Positions 1-64,000 of a DNA stretch of 64,000 nucleotides are shown one piece after another; positions within the stretch are counted from its first letter, which is position 1; every line of letters begins with the position of its first letter. Made by a program: the position numbers and the translations under genes. The DNA is from a virus (taxonomy: Duplodnaviria > Caudoviricetes). Where the stretch lies: the IMG/VR virus record IMGVR_UViG_3300032270_001445, positions 21,239-85,238 of that record; one strand, 5' to 3'. The notes beneath the pieces were generated by a model. It did no database searches. It worked only from the letters and a program-made list of their open reading frames with translations, and was not told where the DNA came from.

Positions 1-1
1 C

Positions 2-3000
2 GCATCCTTCACCGACTGGAGCGCAACCCAGATAACCGGTTTAATGGGATATGGGGATTTTGAGGACTCTGTTTCATACTCCGTACCAATTTACGAGATG
101 GAAGTTCCAACGAGCCCTGTAGAGTCTGGTGCATCGGTAAACAGGCTTCATCTTTATGCTGTATTCAGGACCAAGGACGAAAACGGCAACAAGGTAGCTC
201 TCACCGACCAGAGCGGGAATCCCGTTCAGTATGTCGACTACGATTTCGTTCCAGGCATATGGGCCACTAATGGAAAGATAGTAGAGGCGGCAATTACTGA
301 CGAGCGAGTGGAGACACTCGAGGATGCGGAGCTTTCTGCGGAAGGATTCTGGAAGGAGAACGGCCTCCCGATAGAGTCCTACACATTCGAAATGCGACCG
401 TCAAGCGCCAACGGGACAGCGTATCCAGTTCCTGAGGTCGGCGACGTTATCCCGTTCCTCTGGACGCTTCTCGGGGTTGCGAAGCCGCTGATCGTTAAGG
501 CGGTCCAGGCAAGAATGATGGGAATGGACGTTGTTTATACAATTACTGTTGGTGGTGACATCAGGCTGCAAAGAAGTGCGTTTATCAGGCTAAGCGAAAA
601 GATCAAGGAGCTTGACCAGGTAAACCCAATTCCGCCAAGGCCCGAGACTCCGTCTAGTATTTCCGTTTCCGCAAATGACAAATCGGTATCCCTCGCCTGG
701 ACATTCGACCAAGACGTTGAGGTCAACAAAAACCTTGCGTCTTTCGAGGTCCAGAGGCAGGACGCAATATACAAGGACATCTCAAGTGTATCCAGGTCCG
801 GAAGCACAGTAACAGTCAACACCTCTGACTCCCATGGTCTTGTTGCAAACGATGTTGTAAGGATAGAAATTGAAACCATAGACGAAACCTTACTTACGTT
901 AAACGGTCAGTGGCTTGTTAGCCAGACATACACAAACAGCTTTGAGTATGTTTGCCTTGAGAGCGGCACAGTAGAGGAATCCGAAGTAGACGGACTTGCC
1001 TATTACGCCTTCAACGACTTTAGAACAATTCAAAATACAAATGCCACATATGTGAACGACTCTGGATTGATACCTGCTCTTGGGTATAGGTACAGGGTTC
1101 GCGCCATATCAACCAACGGAACTTTTAGCGGATACTCGGAAGCAACCGCGCCAATTTCTCCTAATACAGTATCACCCGAGCTTCAGGACGGTTCTGTTTC
1201 AATAGAAAAACTTGAGTCAAGCCTTAGACCGTTGCAAATCATTAGCGGCCTCAATCTGCCAGATATAGAAAATATTGCATCCCTAAGATCTATTTACCCT
1301 GAGGGAATGATTGTTTACCACCTCGGCGGGACACCACCAGGACTGAGGAAGGTCGCTGTCGGGGGCACTTCATGGGAAAACGCAATTAATACCGCAGACA
1401 TTGTTCTTAATTCAATTACCAGCGGATTGATATCCTCTGCGGGAATTGACGCTGGTGTCATAAAGTCTGGAAAGATAACTATCGACTCAAGGTGGGGCGC
1501 AACCCTCGGTACAACAACCGCTGTCTACAAGCATAAGTCCGGTACTGCCGCAACATTGTGGACCGGAACTACGGCCGGGGTTGCGGCAGGGAACCTGGCA
1601 ATCATTGCTGGGGTCGGCGCAGGCTTCGACGGATCAAGGACCATTTCAGCGATAGATGTCCCCACGTCCAGGAAGGTGAAAAACGGCACCACGGGCGCTC
1701 TAAGTCTTGAAAACAAGCACGGGATCTCGCCTGGAGATCTCCTTACGATAGCAGGCGTAGACGCGTCAATGAATCTTACTGGTGTTCCTGTTTCACATAC
1801 AGACGAGTGGATTACCCATAAAACAAAGTGGGGAAGCCTCTCCTCCCTTAGATCGCTTCAGTGGCACCCGTTCGCATCAGGAGACCTAGTTACGGTACTA
1901 AATTCGGACGTTGATGCAAATGTTACAGACGTAGCAATCTCAAGCATTAGCAGCGCGATATCGCTAAAGGCACAAGGAGTTCCTGCTGCGGGCGGAACAG
2001 ATCTTTCCCCGACGGCGGGAACGGATACATACGGAACCCTTGTATCGACAGCGCCCCACTCGATTCTTCCAGGGGATATTGTAAATGTCTCAAACACATC
2101 GACCATGGATGGATCGTCTCGGGTTGCTTACGATTACGGCTCTGAGATTGAGTCTTTTGCAAGGGTTGGCAATGTCGCAACGGTAAGAACAAAGAGATAT
2201 CACGGTATTTCCGCAGCGGAATCGATAAAGGTTTCCGGTCTCGGGGTGGCATTAAATTCTGGAACAACGGCAACAAGAACCAACCTTGAGGTTATAAGGA
2301 CTCAGTCATATACGGTCTCAACAGCAACACCAGCAGCACCGAGCGTTCAGGCGGCAAACATATCGGCAAACACGTCAGGCTCGGTAATGACAGTATCGAT
2401 GCCTCAGGCATCATTGGCCATAGGTGACCTGGTAGCGGTTACTGTTGGTTCGGATACGGCAACAAGCATAACCAATGGAGTAGCATTTGTAGGATCTGTT
2501 TCAACAAATTTTGCTGGCTCTACTACCGGAACGGCCAGCCTTCCCGTGACAGCCAAGGGCGACGTAGTTCTTGTATACGCAGCGTCAGACGGCTCCCTGC
2601 CGTCAACGTCTTCTGCTGGGTGGACTGAGCTTCAATCAATGACGAATGGTAGCCACTATGCGAAGTTGTGGGCAAAAACTATGGGCGACACTCCAGACAC
2701 GTCACTTGCTGTTACCGGTATCTCCACAGCAAGCGCTTCAATCGCTCGGGCATACAGAAACTGCACAGTTCAAACAAGTGCTCAGCAGCTTGCGTCAACT
2801 GGCATGCCGGACTCTCCTTCGGTTTCGGTTTCCATTGAAAATTCAGCGGTTGTTGCGTTTGGAAGCCTTGATGACGATGGAATCTCTTCATCCGCCCCCA
2901 CTGGCTTTGCAAACTATTTAGGAATCCAGTCAAGTTTGCCGGGAACCACCGTGGTCAATGTATACTCTGCAGACAGCCTGGTAAACCCTGTGGGCGCCTT

Positions 3001-5293
3001 GAATCCAGCCATTTGGCCGGGAACGGGCACCGACGACAACGCCGCCGCTACTGTACTTTTGGCGCCACTATCTAGCTGGCAGCGTATTGCAACTCTTCCA
3101 ACAGATCCCGGGGCAGCAATTTTTGTTTACCCAGTAGCATCGCTTCCAGTTCCAGACCTTGTGGTTTCAGGGTTTACCGCTCTGGCAACTGCTGCAGTTG
3201 GAATGATATTTAGACCGGCATCGGGGAGGACGATAGCCTACACGACCCCAGCAACAACTGACTCATTGACGACAAACGGAGACCCTAATCCCCCTGCGAC
3301 AACAACACCGATAGCAAATTCCATGGTGGTTGCAGCCATCGCGCAGGATGATACCCCTCAGACATACACCGCTCCAGCTGGATACTCAAATCTTAGGCAG
3401 GCCTCATCTGGTACTGGGACCTCAAGCGTCAGCGTTGCAATGGCGACCAAGATTGTTGTTGGGTCTGGAGTTTCCGAGGACCCAGGGGTATTTGACGGTG
3501 TGACGAACGAAACATACGGAGCGTTTACGTTTGCCGTATACGACAACAGCACTGAGAAGAGATATGGGATAATTTCCACCGCCCAGCCGAACGGATTTAT
3601 CCCCGGCGACTTCGTGGAAATTGCAGCAACCAGCGCCACCTACAACGGTTCAAGAAAGGTATTGTCAAACCAGGTTTCAGTAACATCGTACTCGGTAACC
3701 AGTAACGTTGTCACCTGCGTGACCGACAAGCCGCACGGATTTATTAACGACGACACCGTTTCAGTTTCCGGGCTTGGCGCACCATATGACGGCTTTTTCC
3801 TTGCAACATCTATTGCTACGACAGGAAATCCACTTACATTCAGCTACTCCCTGACAACCGCAAATGTTGCGAGCAAACCCTCCTCGGGCACGGCGACAAA
3901 CGGAAAAATGTTTACCGTTGCACTAGCTTCTGGGGCAAATACTTCGATCGTCACGACTACGGGAACCGCGACAAATAGATCAACTGTTACCTATGGTATG
4001 ACAGTTTCAGGTGGAACCGCAGGATCTCCTGTCACGCTTGTTCCAATTGGCACCATAGTTTCTGGTGCCAAAATAGACAATGGGAAGACTATTGTAATAT
4101 CTGGATTGACTGCAGCGAATCAGGCTCTTGCCTCTGCTGGCGCTGGCGCTGATGCAAACAACTACAGGACAATCAACTACACGCATCCGTCGTCTACCTC
4201 AACTCCATACTCGCTCGTTCAGCTCACAAGCTCGACCAACGCAGATGGCTATGGAAACGCAACTACGGGCAAGACAATCAGGATTGCAGGCATTTCATCT
4301 GGGGATATTTCACCCCAAAGTGACACAAACGGTACGGTGGCAAACGGGAAGGTCATAAGATTTACTGGCGGAAGCGGAAATGTGGCATTTGCGCAGGTTA
4401 CGCCTGCCGGATCAATCGAGACGAAGTCAGACACTAATGCCATACAGTCACCGAACTTTACCGTTGACTTTAATGGAAATGTTACTGCTTCAAGCATAGA
4501 TATCACGGGTGGCGCATTTACCGGCGGTTCAATAGATCTTGGAAACGGAACGTTTACTGTTGACAACAGTGGTTCCGTTTCAGCAAGCGACATATCTATT
4601 ACTGATGGGTTCATAAACCTTGGCGGAGAGTTTGTTGCCTATACCACCGGAGAGGTTCAGGCCACAAACATGAACATTACCGGTGGCGGGATAAACATCG
4701 GGAGCGGAAAATTTGTCGTCAACGGATCGGGTGAAATGACCGCAGTTGGGCCAATTCTTGATAATCTGGTAATTAACCCGGACGGAGAGCCAGCGCTTCT
4801 AGTTTCAGCAAACGCTGCCGAGGGGGACTTTGCGGTTCCTACCAACAATAGGATCGACCTTGGGCATTGGGCTGCGGGTAGTCCGGGGACGTTTACGCCA
4901 AGATTGAGAGTTAACAGCTCGGGAAACACGCAGGCAAGCGGGTCAATTACTGGAGGTCAAACACTAACCGCTTCGGATATTAACTACAAGCACAGCATAG
5001 AGGAGTACTCGATAGACCCTTCGTCAATCGATAAGATAAATTTGTATTCTTTTGAATGGAACAATCAGAAGATCAAGGATGATGGTTACATTGGCGGGGG
5101 CGATGGCAGGGTTATTGGTGTTATCGCCCAGGAGATTGAAGAGCATCTACCAGTTGCGTTTTCTCCGGCAGACAGTGATTCAATGGCCACCGTAAGCACT
5201 CAGCACCTTATCTACGCACTGATCGAGACATCAAAAGACCTTAGGGCTAGGCTTGAGCGTGCAGAAAAGAAAATAGCAGAACTAGAAGGCTAG
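2..5293 (+). CDS. Giant tail fibre / receptor-binding protein (FN3-like domain, repeated beta-sandwich modules, C-terminal peptidase-S74-type intramolecular chaperone); 5'-truncated
   Basis: Frame is open back to nt 2. FN3-like PETPSSISVSANDKSVSLAW...YRYRVRAISTNG; Ser/Thr/Gly-rich body; C-terminal DINYKHSIEE...LYSFEWN...GVIAQEIEEHLP followed by a coiled coil. Confidence 0.85.
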   Translation, partial: ASFTDWSATQITGLMGYGDFEDSVSYSVPIYEMEVPTSPVESGASVNRLHLYAVFRTKDENGNKVALTDQSGNPVQYVDYDFVPGIWATNGKIVEAAITDERVETLEDAELSAEGFWKENGLPIESYTFEMRPSSANGTAYPVPEVGDVIPFLWTLLGVAKPLIVKAVQARMMGMDVVYTITVGGDIRLQRSAFIRLSEKIKELDQVNPIPPRPETPSSISVSANDKSVSLAWTFDQDVEVNKNLASFEVQRQDAIYKDISSVSRSGSTVTVNTSDSHGLVANDVVRIEIETIDETLLTLNGQWLVSQTYTNSFEYVCLESGTVEESEVDGLAYYAFNDFRTIQNTNATYVNDSGLIPALGYRYRVRAISTNGTFSGYSEATAPISPNTVSPELQDGSVSIEKLESSLRPLQIISGLNLPDIENIASLRSIYPEGMIVYHLGGTPPGLRKVAVGGTSWENAINTADIVLNSITSGLISSAGIDAGVIKSGKITIDSRWGATLGTTTAVYKHKSGTAATLWTGTTAGVAAGNLAIIAGVGAGFDGSRTISAIDVPTSRKVKNGTTGALSLENKHGISPGDLLTIAGVDASMNLTGVPVSHTDEWITHKTKWGSLSSLRSLQWHPFASGDLVTVLNSDVDANVTDVAISSISSAISLKAQGVPAAGGTDLSPTAGTDTYGTLVSTAPHSILPGDIVNVSNTSTMDGSSRVAYDYGSEIESFARVGNVATVRTKRYHGISAAESIKVSGLGVALNSGTTATRTNLEVIRTQSYTVSTATPAAPSVQAANISANTSGSVMTVSMPQASLAIGDLVAVTVGSDTATSITNGVAFVGSVSTNFAGSTTGTASLPVTAKGDVVLVYAASDGSLPSTSSAGWTELQSMTNGSHYAKLWAKTMGDTPDTSLAVTGISTASASIARAYRNCTVQTSAQQLASTGMPDSPSVSVSIENSAVVAFGSLDDDGISSSAPTGFANYLGIQSSLPGTTVVNVYSADSLVNPVGALNPAIWPGTGTDDNAAATVLLAPLSSWQRIATLPTDPGAAIFVYPVASLPVPDLVVSGFTALATAAVGMIFRPASGRTIAYTTPATTDSLTTNGDPNPPATTTPIANSMVVAAIAQDDTPQTYTAPAGYSNLRQASSGTGTSSVSVAMATKIVVGSGVSEDPGVFDGVTNETYGAFTFAVYDNSTEKRYGIISTAQPNGFIPGDFVEIAATSATYNGSRKVLSNQVSVTSYSVTSNVVTCVTDKPHGFINDDTVSVSGLGAPYDGFFLATSIATTGNPLTFSYSLTTANVASKPSSGTATNGKMFTVALASGANTSIVTTTGTATNRSTVTYGMTVSGGTAGSPVTLVPIGTIVSGAKIDNGKTIVISGLTAANQALASAGAGADANNYRTINYTHPSSTSTPYSLVQLTSSTNADGYGNATTGKTIRIAGISSGDISPQSDTNGTVANGKVIRFTGGSGNVAFAQVTPAGSIETKSDTNAIQSPNFTVDFNGNVTASSIDITGGAFTGGSIDLGNGTFTVDNSGSVSASDISITDGFINLGGEFVAYTTGEVQATNMNITGGGINIGSGKFVVNGSGEMTAVGPILDNLVINPDGEPALLVSANAAEGDFAVPTNNRIDLGHWAAGSPGTFTPRLRVNSSGNTQASGSITGGQTLTASDINYKHSIEEYSIDPSSIDKINLYSFEWNNQKIKDDGYIGGGDGRVIGVIAQEIEEHLPVAFSPADSDSMATVSTQHLIYALIETSKDLRARLERAEKKIAELEG

Positions 5294-5356
5294 AAACAGC
5301 TTGCTGTGAACTGTATACTAACATTGCTCCAGACGGGGCTATAGTTAGGGGGTTTC

Positions 5357-5980
5357 ATGAAGTTCAAGGTAAAGTCTCAGCTTGACCACGAGGAAAAGGG
5401 CGGAATTCTTGACGACTGCGGGCCATCAAGTGTAGCCGCCGCTGTTTCCTGGGTTTTTCAGTACGAAGCGGGCAAGGATTTCTCTGCAGCGCAGGGCATC
5501 GCCGCCAAGGAAAAGGCAACCGGGCACAAGGATAAGCAAGGGGTCTCAGACAACGGATCTTCCCTTGGAGACCTCATGAAGGCCGCCAGGGTGCTTGGTG
5601 CTAATGCCCGCTTTGCAAAGGACTGGTCTGATGTTGTGAAGAGCTGCGAGAATGGCGCCGCTCTGATTGTTTGGGTTCAGCAGCCAATCGGATATCCCAA
5701 GGAGTTAGAGGTTAGCGCCTGGCACGCAGGCTGGGCATCTTACTGGTCCAAGAAGGACAAGACGCACATCACTCAGGGATATGGTCACATGACCGCCGCC
5801 GCATGGGATGCGGTTGAGGGGTGGCAGTGGGCCTGTCCAACGCGATCAGGCAAGGGCAAGGAGCAGTTCGGCGTCAAGGTTACAGAGGCCCAGCTGAAGG
5901 CAATTGCCGACTCAAAGCGTGCCTCCGGCGAGCACAATGCCCCTCCGTTCCAGCACGTCATCATCATAGAGAAGAAGTAG
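5357..5980 (+). CDS. C39-like cysteine peptidase, probable endolysin
   Basis: DDCGPSS catalytic Cys motif, GYGHMTAA His motif; lies between tail fibre and holin-like gene. Confidence 0.7.
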   Translation: MKFKVKSQLDHEEKGGILDDCGPSSVAAAVSWVFQYEAGKDFSAAQGIAAKEKATGHKDKQGVSDNGSSLGDLMKAARVLGANARFAKDWSDVVKSCENGAALIVWVQQPIGYPKELEVSAWHAGWASYWSKKDKTHITQGYGHMTAAAWDAVEGWQWACPTRSGKGKEQFGVKVTEAQLKAIADSKRASGEHNAPPFQHVIIIEKK

Positions 5981-5995
5981 AGAGGATTTTGAATA

Positions 5996-6373
5996 ATGAT
6001 TAAGAACGCAGTTCTTTGGCTTGTGAACAACACTGGTATTGACGAGATGCTTTTGGAGGCCGCAAGAGCCTTCCTTGCCGTCTCAATCGCGGTTGCCCTT
6101 GGGTTGGGCGTGCCGCTTCTTGATATCTCTGACGGGGACTTCCGAATGGTTATGTCGGCCGGTCTTGCTGCGTGCCTCCAGGTAATCGTGCGAGCCCTCA
6201 ACCCGGAGGACGCAAAGTTTGGCGTCGGCAAGGCAAAGGCCTTTAAGGCGGAGCAGAATTCCACCTCCCACATCTCAGGGTCGGCGATCGACACCGATGG
6301 TGACGGGATCGCGGACGAGCTTGCTGGTAGCCTGGCGAACGAAGCGTATGAAGACGACGCATCACAGAAGTAA
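5996..6373 (+). CDS. Holin-like membrane protein with acidic C-tail
   Basis: Two hydrophobic segments (AFLAVSIAVALGLGVPLL; MVMSAGLAACLQVIV), follows the peptidase. Confidence 0.6.
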   Translation: MIKNAVLWLVNNTGIDEMLLEAARAFLAVSIAVALGLGVPLLDISDGDFRMVMSAGLAACLQVIVRALNPEDAKFGVGKAKAFKAEQNSTSHISGSAIDTDGDGIADELAGSLANEAYEDDASQK

Positions 6374-6429
6374 TCTGCTATACTCAGAAAACGGTCAATT
6401 GACCGAGTTTTTGAGAAGGGGTATAAAGA

Positions 6430-6579
6430 ATGTCAGGAAAGAAGATCGCAAAGAAGCCAGTAGCAAAGAAGCCTGCTGCGAAGCCGAAGCCTGCTGCAAA
6501 GCCTGCCAAGAAGGCTCCCGCGAAAAAGAATGCGGTAGCTAAGGGCGGCGGGATTCTAGGCAAGATTTTCGGTAAGTAA
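6430..6579 (+). CDS. 49-aa Lys/Ala/Pro-rich (histone H1-like) peptide with amphipathic C-terminus
   Basis: Manual translation MSGKKIAKKPVAKKPAAKPKPAAKPAKKAPAKKNAVAKGGGILGKIFGK; purine-rich RBS; TGcTATACT extended -10 at 6376-6384; terminator downstream. Confidence 0.75.
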   Translation: MSGKKIAKKPVAKKPAAKPKPAAKPAKKAPAKKNAVAKGGGILGKIFGK

Positions 6580-6606
6580 TACGAGGGGGCCCGAGACCCC
6601 TCCCAC

Positions 6607-6645
6607 AAGAGGCCCTGGTGTCGCCCCACCAGGGCCTCTTTATTT
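6607..6645 (+). terminator. Intrinsic terminator closing the tail/lysis unit
   Basis: aagaggccctggtg-tcgccc-caccagggcctctt followed by tattt. Confidence 0.75.
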
Positions 6646-6741
6646 CCACCAACACATCCGTGTATGTATGTGGACAACTATTCGCGTAGGTGTTATGCTT
6701 ACACTGCAGGGAACGTCCTGCCGAATAGACAAGGAGAAGAT

Positions 6742-6996
6742 ATGTCCGTAGACGAGATCTTGGACGAAATGAGGAGCAGCTTCGTTAAGAAGGGGCCTCA
6801 GTGCAGCGTTGGGCTGATCTTCACGTCGCTCGGTGGCGATGAACGGGAGGCTTTGGAAAAGGCGCTGTTGGACTCAACCATTGAGCTTGTTGCCGTCTCT
6901 AGATGGCTGCTCAAGAACGGGCATGACGCCAAGCCGCATACGCTTGGGCGCCATCGCCGAAAGGAATGTCGGTGCGATCAATGGCTAACCCGCTAG
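6742..6996 (+). CDS. Small helical protein ending in HxxxECxC (putative Zn/DNA-binding)
   Basis: AAGGAG RBS before ATG 6742; LGRHRRKECRC tail. Confidence 0.6.
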   Translation: MSVDEILDEMRSSFVKKGPQCSVGLIFTSLGGDEREALEKALLDSTIELVAVSRWLLKNGHDAKPHTLGRHRRKECRCDQWLTR

Positions 6997-8186
6997 ACGA
7001 CATAAAGGCGGTTCAGAGCGAACTGCAGGCTGAAAGAAAGCCAAAGCGTCAACACGCAGAGGGCTGGGAGCCAGGGGTGTCGTGGAATGGCAACGAGGGA
7101 ACAGTCACGACAAATGGCATGCCCGCAGAGAATGCACCAGACTGGGACACCGTTCTTCGCGTGTGGGGCCTAGACCCTGCAGGCTTTGAGGTTGTAGAGC
7201 CGGTCCTCTTTAACGTCTGGGGTGACACTCTTGGGGTGTTAAACCGCCAGTGGAAGGGCAAGGTTGTCCGCAAGACTGCCGAGATGGGCGCTGATGTTCA
7301 GGACATTATTGAAGAGATAAGGAAGCACAAGTTTGCCCGTCCAGTCGTCTCGGAGAATGGCTCCGCTCTTGTGGTTGCCATATCCGACCTCCAGCTTGGC
7401 AAGGGGGAGAACGGCGGAAGCCTAAAGATCGCAGGGAGATTCCTTGCCGGGATCAACGAGGTAGAGGCGAGATGGAAGGAGCTGAGGAAGCTTGGCGCAC
7501 CTCTATCGAAACTCATCGTTGTTGGCCTCGGGGACATTATTGAAAACTGTGACGGCCACTACGACATGCAGGCATTCCAGGCGGACCTAGACCGAAGGGA
7601 GCAGGTAACTGTTGCAAGGCGCCTTATTACTAAGGCGCTGACCCAGTGGTCAAAGTTTGCCCCAGAGGTCCTTGTTGCCTGCGTTCCTGGCAACCACGGG
7701 GAAAACAGGAAGAACGGCAAGGCGTTCACGACGTTCGGCGACAACGATGACGTGGCAGTATTTGAGCAGGTCGCCGAGATACTTGCAGCAAACCCAGAGG
7801 CATATGGGCACGTAAAGTTCATTATCCCAAAGAACGATCTCACCGTCACGCTGGACGTGTACGGGACGATCATTGCCCTCGCCCACGGCCATCAGGCGCG
7901 TAGGGGCGGCGGAAACGCGACTGGGAAGATTGAGAACTGGTGGGCACGACAGGCGCTTGGGATGCAGCCGATATCGGACGCAACCCTGCTCCTTACGGGG
8001 CACTACCATCATCTTGCCCTTGCAACGCACGGAGCGAGAACGCACATACAGGCGCCAAGCCTTGATGGCGGATCTCAGTGGTACAAGGAAGTTGCTGGCG
8101 TTGACGCGCCCACTGGAATGCTGACGCTAGTCGTTGGCAATTTTGGGTGGGATGACCTAAAAGTTCTTAGGTGCAGGATCGATTAA
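6981..8186 (+). CDS. Calcineurin-like metallophosphoesterase (Mre11/SbcD-like fold)
   Basis: Motifs ISDLQ, GLGDIIE, GNHGE, AHGH, GHYHH. Confidence 0.8.
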   Translation: MANPLDDIKAVQSELQAERKPKRQHAEGWEPGVSWNGNEGTVTTNGMPAENAPDWDTVLRVWGLDPAGFEVVEPVLFNVWGDTLGVLNRQWKGKVVRKTAEMGADVQDIIEEIRKHKFARPVVSENGSALVVAISDLQLGKGENGGSLKIAGRFLAGINEVEARWKELRKLGAPLSKLIVVGLGDIIENCDGHYDMQAFQADLDRREQVTVARRLITKALTQWSKFAPEVLVACVPGNHGENRKNGKAFTTFGDNDDVAVFEQVAEILAANPEAYGHVKFIIPKNDLTVTLDVYGTIIALAHGHQARRGGGNATGKIENWWARQALGMQPISDATLLLTGHYHHLALATHGARTHIQAPSLDGGSQWYKEVAGVDAPTGMLTLVVGNFGWDDLKVLRCRID

Positions 8187-8518
8187 CGCTCAAGCCTCTC
8201 TGCCCTAAGAAGCAGGTGATGACGAATGGCCTCGAAGTCCAGTCCAATGACTCGGAACTCGAGGCCATTTGTTTCCAGCCTGTCGTTGACTTTTGGCTTT
8301 TCTCTTCCCTCAAGATAGGGAGTCCAAAACCTATACACCTGTCGCGAGGTCGGTCCGGTTGCGGTTGCGTTATCTCGGCTGCCATCCTCACGGAGCGACT
8401 GGTAGTGGCAGTTCTTGACCCATATGATCTCGTCAGTGGTAATCGGCGTACCGTCTGCCGCCTGGCTGGCAGTCCCCTTCCTCTTCAGCGTGACCCGAGC
8501 CATGGCTCCTGGGATCAT
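8183..8518 (-). CDS. Head-closure/stopper-like protein
   Basis: Size, position after the adaptor, PKVNDRLETNGLEFRVIG pattern. Confidence 0.55.
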   Translation of the reverse strand: MIPGAMARVTLKRKGTASQAADGTPITTDEIIWVKNCHYQSLREDGSRDNATATGPTSRQVYRFWTPYLEGREKPKVNDRLETNGLEFRVIGLDFEAIRHHLLLRAERLER

Positions 8519-9435
8519 CTGAGGGATACCGAGATGTATTGGTCAAGGATTGCGGCTGCAGTTGGCGGTATTGCCAAGGCCGAGTAGCGACCGCCGACCA
8601 CCTGGGGCAGTCTCTCCATGGTCGTGTCGCCCACGGTAAGCTTGGTAAGAAGCCCCATGCCGGTCTGATAGAGGGAATCTCTAGCGGCAAGGTCAATTGC
8701 AATCATTGCTGTCGCGTCCTTTATCTCGTGAGGAGGCTTCTTGTATCCGTGCTTGTAGGTAATTCTCGCAACTGGTTGGATTAGGCCGAGGGCAACAATT
8801 GCGGGGAAAAGAGAATAGGTCACGTTTGCAAGACTGGTGACCTCAATGTAGTTCTGCGATGTGTTGATAAATAGGTCGCTTAGGTTAAACGTGGCCTTCT
8901 GCTGATTGCTTACAAAAACCTCAACCGAGTCGATGCTGATGATTGGGTTGTTGTATGGGTATACCCTTCTTGAGTTCTGGTTCCAGCTGTGTTGCTCCGT
9001 GGACTCCTTGTATTGAAATGTTATTCCGCAGTAGCTGTCAACCATCGAGGAGGCGACGGCTATCAGGCGCTCAAGGCGATTGTCAGTCGACTCGCTTCCG
9101 TCAGGAAGGGATATAGCCCCAAGCTCATAATCCCTGAACTCTGAGACGGTTAGATACCCAAGCTCTTTGCCCTGGAAGGCTGTGGACCATGCGCTGCTCG
9201 CCGATGAGCTAAATAGGCGATATGCATACCAGTACCCAACGGGGGCGGAGGTGTCGTTGTAGTGGTATATGCCGACGTAGGGGTCAATTGCAGCCGTGCT
9301 TCCGAGATTTGAAAAGGTTCCAGTTTGAGCGTTTGCGTCTGCCTCGTTTGCTGCCCTGCCAATCTGAATATGGGTGTAGGAGGCTGCCGAAGAGGCTGGG
9401 TCGCTGAGGTTGACGGTGACTTTTATCATGTTCAC
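8515..9435 (-). CDS. Head-to-tail adaptor (gp6/gp15-like) with N-terminal extension
   Basis: YLTVSEFR...LIAVASSMVDSYCG...ITYKHGYKKPPHEIKDATAMIA. Confidence 0.75.
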   Translation of the reverse strand: MNMIKVTVNLSDPASSAASYTHIQIGRAANEADANAQTGTFSNLGSTAAIDPYVGIYHYNDTSAPVGYWYAYRLFSSSASSAWSTAFQGKELGYLTVSEFRDYELGAISLPDGSESTDNRLERLIAVASSMVDSYCGITFQYKESTEQHSWNQNSRRVYPYNNPIISIDSVEVFVSNQQKATFNLSDLFINTSQNYIEVTSLANVTYSLFPAIVALGLIQPVARITYKHGYKKPPHEIKDATAMIAIDLAARDSLYQTGMGLLTKLTVGDTTMERLPQVVGGRYSALAIPPTAAAILDQYISVSLR

Positions 9436-9507
9436 ATCCTAAAGCAATGGGGCCCGCAAATCACCTAAATTAGGTCCTGCGAGCCCCATTACAGCTACTG
9501 AGTTTGA

Positions 9508-9825
9508 TTACTCGGACTTGCCGAAGACCTTCTCCAGTTCAGCCTTTTGCGCTGCGGTGAGCTCGTCTGGCTTTGGCGAAGGGGCGTCGGCTTCAACCGT
9601 GCAGCCCTGTGCTACTGCCTGAACGAGGTACTTCGCCTTAATGTTGGCAACGCTGAGGTGGAATCTAGCAAAGGTCCCGTCCCCAAAAACGATTGAGGAA
9701 AGACCGTCATTAGTTCTTACCTTGACAATCTGGTCGTCGGCAACTGCCGCCTTTGCCGCCGTAACGGCCTTCTTGGCAACTGCAGATGAATCTACTACAG
9801 GAGCTTCCTTCTTATCTTCAAACAT
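9508..9825 (-). CDS. Small virion/head-associated protein
   Basis: Between capsid and adaptor genes; GGAG RBS. Confidence 0.55.
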   Translation of the reverse strand: MFEDKKEAPVVDSSAVAKKAVTAAKAAVADDQIVKVRTNDGLSSIVFGDGTFARFHLSVANIKAKYLVQAVAQGCTVEADAPSPKPDELTAAQKAELEKVFGKSE

Positions 9826-9846
9826 TTGATGCTCCCTCTAGCCTCT

Positions 9847-9872
9847 TGGGCCCCAGGTTTCCCTGGGGCCCA
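9847..9872 (-). terminator. GC-rich hairpin (GAAA loop on - strand) after the capsid gene; terminator or mRNA stabiliser
   Basis: tgggccccagg-tttc-cctggggccca; no clear U-tract. Confidence 0.5.
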
Positions 9873-9886
9873 TTTGGCACTTACTA

Positions 9887-11122
9887 TTAGGCTGTTACGC
9901 GAATCTTTGACTGGAACTGAGGTGCCTTGTTGGCAAACCCGAACATCACATACATGATGTAGAGGCGCGTAAGGGCACCGTTCACGCCGATTGGAATCTC
10001 GAGGGTCGTGATTGAGTCAGAGCCAAGATATGGCATTGACCAACCGGCCTCGTCTACCACGTACATATCGCGGTAGCTGGTTCCGGAGATTGCGTATCCA
10101 CCGATGGCATCACCAGGAACGGCAAGGATTGGCAAGTTGCCAGCTGCCGTAACTACTGAACCGAAGGTTGCGCCAGCAGCCTGATCCGTCTGCGAAGGTG
10201 CATTGTAACGAACGAGGTTTGTAAGCTCGTTCACAAGACCAGCGTAGTCGGTTGGGGTGCAGACGATGGCCGACGGAGCGCCACCGTTGTCCAGAACGCC
10301 AGCAACTGCGGTGTTGATGGTGGACAGGTATGAAGCCGTCCCCTTGCCAACAATGCCGTTACCAGCAGCTGCAGCGGACCCGAGCAGCTTGCGAAGCCCG
10401 TCAAACGAGTTGGCATCATAAGCACCAAGCTCGGTTGTTGAGGTAGCACCTGTCGTAACCGTTGCGTTGCCCTGGAACAGGGTCTTCTGAAGCTTGTGGG
10501 CAATGCCGGTCACGCCGCTGCCAAGCTCCTGCGAAAGGCCATTGAACGGCGAGCCGCCCTGACCAAGCGCGAACTGATTCTTGAGCGTGATACCACGGCG
10601 TGTCGCAAGAACGGCCACGTTGGTCGTCTGGCGTGAATACGTCGCGTTATCGTCGGTCACAGTGCCAGTTTCAGTCTGGAAGACTGCGTCACCGTAAGCC
10701 GTCTGCTGGTTGAACGCGTGCACGAGGCCGTTTGCAGGCTCCTTGCGGATGCGCTCAAAGAATGGGAACTTCTTCACGAACAGGCTGTAAAGGATTGGCT
10801 CGAGGTCCTGGCGGATAAGCGCCGAACCGCTGCTGCTGTCAAGTGCCTTTGCAATCTGTGGGTTTGACATCGCAAGCTGGTTAAGCACGGCCGAATCGGC
10901 CTGCTTGCCTGCCTGTGTCGAAGCCTGAACATCAAGCATCTCGTTGAGTTCAGTTGCCGAAAGCTTTGAGAACTTCTTGCGAAGCTCGCGCTGAACGGCA
11001 TATGCCTCGGCTGGGTCAAACGATGACTTCTTATCTACATCGATGTCTCGACCGATGTGGCCGTCGTTAAGGGAGTTTAGACCCTTCTCGACGTCCTGTA
11101 GCTTCTCTCGTATCTCAGACAT
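9887..11122 (-). CDS. Major capsid protein (HK97 fold)
   Basis: 411 aa directly after protease/scaffold; LIRQDLEP, FDGLRKLL, PSAIVC pattern, YVMFGFANKAPQFQSKI end. Confidence 0.85.
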   Translation of the reverse strand: MSEIREKLQDVEKGLNSLNDGHIGRDIDVDKKSSFDPAEAYAVQRELRKKFSKLSATELNEMLDVQASTQAGKQADSAVLNQLAMSNPQIAKALDSSSGSALIRQDLEPILYSLFVKKFPFFERIRKEPANGLVHAFNQQTAYGDAVFQTETGTVTDDNATYSRQTTNVAVLATRRGITLKNQFALGQGGSPFNGLSQELGSGVTGIAHKLQKTLFQGNATVTTGATSTTELGAYDANSFDGLRKLLGSAAAAGNGIVGKGTASYLSTINTAVAGVLDNGGAPSAIVCTPTDYAGLVNELTNLVRYNAPSQTDQAAGATFGSVVTAAGNLPILAVPGDAIGGYAISGTSYRDMYVVDEAGWSMPYLGSDSITTLEIPIGVNGALTRLYIMYVMFGFANKAPQFQSKIRVTA

Positions 11123-11125
11123 TTT

Positions 11126-13009
11126 CTACTCCTCGTCTTGCGCCTCAAGGACGCGCTGTACATATGGGCTTAGCCACGGAGCAAACTCCGGTGACTTTAC
11201 ACGAACTTCCTGCGGACGGTCATAAGACTTTCTGCCGACCCCAAGAGCGCTGATGCGCTCAATGAGTTCGAGCGCCTTCGAAAGATCCTCTTCGACCTTG
11301 GCCTTCGCCTCAGCAAGTTCGGTCACGCGCACAGAAATGGCAGCGACCTCCTCGTGAGCAGCATTGGCTGCATCGAGAGCGGACTTTGCGATCGACTTGA
11401 CTTCGTCAATAGACGAAACCTCGTCAGCCTCGACATTCTCCGCCGCCGGGGCCTCCTCAACGGGGGCCTCGACAACAACTTCCGCCTCTGCCGTTTCCGG
11501 CTGTACGGATGATTCATTTTCGCCGTCTGCAGACTTTTCAGCCTCGACTAGCGTGGCGCCAAGCGCCTCAAGGGCCTCAACCACAGGGTCCTTCTCGGAC
11601 TCTTCGGCCTCGGCATCCTCTTCTACGTTAACGGCTGGCTCAGTATCCTCTGGGCTGGCTGAGGCCTTAACCTCTTCCTTCTCCTCGGCCTGATCAACTT
11701 CAGCAACTGGCTCCATTGCTGGGGCCTGCTGCCTCTCGTCTCCATCCGTGCTGACCGTAACGGTCACGCGAGTCTTCTTCTCTTCGATTTCCATTGAACT
11801 CTCCTGTTCATTCTTCTTGCTTGACGTAAATCCATTGGACACAACGCCGGAGGATGACGCCTCTTCCGTTGCTGTATCTTCGACGTCAATGCCACCAGCA
11901 CCAGTATCAGTCTCGACTTCGGCGAGCGAAGATCGAATCTGCCATGACCATTTCTGGTGCATGTCCTGGCGTTCAGCAAGGAAATTTGCAATCCCCTGCT
12001 GATTTTGTCTGGTAGCAACGTCAAATGCGGAGAGAATCCGCTTGATAAGGGCCTCGTTTGCGGAATAGACCGAAGAAGCCAAGCTTTCTGGGTCGTAGTC
12101 ATCCGCAATTGGCTGTGGCGAGGACATGAGGGCAAGCTCTCTTATCTCTGCAGGGGCAGGGACGTTAAGCTTTCTAATGTTCTCGGCGAGCGGATCTAGC
12201 GAGCCGTAGACATCCTCGTAGATCTCGCCAAAAAGCTCATGATACTGAGCAAAGGCTGGCCCAACAACGTTCCAATGCGCTCCGTGGGCCTTCACATAGA
12301 GGGCCGCAGAGTCGGCAAGCACGCCAGCAAGGGCTCCGGCAAGGGCAATGTTTTCCGGTGACGTCTCGCCCTCAATCTCAAGAGACTTGATCGAATCAAT
12401 AATCTCCCTGGCCTTTGCAAACTTATTGTTGATCTCTTCGTAGTCTTCACCAGACTCGATGCTGTCGAGGTTTACACCTGCAGCCTTGATGCTCTTAATT
12501 GCATTGTGCAAGTAGGATCTCTGGTTCGCCGGAATCCCTACAACGCTTGCCTCCATGAGGCGAACCTTCTCGATAACAATGGACTCAGGCTGGCTGTCCG
12601 TAGCCGCCTTGCGGCTTGCCTTCTCGACTCGTGCGCCAATGGATAGTCCGAGCTTGACGCCGCGCTTGATTGCGCGATATGCGCGAAGTGCCTCTGGGTT
12701 TTCGTCCTCGTTTACGACACGAATGTTGACGTCCAGGTCATAAACCTCTTGCCCAGTCTCGGAGTCAAATCGCTTGACAATCTGAGCGTCCATTGCGGAT
12801 CCAAAAAGATCTTCTGGAACGTTGTAGTTGTGATTAAGAAACACAGTCATATTCTGTCTTGCCGTATCGGCCATTGACTTCAACGCGTTCAGGGACATCT
12901 CATCTCCGTGAAGGTCCCTGATCGTGGAGGAGGTGGTCCCAGTGACAAATCGCTCGCCACCCTCATTTTCGTAGGCCTTCAAGGCATTGGTGTAAATCTT
13001 GAATTCCAA
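11126..13009 (-). CDS. HK97-type prohead protease fused to a Dps/ferritin-like domain and an acidic scaffold
   Basis: Protease: RDLHGDEM, FLNHN, GLSIG, EASVVGIPAN. Dps: AHGAHWNVVGPAFAQYHELFGEIYEDVYGSLDPLAENIRKL...HQKWSWQIRS. Acidic tail with coiled coil. Confidence 0.88.
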   Translation of the reverse strand: MEFKIYTNALKAYENEGGERFVTGTTSSTIRDLHGDEMSLNALKSMADTARQNMTVFLNHNYNVPEDLFGSAMDAQIVKRFDSETGQEVYDLDVNIRVVNEDENPEALRAYRAIKRGVKLGLSIGARVEKASRKAATDSQPESIVIEKVRLMEASVVGIPANQRSYLHNAIKSIKAAGVNLDSIESGEDYEEINNKFAKAREIIDSIKSLEIEGETSPENIALAGALAGVLADSAALYVKAHGAHWNVVGPAFAQYHELFGEIYEDVYGSLDPLAENIRKLNVPAPAEIRELALMSSPQPIADDYDPESLASSVYSANEALIKRILSAFDVATRQNQQGIANFLAERQDMHQKWSWQIRSSLAEVETDTGAGGIDVEDTATEEASSSGVVSNGFTSSKKNEQESSMEIEEKKTRVTVTVSTDGDERQQAPAMEPVAEVDQAEEKEEVKASASPEDTEPAVNVEEDAEAEESEKDPVVEALEALGATLVEAEKSADGENESSVQPETAEAEVVVEAPVEEAPAAENVEADEVSSIDEVKSIAKSALDAANAAHEEVAAISVRVTELAEAKAKVEEDLSKALELIERISALGVGRKSYDRPQEVRVKSPEFAPWLSPYVQRVLEAQDEE

Positions 13010-13160
13010 AATCAGATCCCCCGGCTACTGCGATTTGTTGGACAGGCAGACCGGCCAGGCAGGCCGATAAACACCTGTGTCAGTAGATAGTCCCGTATAA
13101 GCACCATCAGATAATCCCCCCTGGCTGCCATGTTTTCAAGGCTATTGATTCCTACGCATA

Positions 13161-13205
13161 ATAATACACTAGTTTTCACACAAAATGCAGAGTTGTGTGT
13201 ATACT
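13161..13205. promoter_or_regulatory. Back-to-back -10 boxes: GTG-TATTAT (-, head operon) and GTG-TATACT (+, portal operon)
   Basis: ataatacac at 13161-13169; gtgtatact at 13197-13205, 6 nt before ATG 13212. Confidence 0.5.
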
Positions 13206-13211
13206 GTCATC

Positions 13212-13724
13212 ATGTGTGATGGGACGGCAGTCAAATGCCATTTGTGTCTAGAGCTGAATGAGGCCGAAACCGGCCTGATTGAGATTGTCCTTGCCATCCG
13301 AAAAATACAGAAAACCCTTGCCCCAATTATGCGAAGATACGAGGAGATACACCGGGCCCACCCAAGGTGTGCGATGTGCACCATCATGGTTGGGCCTGAG
13401 CATATGGAGGCCGATCTGGTCCCAGAGCCGATGGTTCCGAGGGCCAAGGGCCAGAAGCGGTATGCCGTATGCAACGACTGCCACAAGATCCTCTCTAGGC
13501 TTAAGAGGAGCGTCCCCCAGCAGATCAAGTATCAGCGCCACGTAGAAGAAGAATTGGTCAGGGTGGCGGATGAGGATGATAAGGTTTATGATGGTTTCTG
13601 GAAAAAGTTCCGCGAAGAGAATCCGACAGATCCATCGGCCGTCGGTAAGTTAATGGGAAACCTGGACTCTGTTGCGGAGATCATGTCTGAAGACTATGCT
13701 GAAGAGGTCGATGAGGATGCTTGA
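13212..13724 (+). CDS. Hypothetical Zn-binding protein (CxxC x3)
   Basis: CHLC, CAMC, CNDC motifs. Confidence 0.6.
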   Translation: MCDGTAVKCHLCLELNEAETGLIEIVLAIRKIQKTLAPIMRRYEEIHRAHPRCAMCTIMVGPEHMEADLVPEPMVPRAKGQKRYAVCNDCHKILSRLKRSVPQQIKYQRHVEEELVRVADEDDKVYDGFWKKFREENPTDPSAVGKLMGNLDSVAEIMSEDYAEEVDEDA

Positions 13725-13956
13725 AGTTAGCGAAAGCGTCGAGATGCAATTTGAGGACGGTAGATACGTTGTGCCAAAGTGGTGGTCCCGTCTTCCCTCA
13801 TTTCGTGGCATTGGGATGGTTGATGGGATTCGTATGATACCATTCAACTATACAGATGCCAGGGGCATTGTGAATAAAGACTTGGATCAAACAGCAATTA
13901 CTAACGCTATTAGATCATGGAGAACAAGAAAGCCGAAGGAGCAAAACCCGTGGTGA
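13717..13956 (+). CDS. Hypothetical protein
   Basis: GAGG RBS, overlaps both neighbours. Confidence 0.5.
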   Translation: MLEVSESVEMQFEDGRYVVPKWWSRLPSFRGIGMVDGIRMIPFNYTDARGIVNKDLDQTAITNAIRSWRTRKPKEQNPW

Positions 13957-16115
13957 TGATGCCCTGGGAGCGCGTAAGTCGCTCCACAGCAAATGTTCAG
14001 GCTGAAGCAGATGTTCAGGCAATAAAGGATGCAATTCTGATTCCTAACTATGACGCGCAGCCTTATGCGCGCGGGGCGGGGCAAAGTACGGTTCAGAAAA
14101 GATCAGTCAATATGCTGCGCAAGTGGTCGCGTAACAATCCGTGGATTCGCTCTGCGATAAATCTTCGTAGGCAGCAGATCAGCCGGGCGCGATGGGATAT
14201 TGTCACGATTGATGGCGAAAGCCAGGCAAACGTGGAAATTGTGCACAAGATTAAGCACTTGCTTCGTGATCCAAACACAAGAATGGATTCATGGCGCTCA
14301 TTCATCGAGCCCGTTGTCGAGGACATACTTGTTCTTGACCAGGGGTGCATTGAGAAGGAGCTGACCGTTGGGGCGCGTGCCGGAAGGAGCACCGACCCGA
14401 TTAAGAATCTTTGGCCAAAAGATGGTTCAAGAATTGCGTTTGACCCAGCATGGGACGGATCAAACCTTAAGAAGCCAAGGTACTTTGAGTACGACGATAC
14501 CGGCAAGGTCGTTGCTGACTACAAGAACGAAGAGATGGTGGTGATTGTTGCCAACAAGGTGACGTATTCTCCACTCGGGCTTTCCCCGCTCGAGGTTCTA
14601 GCGGAAACCATTGAGGCAGATCTTCGCGCGGCGAAGTACAACAACAACATTGTTGAACAGGCGACTCCCCCTGGCATTATTGATCTTGGCGAGGGCGTGC
14701 GCCCAGACCAGGTAGATGCCTTCAAGTCATACTGGGAAGGCGAGATTGCAGGCAAGAGCCAGACCGCCATCACGGGCGGGGGCAAGGGTGTCAAGTGGAT
14801 ACCAATGGCCCAATCGAATCGCGACATGCAATTCATGGAGTGGCAGATCTATCTCGCGAGAAAGATCTGTGCAGTCTTCGGCGTTCAGCCGCAAGACATC
14901 GGACTCAACTTTGATGTAAACAAGAGTACGTCTGAGTACGGGGCAGCGTTCACTGCCGATAACGGGATCGCACCGCTGTGCGAGCTGATCGCGGACTATA
15001 TTACCCGCGAGATCGTCTGGCTGTATGACAGAAACCTAAGATTTGTTTACACCGACGTTGGCAGGGAATCTGCCCAGGCAGTCGCCGACTACTACAAGGC
15101 CGCACTTGCAGGTCTTCCGTGGCTGCGGCTCAACGATGCCCTTAAGGAGCGAGGACAGGATGCCGTTGGCGACCTTGGCAATGAGATCTGGCTTCCGAGC
15201 CCGCTTGGGTACATGCCACTCAGGTACTACGAGCTTTACCTCAAGGGCAAGGTTGGCGACCCCGACCAACCGGCACCACCAACCGTTCCAGACGCTCCTG
15301 AGGGTGCAGTGGACGATTCTCCAGGCGCGCCGAAGCCGCCGAGCAAGCCGGACCAAGGCAAGGATCAGCTAGATTCAAAGCCAAATCCCGACATGAACGC
15401 GCGCCAGCAATCCGGCAAGAAGTCTGCTGTGATTATTGAGTCAGACAATGTCCTGGACGAGAACTGCCCCGCCCACATAATTGATGAGCTTGACATGTAC
15501 ATCGAGGCAGGGGTGGAAATCATTGCAATCACACGCTCAAAGGAAAGCCCTGATCTGATTAAGGATCTTCTTGGGGATTTCGGAATACCTGTCGCAGATG
15601 TAATTCGCAACACGTTCCCGGACGACGCCGCCCTCCACTTTAAGAGATACGAGTCTCAGAAGGTTGAAAGAGACGGCTACAATGTGGTCGCATTCTACGA
15701 TACTGACGAACAGGCGGCGCGCGCGTACTCTTCGTCTCATCCAACAGCGAAGAACATTGCCGAGGTTGAAATCGAGAACGCCGACGGGATAAACCTCGAT
15801 GTTCCTTCTGGCGTGAAGTCTGAGGCCCAGAAGGGTCTCGACTGGAGAAGAGAGTTTGGTCGTGGCGGTATTGGCCCAGGCCAGCAAACCGCACGAATGC
15901 TCGTTGGCAACAAGATGACAGTTGCTCGCGTCAGAAAGATGCGTTCGTATCTTGCCCGTCACGAGGTTGACAAGAAGGGTGAAGGCTGGGCACCAGGGCA
16001 AAAGGGTTTCCCTTCTGCTGGAAGAATCGCCTGGGCTCTCTGGGGTGGAGATGCTGGCAAGGCATGGTCAAACAAGGTAATGCGATCAGTAGAATCCCGC
16101 GAAGCGAATGGCTGA
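13917..16115 (+). CDS. HK97-family portal protein with C-terminal HAD-like domain and a further head-associated domain
   Basis: YSPLGLSPLE, PPGIID, DMQFMEWQ...ICAVFGVQP, RLNDALKERG; then Pro-rich linker, IIESDNVL...FYDTD HAD-like region and PSAGRIAWALWGGDAG domain. Confidence 0.9.
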   Translation: MENKKAEGAKPVVMMPWERVSRSTANVQAEADVQAIKDAILIPNYDAQPYARGAGQSTVQKRSVNMLRKWSRNNPWIRSAINLRRQQISRARWDIVTIDGESQANVEIVHKIKHLLRDPNTRMDSWRSFIEPVVEDILVLDQGCIEKELTVGARAGRSTDPIKNLWPKDGSRIAFDPAWDGSNLKKPRYFEYDDTGKVVADYKNEEMVVIVANKVTYSPLGLSPLEVLAETIEADLRAAKYNNNIVEQATPPGIIDLGEGVRPDQVDAFKSYWEGEIAGKSQTAITGGGKGVKWIPMAQSNRDMQFMEWQIYLARKICAVFGVQPQDIGLNFDVNKSTSEYGAAFTADNGIAPLCELIADYITREIVWLYDRNLRFVYTDVGRESAQAVADYYKAALAGLPWLRLNDALKERGQDAVGDLGNEIWLPSPLGYMPLRYYELYLKGKVGDPDQPAPPTVPDAPEGAVDDSPGAPKPPSKPDQGKDQLDSKPNPDMNARQQSGKKSAVIIESDNVLDENCPAHIIDELDMYIEAGVEIIAITRSKESPDLIKDLLGDFGIPVADVIRNTFPDDAALHFKRYESQKVERDGYNVVAFYDTDEQAARAYSSSHPTAKNIAEVEIENADGINLDVPSGVKSEAQKGLDWRREFGRGGIGPGQQTARMLVGNKMTVARVRKMRSYLARHEVDKKGEGWAPGQKGFPSAGRIAWALWGGDAGKAWSNKVMRSVESREANG

Positions 16116-16254
16116 TAAGTTTTATCATCAGCAGCCCTGCTTCTGCATGCCATGCCGAGTTCTGAAGGATTCCGGAGAGGCACCAAGGCCAAAGTTAATT
16201 GACGTGGACAAGGAGCCAGTCATTAAGAAAAGCCGTGGGCGAAAGAAGTCCTAA
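16108..16254 (+). CDS. 48-aa Cys-containing basic peptide
   Basis: Manual translation MADKFYHQQPCFCMPCRVL...KKSRGRKKS; TAATG coupling to the HNH gene. Confidence 0.5.
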   Translation: MADKFYHQQPCFCMPCRVLKDSGEAPRPKLIDVDKEPVIKKSRGRKKS

Positions 16255-16568
16255 TGGGTCATCGAGATCCGGTTACGCCCGTAATGAGAAAAGCCGTCTT
16301 GGCCAGGGACAAAGGGTGCGTTGGGCCAAGGATTGGCATGCACGACCAGTGCGGAAGCCAGTTTGGTCCTGGTACAGGCATCGTCCTGGAGATGGATCAC
16401 GTTTTCAGCTATGGTATGGGGAGGCGAGGGCCATCAGAGGAATGGAACCTGGTGACCCTTTGCGGCTGGCATCACCGGATTAAAACGGAGTCCTCTCGCA
16501 AATGGCGTGAGGCTATATACGAATATTTGGAGGGCTTTGCATATGATCGAGGAGAATACGTCCCCTAG
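16254..16568 (+). CDS. HNH endonuclease (possibly packaging-associated)
   Basis: VLARDKGC...EMDHV...NLVTLCGWHHRIKT. Confidence 0.85.
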   Translation: MGHRDPVTPVMRKAVLARDKGCVGPRIGMHDQCGSQFGPGTGIVLEMDHVFSYGMGRRGPSEEWNLVTLCGWHHRIKTESSRKWREAIYEYLEGFAYDRGEYVP

Positions 16569-16716
16569 CGGATATTGTCACAGCAAGGTATGTCCCGCAC
16601 GAAAGTGGGGCCTCACCCGGAAGGGACTCGGACCCCTCGTAAAGAAAGGCAACGACAAGTACCACCTGTCATGCCTCCCCGAACGCGCCTTGACAAGAGG
16701 TGATACAATCAAGTAA
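16543..16716 (+). CDS. Small Cys/His protein
   Basis: GGAGG RBS; CHSKVC...YHLSC. Confidence 0.4.
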   Translation: MIEENTSPSGYCHSKVCPARKWGLTRKGLGPLVKKGNDKYHLSCLPERALTRGDTIK

Positions 16717-16738
16717 GGTCATACTCGAAGGAGGGAAG

Positions 16739-17062
16739 ATGGCTGAAAAGGGGATCTGGTGGAGATCCTGCTACGCATGTAGCGGGAAACTCTATGAGCT
16801 CACAACTGGAATGCTGTTTTGCTCAAATGAGCACTGCATGCGTGGCGGCAGAGTGATGAGCTTTGATGAGACCATCGATAAGGCGGGATCTACGCACTCT
16901 TCGTGTATTTTGGATGAGTGCTATTCCCATAGCAAGGGGAGATACGAGAATGACGGAACTGGAGATGGTGAAGCTCGGGAGTTGGCGATTCAGTCTTCAT
17001 CTAAAAAGGGTGCTCGACAGATCAGACTCCGTAGAAAAGCCGAAGGTGGCGATCGGGTTTGA
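16739..17062 (+). CDS. Hypothetical Zn-ribbon protein
   Basis: AGGAGG RBS, TGaTACAAT extended -10 at 16701-16709; CYAC...CSNEHC. Confidence 0.5.
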   Translation: MAEKGIWWRSCYACSGKLYELTTGMLFCSNEHCMRGGRVMSFDETIDKAGSTHSSCILDECYSHSKGRYENDGTGDGEARELAIQSSSKKGARQIRLRRKAEGGDRV

Positions 17063-17189
17063 GGCTGCAAATGCAGCCGCTGGAATGGAGCCGGAACTGA
17101 CCCCCGAAGATCACTCGGCGTACTACGAGGGAATCAACTACGCTCTCCAGCAATGGCTAGTCGGCTCGGATGAGTCTGGAAGGGATTGA
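16950..17189 (+). CDS. Hypothetical protein
   Basis: GGGAG RBS, operon context. Confidence 0.5.
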   Translation: MTELEMVKLGSWRFSLHLKRVLDRSDSVEKPKVAIGFEAANAAAGMEPELTPEDHSAYYEGINYALQQWLVGSDESGRD

Positions 17190-17463
17190 AGTACCAATGA
17201 AGCAAACAGGGCCAAACTTTGCAGAGCAGCGCCTGCTTCAACGCAAGAAGACCGCCTGGGTGTGGAGACTGCTCGAGGAAACTGGGATCAAGAGAAGGTT
17301 TCTTGCACGGCACCTTGGGGTGTCGTATGGTTATCTAAACCAAGTGCAGTATGGGCAGGCGCCAATCAGTAAGCCGATGCGCCAGCGTATTTCTGAATTT
17401 CTTGGTGTTGATGAAGCAAAGCTGTTCGAGGATCTCGACCAGTACATGAATAAGGAGGACTGA
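17170..17463 (+). CDS. XRE-like HTH DNA-binding protein
   Basis: IKRRFLARHLGVSYGYLNQVQYG...ISEFLGV. Confidence 0.75.
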   Translation: MSLEGIEVPMKQTGPNFAEQRLLQRKKTAWVWRLLEETGIKRRFLARHLGVSYGYLNQVQYGQAPISKPMRQRISEFLGVDEAKLFEDLDQYMNKED

Positions 17464-17464
17464 A

Positions 17465-18064
17465 ATGGCATTCGATAAGAGCGCACTCAAGGATTACGTG
17501 GATGTAGCGGAGCGAATTCGCGCGTGGTACGAAGCGTATCCAAATGCACGAATCGAAACGAAAATTGTTGAGCACACGGAGAAGCGCGTGGTGATTGAGG
17601 CTCGTGCTTACCGCGGTATAAAGGGCGAGGGCAGCAGCGACGACCTCGGGTTTATAGATCACTACCCAGCAGGAATCGGACACAGCGCGATGCAGATTCC
17701 AGGCGCTACGCCGTACACCCGCGGTTCTGAGATTGAGAACTGCGAGACGTCGGCAGTTGGTCGCGCCCTTGTTATGGCCGGTCTTCCGTCAAAGCGTATT
17801 GCTTCAGACGACGAGATAAAGTCAAAGGGCGGCACGTCAAAGACGCTCGCGAAGGCTGCTGCAGAAGTGTTTGAGGACATGGTCCTTGCTCCGCATGTAC
17901 AGAAGTTCTCCGACGATTTTGACGCGGCGACCACAATGGAGCAGTTGAACGCAGTGGGGCAGAAGGTAAACAACTCTTCCGCTGACGGAATCGAAATTGA
18001 CGAGATTTCCCGAGAGTTCCTTGTCAAGAAATTCAAGAGCCGCCGCACGGAGATCGTTGGATGA
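17465..18064 (+). CDS. Rad52/Sak-like single-strand annealing protein
   Basis: YVDVAERI...PNARIET...ENCETSAVGRAL; next to exonuclease. Confidence 0.6.
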   Translation: MAFDKSALKDYVDVAERIRAWYEAYPNARIETKIVEHTEKRVVIEARAYRGIKGEGSSDDLGFIDHYPAGIGHSAMQIPGATPYTRGSEIENCETSAVGRALVMAGLPSKRIASDDEIKSKGGTSKTLAKAAAEVFEDMVLAPHVQKFSDDFDAATTMEQLNAVGQKVNNSSADGIEIDEISREFLVKKFKSRRTEIVG

Positions 18065-18930
18065 TTGAGGAGCGAAATCCTCAGCACATCAGCGTCAGCG
18101 AGCTAAGAGAGTTTCTCTCTTGCCCGTTGCGCTGGTGGTACAAGTATCGCCTCGGCATGTGGACGAACCGCACTACGGCGTACTTTGCTCTTGGAACTTC
18201 CGTACACGCTGGTCTCCAGCGCTGGTACGAGCCCATCACTGGCGGTAAGCGCAACGGCGACCTTTCAATGGCCTACGACCACTACAGAAAGACGTGGGCG
18301 CTAGAGGCAGATAAGGTCGACTGGGGCGGAGAAAAGGAACGCGACTCAATGAGCGAGGGATTTGCTGGCGAGGAGATGCTTCGCGCAGCCATACTTGAAG
18401 GTGACGATTGGGAAGCCAAGCACGTTGAGCACACGCTGATGTCCGAGATCAAGCACTCCCGACTGGGAAAGCTTCCGATCAAGCTCAAGACAAATCTTGA
18501 CATGATCAACAAGGACCTCAATGTCGTGGAGCACAAGACGGCGCAGCGCAGGTGGGAAAAGGATAGGGAGAATGGCGACATTCAGGCAACAGCCTACGTC
18601 AATGCCATTAGAGAGAACTACAGTCATGACCCTACGATCACATTCAACATCATTAGCAATTCAGCCAAGGGTGTGAACGTGGATCGCAGAGTGACAACAA
18701 GAACACAGGATCAGATTGACACAATGTATATTGGCGCGAGGTCGTTCCTTGACGCGATTGAGAAGGGTGCAATCTATCCAAACCCAACGGCCTTTGCGCA
18801 CGCAACGTGCGAGTTTAAGACGTTGTGCAATAAGTTTGAGAGTCACCCGCAGCAGATTCCTGAAGACCGTAAGGAACTGTATAGAATGGTTCCAACATTG
18901 AAGAAAGGTCTTTGGCCTGACTGGGAATAA
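18061..18930 (+). CDS. PD-(D/E)XK RecB/Cas4-like exonuclease
   Basis: SVSELREFLSCPLRWW, LGTSVH, LDMI...VVEHKT, QATAY, CEFKTLC. Confidence 0.85.
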   Translation: MIEERNPQHISVSELREFLSCPLRWWYKYRLGMWTNRTTAYFALGTSVHAGLQRWYEPITGGKRNGDLSMAYDHYRKTWALEADKVDWGGEKERDSMSEGFAGEEMLRAAILEGDDWEAKHVEHTLMSEIKHSRLGKLPIKLKTNLDMINKDLNVVEHKTAQRRWEKDRENGDIQATAYVNAIRENYSHDPTITFNIISNSAKGVNVDRRVTTRTQDQIDTMYIGARSFLDAIEKGAIYPNPTAFAHATCEFKTLCNKFESHPQQIPEDRKELYRMVPTLKKGLWPDWE

Positions 18931-18940
18931 GGAGGAGTCG

Positions 18941-19090
18941 ATGTACGATTGGGCGATGAAGTGCGCGGCATGCGAGAAGATCAACACCTCAGAATATTTT
19001 CCGAATGACACAGACATTTGTGTTGATTGTCAGGAGGAAATTATTCCAGACCAGTTGAAACTACCACTTGGCGAAGGGGATCAGGGGTGA
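18941..19090 (+). CDS. 49-aa CxxC..CxxC microprotein
   Basis: Manual translation MYDWAMKCAACEK...ICVDCQEE; AGGAGG RBS. Confidence 0.6.
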   Translation: MYDWAMKCAACEKINTSEYFPNDTDICVDCQEEIIPDQLKLPLGEGDQG

Positions 19091-19776
19091 AGCCCCAGAT
19101 CATTCCGATTGAGGAGCCAGCGGATCACCGAGTATATTGGAGATGCTACAGCGACCTACCGCGACACAAGAAGCTATGGCGCTTGCCCGACAACAACGCA
19201 CGGTGGGCGTGGGTAGTTCTTCTCTGCTCGGCATCGGAAACAAACGGCGTGTTTGAATCAGATCAGCATGTTGAGGGGCTCGTCGGAACGCAGAACGCAA
19301 AGTTCCTTCCGCACTTCCGAAGGGTCGGATTGATGGATGGTCTTGCTGTTCACGATTGGGACGAGTGGCAGGAGCCAGCAGACGGCATGGCGCAGGCTCG
19401 CGCAAATCTTGCGGCGGCTGGAAGGGCGAGGCTTGACCGACTTGGATTGCGAGATGATCACGACACACCAGTTGCCAGGAGCCTGAAGGAGTGGCTCTCA
19501 TATGTCGTTGCTGGGCCGAACACGCAGGGAAGGCTCGGTGAGTTCTTTGGTGCGATGCTTGGGGTTGTGCCGCAACGAAGCGAATACAGCCGCATTGCAA
19601 AGTTGATGAAAGATTTCCCTGGAGGGATTCCAGCGCTCATGGCAGCAGTTTGCGACGCGGCACTTAGGGACCTCAAGGGAGATCCGATCTCCTATTTGAC
19701 GGCAATAAGCCAGAAGCGTAAGATAACTCCAGTCAGGCAAACATCAAGCGCCAGAGATGCGCATTTGGAGGATTGA
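19087..19776 (+). CDS. Replication initiator / replisome-organiser-like protein
   Basis: RHKKLWRL...WAWVVLLCSAS...VHDWDEWQ N-domain; immediately before a DnaC-like gene. Confidence 0.65.
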   Translation: MKPQIIPIEEPADHRVYWRCYSDLPRHKKLWRLPDNNARWAWVVLLCSASETNGVFESDQHVEGLVGTQNAKFLPHFRRVGLMDGLAVHDWDEWQEPADGMAQARANLAAAGRARLDRLGLRDDHDTPVARSLKEWLSYVVAGPNTQGRLGEFFGAMLGVVPQRSEYSRIAKLMKDFPGGIPALMAAVCDAALRDLKGDPISYLTAISQKRKITPVRQTSSARDAHLED

Positions 19777-20417
19777 TGACAGAAGTAGTGTACCTAGAAG
19801 ATGTGCAGAATAAAACTGTGCCACCAAGCGACATCAAGGAAGCCCTGCGAAAGTCGGGAATCCCTGAACGTTATATGAACAGCACCTTTGCGCAGTTTGA
19901 GTCCCAGAAGGAATCAAAGACCGCACTGCAGGCTGCACAGGACTGGGCTGCTGAACCGCTGGGCGAGCGCGGACTCCTCTTTGTCGGTCCTCCTGGAACG
20001 GGAAAGACCCACCTCGCCGTCGCTGCGGTACGAGAGAAGGTTGCCCAGGGTCTCCTTGGCGCTCGTTTCATCAACGTCCCGTTGTTCCTTGATCGCATCC
20101 GATCATCCATGAAGTATAATGACGCAGAAGTAGTAGCCATGTTTGAATACTGCCTGGAAAAGGCTTCGGTCGTCATTCTTGATGATCTTGGCAAGGAGAA
20201 GGCCACGGACTGGGCGGCGGAGAGGCTCTACGTATTAGTGGAGAGTCGATATAGTGCGTGCAAAGCGACCATCGCAACGACGAACCGCGGACTTGACGAG
20301 CTCGACGCCCTTGGATATGGGGCTCTCGTCTCCCGCCTACAGCAGACCTGTCGCGCTGTCAAAGTGGGAGGGTCGGACCAGCGTATCCGACTTGGAAGGC
20401 TGGACCAGACCACTTGA
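19773..20417 (+). CDS. DnaC/IstB-like AAA+ helicase loader
   Basis: GPPGTGKTHLA Walker A, VILDDLG Walker B, TTN, SRL. Confidence 0.9.
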   Translation: MMTEVVYLEDVQNKTVPPSDIKEALRKSGIPERYMNSTFAQFESQKESKTALQAAQDWAAEPLGERGLLFVGPPGTGKTHLAVAAVREKVAQGLLGARFINVPLFLDRIRSSMKYNDAEVVAMFEYCLEKASVVILDDLGKEKATDWAAERLYVLVESRYSACKATIATTNRGLDELDALGYGALVSRLQQTCRAVKVGGSDQRIRLGRLDQTT

Positions 20418-20769
20418 GATACGCCTGAACGGAAGACCCCCCTCGTGGAACAGGGCCTACCGTGTCGCAGGCAGGATTTTCTACATGACCAGGGAAGCCA
20501 AAGCGTGGAAGGAGGAAGTGACACGACAGACGATTGCTGCTATAGTGGCAAGGCCGGACTTTATTCCGGTGGATAAGAAGCGTATTGTCATCGACATCTG
20601 GGCGCATTTAAATCGCCCAATGGACGCGGACAATTTGCTGAAGCTCACGCTCGATGCGATCGCGACGGGGCTTCAAGTGAACGATCGCTGGTTCATTCCA
20701 CGTGTGTGGGAACTAGAGTTTGGGAACAAGGATGAGCATATCGTCCTCGCTCTCAGTCAGGAGTTGTAA
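20392..20769 (+). CDS. rusA: RusA Holliday junction resolvase (start uncertain)
   Basis: PPSWNRAY...DADNLLKLTLDAI...VNDRW. Confidence 0.85.
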   Translation: MEGWTRPLEIRLNGRPPSWNRAYRVAGRIFYMTREAKAWKEEVTRQTIAAIVARPDFIPVDKKRIVIDIWAHLNRPMDADNLLKLTLDAIATGLQVNDRWFIPRVWELEFGNKDEHIVLALSQEL

Positions 20770-21147
20770 ATGGCTAAGGAGAGACTGGAGATCACGGGGC
20801 GACTCGGATCAAAGCCAGAGATGCGAAACACCAAGAACGGCAAGCAGGTGAGCTCTTTCAGCGTTGCTGTGAAGAACAAGCGCGCTGGCGAAGAGACTAC
20901 CAACTGGTACGACATTTCAGTTTGGGAGAAGCAGGCGGAACTTGCCGTTCGCCTTCTCGACAAGGGCGACCTCGTGTGCGTTGCTGGAACGCCAAGCGTG
21001 AAGACATTCACGACGCGTACTGGCGAGCAGAAGTCGTCGATTCAGATTACCGCCCAGACGTTTGATCTCCTTGCAAAGGGCAAGAACGCAGTCGGCGCGG
21101 TAAAGGCAGAGCCAGAGGAGCCAGACTTCTCTGAGGTTCCGTTCTGA
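20770..21147 (+). CDS. ssb: Single-stranded DNA-binding protein
   Basis: ITGRLGSKPEMR...KGDLVCVAG; acidic EVPF C-terminus. Confidence 0.92.
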   Translation: MAKERLEITGRLGSKPEMRNTKNGKQVSSFSVAVKNKRAGEETTNWYDISVWEKQAELAVRLLDKGDLVCVAGTPSVKTFTTRTGEQKSSIQITAQTFDLLAKGKNAVGAVKAEPEEPDFSEVPF

Positions 21148-21248
21148 TGGAACTCGGCACGTTCTTTAGTTACGTGGCAGCAGTTGTTATCGGCTCCACG
21201 CTCACGCTGGCCCTCTGGACTCTTTGGTTCAGAATCGTCAATAGATAA
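21147..21248 (+). CDS. 33-aa single-TM peptide
   Basis: MELGTFFSYVAAVVIGSTLTLALWTLWFRIVNR; TGATG coupling. Confidence 0.5.
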   Translation: MELGTFFSYVAAVVIGSTLTLALWTLWFRIVNR

Positions 21249-21339
21249 CAATGTCACTTCTCCTTAGGAGACCCGTACCCAAGAGTTATCCTAGTGGCTC
21301 TTGGGTACGGGAACCAGTGATCCTCGCGCGAGGCTCAAG

Positions 21340-21639
21340 ATGAAGCAGGGTCGTATGGTTATAGCCATACAAGAAGACACTGTTCAGATTGTTCCTTTTT
21401 CTACTCTTCGTTATGATGGCACAAGCGAAAAAATTTTTTGTGGGAAGCTTGCGGTAGCGGCTAGTTTGGCTGTTAACCACATACGCCTGCTACCTGACCG
21501 CCGCTACAGGCAACTTATTGCCAGCAGATACGCCCCAGGATATTACCCAGAACTCTGGCAACGCTGGGCGCTTGACGCATGGCATGTCAGTACGCCGATA
21601 GACGAACGGTCCCTTGCAAAGGTGAGGAAGATCAAGTGA
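21340..21639 (+). CDS. Hypothetical protein
   Basis: ORF in operon. Confidence 0.45.
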   Translation: MKQGRMVIAIQEDTVQIVPFSTLRYDGTSEKIFCGKLAVAASLAVNHIRLLPDRRYRQLIASRYAPGYYPELWQRWALDAWHVSTPIDERSLAKVRKIK

Positions 21640-21941
21640 GGGGCAAAGAGATTACTGAGTTCCAGTACCGAGGAGAACCAGTCAAGCTCTACATGGACCG
21701 ATACCCTAGTGGACAAGTTGCTATCATTGCCTACGGCGTCTATGGGGAGCCCTATGGGACCCTCAGCGTCAATCTTGACGACCTGCCACCGGGAGGATCG
21801 TTCTGGGTCAAGGGGTGGAATGAGAACGCAGAGTTTGCTGCGTGTGCATGGGGTAGTGGTGTTTTCGCCAAGGCAGGTACGACACGGATTCCGTCCCCTG
21901 GTGGGGTTATTACTGTAGAGGCTTGGTTTATCAAGCCATAA
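21636..21941 (+). CDS. DUF4313-like protein
   Basis: YPSGQVAIIAY...GEPYGTLSVNL pattern. Confidence 0.5.
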   Translation: MRGKEITEFQYRGEPVKLYMDRYPSGQVAIIAYGVYGEPYGTLSVNLDDLPPGGSFWVKGWNENAEFAACAWGSGVFAKAGTTRIPSPGGVITVEAWFIKP

Positions 21942-21950
21942 GGAGGGAAT

Positions 21951-22349
21951 GTGGACGAACAGACAGTTATTACGAGACCAGTTATCGAACAGATCGACGA
22001 TGTGCTTTACGCTGACGGTTGGGAGGACTGCCTTGTAGGCCATGGGAACATCTTCCACGGCTCGGATGGCCCACTCATTGTCGCCATTTATGATCGGAAT
22101 AAGATCCTCAAGCGCATAATGGACGATGTCATTGAGACGTGCAATGCCAACAATCCTGGCGATACGCACGAGAACTGCTTCCACTATGAGGAGGCAGACG
22201 AATATATCTCCTTCAATATGGAGGGTGCCTTCATCAAGCCAGGCATGCCGGTGTACGCTTCGTTTCAGGCGCACCCAGGCGTAGTCTCCGACTGGAGCAT
22301 CGAGATTGAAGATGGTGGCATCTGTGCCCAGTGCAAGGAGAAGATTTAA
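21951..22349 (+). CDS. Conserved phage hypothetical protein
   Basis: ADGWEDCLVG...IYDRNKIL...EEADEYISFNMEGA pattern; AGGAGG RBS. Confidence 0.65.
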   Translation: MDEQTVITRPVIEQIDDVLYADGWEDCLVGHGNIFHGSDGPLIVAIYDRNKILKRIMDDVIETCNANNPGDTHENCFHYEEADEYISFNMEGAFIKPGMPVYASFQAHPGVVSDWSIEIEDGGICAQCKEKI

Positions 22350-22729
22350 TGTGCCTCGCATGCGACAGCATGGACGCTCGTCTGCACCGCGAACTAGCCG
22401 ATCTCCACGAGGAGCCAGCAGTACCGCAAGAGGAGATTGACGGACTCGTCAACCGCCTCAACCGTATGGCTGGATTCCCTGATGGGCTCAAGGGAAAGAC
22501 CACCCCTGGATTTTTCCGTCTTCTTTCTGACTACGGCGGAACAAGTCTTGTCCGCGTCGTCAATGATGCTGGCGGAGTCCGCGCAGTCATGGGCGGGTAC
22601 CATCCCGCCAAGAACTTTTACTCCGTGCTTCGTGGCTTTGTCATGGGGATGGATGAGTCTTCGCAGGGCCTAGACCATTATCAAGCCGTAGCAGACGGAT
22701 ATAAGGAACGCGGCTATTCCGCGTGGTAG
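22349..22729 (+). CDS. Hypothetical protein
   Basis: TAATG coupling. Confidence 0.55.
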   Translation: MCLACDSMDARLHRELADLHEEPAVPQEEIDGLVNRLNRMAGFPDGLKGKTTPGFFRLLSDYGGTSLVRVVNDAGGVRAVMGGYHPAKNFYSVLRGFVMGMDESSQGLDHYQAVADGYKERGYSAW

Positions 22730-22737
22730 GAGGGGAC

Positions 22738-23169
22738 ATGATCACACAAGATTGTTGCATCTGTGCATGCGTTGGGTGTAGTGAGGGCAACTGCTGCGAC
22801 CACAGCGCAGGGAACCGAGGGGATCTTCCTCTCAGTTTCAGCTCGTACCAGCGGGGGGCCTCCATCACCGCGCGCGGCAATATAACCCTCCCCGACGCCA
22901 AGGGTCGCGCTGCTATTGCAGCCATGGGCCTTGCCGGTGAGTCTGGCGAGCTTATTGACCACCTCAAGAAGTGGGTCGGCCACGGGCACGATCTCGATCG
23001 CACCTACCTACTCATGGAGCTTGGTGATATCCTGTGGTATGTCGCAGAGATTGCGACGGTTGTTGGCATTGACCTTGGCGAGGTCGCCAGGGTGAATGAA
23101 AGAAAGTTGCGCATGCGGTACCCAGCGGGGTTCTCCGTAGAGCGCAGCGTCAATCGGGAGGATGCATGA
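22738..23169 (+). CDS. mazG: MazG-like nucleotide pyrophosphohydrolase
   Basis: GLAGESGELIDHLKK...ELGDILWY...NERKLRMRYP. Confidence 0.88.
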   Translation: MITQDCCICACVGCSEGNCCDHSAGNRGDLPLSFSSYQRGASITARGNITLPDAKGRAAIAAMGLAGESGELIDHLKKWVGHGHDLDRTYLLMELGDILWYVAEIATVVGIDLGEVARVNERKLRMRYPAGFSVERSVNREDA

Positions 23170-23449
23170 AGAGCAAGAGACCAATCAAGTCCAAGGGCGA
23201 TTCAAAGTTCATCTATACCGGTAAGCCAAGCGAACTTAACCGCAGCACATCGTCAGTGTACGCTGGCCTGGTCCTGGTTATCGGTGCGCTGCTGGTCCTC
23301 GCCGCAATTTATCGCGAATATTTCCGATAGTAGGGGGTTGTATGAAGAAAAACCAAGAATTTACTTTGCGCAGTAGGCGTGATGCTCTGGTAATGCAGGT
23401 CATTAGCCTCGTATTGCTGGTGGTATTCCTAAAGGTTGTTGGCTTCTAA
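23166..23449 (+). CDS. Two small single-TM proteins (23166-23330 and 23342-23449)
   Basis: Manual translation; each has one hydrophobic segment. Confidence 0.45.
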
Positions 23450-24189
23450 TGCCGCAGCCACTCGCAAATTTACCGCCGATTTCTTGCTATGTGAGGAAGG
23501 AGTATCTCCGCGACCTTCAGGATGGGCACGGCGAGTTCACTCCTGCCTACTGGGTGACCGTCAAGGCGCTCCGTCACCGTGCGCTGTATGTCGAGGCATT
23601 CTTGCCAGAGTACGGCGCGTTGTACGATAAGTTGCCTATCAGCGCGTTCACCACGAGACCGGAGACCCCAACGCCCGATCTTCCGCTGGGGACGCTCCAG
23701 TTGTGGGATGTTGGGACAAACGCGATCTCCGTTGTGGAGAAGGCGTTCCTCAAGGGGATGCACTGCAAGTTCCGCGACCCAAAGGGTTCGTGGCACCGAG
23801 GCACCTACCTCTTTACGGTTGACTTGGTAGAGGGTGACCCGAACGAGCTTGATACCGGGTATTCGAGACTACCGTCAGAGCACAAGTCGTACAATTTCAT
23901 TAAGATGGATAACGGACAGTTTGGCGCGCAGCCGAACAATCGCATTCTTTGGGATGACGAAGCCCTTGTTCACAGAAATAAGAAGATTCCAGACTTCAGG
24001 GTCAGCACGATAGAGTTCTCAGCAGAGGGTGAGCGATTTGCCCCACTCGGTGACAGCGATAGCTGGACCTACGAGGAGCCAAAATTCATCACCAAGGCGG
24101 ACGACGACGATGCCGCCGCAGAAGCAATGTTCACGAAGCCGATTAACCCAGACAATGTCACAAGCATGGCAAGAGATTTAAAGAAGTAG
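23449..24189 (+). CDS. Conserved phage hypothetical protein
   Basis: PPISCYVRKEYL...GHGEF...LPISAF...AQPNNRILW pattern familiar from aquatic phages. Confidence 0.7.
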   Translation: MPQPLANLPPISCYVRKEYLRDLQDGHGEFTPAYWVTVKALRHRALYVEAFLPEYGALYDKLPISAFTTRPETPTPDLPLGTLQLWDVGTNAISVVEKAFLKGMHCKFRDPKGSWHRGTYLFTVDLVEGDPNELDTGYSRLPSEHKSYNFIKMDNGQFGAQPNNRILWDDEALVHRNKKIPDFRVSTIEFSAEGERFAPLGDSDSWTYEEPKFITKADDDDAAAEAMFTKPINPDNVTSMARDLKK

Positions 24190-24200
24190 GGGGTGTGTAA

Positions 24201-25001
24201 ATGGGGAAGAAGTCAAAGCAGGTAAAGAATCAGCAGGCGCCAAAGCTGCAGTCAAAGATCTCCATCTACGCGGGTGGACCGGTCGCACACGAGATCAATC
24301 CAAGAAACGCCACGGGCCTCATGGAGTTGCAACGAGACGCCGGTAGAAACGGCATCCCGTTTAAGTGGAAGATCATCCACGGATCATCAGTGCTCCCAGA
24401 CGCCCGAAACATTGTCTGCAAGCAATTCCTGGAAAGCGGGTACAGCCACCTCTTCATGGTGGACGCAGATATCGCCTTTTCTGGTTTTGATGTCTTGAGG
24501 GCTATCGCAACGGGTAAGGATATTGTCGGTCTGCCTTGTGCCAAGAGATCAGCAGACTTCGAGCTTGCCGTAGAGGTCATGAGGAAGTTCCCAGAAATAC
24601 CAGCAAAAAACCTTGCTGCGTATATCGGCGGTGTCAACTTCATGCCGCTTGACGAGAACACAAAGCCAGACCTTGACATGACCCTCAAGGTGAAGCACAT
24701 CGGCACTGGCGCCATGATCATCTCGAGAGAGTCGATGCTGAAGTTTGCCAAGGAGTACCCAGAGCGGTATTATCACAACACGATCACTGGTGATCGGCTC
24801 GTTGAATACTTCCGCTTCTGGACAAATCCGGAGACGAAGGAGCAGTGGGGCGAAGACTACGGTTTCTGCCAAGATATGCGAGGAATTGGCATTGACGTCC
24901 ACGCACTCATCGACGCGAAGACCGTGCACTACGGTTCATTTGGATACGAGTGCGACTTCTCAAAGCTCGCATCTCATTATATAACGAAGGAGAAGGTATG
25001 A
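24201..25001 (+). CDS. GT-A-fold glycosyltransferase-like protein
   Basis: ARNIVC...HLFMVDADIAF (DxD), IGTGAMII, GEDYGFC. Confidence 0.7.
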   Translation: MGKKSKQVKNQQAPKLQSKISIYAGGPVAHEINPRNATGLMELQRDAGRNGIPFKWKIIHGSSVLPDARNIVCKQFLESGYSHLFMVDADIAFSGFDVLRAIATGKDIVGLPCAKRSADFELAVEVMRKFPEIPAKNLAAYIGGVNFMPLDENTKPDLDMTLKVKHIGTGAMIISRESMLKFAKEYPERYYHNTITGDRLVEYFRFWTNPETKEQWGEDYGFCQDMRGIGIDVHALIDAKTVHYGSFGYECDFSKLASHYITKEKV

Positions 25002-25297
25002 GCGACTCAAAAGAGGATCTAAAGAAAATTGCCGAGGGCATCTCTGAGCAGCTATCAAAGTTGTCAGCGGAACTCCCAGACGGGGAGCGCCTCCATATGC
25101 TGGAGTTCCTCAGGGAAGCAAACGTGTGGTCTGCATCATCTCAGGTGTTTGACCCAAAGGCGGAAAACTATTTGAACAACCTGGAATATCTTGACGGTGT
25201 GGAGAAGCCAAAGGGTGATTGGGTCACCGTTGGGTACGCTGCAGGAGAGACCATTGCAGAGGCGATTGCCAACCTCGTCGTCAAGAGGAAGTCGTGA
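24998..25297 (+). CDS. Hypothetical protein
   Basis: AAGG RBS, ATGA overlap. Confidence 0.55.
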   Translation: MSDSKEDLKKIAEGISEQLSKLSAELPDGERLHMLEFLREANVWSASSQVFDPKAENYLNNLEYLDGVEKPKGDWVTVGYAAGETIAEAIANLVVKRKS

Positions 25298-25545
25298 GCG
25301 TCCCCTGGAGCAAGTACGCCTCCCTGACTCACGAAGAGGCAGAGTTGAGCCTGTCCAGCGGCGGCTACCTGCTGGCAGCAATCCATAGAGCCTTCGTGGA
25401 CGGAGACTGGATGGCTGTCGCCTATGACAAGAAGGGCAGGAAGTACGCTGCAAAGGGCAGAAATCCTCATGAGGCGGTCTGTAGGCTCGCGTGGGAGCTC
25501 ATGATGCGGTCGTCCAATCAACAGGGCTCTACGGGCCGCAAATAG
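25294..25545 (+). CDS. Hypothetical protein (last gene of the replication operon)
   Basis: GTGA overlap; AAKGRNPHEAVCRLAW. Confidence 0.5.
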   Translation: MSVPWSKYASLTHEEAELSLSSGGYLLAAIHRAFVDGDWMAVAYDKKGRKYAAKGRNPHEAVCRLAWELMMRSSNQQGSTGRK

Positions 25546-25594
25546 GCATTTCCGGGGCTTCTGCAACGCTCTCCGAGAGTGATTATCGAACCGC

Positions 25595-25680
25595 CAACCC
25601 CCACATTGTGAAAAAAAGGTAGGCGTCCCTAGCGCAGGTGGGGAGGGGGGGTCAAAGGGTACACGCGAGGGGTTAGACCC
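25595..25680. other. C-run / A7 / G-run segment at the operon-array boundary (possible genome end or G4)
   Basis: aacccccacattgtgaaaaaaagg...ggtggggagggggggtcaaagggtacacgcgagggg. Confidence 0.35.
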
Positions 25681-25777
25681 GCCCCTCCGGGGCTATCGGT
25701 CGTCCCAAGATGAGGCACGCTCTCGGCGTATTGTTCTTGTACGGGGGACTTCCCCGCGAAGTACAGAGGAGGCAATC

Positions 25778-26071
25778 ATGGACACGATCGGTACAGCAAT
25801 CAAGGCTCTCTTCGTGGGAGTCATCGCAGCCAATCTTCTCGCGTGGCAGCATCTCGTTCTTGGATTCGATAGCCGTTCTATTCAGATGGTGAACCCGATC
25901 GAGATCATCGTAGCGCTCCTCGCAGGAGTCACGGTGTTCCGAGCATTCTACGCATGGACGCACGATACACTCTTCCCGGCGATGGACAGGGTATTCGAGA
26001 AGATCGACGCAATGCGAGAGAAGCGAAAGGCTCGCGTGACTTGCCCATGCGGCAGGCACCACAGCGTCTAG
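25778..26071 (+). CDS. Cassette 1: two-TM membrane protein
   Basis: GGAGG RBS; two hydrophobic helices; CPCGRHH tail. Confidence 0.7.
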   Translation: MDTIGTAIKALFVGVIAANLLAWQHLVLGFDSRSIQMVNPIEIIVALLAGVTVFRAFYAWTHDTLFPAMDRVFEKIDAMREKRKARVTCPCGRHHSV

Positions 26072-26305
26072 CACAGCACCCCACTCACCGCGCGGCGGTG
26101 GGTGGGGTGTTCCAGTCCTCTTCTCTATCTCTCTCTGTTCGATCTCACACACACCTAAGATAACTAACTAACACTAACTAACGTAACCTGACTAAGGTTC
26201 GATTCGGCGCTCCGCGCCTATCGGTGTCACCTGAACTATCTGTCGCTATGGGGCACTATGGACTCACGGGGCAACCGCTCCGTAATAGTAGCAAGGGGGT
26301 ACGCA

Positions 26306-26560
26306 ATGGTAGGAGCACTAGCAGGGTGGAGCACGCGACACGGCGTCGTGTCGCTCCACTATGATATCCGAAACGGCGGCGGTTTCCCAGACACGCTGAC
26401 GTTCGAGCTCGCACGAGTCAATGGCGAATTGGTCGCCAATATTCACAGCGGCGGCTATGCTGCTGCTAGTGATATCAACCTACGCGGTGCTGCTGCCGAG
26501 CAGCGCCTAGTAGACGCTGGTGTCTGGCTAGACTTCCCAGCGTATCTACGTCGAGCGTAG
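26306..26560 (+). CDS. Cassette 2: hypothetical protein
   Basis: AAGGGGG RBS within repeat. Confidence 0.6.
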   Translation: MVGALAGWSTRHGVVSLHYDIRNGGGFPDTLTFELARVNGELVANIHSGGYAAASDINLRGAAAEQRLVDAGVWLDFPAYLRRA

Positions 26561-26788
26561 TCAGCTCGCACGCTTCACCCCGCTCACCGCAATCGTGCGG
26601 TGGGCGGGGTGTTCGTTCTCTCATCTCTATCTCACTGCGTTCGATCTCGCCTGTCCCTAATATAACTAACCGACTAACTAACGTTCGAGACGCCGCTCCG
26701 CGGCTATCGCTATCACCTGAACTACTCTGCTCTATTCCGTATTCTTTGTATGTGAGGCAACCGCTTCACAATAGTATGGAGGTCTGGT

Positions 26789-27076
26789 ATGTGGCATATC
26801 CCGGAGGAAGGGTGCAGACTCACGGTGAAGGGCGACGTCAATGACGTCATCACCGTGTCCTGCAATCTTGATGGTAAAGCAATGGATTATCATTGCGCCG
26901 TCACGCAGCGTGGTCTCTTGATGATGTTCGTCAAGGATCACGGTCATAGCACCGAGTACTATGATGGTCGCAACGCTGTTGGGATTCTAAAGCAGGACCT
27001 AGTATGGGAAACGCTCCCAGACACGTTCCGCTCAATGGTCAATCTATCGGCGGCATCGCTGACGAAGCGACGCTAG
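26789..27076 (+). CDS. Cassette 3: hypothetical protein
   Basis: GGAGG RBS. Confidence 0.7.
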   Translation: MWHIPEEGCRLTVKGDVNDVITVSCNLDGKAMDYHCAVTQRGLLMMFVKDHGHSTEYYDGRNAVGILKQDLVWETLPDTFRSMVNLSAASLTKRR

Positions 27077-27303
27077 TCCAGCCCCCCGCTCACCGCGAAC
27101 GCGCGGTGGGCGGGGTGGTCAATCTCTACTCTCTATCTCACTCTGTTCGATCTCGGCAGTCCCTAATATAACTAACCGACTAACCATAAGGTTCGAGACG
27201 GCGCTCCGCGCCTATCGCCACCACAATGAATGAACTAGGCGATATGCGATTGTAGGTAGGCGACGGACGCGTCGCGTAAGTAGTCATAGCAGAGGAGGTA
27301 AGT

Positions 27304-27591
27304 ATGAGTAAGCACTACGAGCCGCTTCGGTGGGAGGTGCGTATCGGCGCCGTCCTGAACGAAGCAGATAGCGATAGGGTATCGGACTGCATCGTCAGGA
27401 TGCTGGAAGGTATCCGCAAGTCACGCCCTAGCACTTGGATGGAAGATATCCAAGGCGAGTATGCATATACGCTGCTGAACGATGCACTTCGTCCAGCGGG
27501 GTATTGCACTACCGGACGCAACGAAGAGGACGCGTGGATGATCGGCAAGTTGCCGATGGATAGGTGGTCAGCGAACCTGCTGATCGTCTGA
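27304..27591 (+). CDS. Cassette 4: hypothetical protein
   Basis: AGGAGG RBS. Confidence 0.7.
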   Translation: MSKHYEPLRWEVRIGAVLNEADSDRVSDCIVRMLEGIRKSRPSTWMEDIQGEYAYTLLNDALRPAGYCTTGRNEEDAWMIGKLPMDRWSANLLIV

Positions 27592-27826
27592 TTCTACTTC
27601 CCCCAGTCGCGGACGCGCGGCTGGGGGAGTTAGGTTGTCTCTCTCTATCGAACTATGTTCGATCTCGCAACTCCATAATATAACTAACCGACTAACCATA
27701 AGGTTCGAGACGGCGCTCCGCGCCTATCGGCACAACCTGAACTATCCCTCCCCATTGCGTACTCTTCTTGTAGCGGGACGCCGCCGCGATGAATGCGACA
27801 TCGCAATAGTATCAGCAGGAGGCTAT

Positions 27827-28087
27827 ATGAAGGGTAAAGAGCATCCGGCGTTGATGCCGTTTATCGTCGTGGTCGCACGACTCGTTGAGTACTCTATCCC
27901 GATCGCTGCTGAGACAGCAGAAGCGGCGAAAGATATCGCCGAGAAGATGGTCATGGATGGTCATGCTGATGACTACGCCCATGAGTGCGACATCCAAGAG
28001 GATGACGTTAAAGCGAGTGATCCTAGCGATGCGGAGCGCACCGCGTACAGGTTCTTGAACCGGGAGAACGACGAGCACACGTTCTAG
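27827..28087 (+). CDS. Cassette 5: acidic protein, DpnD/PcfM-like motif
   Basis: AGGAGG RBS; EYSIPIAAETAEAAKDIAE. Confidence 0.65.
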   Translation: MKGKEHPALMPFIVVVARLVEYSIPIAAETAEAAKDIAEKMVMDGHADDYAHECDIQEDDVKASDPSDAERTAYRFLNRENDEHTF

Positions 28088-28331
28088 CAGGTAAATCACC
28101 CCCGCCGCAGCGGACGCGCTGCGGCGGGGGTGGTTAGATCACCTCTCTCTATAGAACTTCGTTCTATCTCGAGACGCCCTAATATAACTAACCACCTAAC
28201 TAAGTTCGACTCGCCGCTCCGCGGCTATCGGTACAACCTGACTAAACTTCGCGGTGGGCGTATTCTTCTTGTAGGGGGGACGCTCCCGCGATGAGTGCGA
28301 CATCGCAATAGCAGTTAGCGAGGAGGCTATC

Positions 28332-28619
28332 GTGAAAATGGTAAAGACAATCGGCGACGCGATCGCGCAGTTGCGCGTTCTAGTCTCCGAAGGCACGGCA
28401 CTATACTCGGAGGCGGTCAGTATCGCTAGCCGATCAGATGTCCTGGTGGACCTATTATCAGGGAGCGACCGCGATGCGATGGTTGCTGCTCGCGATGGTG
28501 CGATAGATCGTGCGGCGCGGGTAGCGATTATCAATCGCGCCAACCAACACTCACTCGCTCAGTTAGAGGCTCAGGCAGCAGTCTACGGACTGGACTGGAC
28601 TGGCTACCAGAGCCAGTAG
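28332..28619 (+). CDS. Cassette 6: helical hypothetical protein
   Basis: AGGAGG RBS. Confidence 0.7.
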   Translation: MKMVKTIGDAIAQLRVLVSEGTALYSEAVSIASRSDVLVDLLSGSDRDAMVAARDGAIDRAARVAIINRANQHSLAQLEAQAAVYGLDWTGYQSQ

Positions 28620-28852
28620 TACCGACCACCCTCGTCGCAGCGGACGCGCTGCGGCGGGGGTGGTTAGATCATCTCTCTCTATAGAGAATGGTTCTATCTC
28701 GCCAGCCCATAAGATAACTAACCTAATAACTAACGTTCGATAGGCCGCTCCGCGTCCATCGCCACCACCCTGAATGAGTATCGCGTTGTGGCATTCTTCA
28801 TATGCGGCGGACGCGCCGTATTGTTGTGGTAGTCATAGAGTAGGAGGCAGTT

Positions 28853-29104
28853 ATGAGTCAGTACGGACTAAAGGCAATCGTTAAGGGTAAGGAGCGAAAG
28901 TTCATCTACGGATTCGATCGGGGTATTCCAGAATACTTCTTGACGGATATCACTGATGGTGATGATCCGCAGTGCATCGTTGGCATGCTCGGAGGCGTGT
29001 ACGGCGATAGGATGAACTTGCACGAGAAGATGAACGAACTCGGTCTATGGAAGATGCTCACTGACGATCAGCGCAGCAGAATCCTGATGGATCTTCCGTT
29101 CTGA
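28853..29104 (+). CDS. Cassette 7: hypothetical protein
   Basis: AGGAGG RBS; YGFDRGIPEYF. Confidence 0.7.
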   Translation: MSQYGLKAIVKGKERKFIYGFDRGIPEYFLTDITDGDDPQCIVGMLGGVYGDRMNLHEKMNELGLWKMLTDDQRSRILMDLPF

Positions 29105-29352
29105 ATTTATCACCCCTGCCACGGCGGACGCGCCGCGGCGGGGGTGGTTAGGTCGTTATTCTCTATAGAACTTTGTTCTATCCCGAAACTTCTCAGGATA
29201 ACTAACTGAATAATAACCACTAACTAAGTTCGACTCGCCGCTCCGCGGCTATCGGCTGAACCTGACTAAACTTTGCGAACCGCCTACTCTTCTTGTAGCG
29301 GGACGCCGCCACACTATCGTTGATGGTGTGAATCGCGATAACAGGAGGCGAA

Positions 29353-29601
29353 ATGGAAGCGTTGATGAAACTATTCGCTATGGCATGGATAGCAGAGAAG
29401 CGTTCATGGGAAAATCTGGAAAGATACGAAAACTTTCTTCTTGATCTGGGCAGGGAGCCAATGACGCACCCGTACTACAAAGGGCTTCTGGACCTTTGGA
29501 GTGAATCGCAAAAGGAGACCAAGAGGATCGGCAAGGAACTCCTCAAAGCGTACAGCGAAACGCAGGGCTCCGAATCGTTCTCGGTTCTCTCCGCGAAGTA
29601 G
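29353..29601 (+). CDS. Cassette 8: hypothetical protein
   Basis: AGGAGG RBS. Confidence 0.7.
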   Translation: MEALMKLFAMAWIAEKRSWENLERYENFLLDLGREPMTHPYYKGLLDLWSESQKETKRIGKELLKAYSETQGSESFSVLSAK

Positions 29602-29845
29602 ACCACAACCCCTCATCGCAGCGGACGCGCTGCGGTGGGGGGTTGGTAGATCGCTTCTCTCTATAGAACTTCGTTCTATCCCGAAGATCCATAAACTAAC
29701 TAACTAACTAACTAACTAACCTGGTTCGACTCGACGCTCCGCGTCTATCGGCCTAACATTACTAAACAACGCCGTACGCCTACTCTTCTTGTATCGGGAC
29801 GCCGACGCGTAATGATTGATTGCGCGAATAGTTTAGCAGGAGGGC

Positions 29846-30103
29846 ATGATGACTCTTGAGAATAGCGTGGTTGATGAGACCACGGAAGAGCAAGAAGATA
29901 CGGGTAGGTTTTGTGCTTGGTGTAAGGTATCTGAGCAGGAGACGGACATTCGTCACTCGTGGGACGACCACGAGGGTAATGATGTCTCTTACTTTGAGAA
30001 GAAGACAATCCTAGACCTTTGTAGGGAATGTTTTTACGAGGGTCACGTAGAGTCTGTTATTGACGACATCAAGAAGATTTACGCAGACCTAGCGAAGGGC
30101 TGA
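29846..30103 (+). CDS. Cassette 9: CxxC..CxxC acidic protein
   Basis: AGGAGG RBS; CAWC, CREC. Confidence 0.7.
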   Translation: MMTLENSVVDETTEEQEDTGRFCAWCKVSEQETDIRHSWDDHEGNDVSYFEKKTILDLCRECFYEGHVESVIDDIKKIYADLAKG

Positions 30104-30330
30104 GAGACCACCACCGTCAACCGCGGACGCGCGGTTGGCGGTGGCGGTTAGTTCGTCTCTCTCTATAGAACTTCGTTCTATCCCGCAGATCCCTAAGATA
30201 ACTAACTAACCTCATAACCATAACGTTCTGCCGGTCGCTCCGCGCCCTTCGGCACAACCTAAACTACCTGAGCGATACCGCGATTATGTATGTGCGGGGA
30301 ACACCTCGCGTAATAGTAAGGAGGTATGAA

Positions 30331-30612
30331 ATGGGAAAGCGGCTAAATCGTAATGGGGTCATTGCGGCGATCGCTCGCCTAGATGATTTCACATCGCATA
30401 CAAAGAGTATGCGTGGCGAGTGGCAGGGAGAGATCTACGTGGTGTATTCGTACAACCAGTGGATTGGTCAGACGGACGGCACGCATTGGAATCTAAACGA
30501 TCAGCGATACAGCGTGACGACATCCCGCCACCAGTCATATCTACGCCGTGCAATCAGCGCGCACGCAATCAACACTCAAGAGAGGGAGATCGGTAAGCTG
30601 CTCTCCAGGTAG
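30331..30612 (+). CDS. Cassette 10: conserved phage protein (YSY...YSxTTSRHQ family)
   Basis: AAGGAGG RBS; motif seen. Confidence 0.7.
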   Translation: MGKRLNRNGVIAAIARLDDFTSHTKSMRGEWQGEIYVVYSYNQWIGQTDGTHWNLNDQRYSVTTSRHQSYLRRAISAHAINTQEREIGKLLSR

Positions 30613-30831
30613 TCAATCCACCCGAGCCGCGAAGTCCTGCGGCTCGGGTGGTTAGGTCTCTTCTCTCTATCTCTCTTTGTTCGATCTCGAGACGCCATAA
30701 GATAACTAACTAACTGAGTTCGACTCGACGCTCCGCGTCTATCGGCCTAACATTACTAAACCAACCATCAAGCGTATTGTTCTTGTAGCGGCGGACGCGC
30801 CGCACAATCCAATAGTAGTAGAGGAGGCTTT

Positions 30832-31134
30832 ATGGGAGAGAAAGTAAAGCGCGTGAAGCGCAAAGCAACGGAGTCGCTTGGAGTGATCACGAAACTCCTC
30901 GCGCGCTCCATTGAGCAGCGTGCAGCAGCGGTTGACGCTGTTGATTTCACGCAAGAGCAGATTGCGATAGTCGCAAGAGCAGAGAAGCCCAGCAAGAGCG
31001 TCGTCAAGAAACTGAACGCTGCGCTTGTTGTTGCCAATAGTGCTCTCGCGTACTATGAAGCAAACGTCAAGGAACTTCAGAAGCGTCAGGCTTCTGCTAT
31101 GAAGGCGATTGAGAAGGCTCAAGCGCAAGAGTAG
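30832..31134 (+). CDS. Cassette 11: coiled-coil protein
   Basis: GAGGAGG RBS; Ala/Lys/Glu helical. Confidence 0.7.
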   Translation: MGEKVKRVKRKATESLGVITKLLARSIEQRAAAVDAVDFTQEQIAIVARAEKPSKSVVKKLNAALVVANSALAYYEANVKELQKRQASAMKAIEKAQAQE

Positions 31135-31357
31135 TATCCCCACCCTCATCGCAGCGGACGCGCTGCGGTGGGGGTGGTTAGATCACCTCTCTCTATAGAA
31201 CTTCGTTCTATCCCGGACCGCCTTAATATAACTAACCACCTAACTAACCAGCGTTCGATTACTCGCTCCGCTCGTATCGCAACAACCTAAACTGACCTGA
31301 CCTAAAGCCTATTCTTTGTATGTGAGGCAACCGCCTCACAATAGTAAGGGGGCTAAA

Positions 31358-31642
31358 ATGGCAGTGAAGCAAGTGCCAGAGAAGGTAGTCAGGGACATTG
31401 TTGAGTTCCAGAGTATCCTTGAAGGATTCATCGCGGCACTCAACAAAGGTAGATACTTCGATCACGATAGCCAACAGGCTGTTAGTGATGTGCTGTACCT
31501 TATGGAGAAGCCTTGGAAGTATAAGTTTGAGATGGCTGAGTGGGAGGTTCTTGGATACCCCGACGCTTACAATCCAGACTATGTTAGCGATCTAGAAATT
31601 GACACCACCGACGCAAAGATCTTTTCTTACTTCAGCCGCTAA
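31358..31642 (+). CDS. Cassette 12: hypothetical protein
   Basis: AAGGGGG RBS. Confidence 0.65.
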   Translation: MAVKQVPEKVVRDIVEFQSILEGFIAALNKGRYFDHDSQQAVSDVLYLMEKPWKYKFEMAEWEVLGYPDAYNPDYVSDLEIDTTDAKIFSYFSR

Positions 31643-31851
31643 CGATTCCCCCCGCTCACCGCGAACGCGCGGTGGGCGGGGTGGTCAATCTCTACTCTCT
31701 ATAGAACAAAGTTCTATCCCGCAGATCCCTAAGATAACTAACTAACGTTCCATAGCTCGCTCCGCTCGCTTCGGCAGAACTCTAACAAACTAACAGGAAC
31801 GCGTATTCTTTAGGTGCGGGGCAACAGCCACGCAATAGTAAGGAGGCTAGT

Positions 31852-32091
31852 ATGTCAATAAAGGAGTTCAGGGTAACGGCAACATACGAGACCACTGTTG
31901 AAGTGGATCAAGATTACGAGTGGCAGGTGTGCGACAAGCACAAGCCAGCCGACGATGAGACACCTGCTCAGTGGGATGTTCGCATGGTAGCGATTGAATC
32001 GTGCAGCGATTGCGACGATAAGGCTTACGATGTCGCTTCTGAAGAGGCTTACGGAAAGTTTCCAAACGCCGACGACATTGACATCTCCTAG
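31852..32091 (+). CDS. Cassette 13: acidic Cys-containing protein
   Basis: AAGGAGG RBS. Confidence 0.7.
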   Translation: MSIKEFRVTATYETTVEVDQDYEWQVCDKHKPADDETPAQWDVRMVAIESCSDCDDKAYDVASEEAYGKFPNADDIDIS

Positions 32092-32315
32092 TCGCTAAGG
32101 AGAACCCCCGCTCACCGCAATCGTGCGGTGGGCGGGGTGTTCGTTTCCTTCCCTCTATAGAACTTCGTTCTATCCCGCAACTCCTTAATCTAACTAACCA
32201 CCTAACTAACGTTCGCACGCTCGCTCCGCTCGCTTCGGCCGAACTCTAACAAACTAACGCGTAGGCGTATTCTTTGGGTGCGGGGATTCCCGTGAAGATC
32301 ATAAGGAGGCTTGAA

Positions 32316-32519
32316 ATGGTTGCGTGCGATCAGTGCGGCACGGAGTTCTTCAACGAGTTTGAGCCGCTCTCAACGATCTGCGAATCGTGCAAGGAAGAAG
32401 AATCCGCAGCGGCGGACGCGTATTGGGAGAAGTATCTTGATTGGGTTGATGATACCCATCATCGCGATAGCGATGACGATACTGACCCGCTTATTCAATA
32501 CGAAGACGGCTGGCGATAA
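32316..32519 (+). CDS. Cassette 14: acidic Zn-finger microprotein
   Basis: AAGGAGG RBS; CDQC...CESC. Confidence 0.7.
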   Translation: MVACDQCGTEFFNEFEPLSTICESCKEEESAAADAYWEKYLDWVDDTHHRDSDDDTDPLIQYEDGWR

Positions 32520-32523
32520 ACGA

Positions 32524-32566
32524 TAAAGCCCCAGATTCCCACGAGGGAGTCTGGGGCTTTATTATT
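32524..32566. terminator. Bidirectional terminator where the two arrays converge
   Basis: taaagccccagattccc-acga-gggagtctggggctttattatt. Confidence 0.8.
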
Positions 32567-32631
32567 GAGTTCCAGTCCTAGCAGCCGCGGCTGCTAGGAG
32601 CCTAACGATAATAGCCCCTAGCAGCCGAGGA

Positions 32632-32910
32632 TTATGCGGAGTAGTAATCCAACTCCATCTTCTCCACGAAGTTATCGTCAACTTCAATCTCGCTATATTC
32701 CACAACGAAGCCTTCCCGCGCCATTGCGGTTATGAACAATGGTGCGTCACAATCTTCTTCAAGGTAGACGCTTCCGTTGCCTTCGTATGAGCAGTTGCTC
32801 ACAACGCTGGCGATACCGAGTTGGCGAAGCATAGCCTTCTCCGCTACGAGGTAGCCGTGCCCTGGCGTATTGAACTTCCGCGTGAAGTAGGTTGCCGAGA
32901 TTCCGAACAT
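32632..32910 (-). CDS. Conserved phage protein (PGHGYL...YLEEDCD family)
   Basis: AAGGAGG RBS; motif seen. Confidence 0.75.
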   Translation of the reverse strand: MFGISATYFTRKFNTPGHGYLVAEKAMLRQLGIASVVSNCSYEGNGSVYLEEDCDAPLFITAMAREGFVVEYSEIEVDDNFVEKMELDYYSA

Positions 32911-33038
32911 TGGTGCCTCCTTGCTTCCCTACGGCAACTGCCGCAACGCAATACTACGCGAACTTCTGGCAGGTTGTCAAGCGTTCCATCCTAAGCCACC
33001 GCGGTGGCTTAGGGCTGAACCCTAAACCACCGCGCTCG

Positions 33039-33368
33039 CTACGCGTTCGCGTTCTCTGTCTGTTGTCGCTCGTTCTCTATTGCTTCGTCGGTGTAGTGCT
33101 TCGCGATCTCCCGCCAATCAACGCGCGAGAGTGAGGCGCCGAGCAAATCGGTCACGAGCCCAACCGCCGCCTCTGGTAGCGTGTTGGTCACTTCCTCCTT
33201 GAGCCACTTGCCCATTTCATAGGCTGCGAAGTTTCCGTCGCTGTCGTTGCTTTCTGCGAACGCACGAGCCTGCTCCTCTACTCCGTGGAGGTCTCCGATG
33301 ATCCCCTCACCGAGCCAGAGATTGACGAGCCATGTCTCGTAGTTGCTCCAGCCGTTGTAGTCTGCCAT
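33039..33368 (-). CDS. Conserved phage protein (YNGWSNYETW family)
   Basis: AAGGAGG RBS; motif seen. Confidence 0.75.
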   Translation of the reverse strand: MADYNGWSNYETWLVNLWLGEGIIGDLHGVEEQARAFAESNDSDGNFAAYEMGKWLKEEVTNTLPEAAVGLVTDLLGASLSRVDWREIAKHYTDEAIENERQQTENANA

Positions 33369-33526
33369 TTTTGCCTCCTTATGACCTAGCGGGAAGCCCC
33401 GCAAGGGAATACTAAACGAACTCCTAGCGAACTGTCAAGCGTTCTATTCCAATGTGCCGCGGCACATTGGAGCCTAACAATAAACCCCGCCGAAGCGGGG
33501 CTTATTGTTTCCGCAGCTGCGAAACT

Positions 33527-33934
33527 TTACGCCATCGGATAGTTGCCCAGTTCTAGAAGCGTCTTGATTTCCGCAACCTGCTCATCGCTGAACGCAAGCG
33601 TCTTGCCGTCCTCGTCCTCTGCGGTGAGTACGCAGTTGCCGTAGATTCCGTCAAACACGCCGCCAAGAATCTCATTGCGCAAAGATGTTGCCGCCTGATT
33701 GCGAATCACAGGCTCGTTGTATAGCCCTTCCTCGTCGCACCAAAGCACCACGCTCGTCGCGCCGTACTTACCAGAAGCCGCAACCTCTACCAGGCTCCAC
33801 TCGCCGACTCGGTAGAGTTCGGTGAGCGTGTTGCCGTCATCGTTGAAGTCCACGACCTCAACCCAGTTGAACAGCGCGGGGACTGGCGTAGCAGTCTCAA
33901 ACTTTCCAACTCCGAACTTGATTGCCTTACCCAT
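33527..33934 (-). CDS. DUF3846-like protein
   Basis: LWCDEEGL...NQAATSL...IYGNCVLT. Confidence 0.65.
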   Translation of the reverse strand: MGKAIKFGVGKFETATPVPALFNWVEVVDFNDDGNTLTELYRVGEWSLVEVAASGKYGATSVVLWCDEEGLYNEPVIRNQAATSLRNEILGGVFDGIYGNCVLTAEDEDGKTLAFSDEQVAEIKTLLELGNYPMA

Positions 33935-34054
33935 TTGCTTGCCTCCTTTGCCTTTCATCGGGAAGCCCCGACCTCTGAATCTTACGCGATAAAGTTCCAG
34001 CCTGTCAAGGGGTTCTATCTCAAATGGTCGCGACCATTTGAGGCTGAACAAAAT

Positions 34055-34292
34055 GATAAGGGTCTGACTGGCACCACACCAACCAGACCCTTATCGGCAT
34101 TTCGCTGCCTTTGACGCTTATCCTCTTGCGAGGAGAGGCTTCACCTTCCGGCTGCCTCTTGCGAACGGCGTAGGTGTCGGTTAGGCACCCCCACCGCTCG
34201 TCCTTATCGTCTCGGGTAGTTAGTCTACAACTACCAACCAGCCGCAGCCCCATAAGCCCGCCACTTTCACAGCGGCACCAGAGCGGCTCGTG
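34055..34292 (-). ncRNA. Candidate structured ncRNA occupying a cassette slot
   Basis: Own promoter and terminal hairpin, no AGGAGG-led ORF, several GNRA-type stem-loops. Confidence 0.45.
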
Positions 34293-34377
34293 TGATGATT
34301 CTAAACGAACATCTGCCAGCCGTCAAGCGTTCTATCCCAAATGGCCGCGGCCATTTGGGGCTGAACAATAATAAGAG

Positions 34378-34590
34378 TTATACGCCGCTTCTTACTGCCT
34401 CGTCTAGTCTTGTCGCCGCTTCCGTAATCGTCGCCAGAACTTCGTCGCCAAAGATTTCCGCGAAGCCCGTAGGCTCGGCGGTATGGTCTGCCGCAAGTTT
34501 CTGGAACCGATAGGCTCCGTCATCTTGCTGGTAATAGCGTGCGAAGGTTGTCGTTGCGCCGTTGGTGTGAATCTGCTTCCACTCCGTCAT
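34378..34590 (-). CDS. Hypothetical protein
   Basis: GGAGG RBS at the end of the upstream gene. Confidence 0.6.
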   Translation of the reverse strand: MTEWKQIHTNGATTTFARYYQQDDGAYRFQKLAADHTAEPTGFAEIFGDEVLATITEAATRLDEAVRSGV

Positions 34591-34591
34591 C

Positions 34592-34876
34592 TTATCCCTC
34601 CACTTCATACTTCTCGCCGCCGATTCGCAGCCCTGTGATTGCGTCAAGCGCGATGGTGCGATAGCCCTCGGCGGTAATGTCGTAGACAAAGATGAGGTCT
34701 TTCGCAGCCGCGTCATACGCAGCCTCGCCGCCTTTGAGGTGCTTCTTGACCCCAAGACGCGCCGTCATCTTTCGCAACTCGCCTGTCGTGCGCTTCACGA
34801 AGTCCACGCCAAAGATCGCGCCGTTGCTTGTGCGGATCATCTCTGCCGCCTCTGCCATCTTGATTACCTTGTTCAT
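34592..34876 (-). CDS. SH3/WYL-like small protein
   Basis: VDFVKRTTGELRKM...VYDITAEGYRTI pattern. Confidence 0.55.
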   Translation of the reverse strand: MNKVIKMAEAAEMIRTSNGAIFGVDFVKRTTGELRKMTARLGVKKHLKGGEAAYDAAAKDLIFVYDITAEGYRTIALDAITGLRIGGEKYEVEG

Positions 34877-35024
34877 TTAAGCCTCCTTACTTCTGTACCT
34901 TTCTGGTACAAGATGATTCTAGAACAGACCTATCCAATCCGTCAAGGGGTTCTAGTCCAAAGGGCCGCCGCCCTTTGGAGGCGAACAAAAATACCGCCCG
35001 AAGGCGGCATCTTTGCTTTCTGGA

Positions 35025-35363
35025 CTACTCGGCTGTCTGAAGCGCGATGATCTTGCTGAACTCCAGTTCAGCGTCGCGCTCGTGCTCAAACGCAACGAAG
35101 TCAATGAATCCATCGTTTCGCCAATGGACAACGATGTTGCCGAACTTGTCGTAAGTCCCATCAAGTTCAGTTGAAATGAAATCGTCTGGGACTGCCAGTC
35201 CGTCCATCACATCGCCGTAGATTTCAGCAAACTTCAGATCGTAGCCTTCAAGACGACTCGCAACCCTTTGCTCAACAAGCCAGTCGCCATCGCAACTTCC
35301 CTGAGAGCACTTGAACTTCGTGAAGTCGCCGTTCGTGAGTGAAACCGCCAGAGCCTTGAACAT
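35025..35363 (-). CDS. Acidic hypothetical protein
   Basis: AGGAGG RBS. Confidence 0.7.
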   Translation of the reverse strand: MFKALAVSLTNGDFTKFKCSQGSCDGDWLVEQRVASRLEGYDLKFAEIYGDVMDGLAVPDDFISTELDGTYDKFGNIVVHWRNDGFIDFVAFEHERDAELEFSKIIALQTAE

Positions 35364-35553
35364 TTTAGCCTCCTCTGTTATCCGCCCAGTTGGGCTATGC
35401 CCATTGTAATCAGTAATCTACTCAGCCGTCAAGAGGTTCTATTCCGAGGAGCCGCCGCTCCTCGGAGACGAACATAATAAAGCGGACTAGTTGGGCTGCG
35501 ACTCAACTAGTCCGCTTGTAGTGGATAGGTGGAGGCTTTCTACCTATCCGTAG

Positions 35554-35826
35554 TCATAGTGCCGCCAAGTACGGCAGGCGGCAGTCGTATCCTAGCAGGC
35601 AACTTGATGGCTCGTGATGGACAGGCTCAACCGCCCACTCAAGGCAAGTCCCGCAAGACTCGCCGCACCAGTTCACTTCGTCCCAGTCAAAGACAGGGTG
35701 AAGTGGATTGCCTTCGCTATCAACAGATTCCTCGTCGTTCAGAGCCGTTCCCCACCTTGCCTCGGAGCAGGGTACGCAATGAACAGCAGCCTCGTATTGC
35801 CACGCGATCGGTGTGTGCTCGCTCAT
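35554..35826 (-). CDS. Cys/His-rich acidic protein
   Basis: AGGAGG RBS; HCVPC, CGTC. Confidence 0.7.
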   Translation of the reverse strand: MSEHTPIAWQYEAAVHCVPCSEARWGTALNDEESVDSEGNPLHPVFDWDEVNWCGESCGTCLEWAVEPVHHEPSSCLLGYDCRLPYLAAL

Positions 35827-36019
35827 CTTTGCCTCCTTGTTTCGTCAGAAGTCCTGACTAAGGGATTGTCGCACAGCCGCAACAGCCTGTCAAATGGTTC
35901 CATCGTAGGTAGCCGCCGCTACCTACGCCCGAACATAATAAACTGCTATGGGCGGGTAAGCACCAGCGCGTAAAGCATAAGCGCGCCGAGCATTATGTAG
36001 AACGCTCCCTGCGCGTCCA

Positions 36020-36283
36020 TTAGATCAAATCCGAAAGCGTTGGGACTGCCTCGTAGCAATCGTCGCAAAGATACTCAATGTTCTCGTGGGCGTTCTCGTA
36101 GCCGTTCCAGCCGTAAGGGAAAGAACGCTTCTTGCCCTCAAATGGGCAACGCTTCTCCAATGAGAGAAACTCCTCGCCGTGGCACTCCTGAACGAGCGGG
36201 TGGTCGTGCGTTTCGCACTCGCATTGATCGTAGTAGCAATCGCCGTTGCCACACATCGTCATTGAGCCTTGTAGGTACGCCAT
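36020..36283 (-). CDS. Cys-rich acidic protein
   Basis: AAGGAGG RBS; LCDDCY. Confidence 0.65.
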   Translation of the reverse strand: MAYLQGSMTMCGNGDCYYDQCECETHDHPLVQECHGEEFLSLEKRCPFEGKKRSFPYGWNGYENAHENIEYLCDDCYEAVPTLSDLI

Positions 36284-36397
36284 TGTCGCCTCCTTATTCG
36301 CAGCCCCAAATCGGGGTAGCCCCATTGTAAATCCATCGCGCCAGATTCGTCAAGCGTTCTAATCCAAGGAGCGGCGGCTCCTTGGAGCTGAACCTAA

Positions 36398-36630
36398 TAA
36401 AGAAGCCTCTTGGAACCCGTCGGTCCCAAGAGGCTTCTTTCGGATTATTCATTGGGGGCTAATCACTTCCCCCAACTCCTTTTCCTTCCGCTCCGCCGAT
36501 CCATTGGCACCTAGCGGTCATCGTCCTTTGCGTCTCGTCTACCCGCGCTTTATTGGTGGCGGCAGACCTGCTCGCTCGTCCACGAGTCTCACCTAGTCGG
36601 AGTTGCTTCATCTAGAATCGCTTCCGACAA
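36398..36630 (-). ncRNA. Second candidate ncRNA cassette (GGA-rich)
   Basis: Promoter TTGACA-18-TAGTAT, strong terminator 36398-36440, only an RBS-less 50-codon ORF. Confidence 0.4.
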
Positions 36631-36772
36631 GACCATACTAAGCGATGATTATACGACCTGTCAAGCCCCTAGTTTCAGTTCTATCCCAAGAGGCCGCCGC
36701 CTCTTGGGGCAGAACATAATAAATAAGCCACCCCCGGCGGGGTGGCTTATTTACTTTGGATTCTGCTCTAAA

Positions 36773-37735
36773 TTACGCGAGGGCGAGAATCGCTTCGCGC
36801 TTTGTCTTGGCTGCGAAGCCCGTATCAAGCATTACGCTTGACGCACGAGCGTCCAGAGCCGTTGATCGCACGCCGCCGCGATACGATACGCCGTGATCTA
36901 GATACTCGGCGATGGCGTTATACACGCCCCACTTCGTATCGCGAAGCCCGTCAAGATTTTCTGCGTTATTGAGAATCGCGAAGGTTGCCTTTGCGCGCTC
37001 CGACATTACTTCCTTCTCTCGCTTCTCCGACTCCGAGAGCGGGAAGATTTTTGAGATGATGCGGAAAGCCTCGCCTCGCTCAATCTTTTCCTTGACCATA
37101 CGCGAGCCGATGAGCGAGAACTCATCAACAGCGGCAGAGGCAAGACCAAGAGCGCGCTTGGCTTCCGATACTTTCTCCTCAATCTTCGCGGTGTGGCGAA
37201 GCGTGAACGACATCTTGGCAGAGCCAAGAGCCGCGTTCAGCGTGTTCATACAAACTACGCGTACGGGCGTGATCATCGCTTTTAGCGGGAACAGCCCGTT
37301 ATGCCCGTTGGCGATCACAAGGTAAGTTGTGGTCGCGCCGTTGTCGCCCTTGATCGCGATCTTTTCTGGAATCTCCAACGCTGCGAAGATCACCTGACCG
37401 CTTTTGAGTGATCCTGCCGTTTCGTATCGTGCGCCCTCATCAAGAAGCGCGTCTGCGAACGACATCATCTCATCGTTCTGGATTGGCGTGTAGCGATCCC
37501 CGACAACGCCGAGAACCTCGCCGTCCGTTGATCGTACATTTGCGCGCTTGCCGTTGATCGCAATCTGCTTGCCGTCAAGCGTAGTGAAGATCGGCTGCTG
37601 CTTTACCGCCCAGTCAAGACCAGCCGCAACGATCATCTCCGCGCTTGTGGTCAAGCCGTTGGTCGCAACGCCAAGCCCATGCCACGGCATACCTCGCTCC
37701 TTGTTGTATGCCATCGTTTCTACCTCGTGTGCCAT
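36773..37735 (-). CDS. DUF932-family protein
   Basis: MAHEVETMAY...PWHGLG...AGLDW...YTPIQN...ETAGSL...TPVRVVCMNTL...LRHT. Confidence 0.85.
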   Translation of the reverse strand: MAHEVETMAYNKERGMPWHGLGVATNGLTTSAEMIVAAGLDWAVKQQPIFTTLDGKQIAINGKRANVRSTDGEVLGVVGDRYTPIQNDEMMSFADALLDEGARYETAGSLKSGQVIFAALEIPEKIAIKGDNGATTTYLVIANGHNGLFPLKAMITPVRVVCMNTLNAALGSAKMSFTLRHTAKIEEKVSEAKRALGLASAAVDEFSLIGSRMVKEKIERGEAFRIISKIFPLSESEKREKEVMSERAKATFAILNNAENLDGLRDTKWGVYNAIAEYLDHGVSYRGGVRSTALDARASSVMLDTGFAAKTKREAILALA

Positions 37736-37859
37736 TTCGTACCTCCTTATTTCCCAACGGCAAGTGCCGCTAGATGGATTGTAAAGTACCGCCGAGATTG
37801 CGTCAAGTTCTACCCCAAAGGGCGGCGGCCCTTTGGGGTCTAACCATAATAAGAGCGAT

Positions 37860-37988
37860 CTACTCTCCGTGCTCGCAGTTCTCTGATTGCTCCAACTCGT
37901 AGCACGCATTATCTCGTGTTGGCGTGTTCACGCACTCGCAGACGACCTCGTTGCGCTCGCAGTCGTCGCACCAAACCATCGTGCTCAC
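37860..37988 (-). CDS. 42-aa Cys-rich microprotein
   Basis: Manual translation (GTG)STMVWCDDCERNEVVCECV...; GTGA overlap. Confidence 0.45.
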   Translation of the reverse strand: MSTMVWCDDCERNEVVCECVNTPTRDNACYELEQSENCEHGE

Positions 37989-38218
37989 AGGACTCCCGTC
38001 CCTTCGCAGCCACAGGCTCCGTCTTGGCACATAGCACCTTCGGCAACAAACATCGCGCAGCCATACTTGTCCGCACGATTCTCCTCGCAGTCAGAGCAGT
38101 ACCACTCGGCGTGCCCACTGGCGTTATTATCTGAACACCACTCGCCCTCTTTGCCGCAGCCGCAAACAAAGATAGTGTTTTGCGGTTCGCCAACAGGAAT
38201 CTCAAAGTGGTCGCTCAT
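37985..38218 (-). CDS. Cys-rich protein
   Basis: CGCG, YCSDC, CQDGACGC. Confidence 0.6.
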   Translation of the reverse strand: MSDHFEIPVGEPQNTIFVCGCGKEGEWCSDNNASGHAEWYCSDCEENRADKYGCAMFVAEGAMCQDGACGCEGTGVL

Positions 38219-38424
38219 TGTGCGACCTCAAAGCCGTCAGCCTGAATCCCGTCAAGAATCTGAGAAGCGAATCGTCGCTCAACGGCAAGCCCCTGACCGA
38301 AGTAGATCGCGTCCTCGCCGATGTTGTCGTCTAGCCAGCGACGAGCCTCGCGTGTTGCGGGAATCAACAGGCAGACCGAGCCGCCGTCTACGAAAGTGAA
38401 GTCCGCGCTCTTGTGCTCACTCAT
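38215..38424 (-). CDS. Conserved small phage protein
   Basis: AAGGAGG RBS; GSVCLLIP...WLDDN...VERRF. Confidence 0.7.
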   Translation of the reverse strand: MSEHKSADFTFVDGGSVCLLIPATREARRWLDDNIGEDAIYFGQGLAVERRFASQILDGIQADGFEVAQ

Positions 38425-38540
38425 ACAGCCTCCTTACTCCTTCGCCCAAGTCGGGCTTACGCAATCTTACAACCTATCTAGTTCTGGTGTCAAGGGTTCT
38501 ATCCCAGATAGCCGCCGCTATCTGGGGACGAACCTAATAA

Positions 38541-38750
38541 TCACTTCTTCCAGTCTTCTGGAACTTCACGCCAAGTTTCGCCGCCATTGTCGCAATCCGA
38601 TGAATAGATGTCGCACTCTTGACACCAGACCACAAAGCAGTCCTCTGCGTGTCCAGAGATTTCACAATCAGACCATAACCAATGCGCGTCCCTCTTGTCC
38701 GTCGGGCAGTCGCAGGGCTTTCGTTCAGATGTAGGGAATAAGCGACTCAC
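38541..38750 (-). CDS. Cys-rich protein
   Basis: GTGA overlap; WCQEC. Confidence 0.55.
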   Translation of the reverse strand: MSRLFPTSERKPCDCPTDKRDAHWLWSDCEISGHAEDCFVVWCQECDIYSSDCDNGGETWREVPEDWKK

Positions 38751-39196
38751 AGGACTTCGCAACCTTTTAGGTCAGCGCATAGCGCAAGGAACTCCTGCCA
38801 CTCTCGGATAAGCCCAAGCCAACTTTTCGCCTCATCGGAGGGGTCAGCCCTGTCTGCGTCAGACGAGTATGTATTCGCCTTGATGAGATCACTCATTATC
38901 ACGATGATCTCATCGTCGCCCATTGAGGCAATCTTTTCGGATAGTTGGCGGCATTGGTAGTTCTTGATCACATCGCCGCTATTGTCCACGAGGCTTTCGT
39001 TCACATCGTCAAGCCCGATGGCTTCGTGGAAATCACGCAACATCGGCATACCCCAAATGTTCAGACGGAAGTAGATCGTATCGGGAGCCTTCTCCGCATA
39101 CGAGCCGTCCTCGTCAATCCACATTGAGCGGTACTTCTTTGCGTGAGCAGCCGCAGCCTCGCGGTCAGGTAGCAGCGAGTAAATGTCGTAGCCCAT
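38747..39196 (-). CDS. Hypothetical protein (MGYD...YFRLNIWGM type)
   Basis: AAGGAGG RBS. Confidence 0.7.
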   Translation of the reverse strand: MGYDIYSLLPDREAAAAHAKKYRSMWIDEDGSYAEKAPDTIYFRLNIWGMPMLRDFHEAIGLDDVNESLVDNSGDVIKNYQCRQLSEKIASMGDDEIIVIMSDLIKANTYSSDADRADPSDEAKSWLGLIREWQEFLALCADLKGCEVL

Positions 39197-39320
39197 TTCA
39201 TACCTCCTTACGCCTCACTCCAAGCGGAGCCTCATCATTGTAAGACCGCGCTAGTTATTCTGTCAAGGGGTTCTATCCCAAGAGGCGGCGGCCTCTTGGG
39301 GCAGAACTAATTAACCTTGC

Positions 39321-39794
39321 TTAGTAGATTTGGTTGGTTGTGTATCCGCACGCCATACAGACGGGCGCAGAGCAGCCCTCTGGGTTTTCGCCCGTGTCTA
39401 CGCCTTCATCTGGGTCGCACACGCCACACGGAGCATAATCAACATCTCGGCACAGGCACTCACTAACTGAATCTCGCGGTATGTCGTTGTAGTGTCGGTG
39501 CCAGTTTGCTTCATCTTCTCGCGTTAGCGCGCTGATCAAGCACTCTGGATTAAAGCACCAGCCGTTATCTCGCGCCTCCTTATCCGACATAAGTGGCGGG
39601 TGAAACTCACACTCGCAAGGAGCGCAGTCCAAGCAGAATACTAAGTAGCCTTCTGGCACGCCCTTCTCGTACTGATCAAAGTCAAGAACATCAAACCGCG
39701 TGTTCGGCTCGCCGTTCCAAGTCCCGATGACCTTCTCGTCTGCGTAGAAGATCGGAGCCGAGCAACGCGTACAAGCGTGAAGTTCACCGCTCAT
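39321..39794 (-). CDS. Multi-CxxC protein
   Basis: CTRC, CLDC, CGVC, CMAC. Confidence 0.65.
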   Translation of the reverse strand: MSGELHACTRCSAPIFYADEKVIGTWNGEPNTRFDVLDFDQYEKGVPEGYLVFCLDCAPCECEFHPPLMSDKEARDNGWCFNPECLISALTREDEANWHRHYNDIPRDSVSECLCRDVDYAPCGVCDPDEGVDTGENPEGCSAPVCMACGYTTNQIY

Positions 39795-39960
39795 CTGTAA
39801 TCTCCTCCGTGCTCCATACGATTGTTTCTGGGGTCGTGTCCCACGGCGCAGGTTCCTCGGAAGCAGTCCACGCCTTCTGCTCTGCCTCCTGCTTGCTATC
39901 GGCTTCTACCTCAAACTCCCGATAGCCTGTGTTCTGTAATACAACAATCCACTTACTCAT
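39784..39960 (-). CDS. DpnD/PcfM-like small protein
   Basis: YREFEVEADSKQEAEQKA. Confidence 0.6.
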   Translation of the reverse strand: MSKWIVVLQNTGYREFEVEADSKQEAEQKAWTASEEPAPWDTTPETIVWSTEEITDER

Positions 39961-40264
39961 TTTCGTCCTCGTCATCTGCGCCCTGCTCAATGAGGGAAAT
40001 GAATCCGTCATTAGGGTTTGCGTGATTCGTGCGAACTGCCTGAACGAAGCGCAAGCCGCAAGAGTCCGCGTACCAGTCCTGAATCGTTGCGAGCATTTCG
40101 CTTGGCGTGAGATCATCTGCGGATAGAAGCGGGTCGTATCCGTACTCCTTCATCTGAGCCATCTGCTCATCGTCCATCAAGACATAAATCTTGTGGCATT
40201 GGTCAAAGCCGATTCCCTTTGCCATCTCAACCGCAACCTCTACCTTGTCCCAACTAGCAGCCAT
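39953..40264 (-). CDS. Hypothetical protein
   Basis: AAGGAGG RBS; FDQCHKIYVLMD...SCGLRF. Confidence 0.7.
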   Translation of the reverse strand: MAASWDKVEVAVEMAKGIGFDQCHKIYVLMDDEQMAQMKEYGYDPLLSADDLTPSEMLATIQDWYADSCGLRFVQAVRTNHANPNDGFISLIEQGADDEDENE

Positions 40265-40427
40265 CACAACCTCCTTATTTCCCAACGGCAAGTGCCGTCT
40301 AGTGGATTGTCCCATACCCGCGTACCAGCCGTCAAGCGTTCTATCCCAAGTAGCGGCGGCTACTTGGGGACGAACCTAATAAATAAGCCGCCCCCGAAGG
40401 GACGGCTTATTTGCATGCGACTAACGA

Positions 40428-40970
40428 TTACGCTGGTACTTCTTGCTTCGCAGCCTCTTCCTTTGTGATCTTGCCGCTGCGAATCGCATCGCGGAGAGCG
40501 ATGTGCTCGCCCCAAGTGATCGCGTCCTGCTCTGGGTTCTCCTTCTCCGCGTGTCGGAGTTCACGCAATCCCTCTTCCTCCATACGCTCCATCACGCGCT
40601 TGCGCCAAGCCCCTGCCGTCTCGTATGAGGCGTTGGTGTTCAGCCCGATGTGATTCACGAGATCGGCTCGCGTAATCATGCGTGGCTCCCACTTGATGTT
40701 GCCGTCGCTCTCGTATCCAGCAAACACCACCATCTTGCTAATCCAGTCAATGTGATAAGCAAGGGCAAGACGCTTCTCCCACTCGTCAATGTTTCCTTCG
40801 GTAATCTCATTGAGTCCGATGCTCATCGTCAGCCAGACGATGTTGTCGGTGATTGGGTGCGTGTATTCATTGCCTCGGATCACGCCATCAAATGTGCGCG
40901 TCTTTACGGCGGTGAAGTAGCAGATGTCGTCTGAGTTCTTTACTTCGCGTACTGACCAGTTCAGCGGCAT
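40428..40970 (-). CDS. Hypothetical protein
   Basis: AAGGAGG RBS; IGLNEITE. Confidence 0.7.
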   Translation of the reverse strand: MPLNWSVREVKNSDDICYFTAVKTRTFDGVIRGNEYTHPITDNIVWLTMSIGLNEITEGNIDEWEKRLALAYHIDWISKMVVFAGYESDGNIKWEPRMITRADLVNHIGLNTNASYETAGAWRKRVMERMEEEGLRELRHAEKENPEQDAITWGEHIALRDAIRSGKITKEEAAKQEVPA

Positions 40971-40979
40971 AGAGCCTCC

Positions 40980-41207
40980 TTACTTCTTCTTGGTGGCGCG
41001 CTTTGCGCCAGACTCACGGATCGCCTTTTCCAGTTTCGCCGTGCGCTTATCGGCGTGATGGCTGCTGATGACGAAGAACGCCCAGATCGTTGCTGGAATC
41101 CAGCCGATCAAGGTGAACTGAAGAATCAGCGCGATGATCGCCTGAAACCATTTGCCAGCAGCCAGAAACCCGAACGCTGGAAAGAGCAACGCTAACAGGT
41201 ACTTCAT
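40980..41207 (-). CDS. YqaE/Pmp3-like membrane proteolipid
   Basis: LLALLFP...LIGWIPATIWAF. Confidence 0.65.
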   Translation of the reverse strand: MKYLLALLFPAFGFLAAGKWFQAIIALILQFTLIGWIPATIWAFFVISSHHADKRTAKLEKAIRESGAKRATKKK

Positions 41208-41402
41208 TTCCTACCTCCTTACTCGTTATCGGGAAGTCCCGATAGATGGATTTTCTCACAGGTACTAGCGACCTGTCAAGCGTTCTATCCCTCATGGCCG
41301 CCGCCATGAGGGGGCGAACCTAATAAATAAGCCCCGCCGTTTCCAGCAGGGCTTATCTACACTTGGGCTGGGCGCTGTGATTGTACCCAGCCCAGAATCT
41401 AA

Positions 41403-42239
41403 TCAGCCTCCGACAACACCTCCGAAATGCTCATCACAGAAAGACTCGTACTCGGTCATCGGCACTTTGTCGTAATCACGCTCGCCCCACTCAATCTTGC
41501 CGTTCTCATCTTTGAGCCAAGCGTCGTCCCCGATGTCCTCTGCGCTGTATTCCATACGCGAGGCTTCTTGACCACCCTCGTAGACAACCTGACCAGCGAA
41601 GCCCATACCGCCCTCGCAATAGCGATGGGTAATGGTGAGCATTGGAAACTGCTCCGCAAGCGCGGCGATCAACGGCTCAACAGGAGCCCACGCCGTATCA
41701 AAGTTGTACGAGGTTTGACCCGCCACCATTCCGTCAGCGTTGTCTACTCGGTCGTTCCACGCTTCGCTTGCGCTCCACTTGGAACCCCAGTTCTCAACAT
41801 TCCAGTTGTACCACCAGTCTGGGTGATTGGCGTTTCTTGGTACGAAATGTTCTGGGCAAAGTTCCGTGCCGCCAAACTCTGAATCAACAAACCCACGAAG
41901 TGTTGATGTGTCTGGCGTGCCGCGGACAATCGCCTTGCCATTGACCTGACGCTCGTGCTGGTAGACCATCTCCTTTACTTCCTCGCCGTCCACATTGCGA
42001 ACTTGCTCGGTCTTTGGAAGGTCGGTAAGTTCCACCCACTTATCCTTACAGCCGCATTGGAAATCATTCTGCCCTTCGTTGATCGTGTAGAACTTGCTGG
42101 TCGGCGGCGGCAGAATCTTTGCGAAGGAGAATACATCGTCTTCGTTCGTACTCGTGTCGCCCTTGACGAAATCAACAAGCCTTGCGACATCTACCTCGTC
42201 GCCGCTAATGTCCACTTGGTTCACGCACCAGTTAGGCAT
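41403..42239 (-). CDS. YubB/DUF1281-like ferredoxin-domain protein
   Basis: MPNWCVN...WYNWNVENWGSKW...FDTAWAP...YCEGGMGFAG. Confidence 0.8.
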   Translation of the reverse strand: MPNWCVNQVDISGDEVDVARLVDFVKGDTSTNEDDVFSFAKILPPPTSKFYTINEGQNDFQCGCKDKWVELTDLPKTEQVRNVDGEEVKEMVYQHERQVNGKAIVRGTPDTSTLRGFVDSEFGGTELCPEHFVPRNANHPDWWYNWNVENWGSKWSASEAWNDRVDNADGMVAGQTSYNFDTAWAPVEPLIAALAEQFPMLTITHRYCEGGMGFAGQVVYEGGQEASRMEYSAEDIGDDAWLKDENGKIEWGERDYDKVPMTEYESFCDEHFGGVVGG

Positions 42240-42382
42240 CTTCTTTACCTCCTTGTATCACAGACAGGGAAGCCCCTGCCGTTAGATTGTAAGCCAGATT
42301 ATAGCCAGCCGTCAAATAGCCCACCTTCGGTTCTATCCCACATGACCGCCGTCATGTGGGGCCGAACTTAATAAATAACGAT

Positions 42383-42715
42383 TTAGCGATCGAAGGACAT
42401 TGCGCTAACTCCGTCAGGGGTCATAACCACATGTCCACCCTCTACGAAGATTCTTCCACCATCGTTCGCTTCATCATCAGATGAAATAACAAGGGAATAA
42501 CGCTTGCCGCCCTGCTCTACGAATAAAACTGGCATGTAAGGGTCAGCACCGCCATCGCCTAACACCGTGCCGCCAATAATCGTTGCGCCAATAAGCGGCT
42601 CAACCATCTCTGTCCGAAGGTAGTGCCGCTCAATCTGGTCGCGGCTCAATCCGCTTCGCTCCTTGACTAACTGATCTCTGCTGCTCAATAACTGCGCGAT
42701 CGTTTCGATTGCCAT
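42383..42715 (-). CDS. Hypothetical protein
   Basis: AGGAGG RBS; SSDDEANDGG. Confidence 0.65.
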   Translation of the reverse strand: MAIETIAQLLSSRDQLVKERSGLSRDQIERHYLRTEMVEPLIGATIIGGTVLGDGGADPYMPVLFVEQGGKRYSLVISSDDEANDGGRIFVEGGHVVMTPDGVSAMSFDR

Positions 42716-42892
42716 AACCTAACCTCCTTGACTCCTTCGGCTAACTGCCGTGGGAGCATTATAAGGTTGCCCATAACGATCTGTCAAGCCCTAAGCTCGG
42801 GTTCGACCCTCGCGTCTGCGGACGCTCGGCTCGCACAAATAACAACTCCTGTCAAGTCCTCCCCAAAAGATCAAATAACCACGAATGCCAGT

Positions 42893-42921
42893 TTGACGGC
42901 TCACTTGGCAAGCCTTACAAT
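42893..42921 (+). promoter_or_regulatory. sigma70 promoter driving the 43-45 kb operon (divergent from the - array)
   Basis: TTGACG-17-TACAAT. Confidence 0.75.
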
Positions 42922-42963
42922 GCCCCATAGCGCAGGAAGTTCCTGCCGTAGTAAGGAGGTCGT

Positions 42964-43142
42964 ATGGGTTCATACCGCTATGTTCGGGCACGAAGGGTGC
43001 GAAGGCGATACTCGTGGATTGCTGGTATCGCAATCTTCTTTGGTTTGTAATGGAAGAGTTGGTGTTCTGGCAGATCGTTGCGATCGTTATCGTGGCACTG
43101 CTACAAGGAGCGTTATACGCGATAGGAGGAATCTTCTCATGA
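42964..43142 (+). CDS. Two small membrane peptides (42964-43050, 43050-43142)
   Basis: AAGGAGG RBS; TAATG coupling; hydrophobic. Confidence 0.45.
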
Positions 43143-43381
43143 AGCGATACAGAGTGTATATTCAGAAGGTTGATGATTTCGTTGCCGAGTTGTCTTATGA
43201 GGACGATGAGTTGACTGACCTCAGCCACGATGAACTTCTTGCCGCGGCTGCTAACGATGTATCGGAGCAGGGTCTTGGCGAGTGGAACTTCATGCAAAGC
43301 GATACGACCGCTCTGTCTGTCTGCGAGATTCTCGAAGACGGCACTGAGGGTGAGGTATGGGAAATCAACACGGAGGTATGA
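43139..43381 (+). CDS. Acidic hypothetical protein
   Basis: AGGAGG RBS, ATGA overlap. Confidence 0.6.
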   Translation: MKRYRVYIQKVDDFVAELSYEDDELTDLSHDELLAAAANDVSEQGLGEWNFMQSDTTALSVCEILEDGTEGEVWEINTEV

Positions 43382-43773
43382 GTATGTGGGAGTTGATTCA
43401 CGACGAGAGCATTACCGCAAACGAGAACATGTCGATCTGGTACAAGGAAACTGAAAACCTTGACAAGTCGATCTTGTTCGAAGTAAACAAGCAGGGTCTT
43501 AGCATTGGGTATTACCACACAGCATTCGACGCGTTTGACGACCGCTTCCCCGCGGCAGCGATCTGCTACGGCTGGGATGTGATCCAGATGGAGTCAGGCG
43601 AGAAGGACGGCTTCCTTAGTCGGGTAGCCGATAGTGATGACATTGCCCACGCGATCGCCTGCGACCACGACTTCACCTGCGAGGAGATCTTCCACGCAGC
43701 GGCGGTCTTATTGGATAATGAGGAGTGCGAGGGCTGTGAGCCATGCTCCCGCTACGGAAAGAAGGAGGAATAA
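43378..43773 (+). CDS. Acidic hypothetical protein
   Basis: GGAGG RBS. Confidence 0.6.
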   Translation: MSMWELIHDESITANENMSIWYKETENLDKSILFEVNKQGLSIGYYHTAFDAFDDRFPAAAICYGWDVIQMESGEKDGFLSRVADSDDIAHAIACDHDFTCEEIFHAAAVLLDNEECEGCEPCSRYGKKEE

Positions 43774-43886
43774 TGGACTTCATTAAGGGGTTAGTTCTTA
43801 TCGTTGCCGTCGTTGCGGTCAATGTCGCGTGGGTCGCTGCCCTTGTCTGGGTGGCAGCCCAAGTCATCAAGTCGGTGTTCGCATGA
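43773..43886 (+). CDS. 37-aa TM peptide
   Basis: MDFIKGLVLIVAVVAVNVAWVAALVWVAAQVIKSVFA. Confidence 0.55.
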   Translation: MDFIKGLVLIVAVVAVNVAWVAALVWVAAQVIKSVFA

Positions 43887-44071
43887 AGTACACCGTGAAG
43901 GTACTCTTCCCTTTCTACCTCGACGTTGAGGTGGAGGAGAAGGATCTCCCGACGGCACGGATCGAGGCGATGAAGATCGCCACGCAGACACCGATCGATG
44001 ATTGGAGAGGCGACCTATTGGAGGTCTACGAAACGGAGTGGGTGGAAGATGGCATCCACACCATCATTTAG
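43883..44071 (+). CDS. DpnD/PcfM-like small protein
   Basis: MKYTVKV...VEVEEKDLPTARIEA. Confidence 0.55.
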   Translation: MKYTVKVLFPFYLDVEVEEKDLPTARIEAMKIATQTPIDDWRGDLLEVYETEWVEDGIHTII

Positions 44072-44083
44072 TTAGGAGGTTGT

Positions 44084-44395
44084 ATGTTGATTCATAAGAC
44101 GTGTGCTTTATCAGAAGCCCCAGAGGGGGAGCAGCGACGAGGGGTCTACTTCCTTGGCAATGTGTCAATGTCATTTGATCTGACAGGCACGCCAAGCGGG
44201 ATGGGCGGCGTACAGATCGGTATCGCCAATGACTACTCATTGGGCGACGGCGGTTCCTACATCTCGTCGATTGAGTGCTATGACTGTGGGAAGACGGTCA
44301 ATGAGTTTGTCGGTGATATCGAGCCCTACAAGTTGGAGCGCATCCTTGACGTGGACGCTGACCAGTACGACTTGGTGGAAGACGATGGCAAGTGA
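44084..44395 (+). CDS. Hypothetical Zn-ribbon protein
   Basis: AGGAGG RBS; ECYDCG. Confidence 0.6.
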   Translation: MLIHKTCALSEAPEGEQRRGVYFLGNVSMSFDLTGTPSGMGGVQIGIANDYSLGDGGSYISSIECYDCGKTVNEFVGDIEPYKLERILDVDADQYDLVEDDGK

Positions 44396-44603
44396 ACACA
44401 AGGGACACGAGATAGAGGTTGGGGTATACGGCCCCGACCTCGCTCGCAATGATCAATTACTATTCGACCACAGCGGCATACACAACCTTGCGTTGGAATG
44501 CCTTGACTGTTCGGAAGTAATCGTGGACTATGACATCACAGGGCAGATGACCGTCGCCGTGGCGCGCAATCTGATCTCTGACGCAATCAAGGAGATCCTA
44601 TGA
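44385..44603 (+). CDS. Small Zn-binding protein
   Basis: HKGHEIEV...LALECLDCSEVI. Confidence 0.6.
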   Translation: MASEHKGHEIEVGVYGPDLARNDQLLFDHSGIHNLALECLDCSEVIVDYDITGQMTVAVARNLISDAIKEIL

Positions 44604-44986
44604 CCGATCACCGTGCCAACCAGCAGAAGTTTCTCTCCCGAGTCGAGGGCTGGGCAGAGAAGTTGGAGTTCACCAAGAAGGATCTATATCGGCACATTGG
44701 CGCGCTCTACGGGAAGCCACACAACTGGGTGGAGAGCCGCCAGCGCGGTGCGGTACACGCCAGTAAGGAGGATATTGAGTGGATGATCTGGGCGGAGAAG
44801 AACGACACCACACCGATCACCAGCCGACCAGAGCAATACGCCTGCTACGACTGCGAGGAGATGCTTCTTGGCAAGCCCTACTTCACGATGATCCCAGCGC
44901 GGGGGGAAGACCCAGGCGCGTTCCTCTGCCCGCAATGTTTCAAGGGACTAGAAGCGAAGGGCTACACCCCTGACATTATCGAATAA
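44600..44986 (+). CDS. HTH-like plus CxxC..CxxC protein
   Basis: CYDC, CPQC. Confidence 0.6.
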   Translation: MTDHRANQQKFLSRVEGWAEKLEFTKKDLYRHIGALYGKPHNWVESRQRGAVHASKEDIEWMIWAEKNDTTPITSRPEQYACYDCEEMLLGKPYFTMIPARGEDPGAFLCPQCFKGLEAKGYTPDIIE

Positions 44987-45183
44987 GAACTAACCTGTTT
45001 TGGTGGCTAGGAGCCACGCAGATTCCCAACCCGCCTCTGGACACCAGGGTGCGGGTTTTCTGTTGCCAGCGTGGCGCAAATCGGGGAGCCAGCCTGTTCT
45101 ATCCCACGACCCCAGGCAATAACTCTCTGGTTCTATCCCACAAGCCCGCGCAATAACCCAAACTTGCATAACTCGGCCGGATG

Positions 45184-45259
45184 TGGTAGGGACGCCTGGA
45201 CTCGAACCAGGAACCGCTGAGATATAAGCTCAGTGCTCTAACCGTTGAGCTACGTCCCC
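45184..45259 (-). tRNA. tRNA-Ile(UAU), CCA encoded
   Basis: GGGGACG TAGCTCAACGGTTAGAGC A CTGAG-CTTATAT-CTCAG ... GGTTCGAGTCC ... CGTCCCT A CCA (76 nt). Confidence 0.92.
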
Positions 45260-45281
45260 CTATATGCAGGATGAATAACTA

Positions 45282-45509
45282 TTATGCATCCTTAGAATAA
45301 CCCTCATCCTCTGCCCGTGCCTGCTCCCTCCTGCGCCGGAGCCGATTCTGAAGATCATCCAATCTTATGCGCGTGGAGATATCCGTCAGGCACCGGAGGC
45401 AGACCAGGAATATTGGACGAACTTCATCCTCCTGTTCGTACACACGGGTGAGCTCCTGGCAATAATTGCACATGCCAAGCACTTTGTTGTTATCCACCAT
45501 ATGGGCCAC
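45282..45509 (-). CDS. Zn-finger microprotein
   Basis: CNYC...CLRC. Confidence 0.5.
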   Translation of the reverse strand: MAHMVDNNKVLGMCNYCQELTRVYEQEDEVRPIFLVCLRCLTDISTRIRLDDLQNRLRRRREQARAEDEGYSKDA

Positions 45510-45656
45510 CGTAATAACTCTGCATTACGGGAGGATACACCATGAATGAGCGTGAGGGTTTTGAGGAGGGATTCGGTCGGGGGGTGCGCAAGGTGTTTTA
45601 CGCCTTCCACCCCTCCCACAACAATATCATCCTTTATGGGCTCTCACAATAACCCG

Positions 45657-45698
45657 TTATGCACATTTGATCTCATTTATCCACAACGCTGTGCATAA
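45657..45698. promoter_or_regulatory. DnaA-box cluster
   Basis: TTATGCACA 45657, TTATCCACA 45677 (perfect), TGTGCATAA 45690 (inverted). Confidence 0.55.
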
Positions 45699-45709
45699 AC
45701 AGCAAATCA

Positions 45710-46015
45710 CTAACCCTGAGAAATAATCCCCACATGCACCGTTTCTCCATCGGGTATCACGCCAGATTGCAGGGTTTGACGCATCGCTACATGCTCACTC
45801 GTAAAACACTCCGTCCCCGCTGCGTTGCCACATTCACACTCGCACACCCGTGCTGCGTGCAGTGCAAGCACCGTCCTGAGCTTCCCCTCTTTCCACTGGC
45901 TGTATGCCTGCTCTAGAGACATCCGTTCAACCTCGGAGTGTTCTCGTTGATTCTCGAGCATGCCGATCACCCTATCCTTCTCCTTCTTGGGATACCGTGA
46001 CCCCTTCTGGATCAC
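45710..46015 (-). CDS. Hypothetical protein
   Basis: ORF; CECECG. Confidence 0.45.
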   Translation of the reverse strand: MIQKGSRYPKKEKDRVIGMLENQREHSEVERMSLEQAYSQWKEGKLRTVLALHAARVCECECGNAAGTECFTSEHVAMRQTLQSGVIPDGETVHVGIISQG

Positions 46016-46155
46016 TATATGTTTCTATTGCCTCTAGTGTCAAATGCCCCTTTGGGCGTGCCCCTCGCTTCGCTCGGGTCGGGCTCTCGCGCTGCGCGTC
46101 AAGCCTCGCTGCGGCGAGTCTTTCCCCTACGGGCTTCGATCCCTCACGTGCTTCG

Positions 46156-46608
46156 CTACATAGAGAACACATGTCGTCCCTCCAGTCTTCCCTCATGCAT
46201 CCAATCACGCGCAACCTTCATGAACTCTGGGTATCGCACTGCGGCGGCGCCAGCCTCGCGCTCATAGTCATCCTCTGGCAGATACTTTCGTAAGAGGTAG
46301 AGGTAGGTAAACGACCACTTACTCCCGTGGTGCTCCATCGCCCAAAGGTGCGCAAGTTCGTGTAGGGCGACAGCCCTGCTGTTCTCGCACAGCGTCACTC
46401 GGCGCTGAAGATAGTTGGATGTCCCCATCTCGTGATGTCCGCCGTCGTGGTCTGGTGTGTCCTCGTGATAGTGCAGCACGACCGTGTCGAGGTCAACCTT
46501 GTTCTGTTCGGCAACAAGGGTAATAAAGTCAACCGTTTCTTTCCACGACAGAAAGAACTCCTCTGGGTTCCTCGGCATGTCCGAGGCTATGACCACTGGG
46601 GGGTTCAC
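46156..46608 (-). CDS. Putative zincin metallopeptidase (SprT-like)
   Basis: ALHELAHLW...HHGSKW. Confidence 0.65.
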   Translation of the reverse strand: MNPPVVIASDMPRNPEEFFLSWKETVDFITLVAEQNKVDLDTVVLHYHEDTPDHDGGHHEMGTSNYLQRRVTLCENSRAVALHELAHLWAMEHHGSKWSFTYLYLLRKYLPEDDYEREAGAAAVRYPEFMKVARDWMHEGRLEGRHVFSM

Positions 46609-47013
46609 TTACTTTTTAGGAAACTCCGGAAGTGGGAGCATCGGCGCGACAAGTCTGGCCCAGTGCTCAACCATTCTCTCCGTAGCGTCAAGGTAGTTCG
46701 GCTCGGCGACTGCCCAAGCAATCTTTCCAAGCGGCTCTTCCAGGTTCTCAAATACCCTATCGGTGCGAGAAGAAATAATATGTCCAATCTCGTGACATAG
46801 GACCAAACGCTGTTTCTCTGGTGTCTGGTCAAAAAAGTCGCGCTGAACACGAAGGTCGGCAGAGTTCCTCTGATCAGATACATCTATGTCTGCATGGGCA
46901 TCAATTTCCGCAGCGTCACGAGAGACGGTGATCTCCCACTCTTGGAGCTGGAAAAAGATCAGAGCATTTGCAATCCACTCATCAAGAGACGACCACTTAT
47001 CTACCCGTGTCAT
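46609..47013 (-). CDS. Putative HExxH metalloprotein
   Basis: VLCHEIGH...E. Confidence 0.6.
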   Translation of the reverse strand: MTRVDKWSSLDEWIANALIFFQLQEWEITVSRDAAEIDAHADIDVSDQRNSADLRVQRDFFDQTPEKQRLVLCHEIGHIISSRTDRVFENLEEPLGKIAWAVAEPNYLDATERMVEHWARLVAPMLPLPEFPKK

Positions 47014-47161
47014 GAAACCCCCCTAAACGTTTGTATCATCCTGTGCGCAGGAAAACGCCTCCGCGTTGTGTTGGCAGAGCATAGCAGGGGTGCAAAGGAG
47101 GCGTCTATATGGCATACTTCTGAGTATCTGAATAAGTAAACCCTAGACACTGGAGGACCCC

Positions 47162-47464
47162 TTGATCACCACCCTTGGAGCATCGACCCTTGATTCTGAG
47201 ACTTCCACTGGAAATGTCGTTGTCGACTTCTGGGCCCCGTGGTGCAACCCGTGCAAAACGCTCGGCAAGGAAATAGAGCGGGTCAACGAGTTGCGCCCAG
47301 ACATCAAAATCGTCAAGGTCAACGTTGATGAGCACCCCGACCTTGTGTCGAAGTACTCCATCAGAAGCATCCCGTTGCTGCTGTTCATCAAGAACGGCGG
47401 ATCGCCAACCTCTTCCGTTGGCGTCATGAAGGCTGAGGACATCATCAGAAAGATTGAGTCATAG
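47162..47464 (+). CDS. trxA: Thioredoxin
   Basis: VDFWAPWCNPCK, VNVDE, IRSIP. Confidence 0.92.
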   Translation: MITTLGASTLDSETSTGNVVVDFWAPWCNPCKTLGKEIERVNELRPDIKIVKVNVDEHPDLVSKYSIRSIPLLLFIKNGGSPTSSVGVMKAEDIIRKIES

Positions 47465-47466
47465 GC

Positions 47467-47688
47467 TTGGTAAAGATCACCAGGCTCCCAGGCGCGATTG
47501 AGGTCTGGAAAGTCCAGGTCGGAAAATCGGTAACGCTTGCGATCAGCCCAGAGGAGGCTATCGACTCTGTGATGGCCCAGATCGACAACGCTTCGGTCGG
47601 CATCCAGTGGGTCAACGTTCCTCATGACTTTGATCCGCCCGGATGGGACGGTCGCTTTCCCCGCTTGCCCCCAAGCGCAATAGCGTAA
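47467..47688 (+). CDS. Hypothetical protein
   Basis: Follows trxA; overlaps the ParB 3' end. Confidence 0.35.
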   Translation: MVKITRLPGAIEVWKVQVGKSVTLAISPEEAIDSVMAQIDNASVGIQWVNVPHDFDPPGWDGRFPRLPPSAIA

Positions 47689-48140
47689 AACTTGTGCCCG
47701 CACATTGGGCACTCTGTCTTCTTTTCATCTAGATCCATCGGTGACGGCTCCATCGCCTGTCGCACAAGCCTGTCCATGTCTTCCATGTCGTACCCAGTAG
47801 AGTCAAGCAGTCCATCTACCGCCGTCTCGTAGACAAGCCGTGCAAGAATCTCGTCATCGTAGCCGCCAAGGTCGGACGCCCTGTTGTCCGCAAGAAGGAT
47901 GGCTTTTGCACGGTTGTCGTCAACCTCAGCCCACTGGACCGGGATGTTCTCCATCCCAAGGATAAGCGCAGCCTTCACGCGGTGATTGCCAACAAGTATT
48001 CTTCGCGTTCCCTCTTGGCAGACAACAACGCCGTGCCAACCGTTTTTCTTTATGGACTCTACAATAGCGCCAACGTCGCCCGCCCTTGGATTGTCGGGGT
48101 GGGGCTTAAGCGTTTCGGGGCGTTCATCCGTAATCCGCAT
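47622..48140 (-). CDS. ParB/Srx N-terminal-domain protein
   Basis: LKPHPDNPR...SIKKNGW...ILVGNHRVKAA...LLADNR. Confidence 0.85.
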   Translation of the reverse strand: MRITDERPETLKPHPDNPRAGDVGAIVESIKKNGWHGVVVCQEGTRRILVGNHRVKAALILGMENIPVQWAEVDDNRAKAILLADNRASDLGGYDDEILARLVYETAVDGLLDSTGYDMEDMDRLVRQAMEPSPMDLDEKKTECPMCGHKFYAIALGGKRGKRPSHPGGSKS

Positions 48141-48832
48141 TAGCGATCCTTCGGGAAGCCCTTTTCCTTCCTGGCCTCAAATATCACTCGATCAGCCTTG
48201 TACCGTGCTGGCTCTTCGTTCCTAAGGAGCAGCGCGTCAAGCGACTGGTCCTTGCCAATCCAGTCGTGCTTTACAATCCGGTCAGAAATATAGGTAAGTT
48301 TTCCCAATCCCATGCCAACTTCGCTGTACTCGTTATCCGCGAATACCGAGTCGTACCCTGGATAGTAAATGTACCCAAATCGCTTGTAGTATTCCCGACC
48401 GGCGGAAACTATTGTGCAGTTTTGGTCGTACCCCATGTACTGGTCATTGAGCCATAGCGCGCCATCCGTGTCGGGGAACAGCTCAAAAAGTCTGGTAAGC
48501 ATGACGTCGTCATACCCTTGGGCTGTCGGGATCATGTCGTCCTGCCCGTTAAACACCATGTCCCAGTCGTCGCTGGCCTTATCCATGTCTGCGTTGATTG
48601 CCTCGATCTTCGTCTTGGAGTCGCCATAAAAGTACTTAAGATCCACCCCGCCAGCAATGAGGGCATCCAGGCGATTCCTCACGGGATCGTTGTTCATGGT
48701 GTCGTCGTCGCTGTCCATGGAGATAATGTATTCAATCTGATGCTTTCCAGATGACATTGTTATGTACTTTTGCAGCGTGTCGAAGAATAGTGTTGGTCTC
48801 TGCCTTGTTGGGAACTTAATCAGTAACTTCAT
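48140..48832 (-). CDS. GT-A glycosyltransferase
   Basis: KFPTRQRP...ISMDSDD...KIEAIN...QDD...FADNE. Confidence 0.75.
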   Translation of the reverse strand: MKLLIKFPTRQRPTLFFDTLQKYITMSSGKHQIEYIISMDSDDDTMNNDPVRNRLDALIAGGVDLKYFYGDSKTKIEAINADMDKASDDWDMVFNGQDDMIPTAQGYDDVMLTRLFELFPDTDGALWLNDQYMGYDQNCTIVSAGREYYKRFGYIYYPGYDSVFADNEYSEVGMGLGKLTYISDRIVKHDWIGKDQSLDALLLRNEEPARYKADRVIFEARKEKGFPKDR

Positions 48833-49418
48833 CTTCCTTCTCCTTTGGCTTCACGGTCGGTTGCGGCGATTTGAACTCAGACGACGGGTAGTAGTGATAA
48901 ATTATCCCAGGGGCCTCGCCCTCGGTTGTCAGATGTTTCCGGATCTCCTTTGAGAACTGGTGATCTTCGCCGTGGTTAAGTTCGGGAAATCCAACCATGA
49001 CCGCAAGCTCCCTCCTAATTGCGTTGATGTGATTAGGCGTCCTGAAGTCAACGTCGTCTTTCGTGTACCAACCATCGTGCTTTATTGAATGTGTGAACAC
49101 GCGCTTCTTTCCTTCTGGAGTGTAGATGAATCCGTTAAGGGAGGCGCAGTCGGGGCTACCCTCAAGCGCGGTCATCACCTGCTCGATGTAGTCGTCGCTT
49201 ATCATATCGTCGTCGTCAATAAACGCCACGTAGTCTCCGATTGCGGCGTCTAGCAGCGCGTTCCTCTTTTCCCCAATGGTTTTCTCCCCGTTGTCGGGAA
49301 GGAGCATCATTTCAACTTCAGTCGTTAGCTGATCGATAATTTTTGAGGTAAGCCGCTCGCAAAGCTTGCTCCGATTGTTGAGTGTCGGGATCAGCAGCGA
49401 AAGACGCTTGGCACCCAT
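48816..49418 (-). CDS. GT2-family glycosyltransferase
   Basis: LSLLIPTL...IGEKRNALL...YVAFIDDDD...GED. Confidence 0.85.
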   Translation of the reverse strand: MGAKRLSLLIPTLNNRSKLCERLTSKIIDQLTTEVEMMLLPDNGEKTIGEKRNALLDAAIGDYVAFIDDDDMISDDYIEQVMTALEGSPDCASLNGFIYTPEGKKRVFTHSIKHDGWYTKDDVDFRTPNHINAIRRELAVMVGFPELNHGEDHQFSKEIRKHLTTEGEAPGIIYHYYPSSEFKSPQPTVKPKEKEDEVTD

Positions 49419-50402
49419 TTATCCCTGCACCCTCTTTGAGGCGACCTGGTCATAAATCCAGGCATATGTTTTCTCCATCCCACTGCGAAGAGAAACAGAT
49501 GGCTGCCAGCCAAGAAGGTTTTGAATCTTTGTGTTGTCGCTGTTCCTTCCGCGAACGCCCTTTGGTGCGTCTAGGTTGTAGTTTCTATTGAGCTTTACGC
49601 CAGCAATATCCTCGACAACCGAAACGAGCTGATTTATTGAGACAAGCTCTGATGACCCGAGGTTGAGCGGCTCACTTACGTCAGACTGCATGATCTTAAA
49701 AATTCCCTCAATGCAGTCGTCAATGTACATGAACGACCTGGTCTGTTCTCCGTCGCCCCAAATCTCAATCTCATGCTTTCTGCCGATGACCGCCTCTGCG
49801 ACCTTTCTTGATATTGCAGCGGGGGCCTTCTCCCTTCCGCCAGACCACGTTCCGTTTGGCCCGTAAACGTTGTGGAATCTTGCAACTCTTGTTTGCAGCC
49901 CATAGTCTTCCATGAAGTGTCGAGCCATCCGCTCGGAGAAAAGCTTTTCCCATCCGTATCCGTCTTCGGCCATTGCTGGATACGCATCCTCTTCCTTGAG
50001 CGCGGTGACATCGGTGTCGGTCTGCTTATCGGCGGCGTAAACACAAGCGCTTGATGAATAGAAGAATCTCTTTACCCCCGCATCTCTTGCGGCGACAAGC
50101 ATGTTGGTGCTTGTAAGGACTGAAAGCATGCACGCTGCCTTGTTGTGCTCGATGAAGCCCATACCGCCCATGTCCGCGGCAAGGTTGTACACCTCGTCGG
50201 CACCCTCAACGGCTTTCTTGCAGTTTTCTGGCAGGGATAGGTCAGCGTTTCCGAACGATGCGGCAAGCTTGTGGATTTGCTCCCATTCGGAAAGCGGCTT
50301 CTTGTCAACGGCAAAGACCTGGCCTTCGTCTCGCTCCACAAGGGCGCGGACTAGCCAGCCACCAATAAAGCCGCCTGCGCCGGTTACGACAATTCGCTTC
50401 AT
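49419..50402 (-). CDS. NAD-dependent epimerase, GDP-mannose 3,5-epimerase-like
   Basis: GAGGFIG, NLAADMGGMGFI, YSSSACVY, YGWEK, REKAPAA, WGDGEQTRSF. Confidence 0.9.
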   Translation of the reverse strand: MKRIVVTGAGGFIGGWLVRALVERDEGQVFAVDKKPLSEWEQIHKLAASFGNADLSLPENCKKAVEGADEVYNLAADMGGMGFIEHNKAACMLSVLTSTNMLVAARDAGVKRFFYSSSACVYAADKQTDTDVTALKEEDAYPAMAEDGYGWEKLFSERMARHFMEDYGLQTRVARFHNVYGPNGTWSGGREKAPAAISRKVAEAVIGRKHEIEIWGDGEQTRSFMYIDDCIEGIFKIMQSDVSEPLNLGSSELVSINQLVSVVEDIAGVKLNRNYNLDAPKGVRGRNSDNTKIQNLLGWQPSVSLRSGMEKTYAWIYDQVASKRVQG

Positions 50403-50432
50403 AGGCGGCATTATACACACCGCCAGGTTTAG

Positions 50433-50978
50433 TTATTGCACAGGCTCGATAGTGATTCTCATAATGCCATTCCCAAGCGGAAGACCAAGGGCGGTAAACG
50501 CCTCGGGGGAAAGGTCAATGATCTTGTCGTCCGAGGCCTTGTCCGACCCCCCGCGACACCCGCACCAGTCAGTAACCGTGACGAGAATTTGCTTTCCGGT
50601 TTTACGTGAGGTAATCAAAAGAACGGGTCTTTCACCTGAGGCGGCGAGGTCCTGCCAATACCCCGACCCGCCAATCTCAGTTGAGTAAAACCTTTCAATA
50701 AATCTCCTTAATCGCGGACCTGCGGCGCCATAAAACTTTACTGGCTCGCCCCACTTTGTGTCCTGCGTATACCAGGCAAAGTTTCTCGTTGCGTCAAACC
50801 AACTTGCAACGCCATCAATTGAATCTTCTGCCTCACAGGGATCAAAGCAGGCGTCGTTGTACCACGTATCACGCGGGCCACTGTAGGCAAGTACGTTCTG
50901 CGCAGGGACCGGCACTCCGACGATGGTGATACCCACCGCAATGATTGCCGCCCGAAGAGCTTGCGCAATTAATGGCAA
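50433..50978 (-). CDS. Secreted RlpA-like double-psi beta-barrel protein (lytic transglycosylase/expansin-like)
   Basis: Signal peptide; GVASWF...VTVTDWC...IIDLSPEAF. Confidence 0.7.
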   Translation of the reverse strand: MPLIAQALRAAIIAVGITIVGVPVPAQNVLAYSGPRDTWYNDACFDPCEAEDSIDGVASWFDATRNFAWYTQDTKWGEPVKFYGAAGPRLRRFIERFYSTEIGGSGYWQDLAASGERPVLLITSRKTGKQILVTVTDWCGCRGGSDKASDDKIIDLSPEAFTALGLPLGNGIMRITIEPVQ

Positions 50979-51184
50979 ACTACTGTCATCTCCCGCTTAA
51001 TTATTTCTGCCTCGATCTTGTCGATGCCACTAAGCGCGTCGCTTAGATATTTAGCCTGTACGTTTTCTCCCTCTTCGTCAAGATATGCAACCCAGCTAAA
51101 CATCAGCGCTCGCTGCCTTAGCGTCTGCCTGATCTCCTTGTTGCTCATCTTTCCGATGGGCCGCCTACTGCTGTGGTTTTCCAT
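50969..51184 (-). CDS. Hypothetical protein
   Basis: GAGGAGG RBS. Confidence 0.5.
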   Translation of the reverse strand: MENHSSRRPIGKMSNKEIRQTLRQRALMFSWVAYLDEEGENVQAKYLSDALSGIDKIEAEIIKREMTVVCH

Positions 51185-51503
51185 TTTTTTCCTCCTCTTC
51201 GTAAAATGCAAGCCAGATCGCCATCGCCATCGCCTTGCACTTTGAATATGCGCCGTCTTTGTCGGCATAAATGCTTGGGTTTATCTCCATGGCAACGCAT
51301 AGGGCTTCAAGAAATTCTGCGTGCCAAACACCGGCAACAATCTTGCCCTCGGCTTCATGTGTTCTCGAAAGCTGGGCGATAAAATCTTTCGGCCAGCCGC
51401 CCTTGGTGTAAAACGACGGGTCAACAATCTCCCGCCAGTTATCTCCGACGGTCATTTGTGCCTCAGTCGCTTGCATGATCTGCAAGGCTTCGACCTTATT
51501 CAT
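51165..51503 (-). CDS. Hypothetical protein
   Basis: ORF directly downstream of the tRNA. Confidence 0.55.
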   Translation of the reverse strand: MNKVEALQIMQATEAQMTVGDNWREIVDPSFYTKGGWPKDFIAQLSRTHEAEGKIVAGVWHAEFLEALCVAMEINPSIYADKDGAYSKCKAMAMAIWLAFYEEEEKNGKPQQ

Positions 51504-51524
51504 TCATGAAGCATACCACAAGAT

Positions 51525-51600
51525 TGGCGCCGTCGACAGGAATCGAACCTGCGACCAAGGGCTTAGAAGTCCCCTGCTCTATCCACTGAGCTACGACGGC
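51525..51600 (-). tRNA. tRNA-Arg(UCU), CCA encoded
   Basis: GCCGTCG TAGCTCAGTGGATAGAGC A GGGGA-CTTCTAA-GCCCT ... GGTTCGATTCC ... CGACGGC G CCA (76 nt). Confidence 0.9.
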
Positions 51601-51631
51601 GCGAGCGGCTCTCTTCATTGCCGCTGCGTTG

Positions 51632-52084
51632 CTATTTTCCCCCGCGAGCAACAAGCTCGTAGGCTGCGCTGCCAACGAGGAAGTGGCTTACGCCCAACTC
51701 TTTGGCAATTCTTCCAATCGGCTTGCGACATTCTGCCGCCGCCCTGACCGCATCCAGAAGCGGAACGTCCAACTTCTTTGATCGGAACGTTTGGCGATTT
51801 CTATTTTCGCCGTACTTCTCAACGTCAGCGCGAAGATACATCACCCTCGGCCTTCCGCCATTCGGTCCCTGGCCAGCGCCAGTCTTTTTCCATCCGTATC
51901 GTCGCGCCGCCTGAACTGCTGCGGAGTAGCTAACTCCTAGCATTTGGGCTGCGTCCGCGATGCTAACCATCTTCTCGGTAGTCATCAAAAACTCCCTTCT
52001 TTCCTTCAGGTCATCCATGCCTGACTTCCTAAAGGTAGCGAACTCAGTGAGGCTTGTCAAACTGGCTCTTACATTGACATTCAC
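51632..52084 (-). CDS. HTH DNA-binding protein (start may be downstream, MTTEKMVSI)
   Basis: VSIADAAQMLGVSYSA...; second HTH IGRIAKELGVS. Confidence 0.65.
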   Translation of the reverse strand: MNVNVRASLTSLTEFATFRKSGMDDLKERREFLMTTEKMVSIADAAQMLGVSYSAAVQAARRYGWKKTGAGQGPNGGRPRVMYLRADVEKYGENRNRQTFRSKKLDVPLLDAVRAAAECRKPIGRIAKELGVSHFLVGSAAYELVARGGK

Positions 52085-52133
52085 TCAATAGCCGTCAACG
52101 GGGGAAAAAGGGTAGGGATAAAGGGGGAAGAAG

Positions 52134-52350
52134 GATCACGGAGGTATCTTAAAGAACATGAGGTATGAAATACCGAATGTTCTTAAGATACCGTAGTGAT
52201 CGGTTAAAGTATCCTGATGGTTCCTGAGGTACGTAGTACCGAAGGAACAAGAAGGATATCTTTAACCGTAAGATTACGGTTAATCCAAAGAATACTGTTA
52301 CCGTGGTAACTATGTTCTTAAGAGTTATTCGGTTCTGGTTACTTTAGAAC
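52134..52350. other. AT-rich nested inverted-repeat element
   Basis: Two long bulged hairpins and two short ones (see findings); TTGACA-16-TACAAT at 52388>52361 points into it. Confidence 0.65.
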
Positions 52351-52369
52351 AATAGAGAGGATTGTAGCG

Positions 52370-52534
52370 GTGGAAAACGACTTGTCAAGGGATAAACCAG
52401 AAGTTGTGTTGGATGATATTAATCAAGAAGACATGGTCAGAGTGTGTCTGAACTGCGGGAAGCAAATGATTGAACAGAAATGCAAGCTTATCTGCGACTG
52501 CGGCTACTACGCCTCATGCTCGGACTACTACTGA
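52370..52534 (+). CDS. Small Zn-finger protein (CxxC...CK.xC.xCGY..SCSD type)
   Basis: Manual translation ...VCLNCGKQMIEQKCKLICDCGYYASCSDYY. Confidence 0.65.
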   Translation: MENDLSRDKPEVVLDDINQEDMVRVCLNCGKQMIEQKCKLICDCGYYASCSDYY

Positions 52535-52606
52535 TTTGCACCGATTTGAGATTGCGTGTAGACTCCCCACAGGCGGCATGTCTCCGCAAAAGATTTGGGG
52601 GAATTT

Positions 52607-52975
52607 ATGAGAAAAGGAAGACCAATACTCGTGGACGGCTGGCTCGTTCAGCAGGTGCTGATGCACCGCTCGCCGCCAGAGGTAAAAACAATTACCGAGG
52701 CGTGCAAGTTGCTTGCAAATGGGTATGGGGTGACTCCCGAAACTCTGAGATGCTATGCGTCTTCAGGGATTCCTGAAAGATCAAAGCTTGTGAGAAAGAT
52801 GCTTGATGATTACGCCAAGGTTGAGGCGCACAATAGCTCGGAGATCTTCAAGATTAACGAAATGGAAAACGAGCTACTTGGTTCTCTGGCGCGAGTCGCG
52901 GAATCGTTTGCCGAAGCCAGCAGAACTCTTGAATCGCTAAAGAATTCGATTGAAAGAAGGGAGCGAAGGGCATGA
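52607..52975 (+). CDS. Putative DNA-binding protein with coiled-coil tail
   Basis: GYGVTPETLRCYASSG HTH-like. Confidence 0.55.
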   Translation: MRKGRPILVDGWLVQQVLMHRSPPEVKTITEACKLLANGYGVTPETLRCYASSGIPERSKLVRKMLDDYAKVEAHNSSEIFKINEMENELLGSLARVAESFAEASRTLESLKNSIERRERRA

Positions 52976-53649
52976 TTGCAGATGACTTGATTCCATTGGC
53001 TACGCCAATTGAAAGCCTAAAGTCTTGGGAAAAGAACCCGCGAAGGGGAAACGTTGACGCGGTCGCAAGGTCGCTTGCACGGTTTGGTCAGCGGAAGCCG
53101 ATCATCGTAAACAGGGGGACAGGCGAAGTGATCGCTGGAAACCATACGTTTGCCGCAGCGAAGCAACTCGGCTGGAAGCAGATTGCAGTCGTCTGGGTTG
53201 ATGACGACGAGCAGACCGCAACCGCCTTTGCCCTTGCCGACAACCGAACGCAGGACCTGGGGTCTTACGACGAGGACCTTCTTGAAGACCTGATTAACAG
53301 CATCAAGGAGCAGGATCTATTCCTTGCGACTGGGTACGGTGAAGAGGTCGGGGATGGCCCCGAGACGGCGATGCCTTATCAGCACAACGTACAGATTCCT
53401 GAGATCTCTGACCCGAACGCTATGCGAACCGAAATGACTGACGGAATTGACGGGTCAATTTCCCAGCGTCCAGCACCACCGCTAGATCCAAACATGGCGA
53501 TGCTTGTCAAGATTGGCGGGATTGAATTGCGGCTGGCAAGGGAAGAGGCCGAACCGCTTGTGATGGCGTACCGAAGGTACGTGGAAAAGAAGGGGACGGC
53601 AACTGGGTTTTTCCTTTGGCTCGTAGACGGGAAGGATACTCCGGAGTGA
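52972..53649 (+). CDS. Second ParB/Srx N-terminal-domain protein
   Basis: WEKNPRRGNV...FGQRKPIIV...IAGNHT...ALADNRT. Confidence 0.85.
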   Translation: MIADDLIPLATPIESLKSWEKNPRRGNVDAVARSLARFGQRKPIIVNRGTGEVIAGNHTFAAAKQLGWKQIAVVWVDDDEQTATAFALADNRTQDLGSYDEDLLEDLINSIKEQDLFLATGYGEEVGDGPETAMPYQHNVQIPEISDPNAMRTEMTDGIDGSISQRPAPPLDPNMAMLVKIGGIELRLAREEAEPLVMAYRRYVEKKGTATGFFLWLVDGKDTPE

Positions 53650-53796
53650 GTAGCCGCCCGATGGAAAAGGAGGAAACCACCGGGCGGCAGGGCCATAGGC
53701 CCGACGGCGAAGCGTGGGCGACGCCGTCCTCAGCATTGTTTCAGGTTAAAAACACAATGTCAATGCTCGTTCACTTTGCTGTGTTATGCTTAGGTT

Positions 53797-54009
53797 ATGG
53801 CAGTGAAGACAGCAGCAAACAAGTCCGGCCCAGCCTCGGCGGTAAAGAAAACCGCAAGGGTGTGCTCGGCGTGCGGCTCAGTGCTGATGTCAAACGCGAT
53901 TTATTCTTATCGGGAGATAACGTTTACCGATAAGTCGGCAAAGTCTAGGATGAGGTACACCTGTAAAGATCATGCCAAGAGAGCAGGAGACGCGGGAAGT
54001 AAAAAGTAG
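53797..54009 (+). CDS. Basic Zn-binding protein
   Basis: CSAC...CKDH; TATGCT 6 nt upstream. Confidence 0.6.
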   Translation: MAVKTAANKSGPASAVKKTARVCSACGSVLMSNAIYSYREITFTDKSAKSRMRYTCKDHAKRAGDAGSKK

Positions 54010-54172
54010 TCCGATCTACCCCAGGTGTGGAATCTGCCACATCAGGAAGCAAGATTGCGTAAATCTTGGCTCTGACAGCGGGAATGGTTGGTCCAATAAG
54101 ACCATCTGTGCAGAATGCCTGCCGATGGCAACAAGGAGGAGGAAAGTAAATGGGACAGGAGATTCTCGGTAG
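53972..54172 (+). CDS. Zn-finger microprotein
   Basis: CGIC...CAEC. Confidence 0.45.
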   Translation: MPREQETREVKSSPIYPRCGICHIRKQDCVNLGSDSGNGWSNKTICAECLPMATRRRKVNGTGDSR

Positions 54173-54341
54173 CGTCCTAGTTATTTGGCTGCTGGTGATG
54201 GCGTTTTTTAACGGATCACTGGCGATTAGCATGGCAAGAAAGCCAGACGATGAAGGGGCCACCTTCGCCGTAGGGACGGCAATATTCTTCTTTTTCGGAT
54301 CTACAATCGCGGCAGTGTGGATTTGGAGGGCGATACAGTGA
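54150..54341 (+). CDS. Two-TM membrane protein
   Basis: GAGGAGG RBS; two hydrophobic helices. Confidence 0.6.
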   Translation: MGQEILGSVLVIWLLVMAFFNGSLAISMARKPDDEGATFAVGTAIFFFFGSTIAAVWIWRAIQ

Positions 54342-54685
54342 AGAAGCAGGAAACGTTTCAGGACGTCTTTAGGGGGCTTTTTTCTGAGTCCTTTAGTCTG
54401 CTTGTTGAGAGACAGGCAAAGTATGGAAACCTAAACATTCAGCAGCTAGGATTACACGGGGTCATGAGCAGGATTGCCAACGACAAAATGTCCCGAGTAA
54501 TGAAGAGTTTGAATGGCAAGATTGTCGATGGTCAAGTCGTTCTTGACCCTATAGATGAGTATAAGGACGAGGCGTTTGAAGACGCGCTGATCGACATAGC
54601 CAACTACGCCCTAATTGCTATCTCCCTGAAGCGCGGGACCTGGGGAATGCCACTTGAGGCTGACGACAAGGAGCTTGTCAAGTGA
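54338..54685 (+). CDS. Nucleotide-modification-associated domain 1 (DUF1599-like)
   Basis: RQAKYG...SRIANDKMSR...EDALIDIANYALI. Confidence 0.75.
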   Translation: MKKQETFQDVFRGLFSESFSLLVERQAKYGNLNIQQLGLHGVMSRIANDKMSRVMKSLNGKIVDGQVVLDPIDEYKDEAFEDALIDIANYALIAISLKRGTWGMPLEADDKELVK

Positions 54686-54861
54686 GTACAACATCTGCAA
54701 CAAAGAAGAACCGCTACGACGTCATTCACGTTGGACTGCACGGAACCGACTGGATTGCAATCATTTGGGACAAGCGTGAAAAGAGAATTGCAGGTAGTTC
54801 TGTTGGCAGGAATCTCGACGAGGTCGTCAAGGCATGCGTGGAGATAATTAGCAGCCTTTAG
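54682..54861 (+). CDS. Hypothetical protein
   Basis: GTGA overlap; manual translation. Confidence 0.45.
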   Translation: MSTTSATKKNRYDVIHVGLHGTDWIAIIWDKREKRIAGSSVGRNLDEVVKACVEIISSL

Positions 54862-54900
54862 GCTGGTATCCGTGGCTACTTCCTGGTGTACAATCGCACC

Positions 54901-55278
54901 ATGGACGATTTAGAGGAATCCTTGGTTTGGTCGACTTCCGGGACGGAAGAGTCAAGGCTCTTCTACGAGTCCTCAATGAAGTCGCTTGCCAAGAGGTATG
55001 CGTCAAGATCTGAAGAAGAGATCGCTGGCGAAATGGTTGCCAAAGTTTTCCAATGGCTTTCAGTTGCCATAGACGCGTATGGCAGGGAGGGCGAAATTGA
55101 TGACATTGTCGTTAGGTGCCAGGTCCCAAGGGAGACCGGTGGGATATGGGCTTTTGACGTAAGGTTTATGATTAACGGGAGAAGCTCACAGGTTCTGGCC
55201 GCAGCGCGGACTATAAGAGAAGTAGGCGACAGCCTAAGCAGGGAGATCAGTGGCATCGTCAAAGACGTCATCCGGTAG
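54901..55278 (+). CDS. Hypothetical protein
   Basis: TACAAT 6 nt upstream. Confidence 0.55.
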   Translation: MDDLEESLVWSTSGTEESRLFYESSMKSLAKRYASRSEEEIAGEMVAKVFQWLSVAIDAYGREGEIDDIVVRCQVPRETGGIWAFDVRFMINGRSSQVLAAARTIREVGDSLSREISGIVKDVIR

Positions 55279-55471
55279 GGCGGCAAAGAGAATCGCCTCC
55301 GCAGTGTCTCAGGCGCTTACCGAGGACTACAGAAAGGCTCCGGGCAAGGTTGACACCATGTCCAGACTTTCCTACGTGCTTGGCCTCCAGAAGGCGCTTG
55401 AAATCCTTATGGAGGAGATTAAGGCGGAGGGCAAGGGTTTCGACGCCAAAAACGATCTCACTAAAAACTAA
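55250..55471 (+). CDS. Hypothetical protein
   Basis: YVLGLQKALEIL. Confidence 0.5.
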   Translation: MASSKTSSGRAAKRIASAVSQALTEDYRKAPGKVDTMSRLSYVLGLQKALEILMEEIKAEGKGFDAKNDLTKN

Positions 55472-55639
55472 AACAATTACCAGCCATTTGAGCCGCATTT
55501 CTGCGCAATTTCTGGCAATATCAAGGCAATGCGCAAGAGGAATTGGGGCGAAATAAATGAGTTTCCTGTTAGTTGACAAATTCTATGCGTTGGATGTATC
55601 ATCCCGCCAAGTACACAATAGTATCAGCAGGGGAGGGTT

Positions 55640-56032
55640 TTGATCTTGGACGATAACAAAATGACAAGAAAAGACAAGGTGCTCAATCTGCTTCGGGAAA
55701 ACCTCAACGTGTGGATTGAGGGCCCGAGGATCGCAAGCCCCGAGGTTGGCGGCAGCGAGGGGCTCAAGAGGCTAAGGGAGCTCAGGGAAGACGGCCATAA
55801 AATTGAGACAAAGCCACATCCAAACAAGAAGCGCGACGTCTGGGTTTATCGCCTTGTCGGGGAGTCATCTGCACCAGTTGGCGTGTGGGCATGCTCGAGG
55901 TGCGGGGATACCGTAAAGGAAAAGCCAGAAGAGGGGGCAGTTAAAAGCGTGGTTGAAACAATGATTATGGTTAATTGTTGGAAGTGCAGGAAGCAGACCG
56001 TCTGGCAGTTCAAGCAGCCCCGTTTGGCTTGA
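55640..56032 (+). CDS. Winged-HTH plus Zn-ribbon protein
   Basis: KVLNLLRE...GSEGLKRLRELREDGHKIE; CSRC, CWKC. Confidence 0.7.
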   Translation: MILDDNKMTRKDKVLNLLRENLNVWIEGPRIASPEVGGSEGLKRLRELREDGHKIETKPHPNKKRDVWVYRLVGESSAPVGVWACSRCGDTVKEKPEEGAVKSVVETMIMVNCWKCRKQTVWQFKQPRLA

Positions 56033-56034
56033 AA

Positions 56035-56661
56035 ATGTATTCACAAAACAATGAAGAAGAAGTCATCGTTAAGAGGTTTGGCGACAGGGTGGGCGCATTC
56101 CTCGACATTGGGGCATACGACGGAGTAAATCTTAGCAACACCAGGAGGCTTGCTGAGCTTGGCTGGTCTGGCGTACTGGTTGACGGGTCATCATTTTCTT
56201 TCTCTAGACTTTTTGACCTTTATAGGGGGAATAAGAAAATGACCCTGATCAACGCCATGATTACGGGAGATCAGGAGGCAAGGGAAAGAATACGGCTAAT
56301 GTGGGAGTCTCCTCACTCTGGAGTCTCAACAATGGAGGTGGAAAACTACAATAAGTGGAAGGATCACGTTAAGAGCATACCCATCCCTGGTACGGAATTT
56401 GCAGAAATTTATGTCCCAGTTGTGACAATGGGTGAGATCCTTGGGATCGTGGGTTCCGTAAATCCAGTTGTTGAGTTTGTTTCCATTGATGTCGAGGGGA
56501 CTTCGTCGGACTTATCGCTTCAGCTCAATCCCGATACTTTTGGAGTTGAGATGCTGTGCGTAGAGCACGACAACAGGGTTGATGAGATCCTTGCACACTA
56601 CCAACCTTACGGCTTTTCTGTGGCCCTCATGAATGGCGAGAACATCATTCTCGAGAGGTAA
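56035..56661 (+). CDS. FkbM-family methyltransferase
   Basis: YSQNNEE...FLDIGAYDG...SNT...GWSGVLVD...SIDVEG...CVEH. Confidence 0.85.
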   Translation: MYSQNNEEEVIVKRFGDRVGAFLDIGAYDGVNLSNTRRLAELGWSGVLVDGSSFSFSRLFDLYRGNKKMTLINAMITGDQEARERIRLMWESPHSGVSTMEVENYNKWKDHVKSIPIPGTEFAEIYVPVVTMGEILGIVGSVNPVVEFVSIDVEGTSSDLSLQLNPDTFGVEMLCVEHDNRVDEILAHYQPYGFSVALMNGENIILER

Positions 56662-56662
56662 T

Positions 56663-58123
56663 TTAGTTTCTTTTTGCTGCAGTAAAGTAAAATCCGGAGT
56701 TTCCGACATCCGCAGCGTAAACAAGGGCGTCGACAAGGTCGTCGTGCTCGCTGTTTGGGAATGCCATCATTTCCGATTCCAACTGCCTGATTCCAGGTCC
56801 GCCCTTGAGATGAAAGACCTTTCCTGCCTCGTATCTTGCAGCAAGGGACCTTGACCTAAAGACCTTGTCTCTTTCTGGTCGGACTCCTCTCGCTGGAAGC
56901 CTTGTCTCATTAATCAGTTCCCGCACGAACGTTGATTGATACTGGACAACCTCAACATTTACCTCGGTTAATCGTCTCGGCTCCTCCCCCCAAACGTCGC
57001 GCTGGCCCTTGAGCCCGACAAACTTTGCTGGCCAAAGAAGCTTTGGGCTGGATGGGTCGTCGTAGATTGTCCCGTCCCGCTCAATGCCAGTTAACCACCT
57101 CTGGTGACCCTGCTGAATTCTGGTGCGGTAAGCGCCAACAACGTAAAGGTTATGCTCCTCGTCCTCAACAACCTCAACTGCGGCGGTGTAGTCAGATCGC
57201 TCTCTCTCTGAAGCAGCAAGGTCAACACCGACTCTTCTTGCCCCAGGCGGTATCGAGTCAACGTACTTGAAGTACTCGTAGCGGAAAATGTTGCCGCCCA
57301 TCGAGGTGACGTCGTTTTGGTATTGCAGATTGAAGATTGGCGTCCCTAACTCTTCTCGTTTCTGCTCAAGGTCCTCAACTGTGTACATATCTGGCCAAAG
57401 CGGCCCATGGTCCTCAAGCGACCTCCTTAAGTACGTTGGTATCCCCTTGCTTGTGAGCTCTGCGTAGAAGTCATCCTCGTGCCATCTTGTGCCTATGTAC
57501 CAACGTGTTGCGCTGGGAACCAGCATTGGGTCAATGACCTGCCAATAGGTATCACTTGCTTTTTGCCTCTGAGTCGGCGTGGCGTTCTCCCTTAGGCCGA
57601 CAATGTCGTCTGCAATCAGCAGGTCAAGTCGTGGCCCTGGCTTGATTGACGTTAGGCCGTCGGCAAAGCACGTCGCGTCTTTTCCAAGGTTTACCCCCTT
57701 GATTGTCCAGACCTCATCGGTCCATTTTGACCCAGCAACTCCGCCTCTGGCCCACGGAAATATTTCCGCAAAACTTGCCGACTCTACAATCGTTTTGATT
57801 GCCCTCGATCTTGCAAGCGCATCAGAAAGAACGGACGTCACAATGCCAATTCTGATTTTTCCCTGTGTAACGCCAACTAGTCGGGCGGCACGGTGGATAA
57901 GCTGCGTAGTTTTTGCATGGCCTCTTGGCATCAGTACTAGCGCCCGCTTGCTCTTAGTTAGAAACTGCTCCATCTCCCTGAGGTGTCTTGGAAAGACCAG
58001 ACCGCTTACGTACTCGGCGAAGGCGGCGTCGTCAGAGGAGGCCTTATCCCTCAGCCACGAGCGGTATTGCTCGTTAGTCGGCGGTGGTGCTTGCTTCGAC
58101 TTGCTTTGCTTCAGTTTCGGCAT
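56663..58123 (-). CDS. terL: Terminase large subunit
   Basis: MPRGHAKT Walker A, LIADD Walker B, GTRWHEDD, GVDLA, HDDLVDA. Confidence 0.93.
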   Translation of the reverse strand: MPKLKQSKSKQAPPPTNEQYRSWLRDKASSDDAAFAEYVSGLVFPRHLREMEQFLTKSKRALVLMPRGHAKTTQLIHRAARLVGVTQGKIRIGIVTSVLSDALARSRAIKTIVESASFAEIFPWARGGVAGSKWTDEVWTIKGVNLGKDATCFADGLTSIKPGPRLDLLIADDIVGLRENATPTQRQKASDTYWQVIDPMLVPSATRWYIGTRWHEDDFYAELTSKGIPTYLRRSLEDHGPLWPDMYTVEDLEQKREELGTPIFNLQYQNDVTSMGGNIFRYEYFKYVDSIPPGARRVGVDLAASERERSDYTAAVEVVEDEEHNLYVVGAYRTRIQQGHQRWLTGIERDGTIYDDPSSPKLLWPAKFVGLKGQRDVWGEEPRRLTEVNVEVVQYQSTFVRELINETRLPARGVRPERDKVFRSRSLAARYEAGKVFHLKGGPGIRQLESEMMAFPNSEHDDLVDALVYAADVGNSGFYFTAAKRN

Positions 58124-58607
58124 TCTTTGCTGCCTCCTCTAGCTGCTCCGCCCAAAGTGATAGCCGCCCGGAAAGCTCTCCGGCGGTAAGCGTGTCAATC
58201 TCATGAGGAGTCTTGGATATCTCGATGGCACCGCCATCAACTCCGCTGACCTCCTGTCGGACTGGGGCATATGCCCCAGTAAGCTTTGCAACCTTATCAA
58301 GAATCTCAATCTGAATTTTAAGATACTGAATTTCCATGCCAGAACCGCGCGCCTTTGAGGCGCCAACCGCAGCCTGCTGACCGATCATTCTCGCCTTTTG
58401 AATCAACTCCGCCCTTGTGAGGGTCTGGTCAGGCTGGTCCTCGGACCATTTCTTGCGAATACCGCGGATATGCTCCCTGACCGTGTGGACGGAAAGGTCG
58501 GTTGCCTTTGCGATTTGCGCGGTGGGGACGCCGTTAAGGAGCAGTTGCGTAATCTGCTCCCTCAGCGCGTCAATCTGTGCCTGCGGCTTTCGTCCTGGTT
58601 TTCCCAT
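58074..58607 (-). CDS. terS: Terminase small subunit-like HTH protein
   Basis: AQIAKATDLSVHTVREH HTH; EVSGVDGGAIE; directly upstream of terL. Confidence 0.65.
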   Translation of the reverse strand: MGKPGRKPQAQIDALREQITQLLLNGVPTAQIAKATDLSVHTVREHIRGIRKKWSEDQPDQTLTRAELIQKARMIGQQAAVGASKARGSGMEIQYLKIQIEILDKVAKLTGAYAPVRQEVSGVDGGAIEISKTPHEIDTLTAGELSGRLSLWAEQLEEAAKNAETEAKQVEASTTAD

Positions 58608-58648
58608 GAGAAGATGATACACTATTGCCAACGCAAAAGCACACATGG

Positions 58649-58676
58649 TTGACTTTCCTGTACGAAATGAGAGAAT
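58649..58676 (+). promoter_or_regulatory. Promoter for the tail module (leaderless)
   Basis: TTGACT-16-GAGAAT, 6 nt, ATG 58683. Confidence 0.45.
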
Positions 58677-58682
58677 CCAGGC

Positions 58683-59027
58683 ATGCCAGCCAACATTTAC
58701 GACATCATCTGCGAGCAGGGAACAACCTTCACCCGAGTGGTTACGTATAAGGATGCCGCAGGTAATGCGGTGAACTTGACCTCGTACACCGCCAGGATGA
58801 AGGTTAGGTCTTCGCGCGGCGCGGAGGGATTCTATATGACCCTGGTCAACTCAAGGGGGATTACCTTGCAATCCAACGGAGAGATTGAAATCATCATCCC
58901 CGCAACTTCTACAGCTGTCGTTCCAGCCGGAAACTATAGGTACGACCTGGAAATTGTCTCAACCTCTGGGGTGGTCACAAGGGTCATAGAGGGAGAATTT
59001 AAGGTTTCCGGCGAGGTGACAAGATGA
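58683..59027 (+). CDS. Virion structural protein (Ig/BppU-N-like)
   Basis: EQGTTF...VNLTSYTARMKVR...YRYDLEI. Confidence 0.7.
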   Translation: MPANIYDIICEQGTTFTRVVTYKDAAGNAVNLTSYTARMKVRSSRGAEGFYMTLVNSRGITLQSNGEIEIIIPATSTAVVPAGNYRYDLEIVSTSGVVTRVIEGEFKVSGEVTR

Positions 59028-59299
59028 CCGATGATTTTAACGTAATAATCGCAGAGGAAAATCAAAATTCTGTCACAATTAGCTCATCAACCGCCATTGT
59101 TGGCCAGGTAACCTATACCCATAACCAATCATCTGCCGCGTCGTCCTGGGTTATCGTCCACAACCTTGGGAGAAGGCCGTCCGTAACCATTGTCGATAGC
59201 GGTGGAAACGTACAGATTGGCGATGTGTTGTATAACTCAGATAATCAGATTACAGTCAATTTCTCAGCTGCTTTTGGCGGCTATGCATATTTAAATTAG
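59024..59299 (+). CDS. Small virion protein
   Basis: YTHNQSSAASSWVIVHNLG...F.GYAYLN. Confidence 0.7.
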   Translation: MTDDFNVIIAEENQNSVTISSSTAIVGQVTYTHNQSSAASSWVIVHNLGRRPSVTIVDSGGNVQIGDVLYNSDNQITVNFSAAFGGYAYLN

Positions 59300-59306
59300 T
59301 GAGGAG

Positions 59307-61097
59307 ATGCCCGTGAAGGTACTGACGAGTCTAGACCTACGAAGTTTTCTTGACCTTAACAAGAATGAACTGCGCAACGCAGTAATTCAGGTCCTTGCGA
59401 TCCCTCCAGCAACTCCATCTACTGGGCAAATCTACTACAACTCAGACTCCAACGACGGCGCAATTGGTCTGCTCGTCTACGATGGGTCTAACTGGCAGCC
59501 AGTTGGTTCAATTGACGGAATTGAAGTCACTGGACCAATCCAGAAGTCCACTTCGGGCGGAACCGTTACCATCTCCATTAGCGCAGCGGACGGCTCAAAC
59601 GCTGGCTCAATGTCCGCCGCCCACTACACGCTTGTTAATAACGCAACTGATGCCAACACCGCAAGTGCCATTGTTAAGCGCGACGCTTCTGGCAACTTCA
59701 CCGCCGGAACAGTTAGCGCGACAACCGTAAGCATTTCGGGATCTGTTACTAACGCAACTGACGCAGCGACCAAGGCATATGTTGATAGCGTTGCGACTGG
59801 TCTCGATGTCAAGGCATCCGTCCGAGTCGCTACAACTGCAAACGTTGCACTTGCCACTGCGCTTGAAAACGGCGACGCAATTGACGGGATTACCCTTGCC
59901 ACTGGCAACCGAGTCCTTGTTAAGAATCAGTCAACTGGTTCTGAAAACGGCATTTACGTTGTCCAGTCTTCCGGCGCAGCGGTTCGCGCAACTGATGCCG
60001 ATGTAAGCGCAGAAGTCACTGGCGGACTCTTCACGTTTGTTGAAGAAGGAACTGCCAACGGCAACACGGGTTGGGTTCTCACTACTGACAACCCAATTAC
60101 GCTTGGAACTACTGCACTTGTCTTCAATCAGTTCTCTGGCGCAGCAACCGTCACTGGCGGAGATGGACTTACCCTCACGGGGACTGACCTTGCGGTCAAC
60201 GTTGACGCATCAACGATTGAGATTGCTTCTGACACCCTTCGCGTCAAGGACGCTGGGATTACGTCCGCAAAGCTTGCAACCAGCGCGGTTGACCTCAGCA
60301 CGACAACTGTAACTGGAACACTTCCAGTTGCCAAGGGTGGTACTGGAGCAACAACTGCTTCTGATAACACCGTCTTCGCTGGACCAGCAACTGGCGGGCC
60401 TTCCGCTCCTTCGTTCCGAGCGCTTGTCGCTTCGGACATCCCAAGCCACAGCACCGATAAGCTTACAAGCGGCACCCTTGGTGTTGCTCGTGGCGGTACT
60501 GGTGCAGCAACGTTTACCGCTGGTATCGTTAAGTCAACTGGCGGAACTGATGCTCTCACGACGGGCAGCACTGTTTCGCTTACAACTGAAGTAAGCGGTA
60601 CTCTCCCAGTTGCTAACGGCGGTACTGGCGCAACGACACTTACAAGCAACGGCGTTATCATTGGCGCAGGAACCAACGCACTTGCCGCGACGACTGCGGG
60701 AACTGCCAATCAGGTCCTCCGTGTCCCAAGCGGCGGTGGCGCACCTGCGTTCGGCGCAGTTGACGTAAGCTCCGCATCTGCGGTCACTGGTGCACTTGCC
60801 ATCGCGAACGGTGGCACTGGCCAGACGACGGCAGCGGCAGCCCTTGCAGCCCTTGGCGGGACGCGAAAGCATTCTGCACTCATCGGGGACCCTGCGGGCT
60901 ATGCGGGCGGACCAAGGTCAACCATCACGGTAACCCACAACCTGAACACAAAGGATGTGGCCGTTGAGGTGTATGAGGTCGCCAGCCCGTATCAGAAGGT
61001 TTATCCTGACATCGTTCATGCGACCGTAGACACGACTGACTTCGTGTTCTCCACGGCCCCATCCGAGGATGCGTACAGGGTTGTTATAATCGGGTAA
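59307..61097 (+). CDS. Tail fibre-like protein with GTLPVxxGGTG repeats
   Basis: AATKAYVD...GNRVLVKNQ...ENGIY; five GxLxVxxGGTG repeats; HNLNT C-domain. Confidence 0.8.
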   Translation: MPVKVLTSLDLRSFLDLNKNELRNAVIQVLAIPPATPSTGQIYYNSDSNDGAIGLLVYDGSNWQPVGSIDGIEVTGPIQKSTSGGTVTISISAADGSNAGSMSAAHYTLVNNATDANTASAIVKRDASGNFTAGTVSATTVSISGSVTNATDAATKAYVDSVATGLDVKASVRVATTANVALATALENGDAIDGITLATGNRVLVKNQSTGSENGIYVVQSSGAAVRATDADVSAEVTGGLFTFVEEGTANGNTGWVLTTDNPITLGTTALVFNQFSGAATVTGGDGLTLTGTDLAVNVDASTIEIASDTLRVKDAGITSAKLATSAVDLSTTTVTGTLPVAKGGTGATTASDNTVFAGPATGGPSAPSFRALVASDIPSHSTDKLTSGTLGVARGGTGAATFTAGIVKSTGGTDALTTGSTVSLTTEVSGTLPVANGGTGATTLTSNGVIIGAGTNALAATTAGTANQVLRVPSGGGAPAFGAVDVSSASAVTGALAIANGGTGQTTAAAALAALGGTRKHSALIGDPAGYAGGPRSTITVTHNLNTKDVAVEVYEVASPYQKVYPDIVHATVDTTDFVFSTAPSEDAYRVVIIG

Positions 61098-61117
61098 ACT
61101 CCCCATGGAGGTAACCC

Positions 61118-63391
61118 GTGCCTAAGCTACTCAATAAGACAAATTTACCAAATTACGCCAGCGCCCCGTCGTCCCCGACGAATGGGGATATCTACTACAA
61201 CACCACGGATCACATCGTATATGCGCGAGTCAATGGTGCGTGGGTTGACCTTGGAGCTGGTGGTGGCGGTGCAGGAGACATCACCGAAGTTGTCGCTGGT
61301 GCGGGCCTAACGGGCGGTGCAAGCACTGGTTCTGCCACCCTTACCGTAGGTGCCGGAACAGGCATTACCGTCAATGCTGACGATGTGGCAATTGACACAA
61401 CTGTTGTTGCCCGCAAGACCGATAATTTGTCGGCATTTGCCGCGACGACATCCGCAGAGCTAGCTGGAGTTGTTTCAGACGAGACTGGATCTGGCTTGCT
61501 GGTATTTGGAACTGGACCAACGATTTCGCTTCCAGTTATTGATAACCCAAAACTTGGATACGACACAACCACAACATCAGCAAGCACGCTGACCCTTACA
61601 AATACTTCTGGATATTACCAGTTCTTTACTGGCTCAACTGCTGGGCAGGTTGTCCAGCTACCAGTTGCAAGTCTTGGGCAAAGCTTCCTAATTGTAAACA
61701 AAACTACTAATGTAATAACAGTAAACTCATCTGGCGGAAATCTTGTGCAATCATGCGTGAGTAAGGGAATTTATCTTATTACATGCATTTTAGGCAGCGG
61801 TACCACTGCGGCATCGTGGTCATCTCAATTTTCTGGCAGCACAAGTCCAACAACGGGCTCAGGGACAAGTGCTGGTGGTGGGGTTGTTCTTGCTGATAGC
61901 CCAACATTTACTGGTAGGCCAACAATTTCTCAGGCTCTAACAATTTCTCCAACAGTTATTGCGTCAAGTAATGGCTCAACTGCGGTAAACCCGTCTCAAA
62001 CTGCATATGTCAGGGTCACAGGAACAAGTGCACACACATTAACACTAGGCGCAAATCAACTTATTGGAAATTGGATTTGGGTAAAAAATGACAGCACTGG
62101 TATCGTAACGGTTAATGCAAGCGGTGGTGCAGTTTTAGCCTACTTGAAAGCGGGGCAGACCGCAGAGTTTATTGGAATTACCCAAAACGGATCTGCCGCC
62201 ACAGACTGGGCTGTGCATTTCCTTGGCGGCTCAACTGCGACAGGCACTGGAGCAAGCGTTTTTGCAACAAACCCAACGCTTACCACGCCAGATATCTCGG
62301 GCCGCCTACTTGTAAATGACGCCATAATTTTGCTTGCAAGTTCCATAACTTCAAGCGGTGGAACTACTGCAATTTCAGCAACAACTGATTCAGTTGTTAT
62401 CGTGACCGGTACATTGGGGCACACCCTAACACTACCAACTCTGTCAACAGCTTCGGTATTTTTTTGGATTAGGAACAGCAGCACGCAATCAATAGCAGTA
62501 AATACTAACGCCGGATCACTGGTCGCAACGGTATCCCCTGGTCAAATTGTTAACCTTATTTGTCTGGTTTCCAATGGTGGATCAAACGTCTCAGATTGGT
62601 CAGTGCATTTCCTTGGCGGATCAACAACAACTGGTACTGGTTCAAGCGTGTTTGCCACAAGCCCAACGCTTACCACGCCAGTCATTTCAAGCATTGTTAA
62701 TACGGGAACTCTGACTCTTCCTACTTCTACGGATACACTTGTTGGTCGAGCAACTACAGATGTTCTTACAAACAAGACAATATCAGCATCTAGCAACACT
62801 ATCAGCGGTGTAGCAAAAGTTTACTATCAGACTACGGAGCCAACCGGAGGAACATACGTAGCTGGAGATATCTGGTTTGACTCGGATAGTGATGTTGCCT
62901 CTACTTCTGCGCAAATTTCTATTGGCGCAGTAACAACGGGGGCCGCTGGATCAAGCGCAACGGTGTCAAATACTGGGACAGGAACTAATGCGGTGCTTGC
63001 ATTTAGCATCCCACAAGGTGCAGTTGGCGCTACTGGTGCTACTGGCGCAACTGGGGCTACTGGGGCTACTGGGGCAAACGCATACAATGTACCAATTACC
63101 ACTCAGGCGACATCACGAGATATAGCGCTTACCGATCTTGGCGACCTAATCGAGTGCACTTCTGCTAGCGCAATGACCCTAACGGTCCGCTCCAACGCAA
63201 CGGTATCTGGGTTTGCCAACGGAGATCAGATCATGATTCTTCAATCTGGAGCAGGACAGGTAACCATTGCCGGAAACGGCGCAACAATTAATGGGACCCC
63301 GGGACTTAAGTTGCGCGCTCAATGGTCTTCTGCTACGCTGATTAAGCGCGGTACGGACCTCTGGGTTCTTGTTGGGGATACTTCAGCATGA
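61118..63391 (+). CDS. Tail fibre protein with collagen-like segment
   Basis: DITEVVAGAGLTGG, repeated modules, GATGATGAT, C-terminal LRAQWSSATLIK...WVLVGD. Confidence 0.8.
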   Translation: MPKLLNKTNLPNYASAPSSPTNGDIYYNTTDHIVYARVNGAWVDLGAGGGGAGDITEVVAGAGLTGGASTGSATLTVGAGTGITVNADDVAIDTTVVARKTDNLSAFAATTSAELAGVVSDETGSGLLVFGTGPTISLPVIDNPKLGYDTTTTSASTLTLTNTSGYYQFFTGSTAGQVVQLPVASLGQSFLIVNKTTNVITVNSSGGNLVQSCVSKGIYLITCILGSGTTAASWSSQFSGSTSPTTGSGTSAGGGVVLADSPTFTGRPTISQALTISPTVIASSNGSTAVNPSQTAYVRVTGTSAHTLTLGANQLIGNWIWVKNDSTGIVTVNASGGAVLAYLKAGQTAEFIGITQNGSAATDWAVHFLGGSTATGTGASVFATNPTLTTPDISGRLLVNDAIILLASSITSSGGTTAISATTDSVVIVTGTLGHTLTLPTLSTASVFFWIRNSSTQSIAVNTNAGSLVATVSPGQIVNLICLVSNGGSNVSDWSVHFLGGSTTTGTGSSVFATSPTLTTPVISSIVNTGTLTLPTSTDTLVGRATTDVLTNKTISASSNTISGVAKVYYQTTEPTGGTYVAGDIWFDSDSDVASTSAQISIGAVTTGAAGSSATVSNTGTGTNAVLAFSIPQGAVGATGATGATGATGATGANAYNVPITTQATSRDIALTDLGDLIECTSASAMTLTVRSNATVSGFANGDQIMILQSGAGQVTIAGNGATINGTPGLKLRAQWSSATLIKRGTDLWVLVGDTSA

Positions 63392-64000
63392 TTACTGCCA
63401 CGTCTTCCTTAAGCCAGAATGTACAGGCTGGACCGCAACATATCGCCGTAGTGCACGGGGGCAGCCCATACGTCTCCGTCTACCCTTGGACGGGAACGTT
63501 TGGAACGAAGGTTGCAAACCCTGCAACGCTGCCTGCGAGTACTGGCAACGGAGTAGCGTTCAGCCCATCTGGTGGTCATATCGCCGTAGCGCATGTTGGT
63601 GCGACTGACCCAAATGATAGCAAGATACGGATTCCTCCATATTTTTCCGTCTACCCCTGGACTGGTGCGTTTGGAACGAAGGTTGCCGATCCAGCAACGC
63701 AGACCAGTGGTGCTGGCAACGGAGTAGCCTTCACCCGATCTGGTGGGCATATCGCCGTTGCACACACCACCACCCCATTCATCTCCGTCTACCCTTGGAC
63801 GGGAACGTTTGGAACGAAGGTTGCCGATCCAGCAACGCTGCCTGCGAGTACTGGCAACGGAGTAGCGTTCACCCCATCTGGTGATCGTATTGCTGTAGCA
63901 CACACCACCACCCCATTCATCTCCGTCTACCCTTGGACGGGAACGTTTGGAACGAAGGTTGCAAACCCTGCAACGCTGCCTGCGAGTACTGGCAACGGAG
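63388..64000 (+). CDS. Beta-propeller repeat protein (3'-truncated)
   Basis: Manual translation: repeats of IAVAHTTTPFISVYPWTGTFGTKVADPATLPASTGNGVAFTPSG; ATGA overlap; open to the window end. Confidence 0.85.
   Translation, partial: MITATSSLSQNVQAGPQHIAVVHGGSPYVSVYPWTGTFGTKVANPATLPASTGNGVAFSPSGGHIAVAHVGATDPNDSKIRIPPYFSVYPWTGAFGTKVADPATQTSGAGNGVAFTRSGGHIAVAHTTTPFISVYPWTGTFGTKVADPATLPASTGNGVAFTPSGDRIAVAHTTTPFISVYPWTGTFGTKVANPATLPASTGNG

Follow-up and report, generated by a model that had tools for sequence, protein, structure and literature searches.

Repeated stem-loops coupled to promoters have been described in T4-like myoviruses as PeSLs (promoter-early stem-loops; Arbiol et al. 2010, PMC2839356; Comeau et al. 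2014, PMC4122927), and PeSL cassettes are both the closest known kind to, and a precedent for, the array described here, in which a 38-bp DNA element separates 16 self-promoted early genes of an uncultured long-tailed phage. In both systems a repeated stem-loop is joined to a strong early promoter of sigma70-like type, the cassettes are interspersed with small accessory early genes in a hyperplastic region, and related phages show gain, loss and re-ordering of cassettes, with crossovers inside the regulatory motif. PeSL stems, however, are mostly of the G-run/C-run type and have been shown to terminate transcription, whereas the element here is a strict 10+4+10 perfect Watson-Crick palindrome of free sequence that lacks a U tract and, in most cassettes, is additional to a canonical terminator. 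Its host is also an unrelated siphovirus, and the element caps both ends of the array.

Integrons provide a second point of comparison, because there too a site follows each cassette and a different site stands at the array head, and attC sites likewise have variable sequence, conserved secondary structure, and GTT/AAC boxes set apart from the inner stem by an unpaired spacer. The phage array differs in that no integrase was found in the complete genome, the boxes have the opposite polarity, the stem is perfect and without extrahelical bases, each cassette has its own promoter, and breakpoints do not fall at a single position. The early promoters of coliphage N4 are DNA hairpins read by the virion RNA polymerase; these hairpins, each with a stem of 5-7 bp and a 3-nt loop and centred 11 nt from the start site, are themselves the promoter. 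Both the N4 hairpins and the element described here belong to phage early regions, depend on structure more than on sequence, and are thought to extrude under supercoiling, but the stems here are 10 bp long and lie upstream of a complete sigma70-type promoter, and no phage RNA polymerase was detected in the phage. REP/BIME elements of enterobacteria are also short repeated palindromes that follow genes in intergenic DNA. REP elements are imperfect, sequence-conserved, mostly transcribed and linked to RAYT transposases, features that are not seen for the phage element. A regulatory cruciform upstream of a bacterial promoter has a precedent at exsA of Vibrio parahaemolyticus (PMC10325908), where an intergenic inverted repeat acts as a DNA structure, as the phage element would; exsA, however, is a single chromosomal locus with a known regulator, HlyU, whereas the phage element is repeated 16-fold, with variable arms and no known binder. 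Promoter regions of E. coli are enriched in cruciform-capable inverted repeats (PMC6060812).

The early-gene array and its boundary elements

Within the window, by which we mean the whole 64,000-nucleotide stretch of DNA analysed, perfect copies are confined to an early-gene array on the minus strand of the 85-kb siphophage genome, and no copies of the boundary-element type were found outside this array. Each cassette runs from a promoter through a 5'-UTR hairpin and an AAGGAGG ribosome-binding site to either a non-coding RNA or one to three small ORFs, with a terminator in some cases; every cassette junction carries one copy of the element, both array ends included. The element reads A/T tract, GTTC-nnC, 10-bp arm, 4-nt G+C loop, second 10-bp arm and nTRGAAC, and each 38-mer is predicted to fold as single-stranded DNA at -9.8 to -15 kcal/mol (z -3.3 to -6.4). 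The 24-nt core, a 10-bp stem and 4-nt loop, is perfect in 16 copies, which confirms the original prediction of sixteen palindromes with different sequences and one structure. The arm sequences listed in that prediction match as well, with the omission of CCCAAAGGGC (37814); one arm, CCCAAGAGGC, is used by two copies (elements 4 and 7). The features are as follows, in plus-strand coordinates of the window, with each core given by its first base.

32569..42840, minus strand: whole early array, 16 cassettes with 17 boundary elements between (16 perfect, one reduced)
42801..42840, minus strand: reduced element at the first promoter; A/T tract, mini-hairpin GCGTC-CGCA-GACGC (5 bp), followed by GAGGGTCGAAC; 13 nt before the -35 box (42787)
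42330..42367, minus strand: boundary element 1, core 42337; GTTCGGC-CCCACATGAC-GGCG-GTCATGTGGG-ATAGAAC; -35 box downstream at 42315 (14-nt gap)
41282..41319, minus strand: boundary element 2, core 41289; arm CCCTCATGGC, loop GGCG; terminator before; -35 box 41279
40338..40375, minus strand: boundary element 3, core 40345; arm CCCAAGTAGC, loop CGCC; terminator before; -35 box 40335
39270..39307, minus strand: boundary element 4, core 39277; arm CCCAAGAGGC, loop CGCC; no preceding terminator; -35 box 39266
38496..38533, minus strand: boundary element 5, core 38503; arm CCCAGATAGC, loop GGCG; begins 7 nt past a stop codon; -35 box 38493
37807..37844, minus strand: boundary element 6, core 37814; arm CCCAAAGGGC, pairing to 12 bp, loop CGCC, left box GTTA; GAAC directly adjoins the -35 box at 37806; DUF932 gene downstream
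36678..36715, minus strand: boundary element 7, core 36685; arm CCCAAGAGGC, loop GGCG; terminator before; -35 box 36664 (13-nt gap); non-coding cassette downstream
36356..36393, minus strand: boundary element 8, core 36363; arm TCCAAGGAGC, loop CGCC; terminator before; -35 box 36353
35897..35934, minus strand: boundary element 9, core 35904; arm CGTAGGTAGC, loop GGCG; -35 box 35893
35436..35473, minus strand: boundary element 10, core 35443; arm TCCGAGGAGC, loop GGCG; terminator before; -35 box 35432
34949..34986, minus strand: boundary element 11, core 34956; arm TCCAAAGGGC, loop GGCG; terminator before; -35 box 34945
34329..34366, minus strand: boundary element 12, core 34336; arm CCCAAATGGC, loop CGCG; -35 box 34326; non-coding cassette downstream
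34012..34049, minus strand: boundary element 13, core 34019; arm CTCAAATGGT, loop CGCG; terminator before; -35 box 34008
33441..33478, minus strand: boundary element 14, core 33448; arm TCCAATGTGC, loop CGCG, left box GTTA; terminator before; -35 box 33438
32983..33020, minus strand: boundary element 15, core 32990; arm CCTAAGCCAC, loop CGCG; -35 box 32980; near-copy of the right arm immediately upstream
32569..32606, minus strand: terminal boundary element 16, core 32576; arm TCCTAGCAGC, loop CGCG, left box GTTA, right box CTGGAAC; no promoter, array-end terminator next
32525..32560, no strand assigned: terminator-like hairpin of bidirectional form (A tract, stem, T tract), at the meeting point of the minus-strand array and the convergent plus-strand array

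Six related IMG/VR phages share the element, for a total of 110 copies over seven phages. In the array described here, 15 of the 16 copies are followed, 7-21 nt downstream, by a sigma70-like -35 box (TTGACR-N17/18-TAnAAT site), and a promoter scan returned 19 promoter-like sites against 6.0 +/- 2.9 in shuffles. The expectation of an inverted repeat at each promoter holds for these 15 copies but not for the first promoter, which has only the mini-hairpin followed by TCGAAC, so that 16 promoters stand against 16 perfect copies and one reduced copy. Nor are the palindromes fused to promoters, as had been supposed: GAAC is separated from the -35 box by a variable gap of 0-5 or 12-14 nt, and the terminal copy is promoter-less in all seven phages, where it retains a GAAC-type box (AAAC in two phages). 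The copy at 32569 had been singled out as lacking a promoter and marking the array end, and this was borne out. Because the promoter-less terminal copy and the reduced copy at the first promoter are kept by every phage, the element bounds cassettes rather than forming part of the promoter; its unfixed spacing to the -35 box also counted for this role.

A position after the upstream terminator, and hence outside the transcript, had likewise been anticipated. For 62 of 108 copies this placement stands, with a strong intrinsic terminator before the element and the next transcription start after it, but the other 46 (about 40%) have no strong terminator in front and may occur within read-through transcripts. 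In this phage, a recognisable strong terminator precedes only 8 of 16 copies.

Pairing, loops and frame

The element is selected for structure rather than sequence, and its core is a perfect palindrome of free sequence. The covariance analysis that the original prediction had proposed was run on 91 copies from six phages, selected for perfect copies; in this alignment all 10 stem pairs change on both sides, 269 cells are compensated, and 890 of 890 cells are paired. This level of pairing was reached by none of 500 shuffles, and it fell to 33-48% when the partner column was slid. A flank-anchored scan adds just two imperfect copies with one transition mismatch each, giving 108 perfect copies of 110 and 1098 Watson-Crick pairs of 1100, the two exceptions being a G·U and an A·C. 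In the terminator-like hairpins that lie 10-40 nt upstream of the elements, by contrast, 100 of 1019 pairs are G·U, and because about 10% of terminator pairs are G·U against near-perfect pairing in the palindromes, the two are under different constraint.

The outer boxes behave otherwise. GAAC is present in all 16 copies, as expected, but the left box is GTTA in three of them, and since the frame does not covary, GTTC and GAAC are a sequence motif rather than an outer stem. The fixed TAATAAA that had been reported proved to be a 5-6-nt A/T tract adjoining GTTC.

The loops point in the same direction as the stems. Phages L021 and L024 are 97.2% identical, yet their loops differ at 9 of 60 nt, compared with 1.7-4.2% in the flanks, and in three cases the loop is flipped exactly (GGCG/CGCC), twice between flanks that match at 100 of 100 nt. 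The orthologue of element 2 in phage L022 also has an identical arm and a loop flipped to CGCC. Such flips with unchanged flanks indicate that loop orientation is free, as it is in five phages, and that the stem-loop behaves as a DNA hairpin, although flips drawn from metagenome assemblies could partly reflect within-population mixtures. Even the reduced element has a stem that covaries in L021 and L024 (GCTTC...GAAGC). Together, Watson-Crick perfection, loop flips and terminator placement favour a DNA-level structure over RNA. The overall interpretation in the original prediction is therefore supported in part: selection for structure and the preference for DNA stand, while fusion to promoters does not.

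Cassette borders and the function of the element

Comparative data place recombination breakpoints within the element. Cassette order varies between related phages, which have re-assorted their cassettes by crossovers located there. Arms travel with either the upstream or the downstream gene, with a mean arm identity of 6.76 of 10 positions in the former case and 6.68 in the latter against a background of 5.84. Where only the upstream genes are orthologous, excess identity stops just past GAAC; where only the downstream genes are, it starts within the stem. A recent cassette replacement between L021 and L024 has breaks directly past the -35 box and at the A/T-GTTC edge. The arm of element 6 co-occurs with its downstream gene in six phages, and the arms of element 13 differ among four phages although both flanks are orthologous. 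The element is the longest sequence common to all cassettes, and this alone may explain why crossovers fall there.

Our preferred reading, a tentative one at somewhat less than even confidence, is that the 38-bp element serves as the module that bounds self-contained cassettes in a PeSL-like array, and that it acts as DNA, not RNA. The core would be selected for leaving the duplex as a hairpin pair (a cruciform) once the junction becomes underwound by the negative supercoils that trail an RNA polymerase departing the strong promoter 7-21 bp downstream or, alternatively, on single strands at the replication fork, and the neighbouring A/T tract would aid opening. Once extruded, the element could absorb superhelical stress and form a structural break between the terminator and the next promoter that insulates adjacent transcription units, while the extruded structure and the conserved edges, the only sequence common to all cassettes, might channel strand exchange to cassette borders. 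Counting against a cruciform, a 24-bp G+C-centred palindrome is estimated, from the general energetics of cruciforms, to need high negative supercoiling for extrusion.

The arms themselves also count against a DNA-structure reading, because 7 of 10 positions are fairly conserved (YCCAA...GC) and would suit a sequence-reading protein too. The palindrome could then be an operator through which a phage or host protein controls all early promoters jointly, for example in shut-off after the early burst, by reading the conserved edges (GTTC, YCCAA/TTGGR, TRGAAC) on hairpin, cruciform or duplex. We consider this fairly unlikely, despite a nearly invariant TRGAAC (T in 95 of 96 copies, GAAC in at least 94 of 96), GTT in about 90 of 96, a well-conserved arm base (YCCAA) and arm tip (GC), a position at about -45 to -70 of each promoter, recurrence of GGGATAGAAC in the adjacent plus-strand array, small HTH proteins encoded in the genome, and a regulator that acts on the promoter-upstream cruciform at exsA (PMC10325908). 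A reader of B-form DNA gives no cause for uncontacted mid-arm positions to be complementary in 108 of 110 copies. Furthermore, the surroundings are normal even for copies with an arm base fully unlike YCCAA (TTGGAGCAGC, TGGAACAGGC, CATTACGGGC, TCATCTTTGC), the -35 box lies at distances that differ by half a helical turn and more, terminal copies are conserved although they lack a promoter, and no candidate protein was identified.

It is improbable that the palindrome works instead as an RNA hairpin in read-through transcripts, where it might stabilise 3' ends, be processed as a REP-like or RNase III-like site, or act between cassettes as an attenuator in reserve. The position directly past the stop codon or terminator of each cassette, the last one included, and the copies without a strong terminator in front would fit such a role, as would the termination demonstrated for PeSL stem-loops (PMC2839356). 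In phages G001 and L020, moreover, 15 loops are TCCG in the gene-sense strand, closed by a C-G pair, and CGGA was never seen, which hints at strand-specific reading, possibly of an RNA UNCG-type tetraloop. These loops and the terminator-less copies also count against our preferred DNA reading. Yet loop orientation is free in the other five phages, the near absence of G·U sets the palindromes apart from the adjacent true terminators, and a strong terminator stands before most copies. On neither strand is the hairpin followed by a U tract, and the flanking tract is A-rich in many copies; the mini-hairpin at the first promoter has no upstream gene on its strand; and an Rfam search of the element gave no match.

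The coincidence of breakpoints with the element would also be expected if it were a site-specific recombination site read by its structure, like the attC of integrons. Folded as single-stranded DNA, it would be cut by an unrecognised recombinase at the GTT/AAC boxes, and cassettes would leave or enter the array whole. The site after each cassette with a different one at the array head, the conserved structure of variable sequence, the 3x3 unpaired spacer between boxes and stem, and GTTAGRC in three copies, which corresponds to the attC core GTTRRRY, are consistent with this notion. We nevertheless find it quite improbable, as breakpoints do not share one phosphodiester bond but are scattered from the A/T tract to just beyond the -35 box, the outer boxes show no covariation and run GTT...AAC, opposite to the AAC...GTT of attC, and there are no extrahelical bases or asymmetry for strand choice. 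No tyrosine recombinase was found in the complete genome, and no RusA, RuvC, integrase or other recombinase or resolvase among the proteins scanned.

It is highly unlikely that the palindrome is functionless, a passive part of the inherited cassette chassis whose perfection is maintained when, at replication, one arm serves as template for repair of the other: the loop flips seen in close relatives, and their arm changes compensated in a single step, fit template switching, and the fixed 10+4+10 size is expected from indel-free inheritance, but similar-sized terminator hairpins 10-40 nt away are not homogenised, the element is kept at 110 junctions in seven phages despite heavy shuffling, array ends too, and the genome is otherwise almost free of short perfect palindromes, with 19 of the 10+4+10 kind in the whole 85 kb against 0.1 in shuffles.

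The early array and its junction element

The source virus record, of which the window covers bases 21239-85238, is 85,238 bp long with direct terminal repeats of 117 bp. Its gene products include portal, capsid, protease and terminase proteins, a protein of 3493 aa that matches tape measures and a tail fibre of 2417 aa, and the phage is therefore a long-tailed siphovirus. The succession of the last two ORFs (L017 and L018) implies a very long tail. No close cultured relative was found, and the phage database holds no close relative either; the phage's sugar epimerase is uninformative about the host, since many phyla have proteins about 70% identical to it. An array with the same element is present in six related IMG/VR phages, and a degenerate pattern scan of IMG/VR for other carriers returned mostly chance matches, placing the element only in the known relatives.

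Features of the phage and its minus-strand array (genome coordinates refer to the whole 85-kb record)
Genome 8796-19277: 3493-aa ORF (L017), sole family match to tape measure, over about 100 aa
Genome 19278-26531, extending into window 1-5293: 2417-aa tail fibre (L018), endosialidase-chaperone domain at the C-terminus
Window 45184-45259, minus strand: tRNA-Ile(TAT) gene
Window 51525-51600, minus strand: tRNA-Arg(TCT) gene
Window 36773-37909, 41403-42239, 33527-34051 and 33039-33404, minus strand: array proteins with matches to DUF932, DUF1281_C (Api92-like), DUF3846 and DUF7249
Window 34055-34300 and 36400-36640, minus strand: two ORF-less cassettes, each with a full promoter and a closing terminator and with neither ribosome-binding site nor ORF

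Sixteen short transcription units form an array on the minus strand (window 32569-42840). Each cassette is built in the order of a sigma70-like promoter (TTGACR, a spacer of 17-18 nt, TAnAAT), a small hairpin opening the 5' UTR, an AAGGAGG ribosome-binding site and one to three small ORFs, except that two of the 16 have no ORF at all. A promoter scan called 19 promoter-like sites, against 6.0 +/- 2.9 in shuffles. Several of the array protein families (DUF932, DUF1281, DUF3846) are frequent in the leading regions of conjugative or mobile elements, an association that would suggest early anti-defence or host-takeover roles. By their layout, the ORF-less cassettes look like structured non-coding RNAs of about 240 nt; they match nothing in Rfam and are kept in relatives, and one is swapped for a different variant between L021 and L024, two of the related phages. 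The short G+C hairpin at the transcript start of every cassette (window 32600-42760, minus strand) lies 10-25 nt before AAGGAGG, usually carries CTT in its loop (examples are CGGGGCTTCCCG, GGCACTTGCC and CCCGACTTGGG) and looks like a 5' mRNA stabiliser.

Between the cassettes of the window lie 16 perfect palindromes with 10-bp arms and a 4-nt loop, in 15 distinct arm sequences. The whole genome holds 19 perfect 10+4+10 palindromes (0.1 in shuffles), and none of the array type occurs outside the array. Fifteen of the 16 sit 7-21 nt upstream of a TTGACR-N17/18-TAnAAT site, so that, as in cruciform-type regulatory repeats, a promoter is preceded by an inverted repeat of perfect or near-perfect pairing whose arms are close together; there is precedent for a bacterial promoter with a regulatory cruciform on its upstream side (PMC10325908).

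Our catalogue comprises 108 perfect copies from this phage and its six relatives, to which a flank-anchored relaxed scan added two imperfect ones (110 in total). Read in gene sense, the consensus is W5-6, n, GTTC, nnC, YCCAAnnrGC, SGCS, GCynnTTGGR, nTRGAAC. The size is fixed, at 10+4+10 in perfect copies and exactly 30 nt from GTTC to GAAC; TRGAAC is nearly invariant and GTTC less conserved. The gap from GAAC to TTGAC is 0-5 nt in 89 copies and 12-14 nt in 8, while 11 copies lack such a promoter or box where expected. The A/T tract beside the element varies between T-rich and A-rich from copy to copy, and the 38-mer, with its 10-bp arms, has a DNA hairpin energy of -10 to -15 kcal/mol. In the last two cassettes, which have no canonical terminator, a near-copy of the right arm lies just upstream of the palindrome (minus strand, window 32607-32625 and 33021-33040; GGCTGCTAGGGG and GCGGTGGTTTAGGG). 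The left arm would thus have two possible partners, and the near-copy may represent an alternative hairpin or a trace of the arm's origin.

The ends of the array bear on what the element belongs to. The first promoter, which has no upstream gene on its strand, carries a reduced version consisting of the A/T tract, a mini-hairpin of 4-5 bp with covariation from phage to phage, and TCGAAC or CCGAAC before the -35 box. A promoter-less copy with a GAAC-type box closes the last cassette in all seven phages, taking a degenerate 9-bp/5-nt form with the box AAAC in G001 and its relative L020. Thus, with a reduced copy at the head and a promoter-less copy at the end, N cassettes are bounded by N+1 elements. 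The other sigma70-like promoters of the genome have no such element, which belongs to the junction and not to the promoter as such. The original prediction had described the palindromes as fused to promoters; 15 of the 16 do lie upstream of one, but the variable spacing and the terminal copy speak against fusion. Its promoter-less copy at the array end is borne out, with a counterpart in every phage of the set.

A structure-selected, DNA-level palindrome at every cassette border

Every cassette border carries a perfect palindrome that is selected for its structure at the level of DNA. The covariance analysis proposed with the original prediction was run on 91 perfect copies from six phages, the near-duplicate seventh being omitted. 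All ten inner pairs vary on both sides, with 269 compensated cells and zero one-sided ones, and 890 of 890 cells are paired, values reached by none of 500 shuffles; sliding the partner column lowers pairing to 33-48%. These copies were chosen for being perfect, and the figure free of that selection bias is 108 perfect copies out of 110. The two imperfect copies, both in the related phage L022 (L022:1287-1310 and L022:3963-3986), have the loop TGCG and one transition mismatch apiece (in the sense strand, G·T in one copy and A·C in the other); they probably represent steps on the way to a compensated pair. No covariation links the outer GTTC and GAAC, GTTC changing to GTTA or GTGG while GAAC stays constant; these boxes are therefore sequence motifs, and a fourth helix formed by them is rejected. 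Apart from small corrections, the palindromes are as first described in all essentials. Three mid-arm positions are essentially free and the remaining arm positions less variable, with 61 distinct arms among the 108 perfect copies; that the palindrome is a protein operator seems to us unlikely.

A hairpin acting in RNA is less likely again. The palindromes contain one G·T and one A·C per 1100 pairs, whereas the terminator-like hairpins found 10-40 nt upstream of them in the same genomes contain G·U in 100 of 1019 pairs. Because a G·U on one strand is an A·C mismatch on the other, this contrast is accounted for if pairing is required of both strands, or of DNA, but not by a function in a single RNA strand. 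A strong hairpin-plus-T-tract terminator stands directly ahead of 62 of the 108 copies, including 8 of the window's 16, with the next start site downstream. The claim that the element lies after the upstream terminator and before the start site holds for those copies, but read-through might reach about 40% of copies. After the stem comes nTRGAAC in the sense strand and GnnGAAC in the other, and a U tract in neither. A reading as intrinsic terminator on either strand is rejected on this ground and on the A/T tract, T-rich or A-rich by copy; a terminator scan calls none of the 16 palindromes. A search of Rfam 15 returned nothing at the gathering score, and at E <= 1 it gave no hit on the palindromes.

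The loops speak partly for and partly against a role in DNA. Between L021 and L024, which are 97.2% identical, orthologous loops differ at 9 of 60 nt, compared with 1.7-4.2% in the flanks and 1 in 150 stem pairs. At three of these loops, as given by metagenome consensus sequences, the two phages are exactly reverse-complementary (GGCG against CGCC), and at two of the three all 100 of 100 flanking nucleotides agree; the same flip occurs in an orthologue pair from this phage and L022. Such flips are a known signature of hairpin-mediated template switching in DNA and, as read from consensus sequences, indicate that loop orientation is not read. In G001 (sequence L019) and L020, 15 of 29 loops are TCCG, always on the gene-sense strand and never CGGA, and are closed by a C-G pair in the manner of UNCG loops; other loop types do flip, CTCG/CGAG in these two and GGCG/CGCC in other phages. 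The one-way TCCG loops and the copies that read-through might reach are points in favour of an RNA hairpin, and they count against the DNA reading. The G·U contrast, the terminators ahead, the missing U tract, the loop flips and the lack of an Rfam match favour, at the level of sequence comparison, DNA over RNA. For selection on a DNA structure in the element, the evidence is unusually clean.

Exchange of cassettes at their borders

Cassette borders are the places at which cassettes are exchanged among relatives. Among junction pairs compared between phages, 135 share only the downstream gene, 70 only the upstream gene, and in 30 both genes are orthologous; mean arm identity (of 10) is 6.68, 6.76 and 7.93, respectively, the background being 5.84. 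In a position-wise profile, excess identity stops just past GAAC when only the upstream genes are orthologous and starts within the stem when only the downstream genes are. We used this profile instead of a histogram of HSP end points, which is confounded by the element's own paralogy. One cassette is replaced between L021 and L024, with the left break directly past the -35 hexamer and the right breaks at the edge of the A/T tract and GTTC. Crossovers are thus limited to the element and its immediate edges without sharing one nucleotide, a pattern better matched by homology- or structure-assisted exchange than by classical site-specific recombination.

An attC-like site for a recombinase not yet recognised is improbable. 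The element resembles integron attC in architecture but lacks its defining features: attC has the polarity R''(RYYYAAC)...R'(GTTRRRY), extrahelical bases and an imperfect stem, while the element has GTTC...GAAC and a stem that is perfect in 108 of 110 copies. Furthermore, no integrase was found: a search of the complete 85-kb genome for tyrosine recombinases (PF00589) at E <= 1 came back empty, with matches in all control genomes. Nor do the breakpoints fall at one nucleotide. An integron-like reading is rejected on the absence of that recombinase and the wrong polarity of the boxes. A scan of about 45 proteins with PHROGs or Pfam, which covered the small ORFs in part, yielded no Holliday-junction resolvase (RusA, RuvC, endonuclease VII) and no other recombinase. 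That the palindrome is a functionless passenger is very improbable.

The reading we prefer, tentatively and a little short of even confidence, is composite: the core would extrude as a pair of hairpins, with roles in buffering, as a boundary and in template switching. Negative supercoils from transcription arise just upstream of a strong promoter, an adjacent A/T tract favours opening-driven extrusion, and the arm sizes of the classical ColE1 and pBR322 cruciforms span a range that includes 10 bp. Extrusion would occur at the underwound junction, where the cruciform could buffer superhelical stress between tandem strong units and serve as a structural boundary. At a replication fork, the single-strand hairpin could stall synthesis, favouring template switching between cassettes. 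That intermediates are almost absent would be explained if one mismatch is enough to affect extrusion.

We are more doubtful that the palindromes act purely as DNA structure, whether as a supercoil-gated cruciform that insulates and tunes each early promoter or as an integrase-independent, attC-like single-strand recombination site for trading early, probably anti-defence, cassettes. Either version, if true, would make shape and not sequence the defining property of a natural DNA element present in many copies; for bacteria and phages, the known functional DNA cruciforms and hairpins amount to a handful of single loci. The clade supplies about 110 natural copies with built-in compensatory 'mutants', in which sequence statistics separate a DNA-level constraint on the palindromes from an RNA-level constraint on nearby terminators. 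If the structure insulates strong tandem promoters or directs cassette exchange, it would explain how accessory early genes can be dense, independently expressed and quickly re-assorted, and it could provide a compact boundary element for synthetic biology.

Known systems and the convergent array

The promoter-early stem-loops (PeSLs) of T4-like phages are mobile promoter/stem-loop cassettes (PMC2839356, PMC4122927). Like them, the element joins a repeated intergenic stem-loop to a strong sigma70-like early promoter (at 15 of 16 palindromes), among small accessory early genes in a plastic region where relatives differ by shuffling with breakpoints in the element. Unlike them, it is a strictly perfect palindrome of free sequence and fixed geometry, is additional to canonical terminators and belongs to an unrelated phage lineage. 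The element is real, highly non-random and clade-specific, and is of the PeSL kind in a different form. Even if it were only a PeSL-type terminator variant, the PeSL concept would be extended from T4-like myoviruses to an unrelated siphovirus clade.

N4-type promoters have a 5-7-bp stem, a 3-nt loop and a start about 11 nt from the loop centre, whereas the element has a 10-bp stem, a 4-nt loop and a complete sigma70-type promoter downstream. The 3493-aa ORF has the size of the N4 vRNAP, yet only tape-measure families match it, and the PDB sequence set gives it no match, to N4 vRNAP or otherwise. The ORF after it, of 2417 aa, encodes a tail fibre, and the N4-like reading is rejected. A PF00940 search for a phage RNA polymerase gave no match, its controls being equally silent. 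Readings of GAAC as an ECF-type site or a LexA box are, by inspection, inconsistent in spacing and partner motifs. The element is neither an N4-type promoter nor an intrinsic terminator, and it belongs with neither REP elements nor any Rfam family.

A further set of small genes converges on the minus-strand array.

Window 25667-32519, plus strand: second, convergent array of about 14 small genes, each behind a repeated chassis of about 250 bp

This chassis comprises a hairpin that is rich in G+C and lacks a U tract, TCTATAGAAC-TTC-GTTCTATCCC, and TAACTAAC repeats; it further includes GTTCGA with a 5-bp/TCC mini-hairpin, a weak promoter (CTGAMC-N17-TAYTCT) and a hairpin in the 5' UTR. The sequence GGGATAGAAC (minus strand) is common to this array and the minus-strand element.
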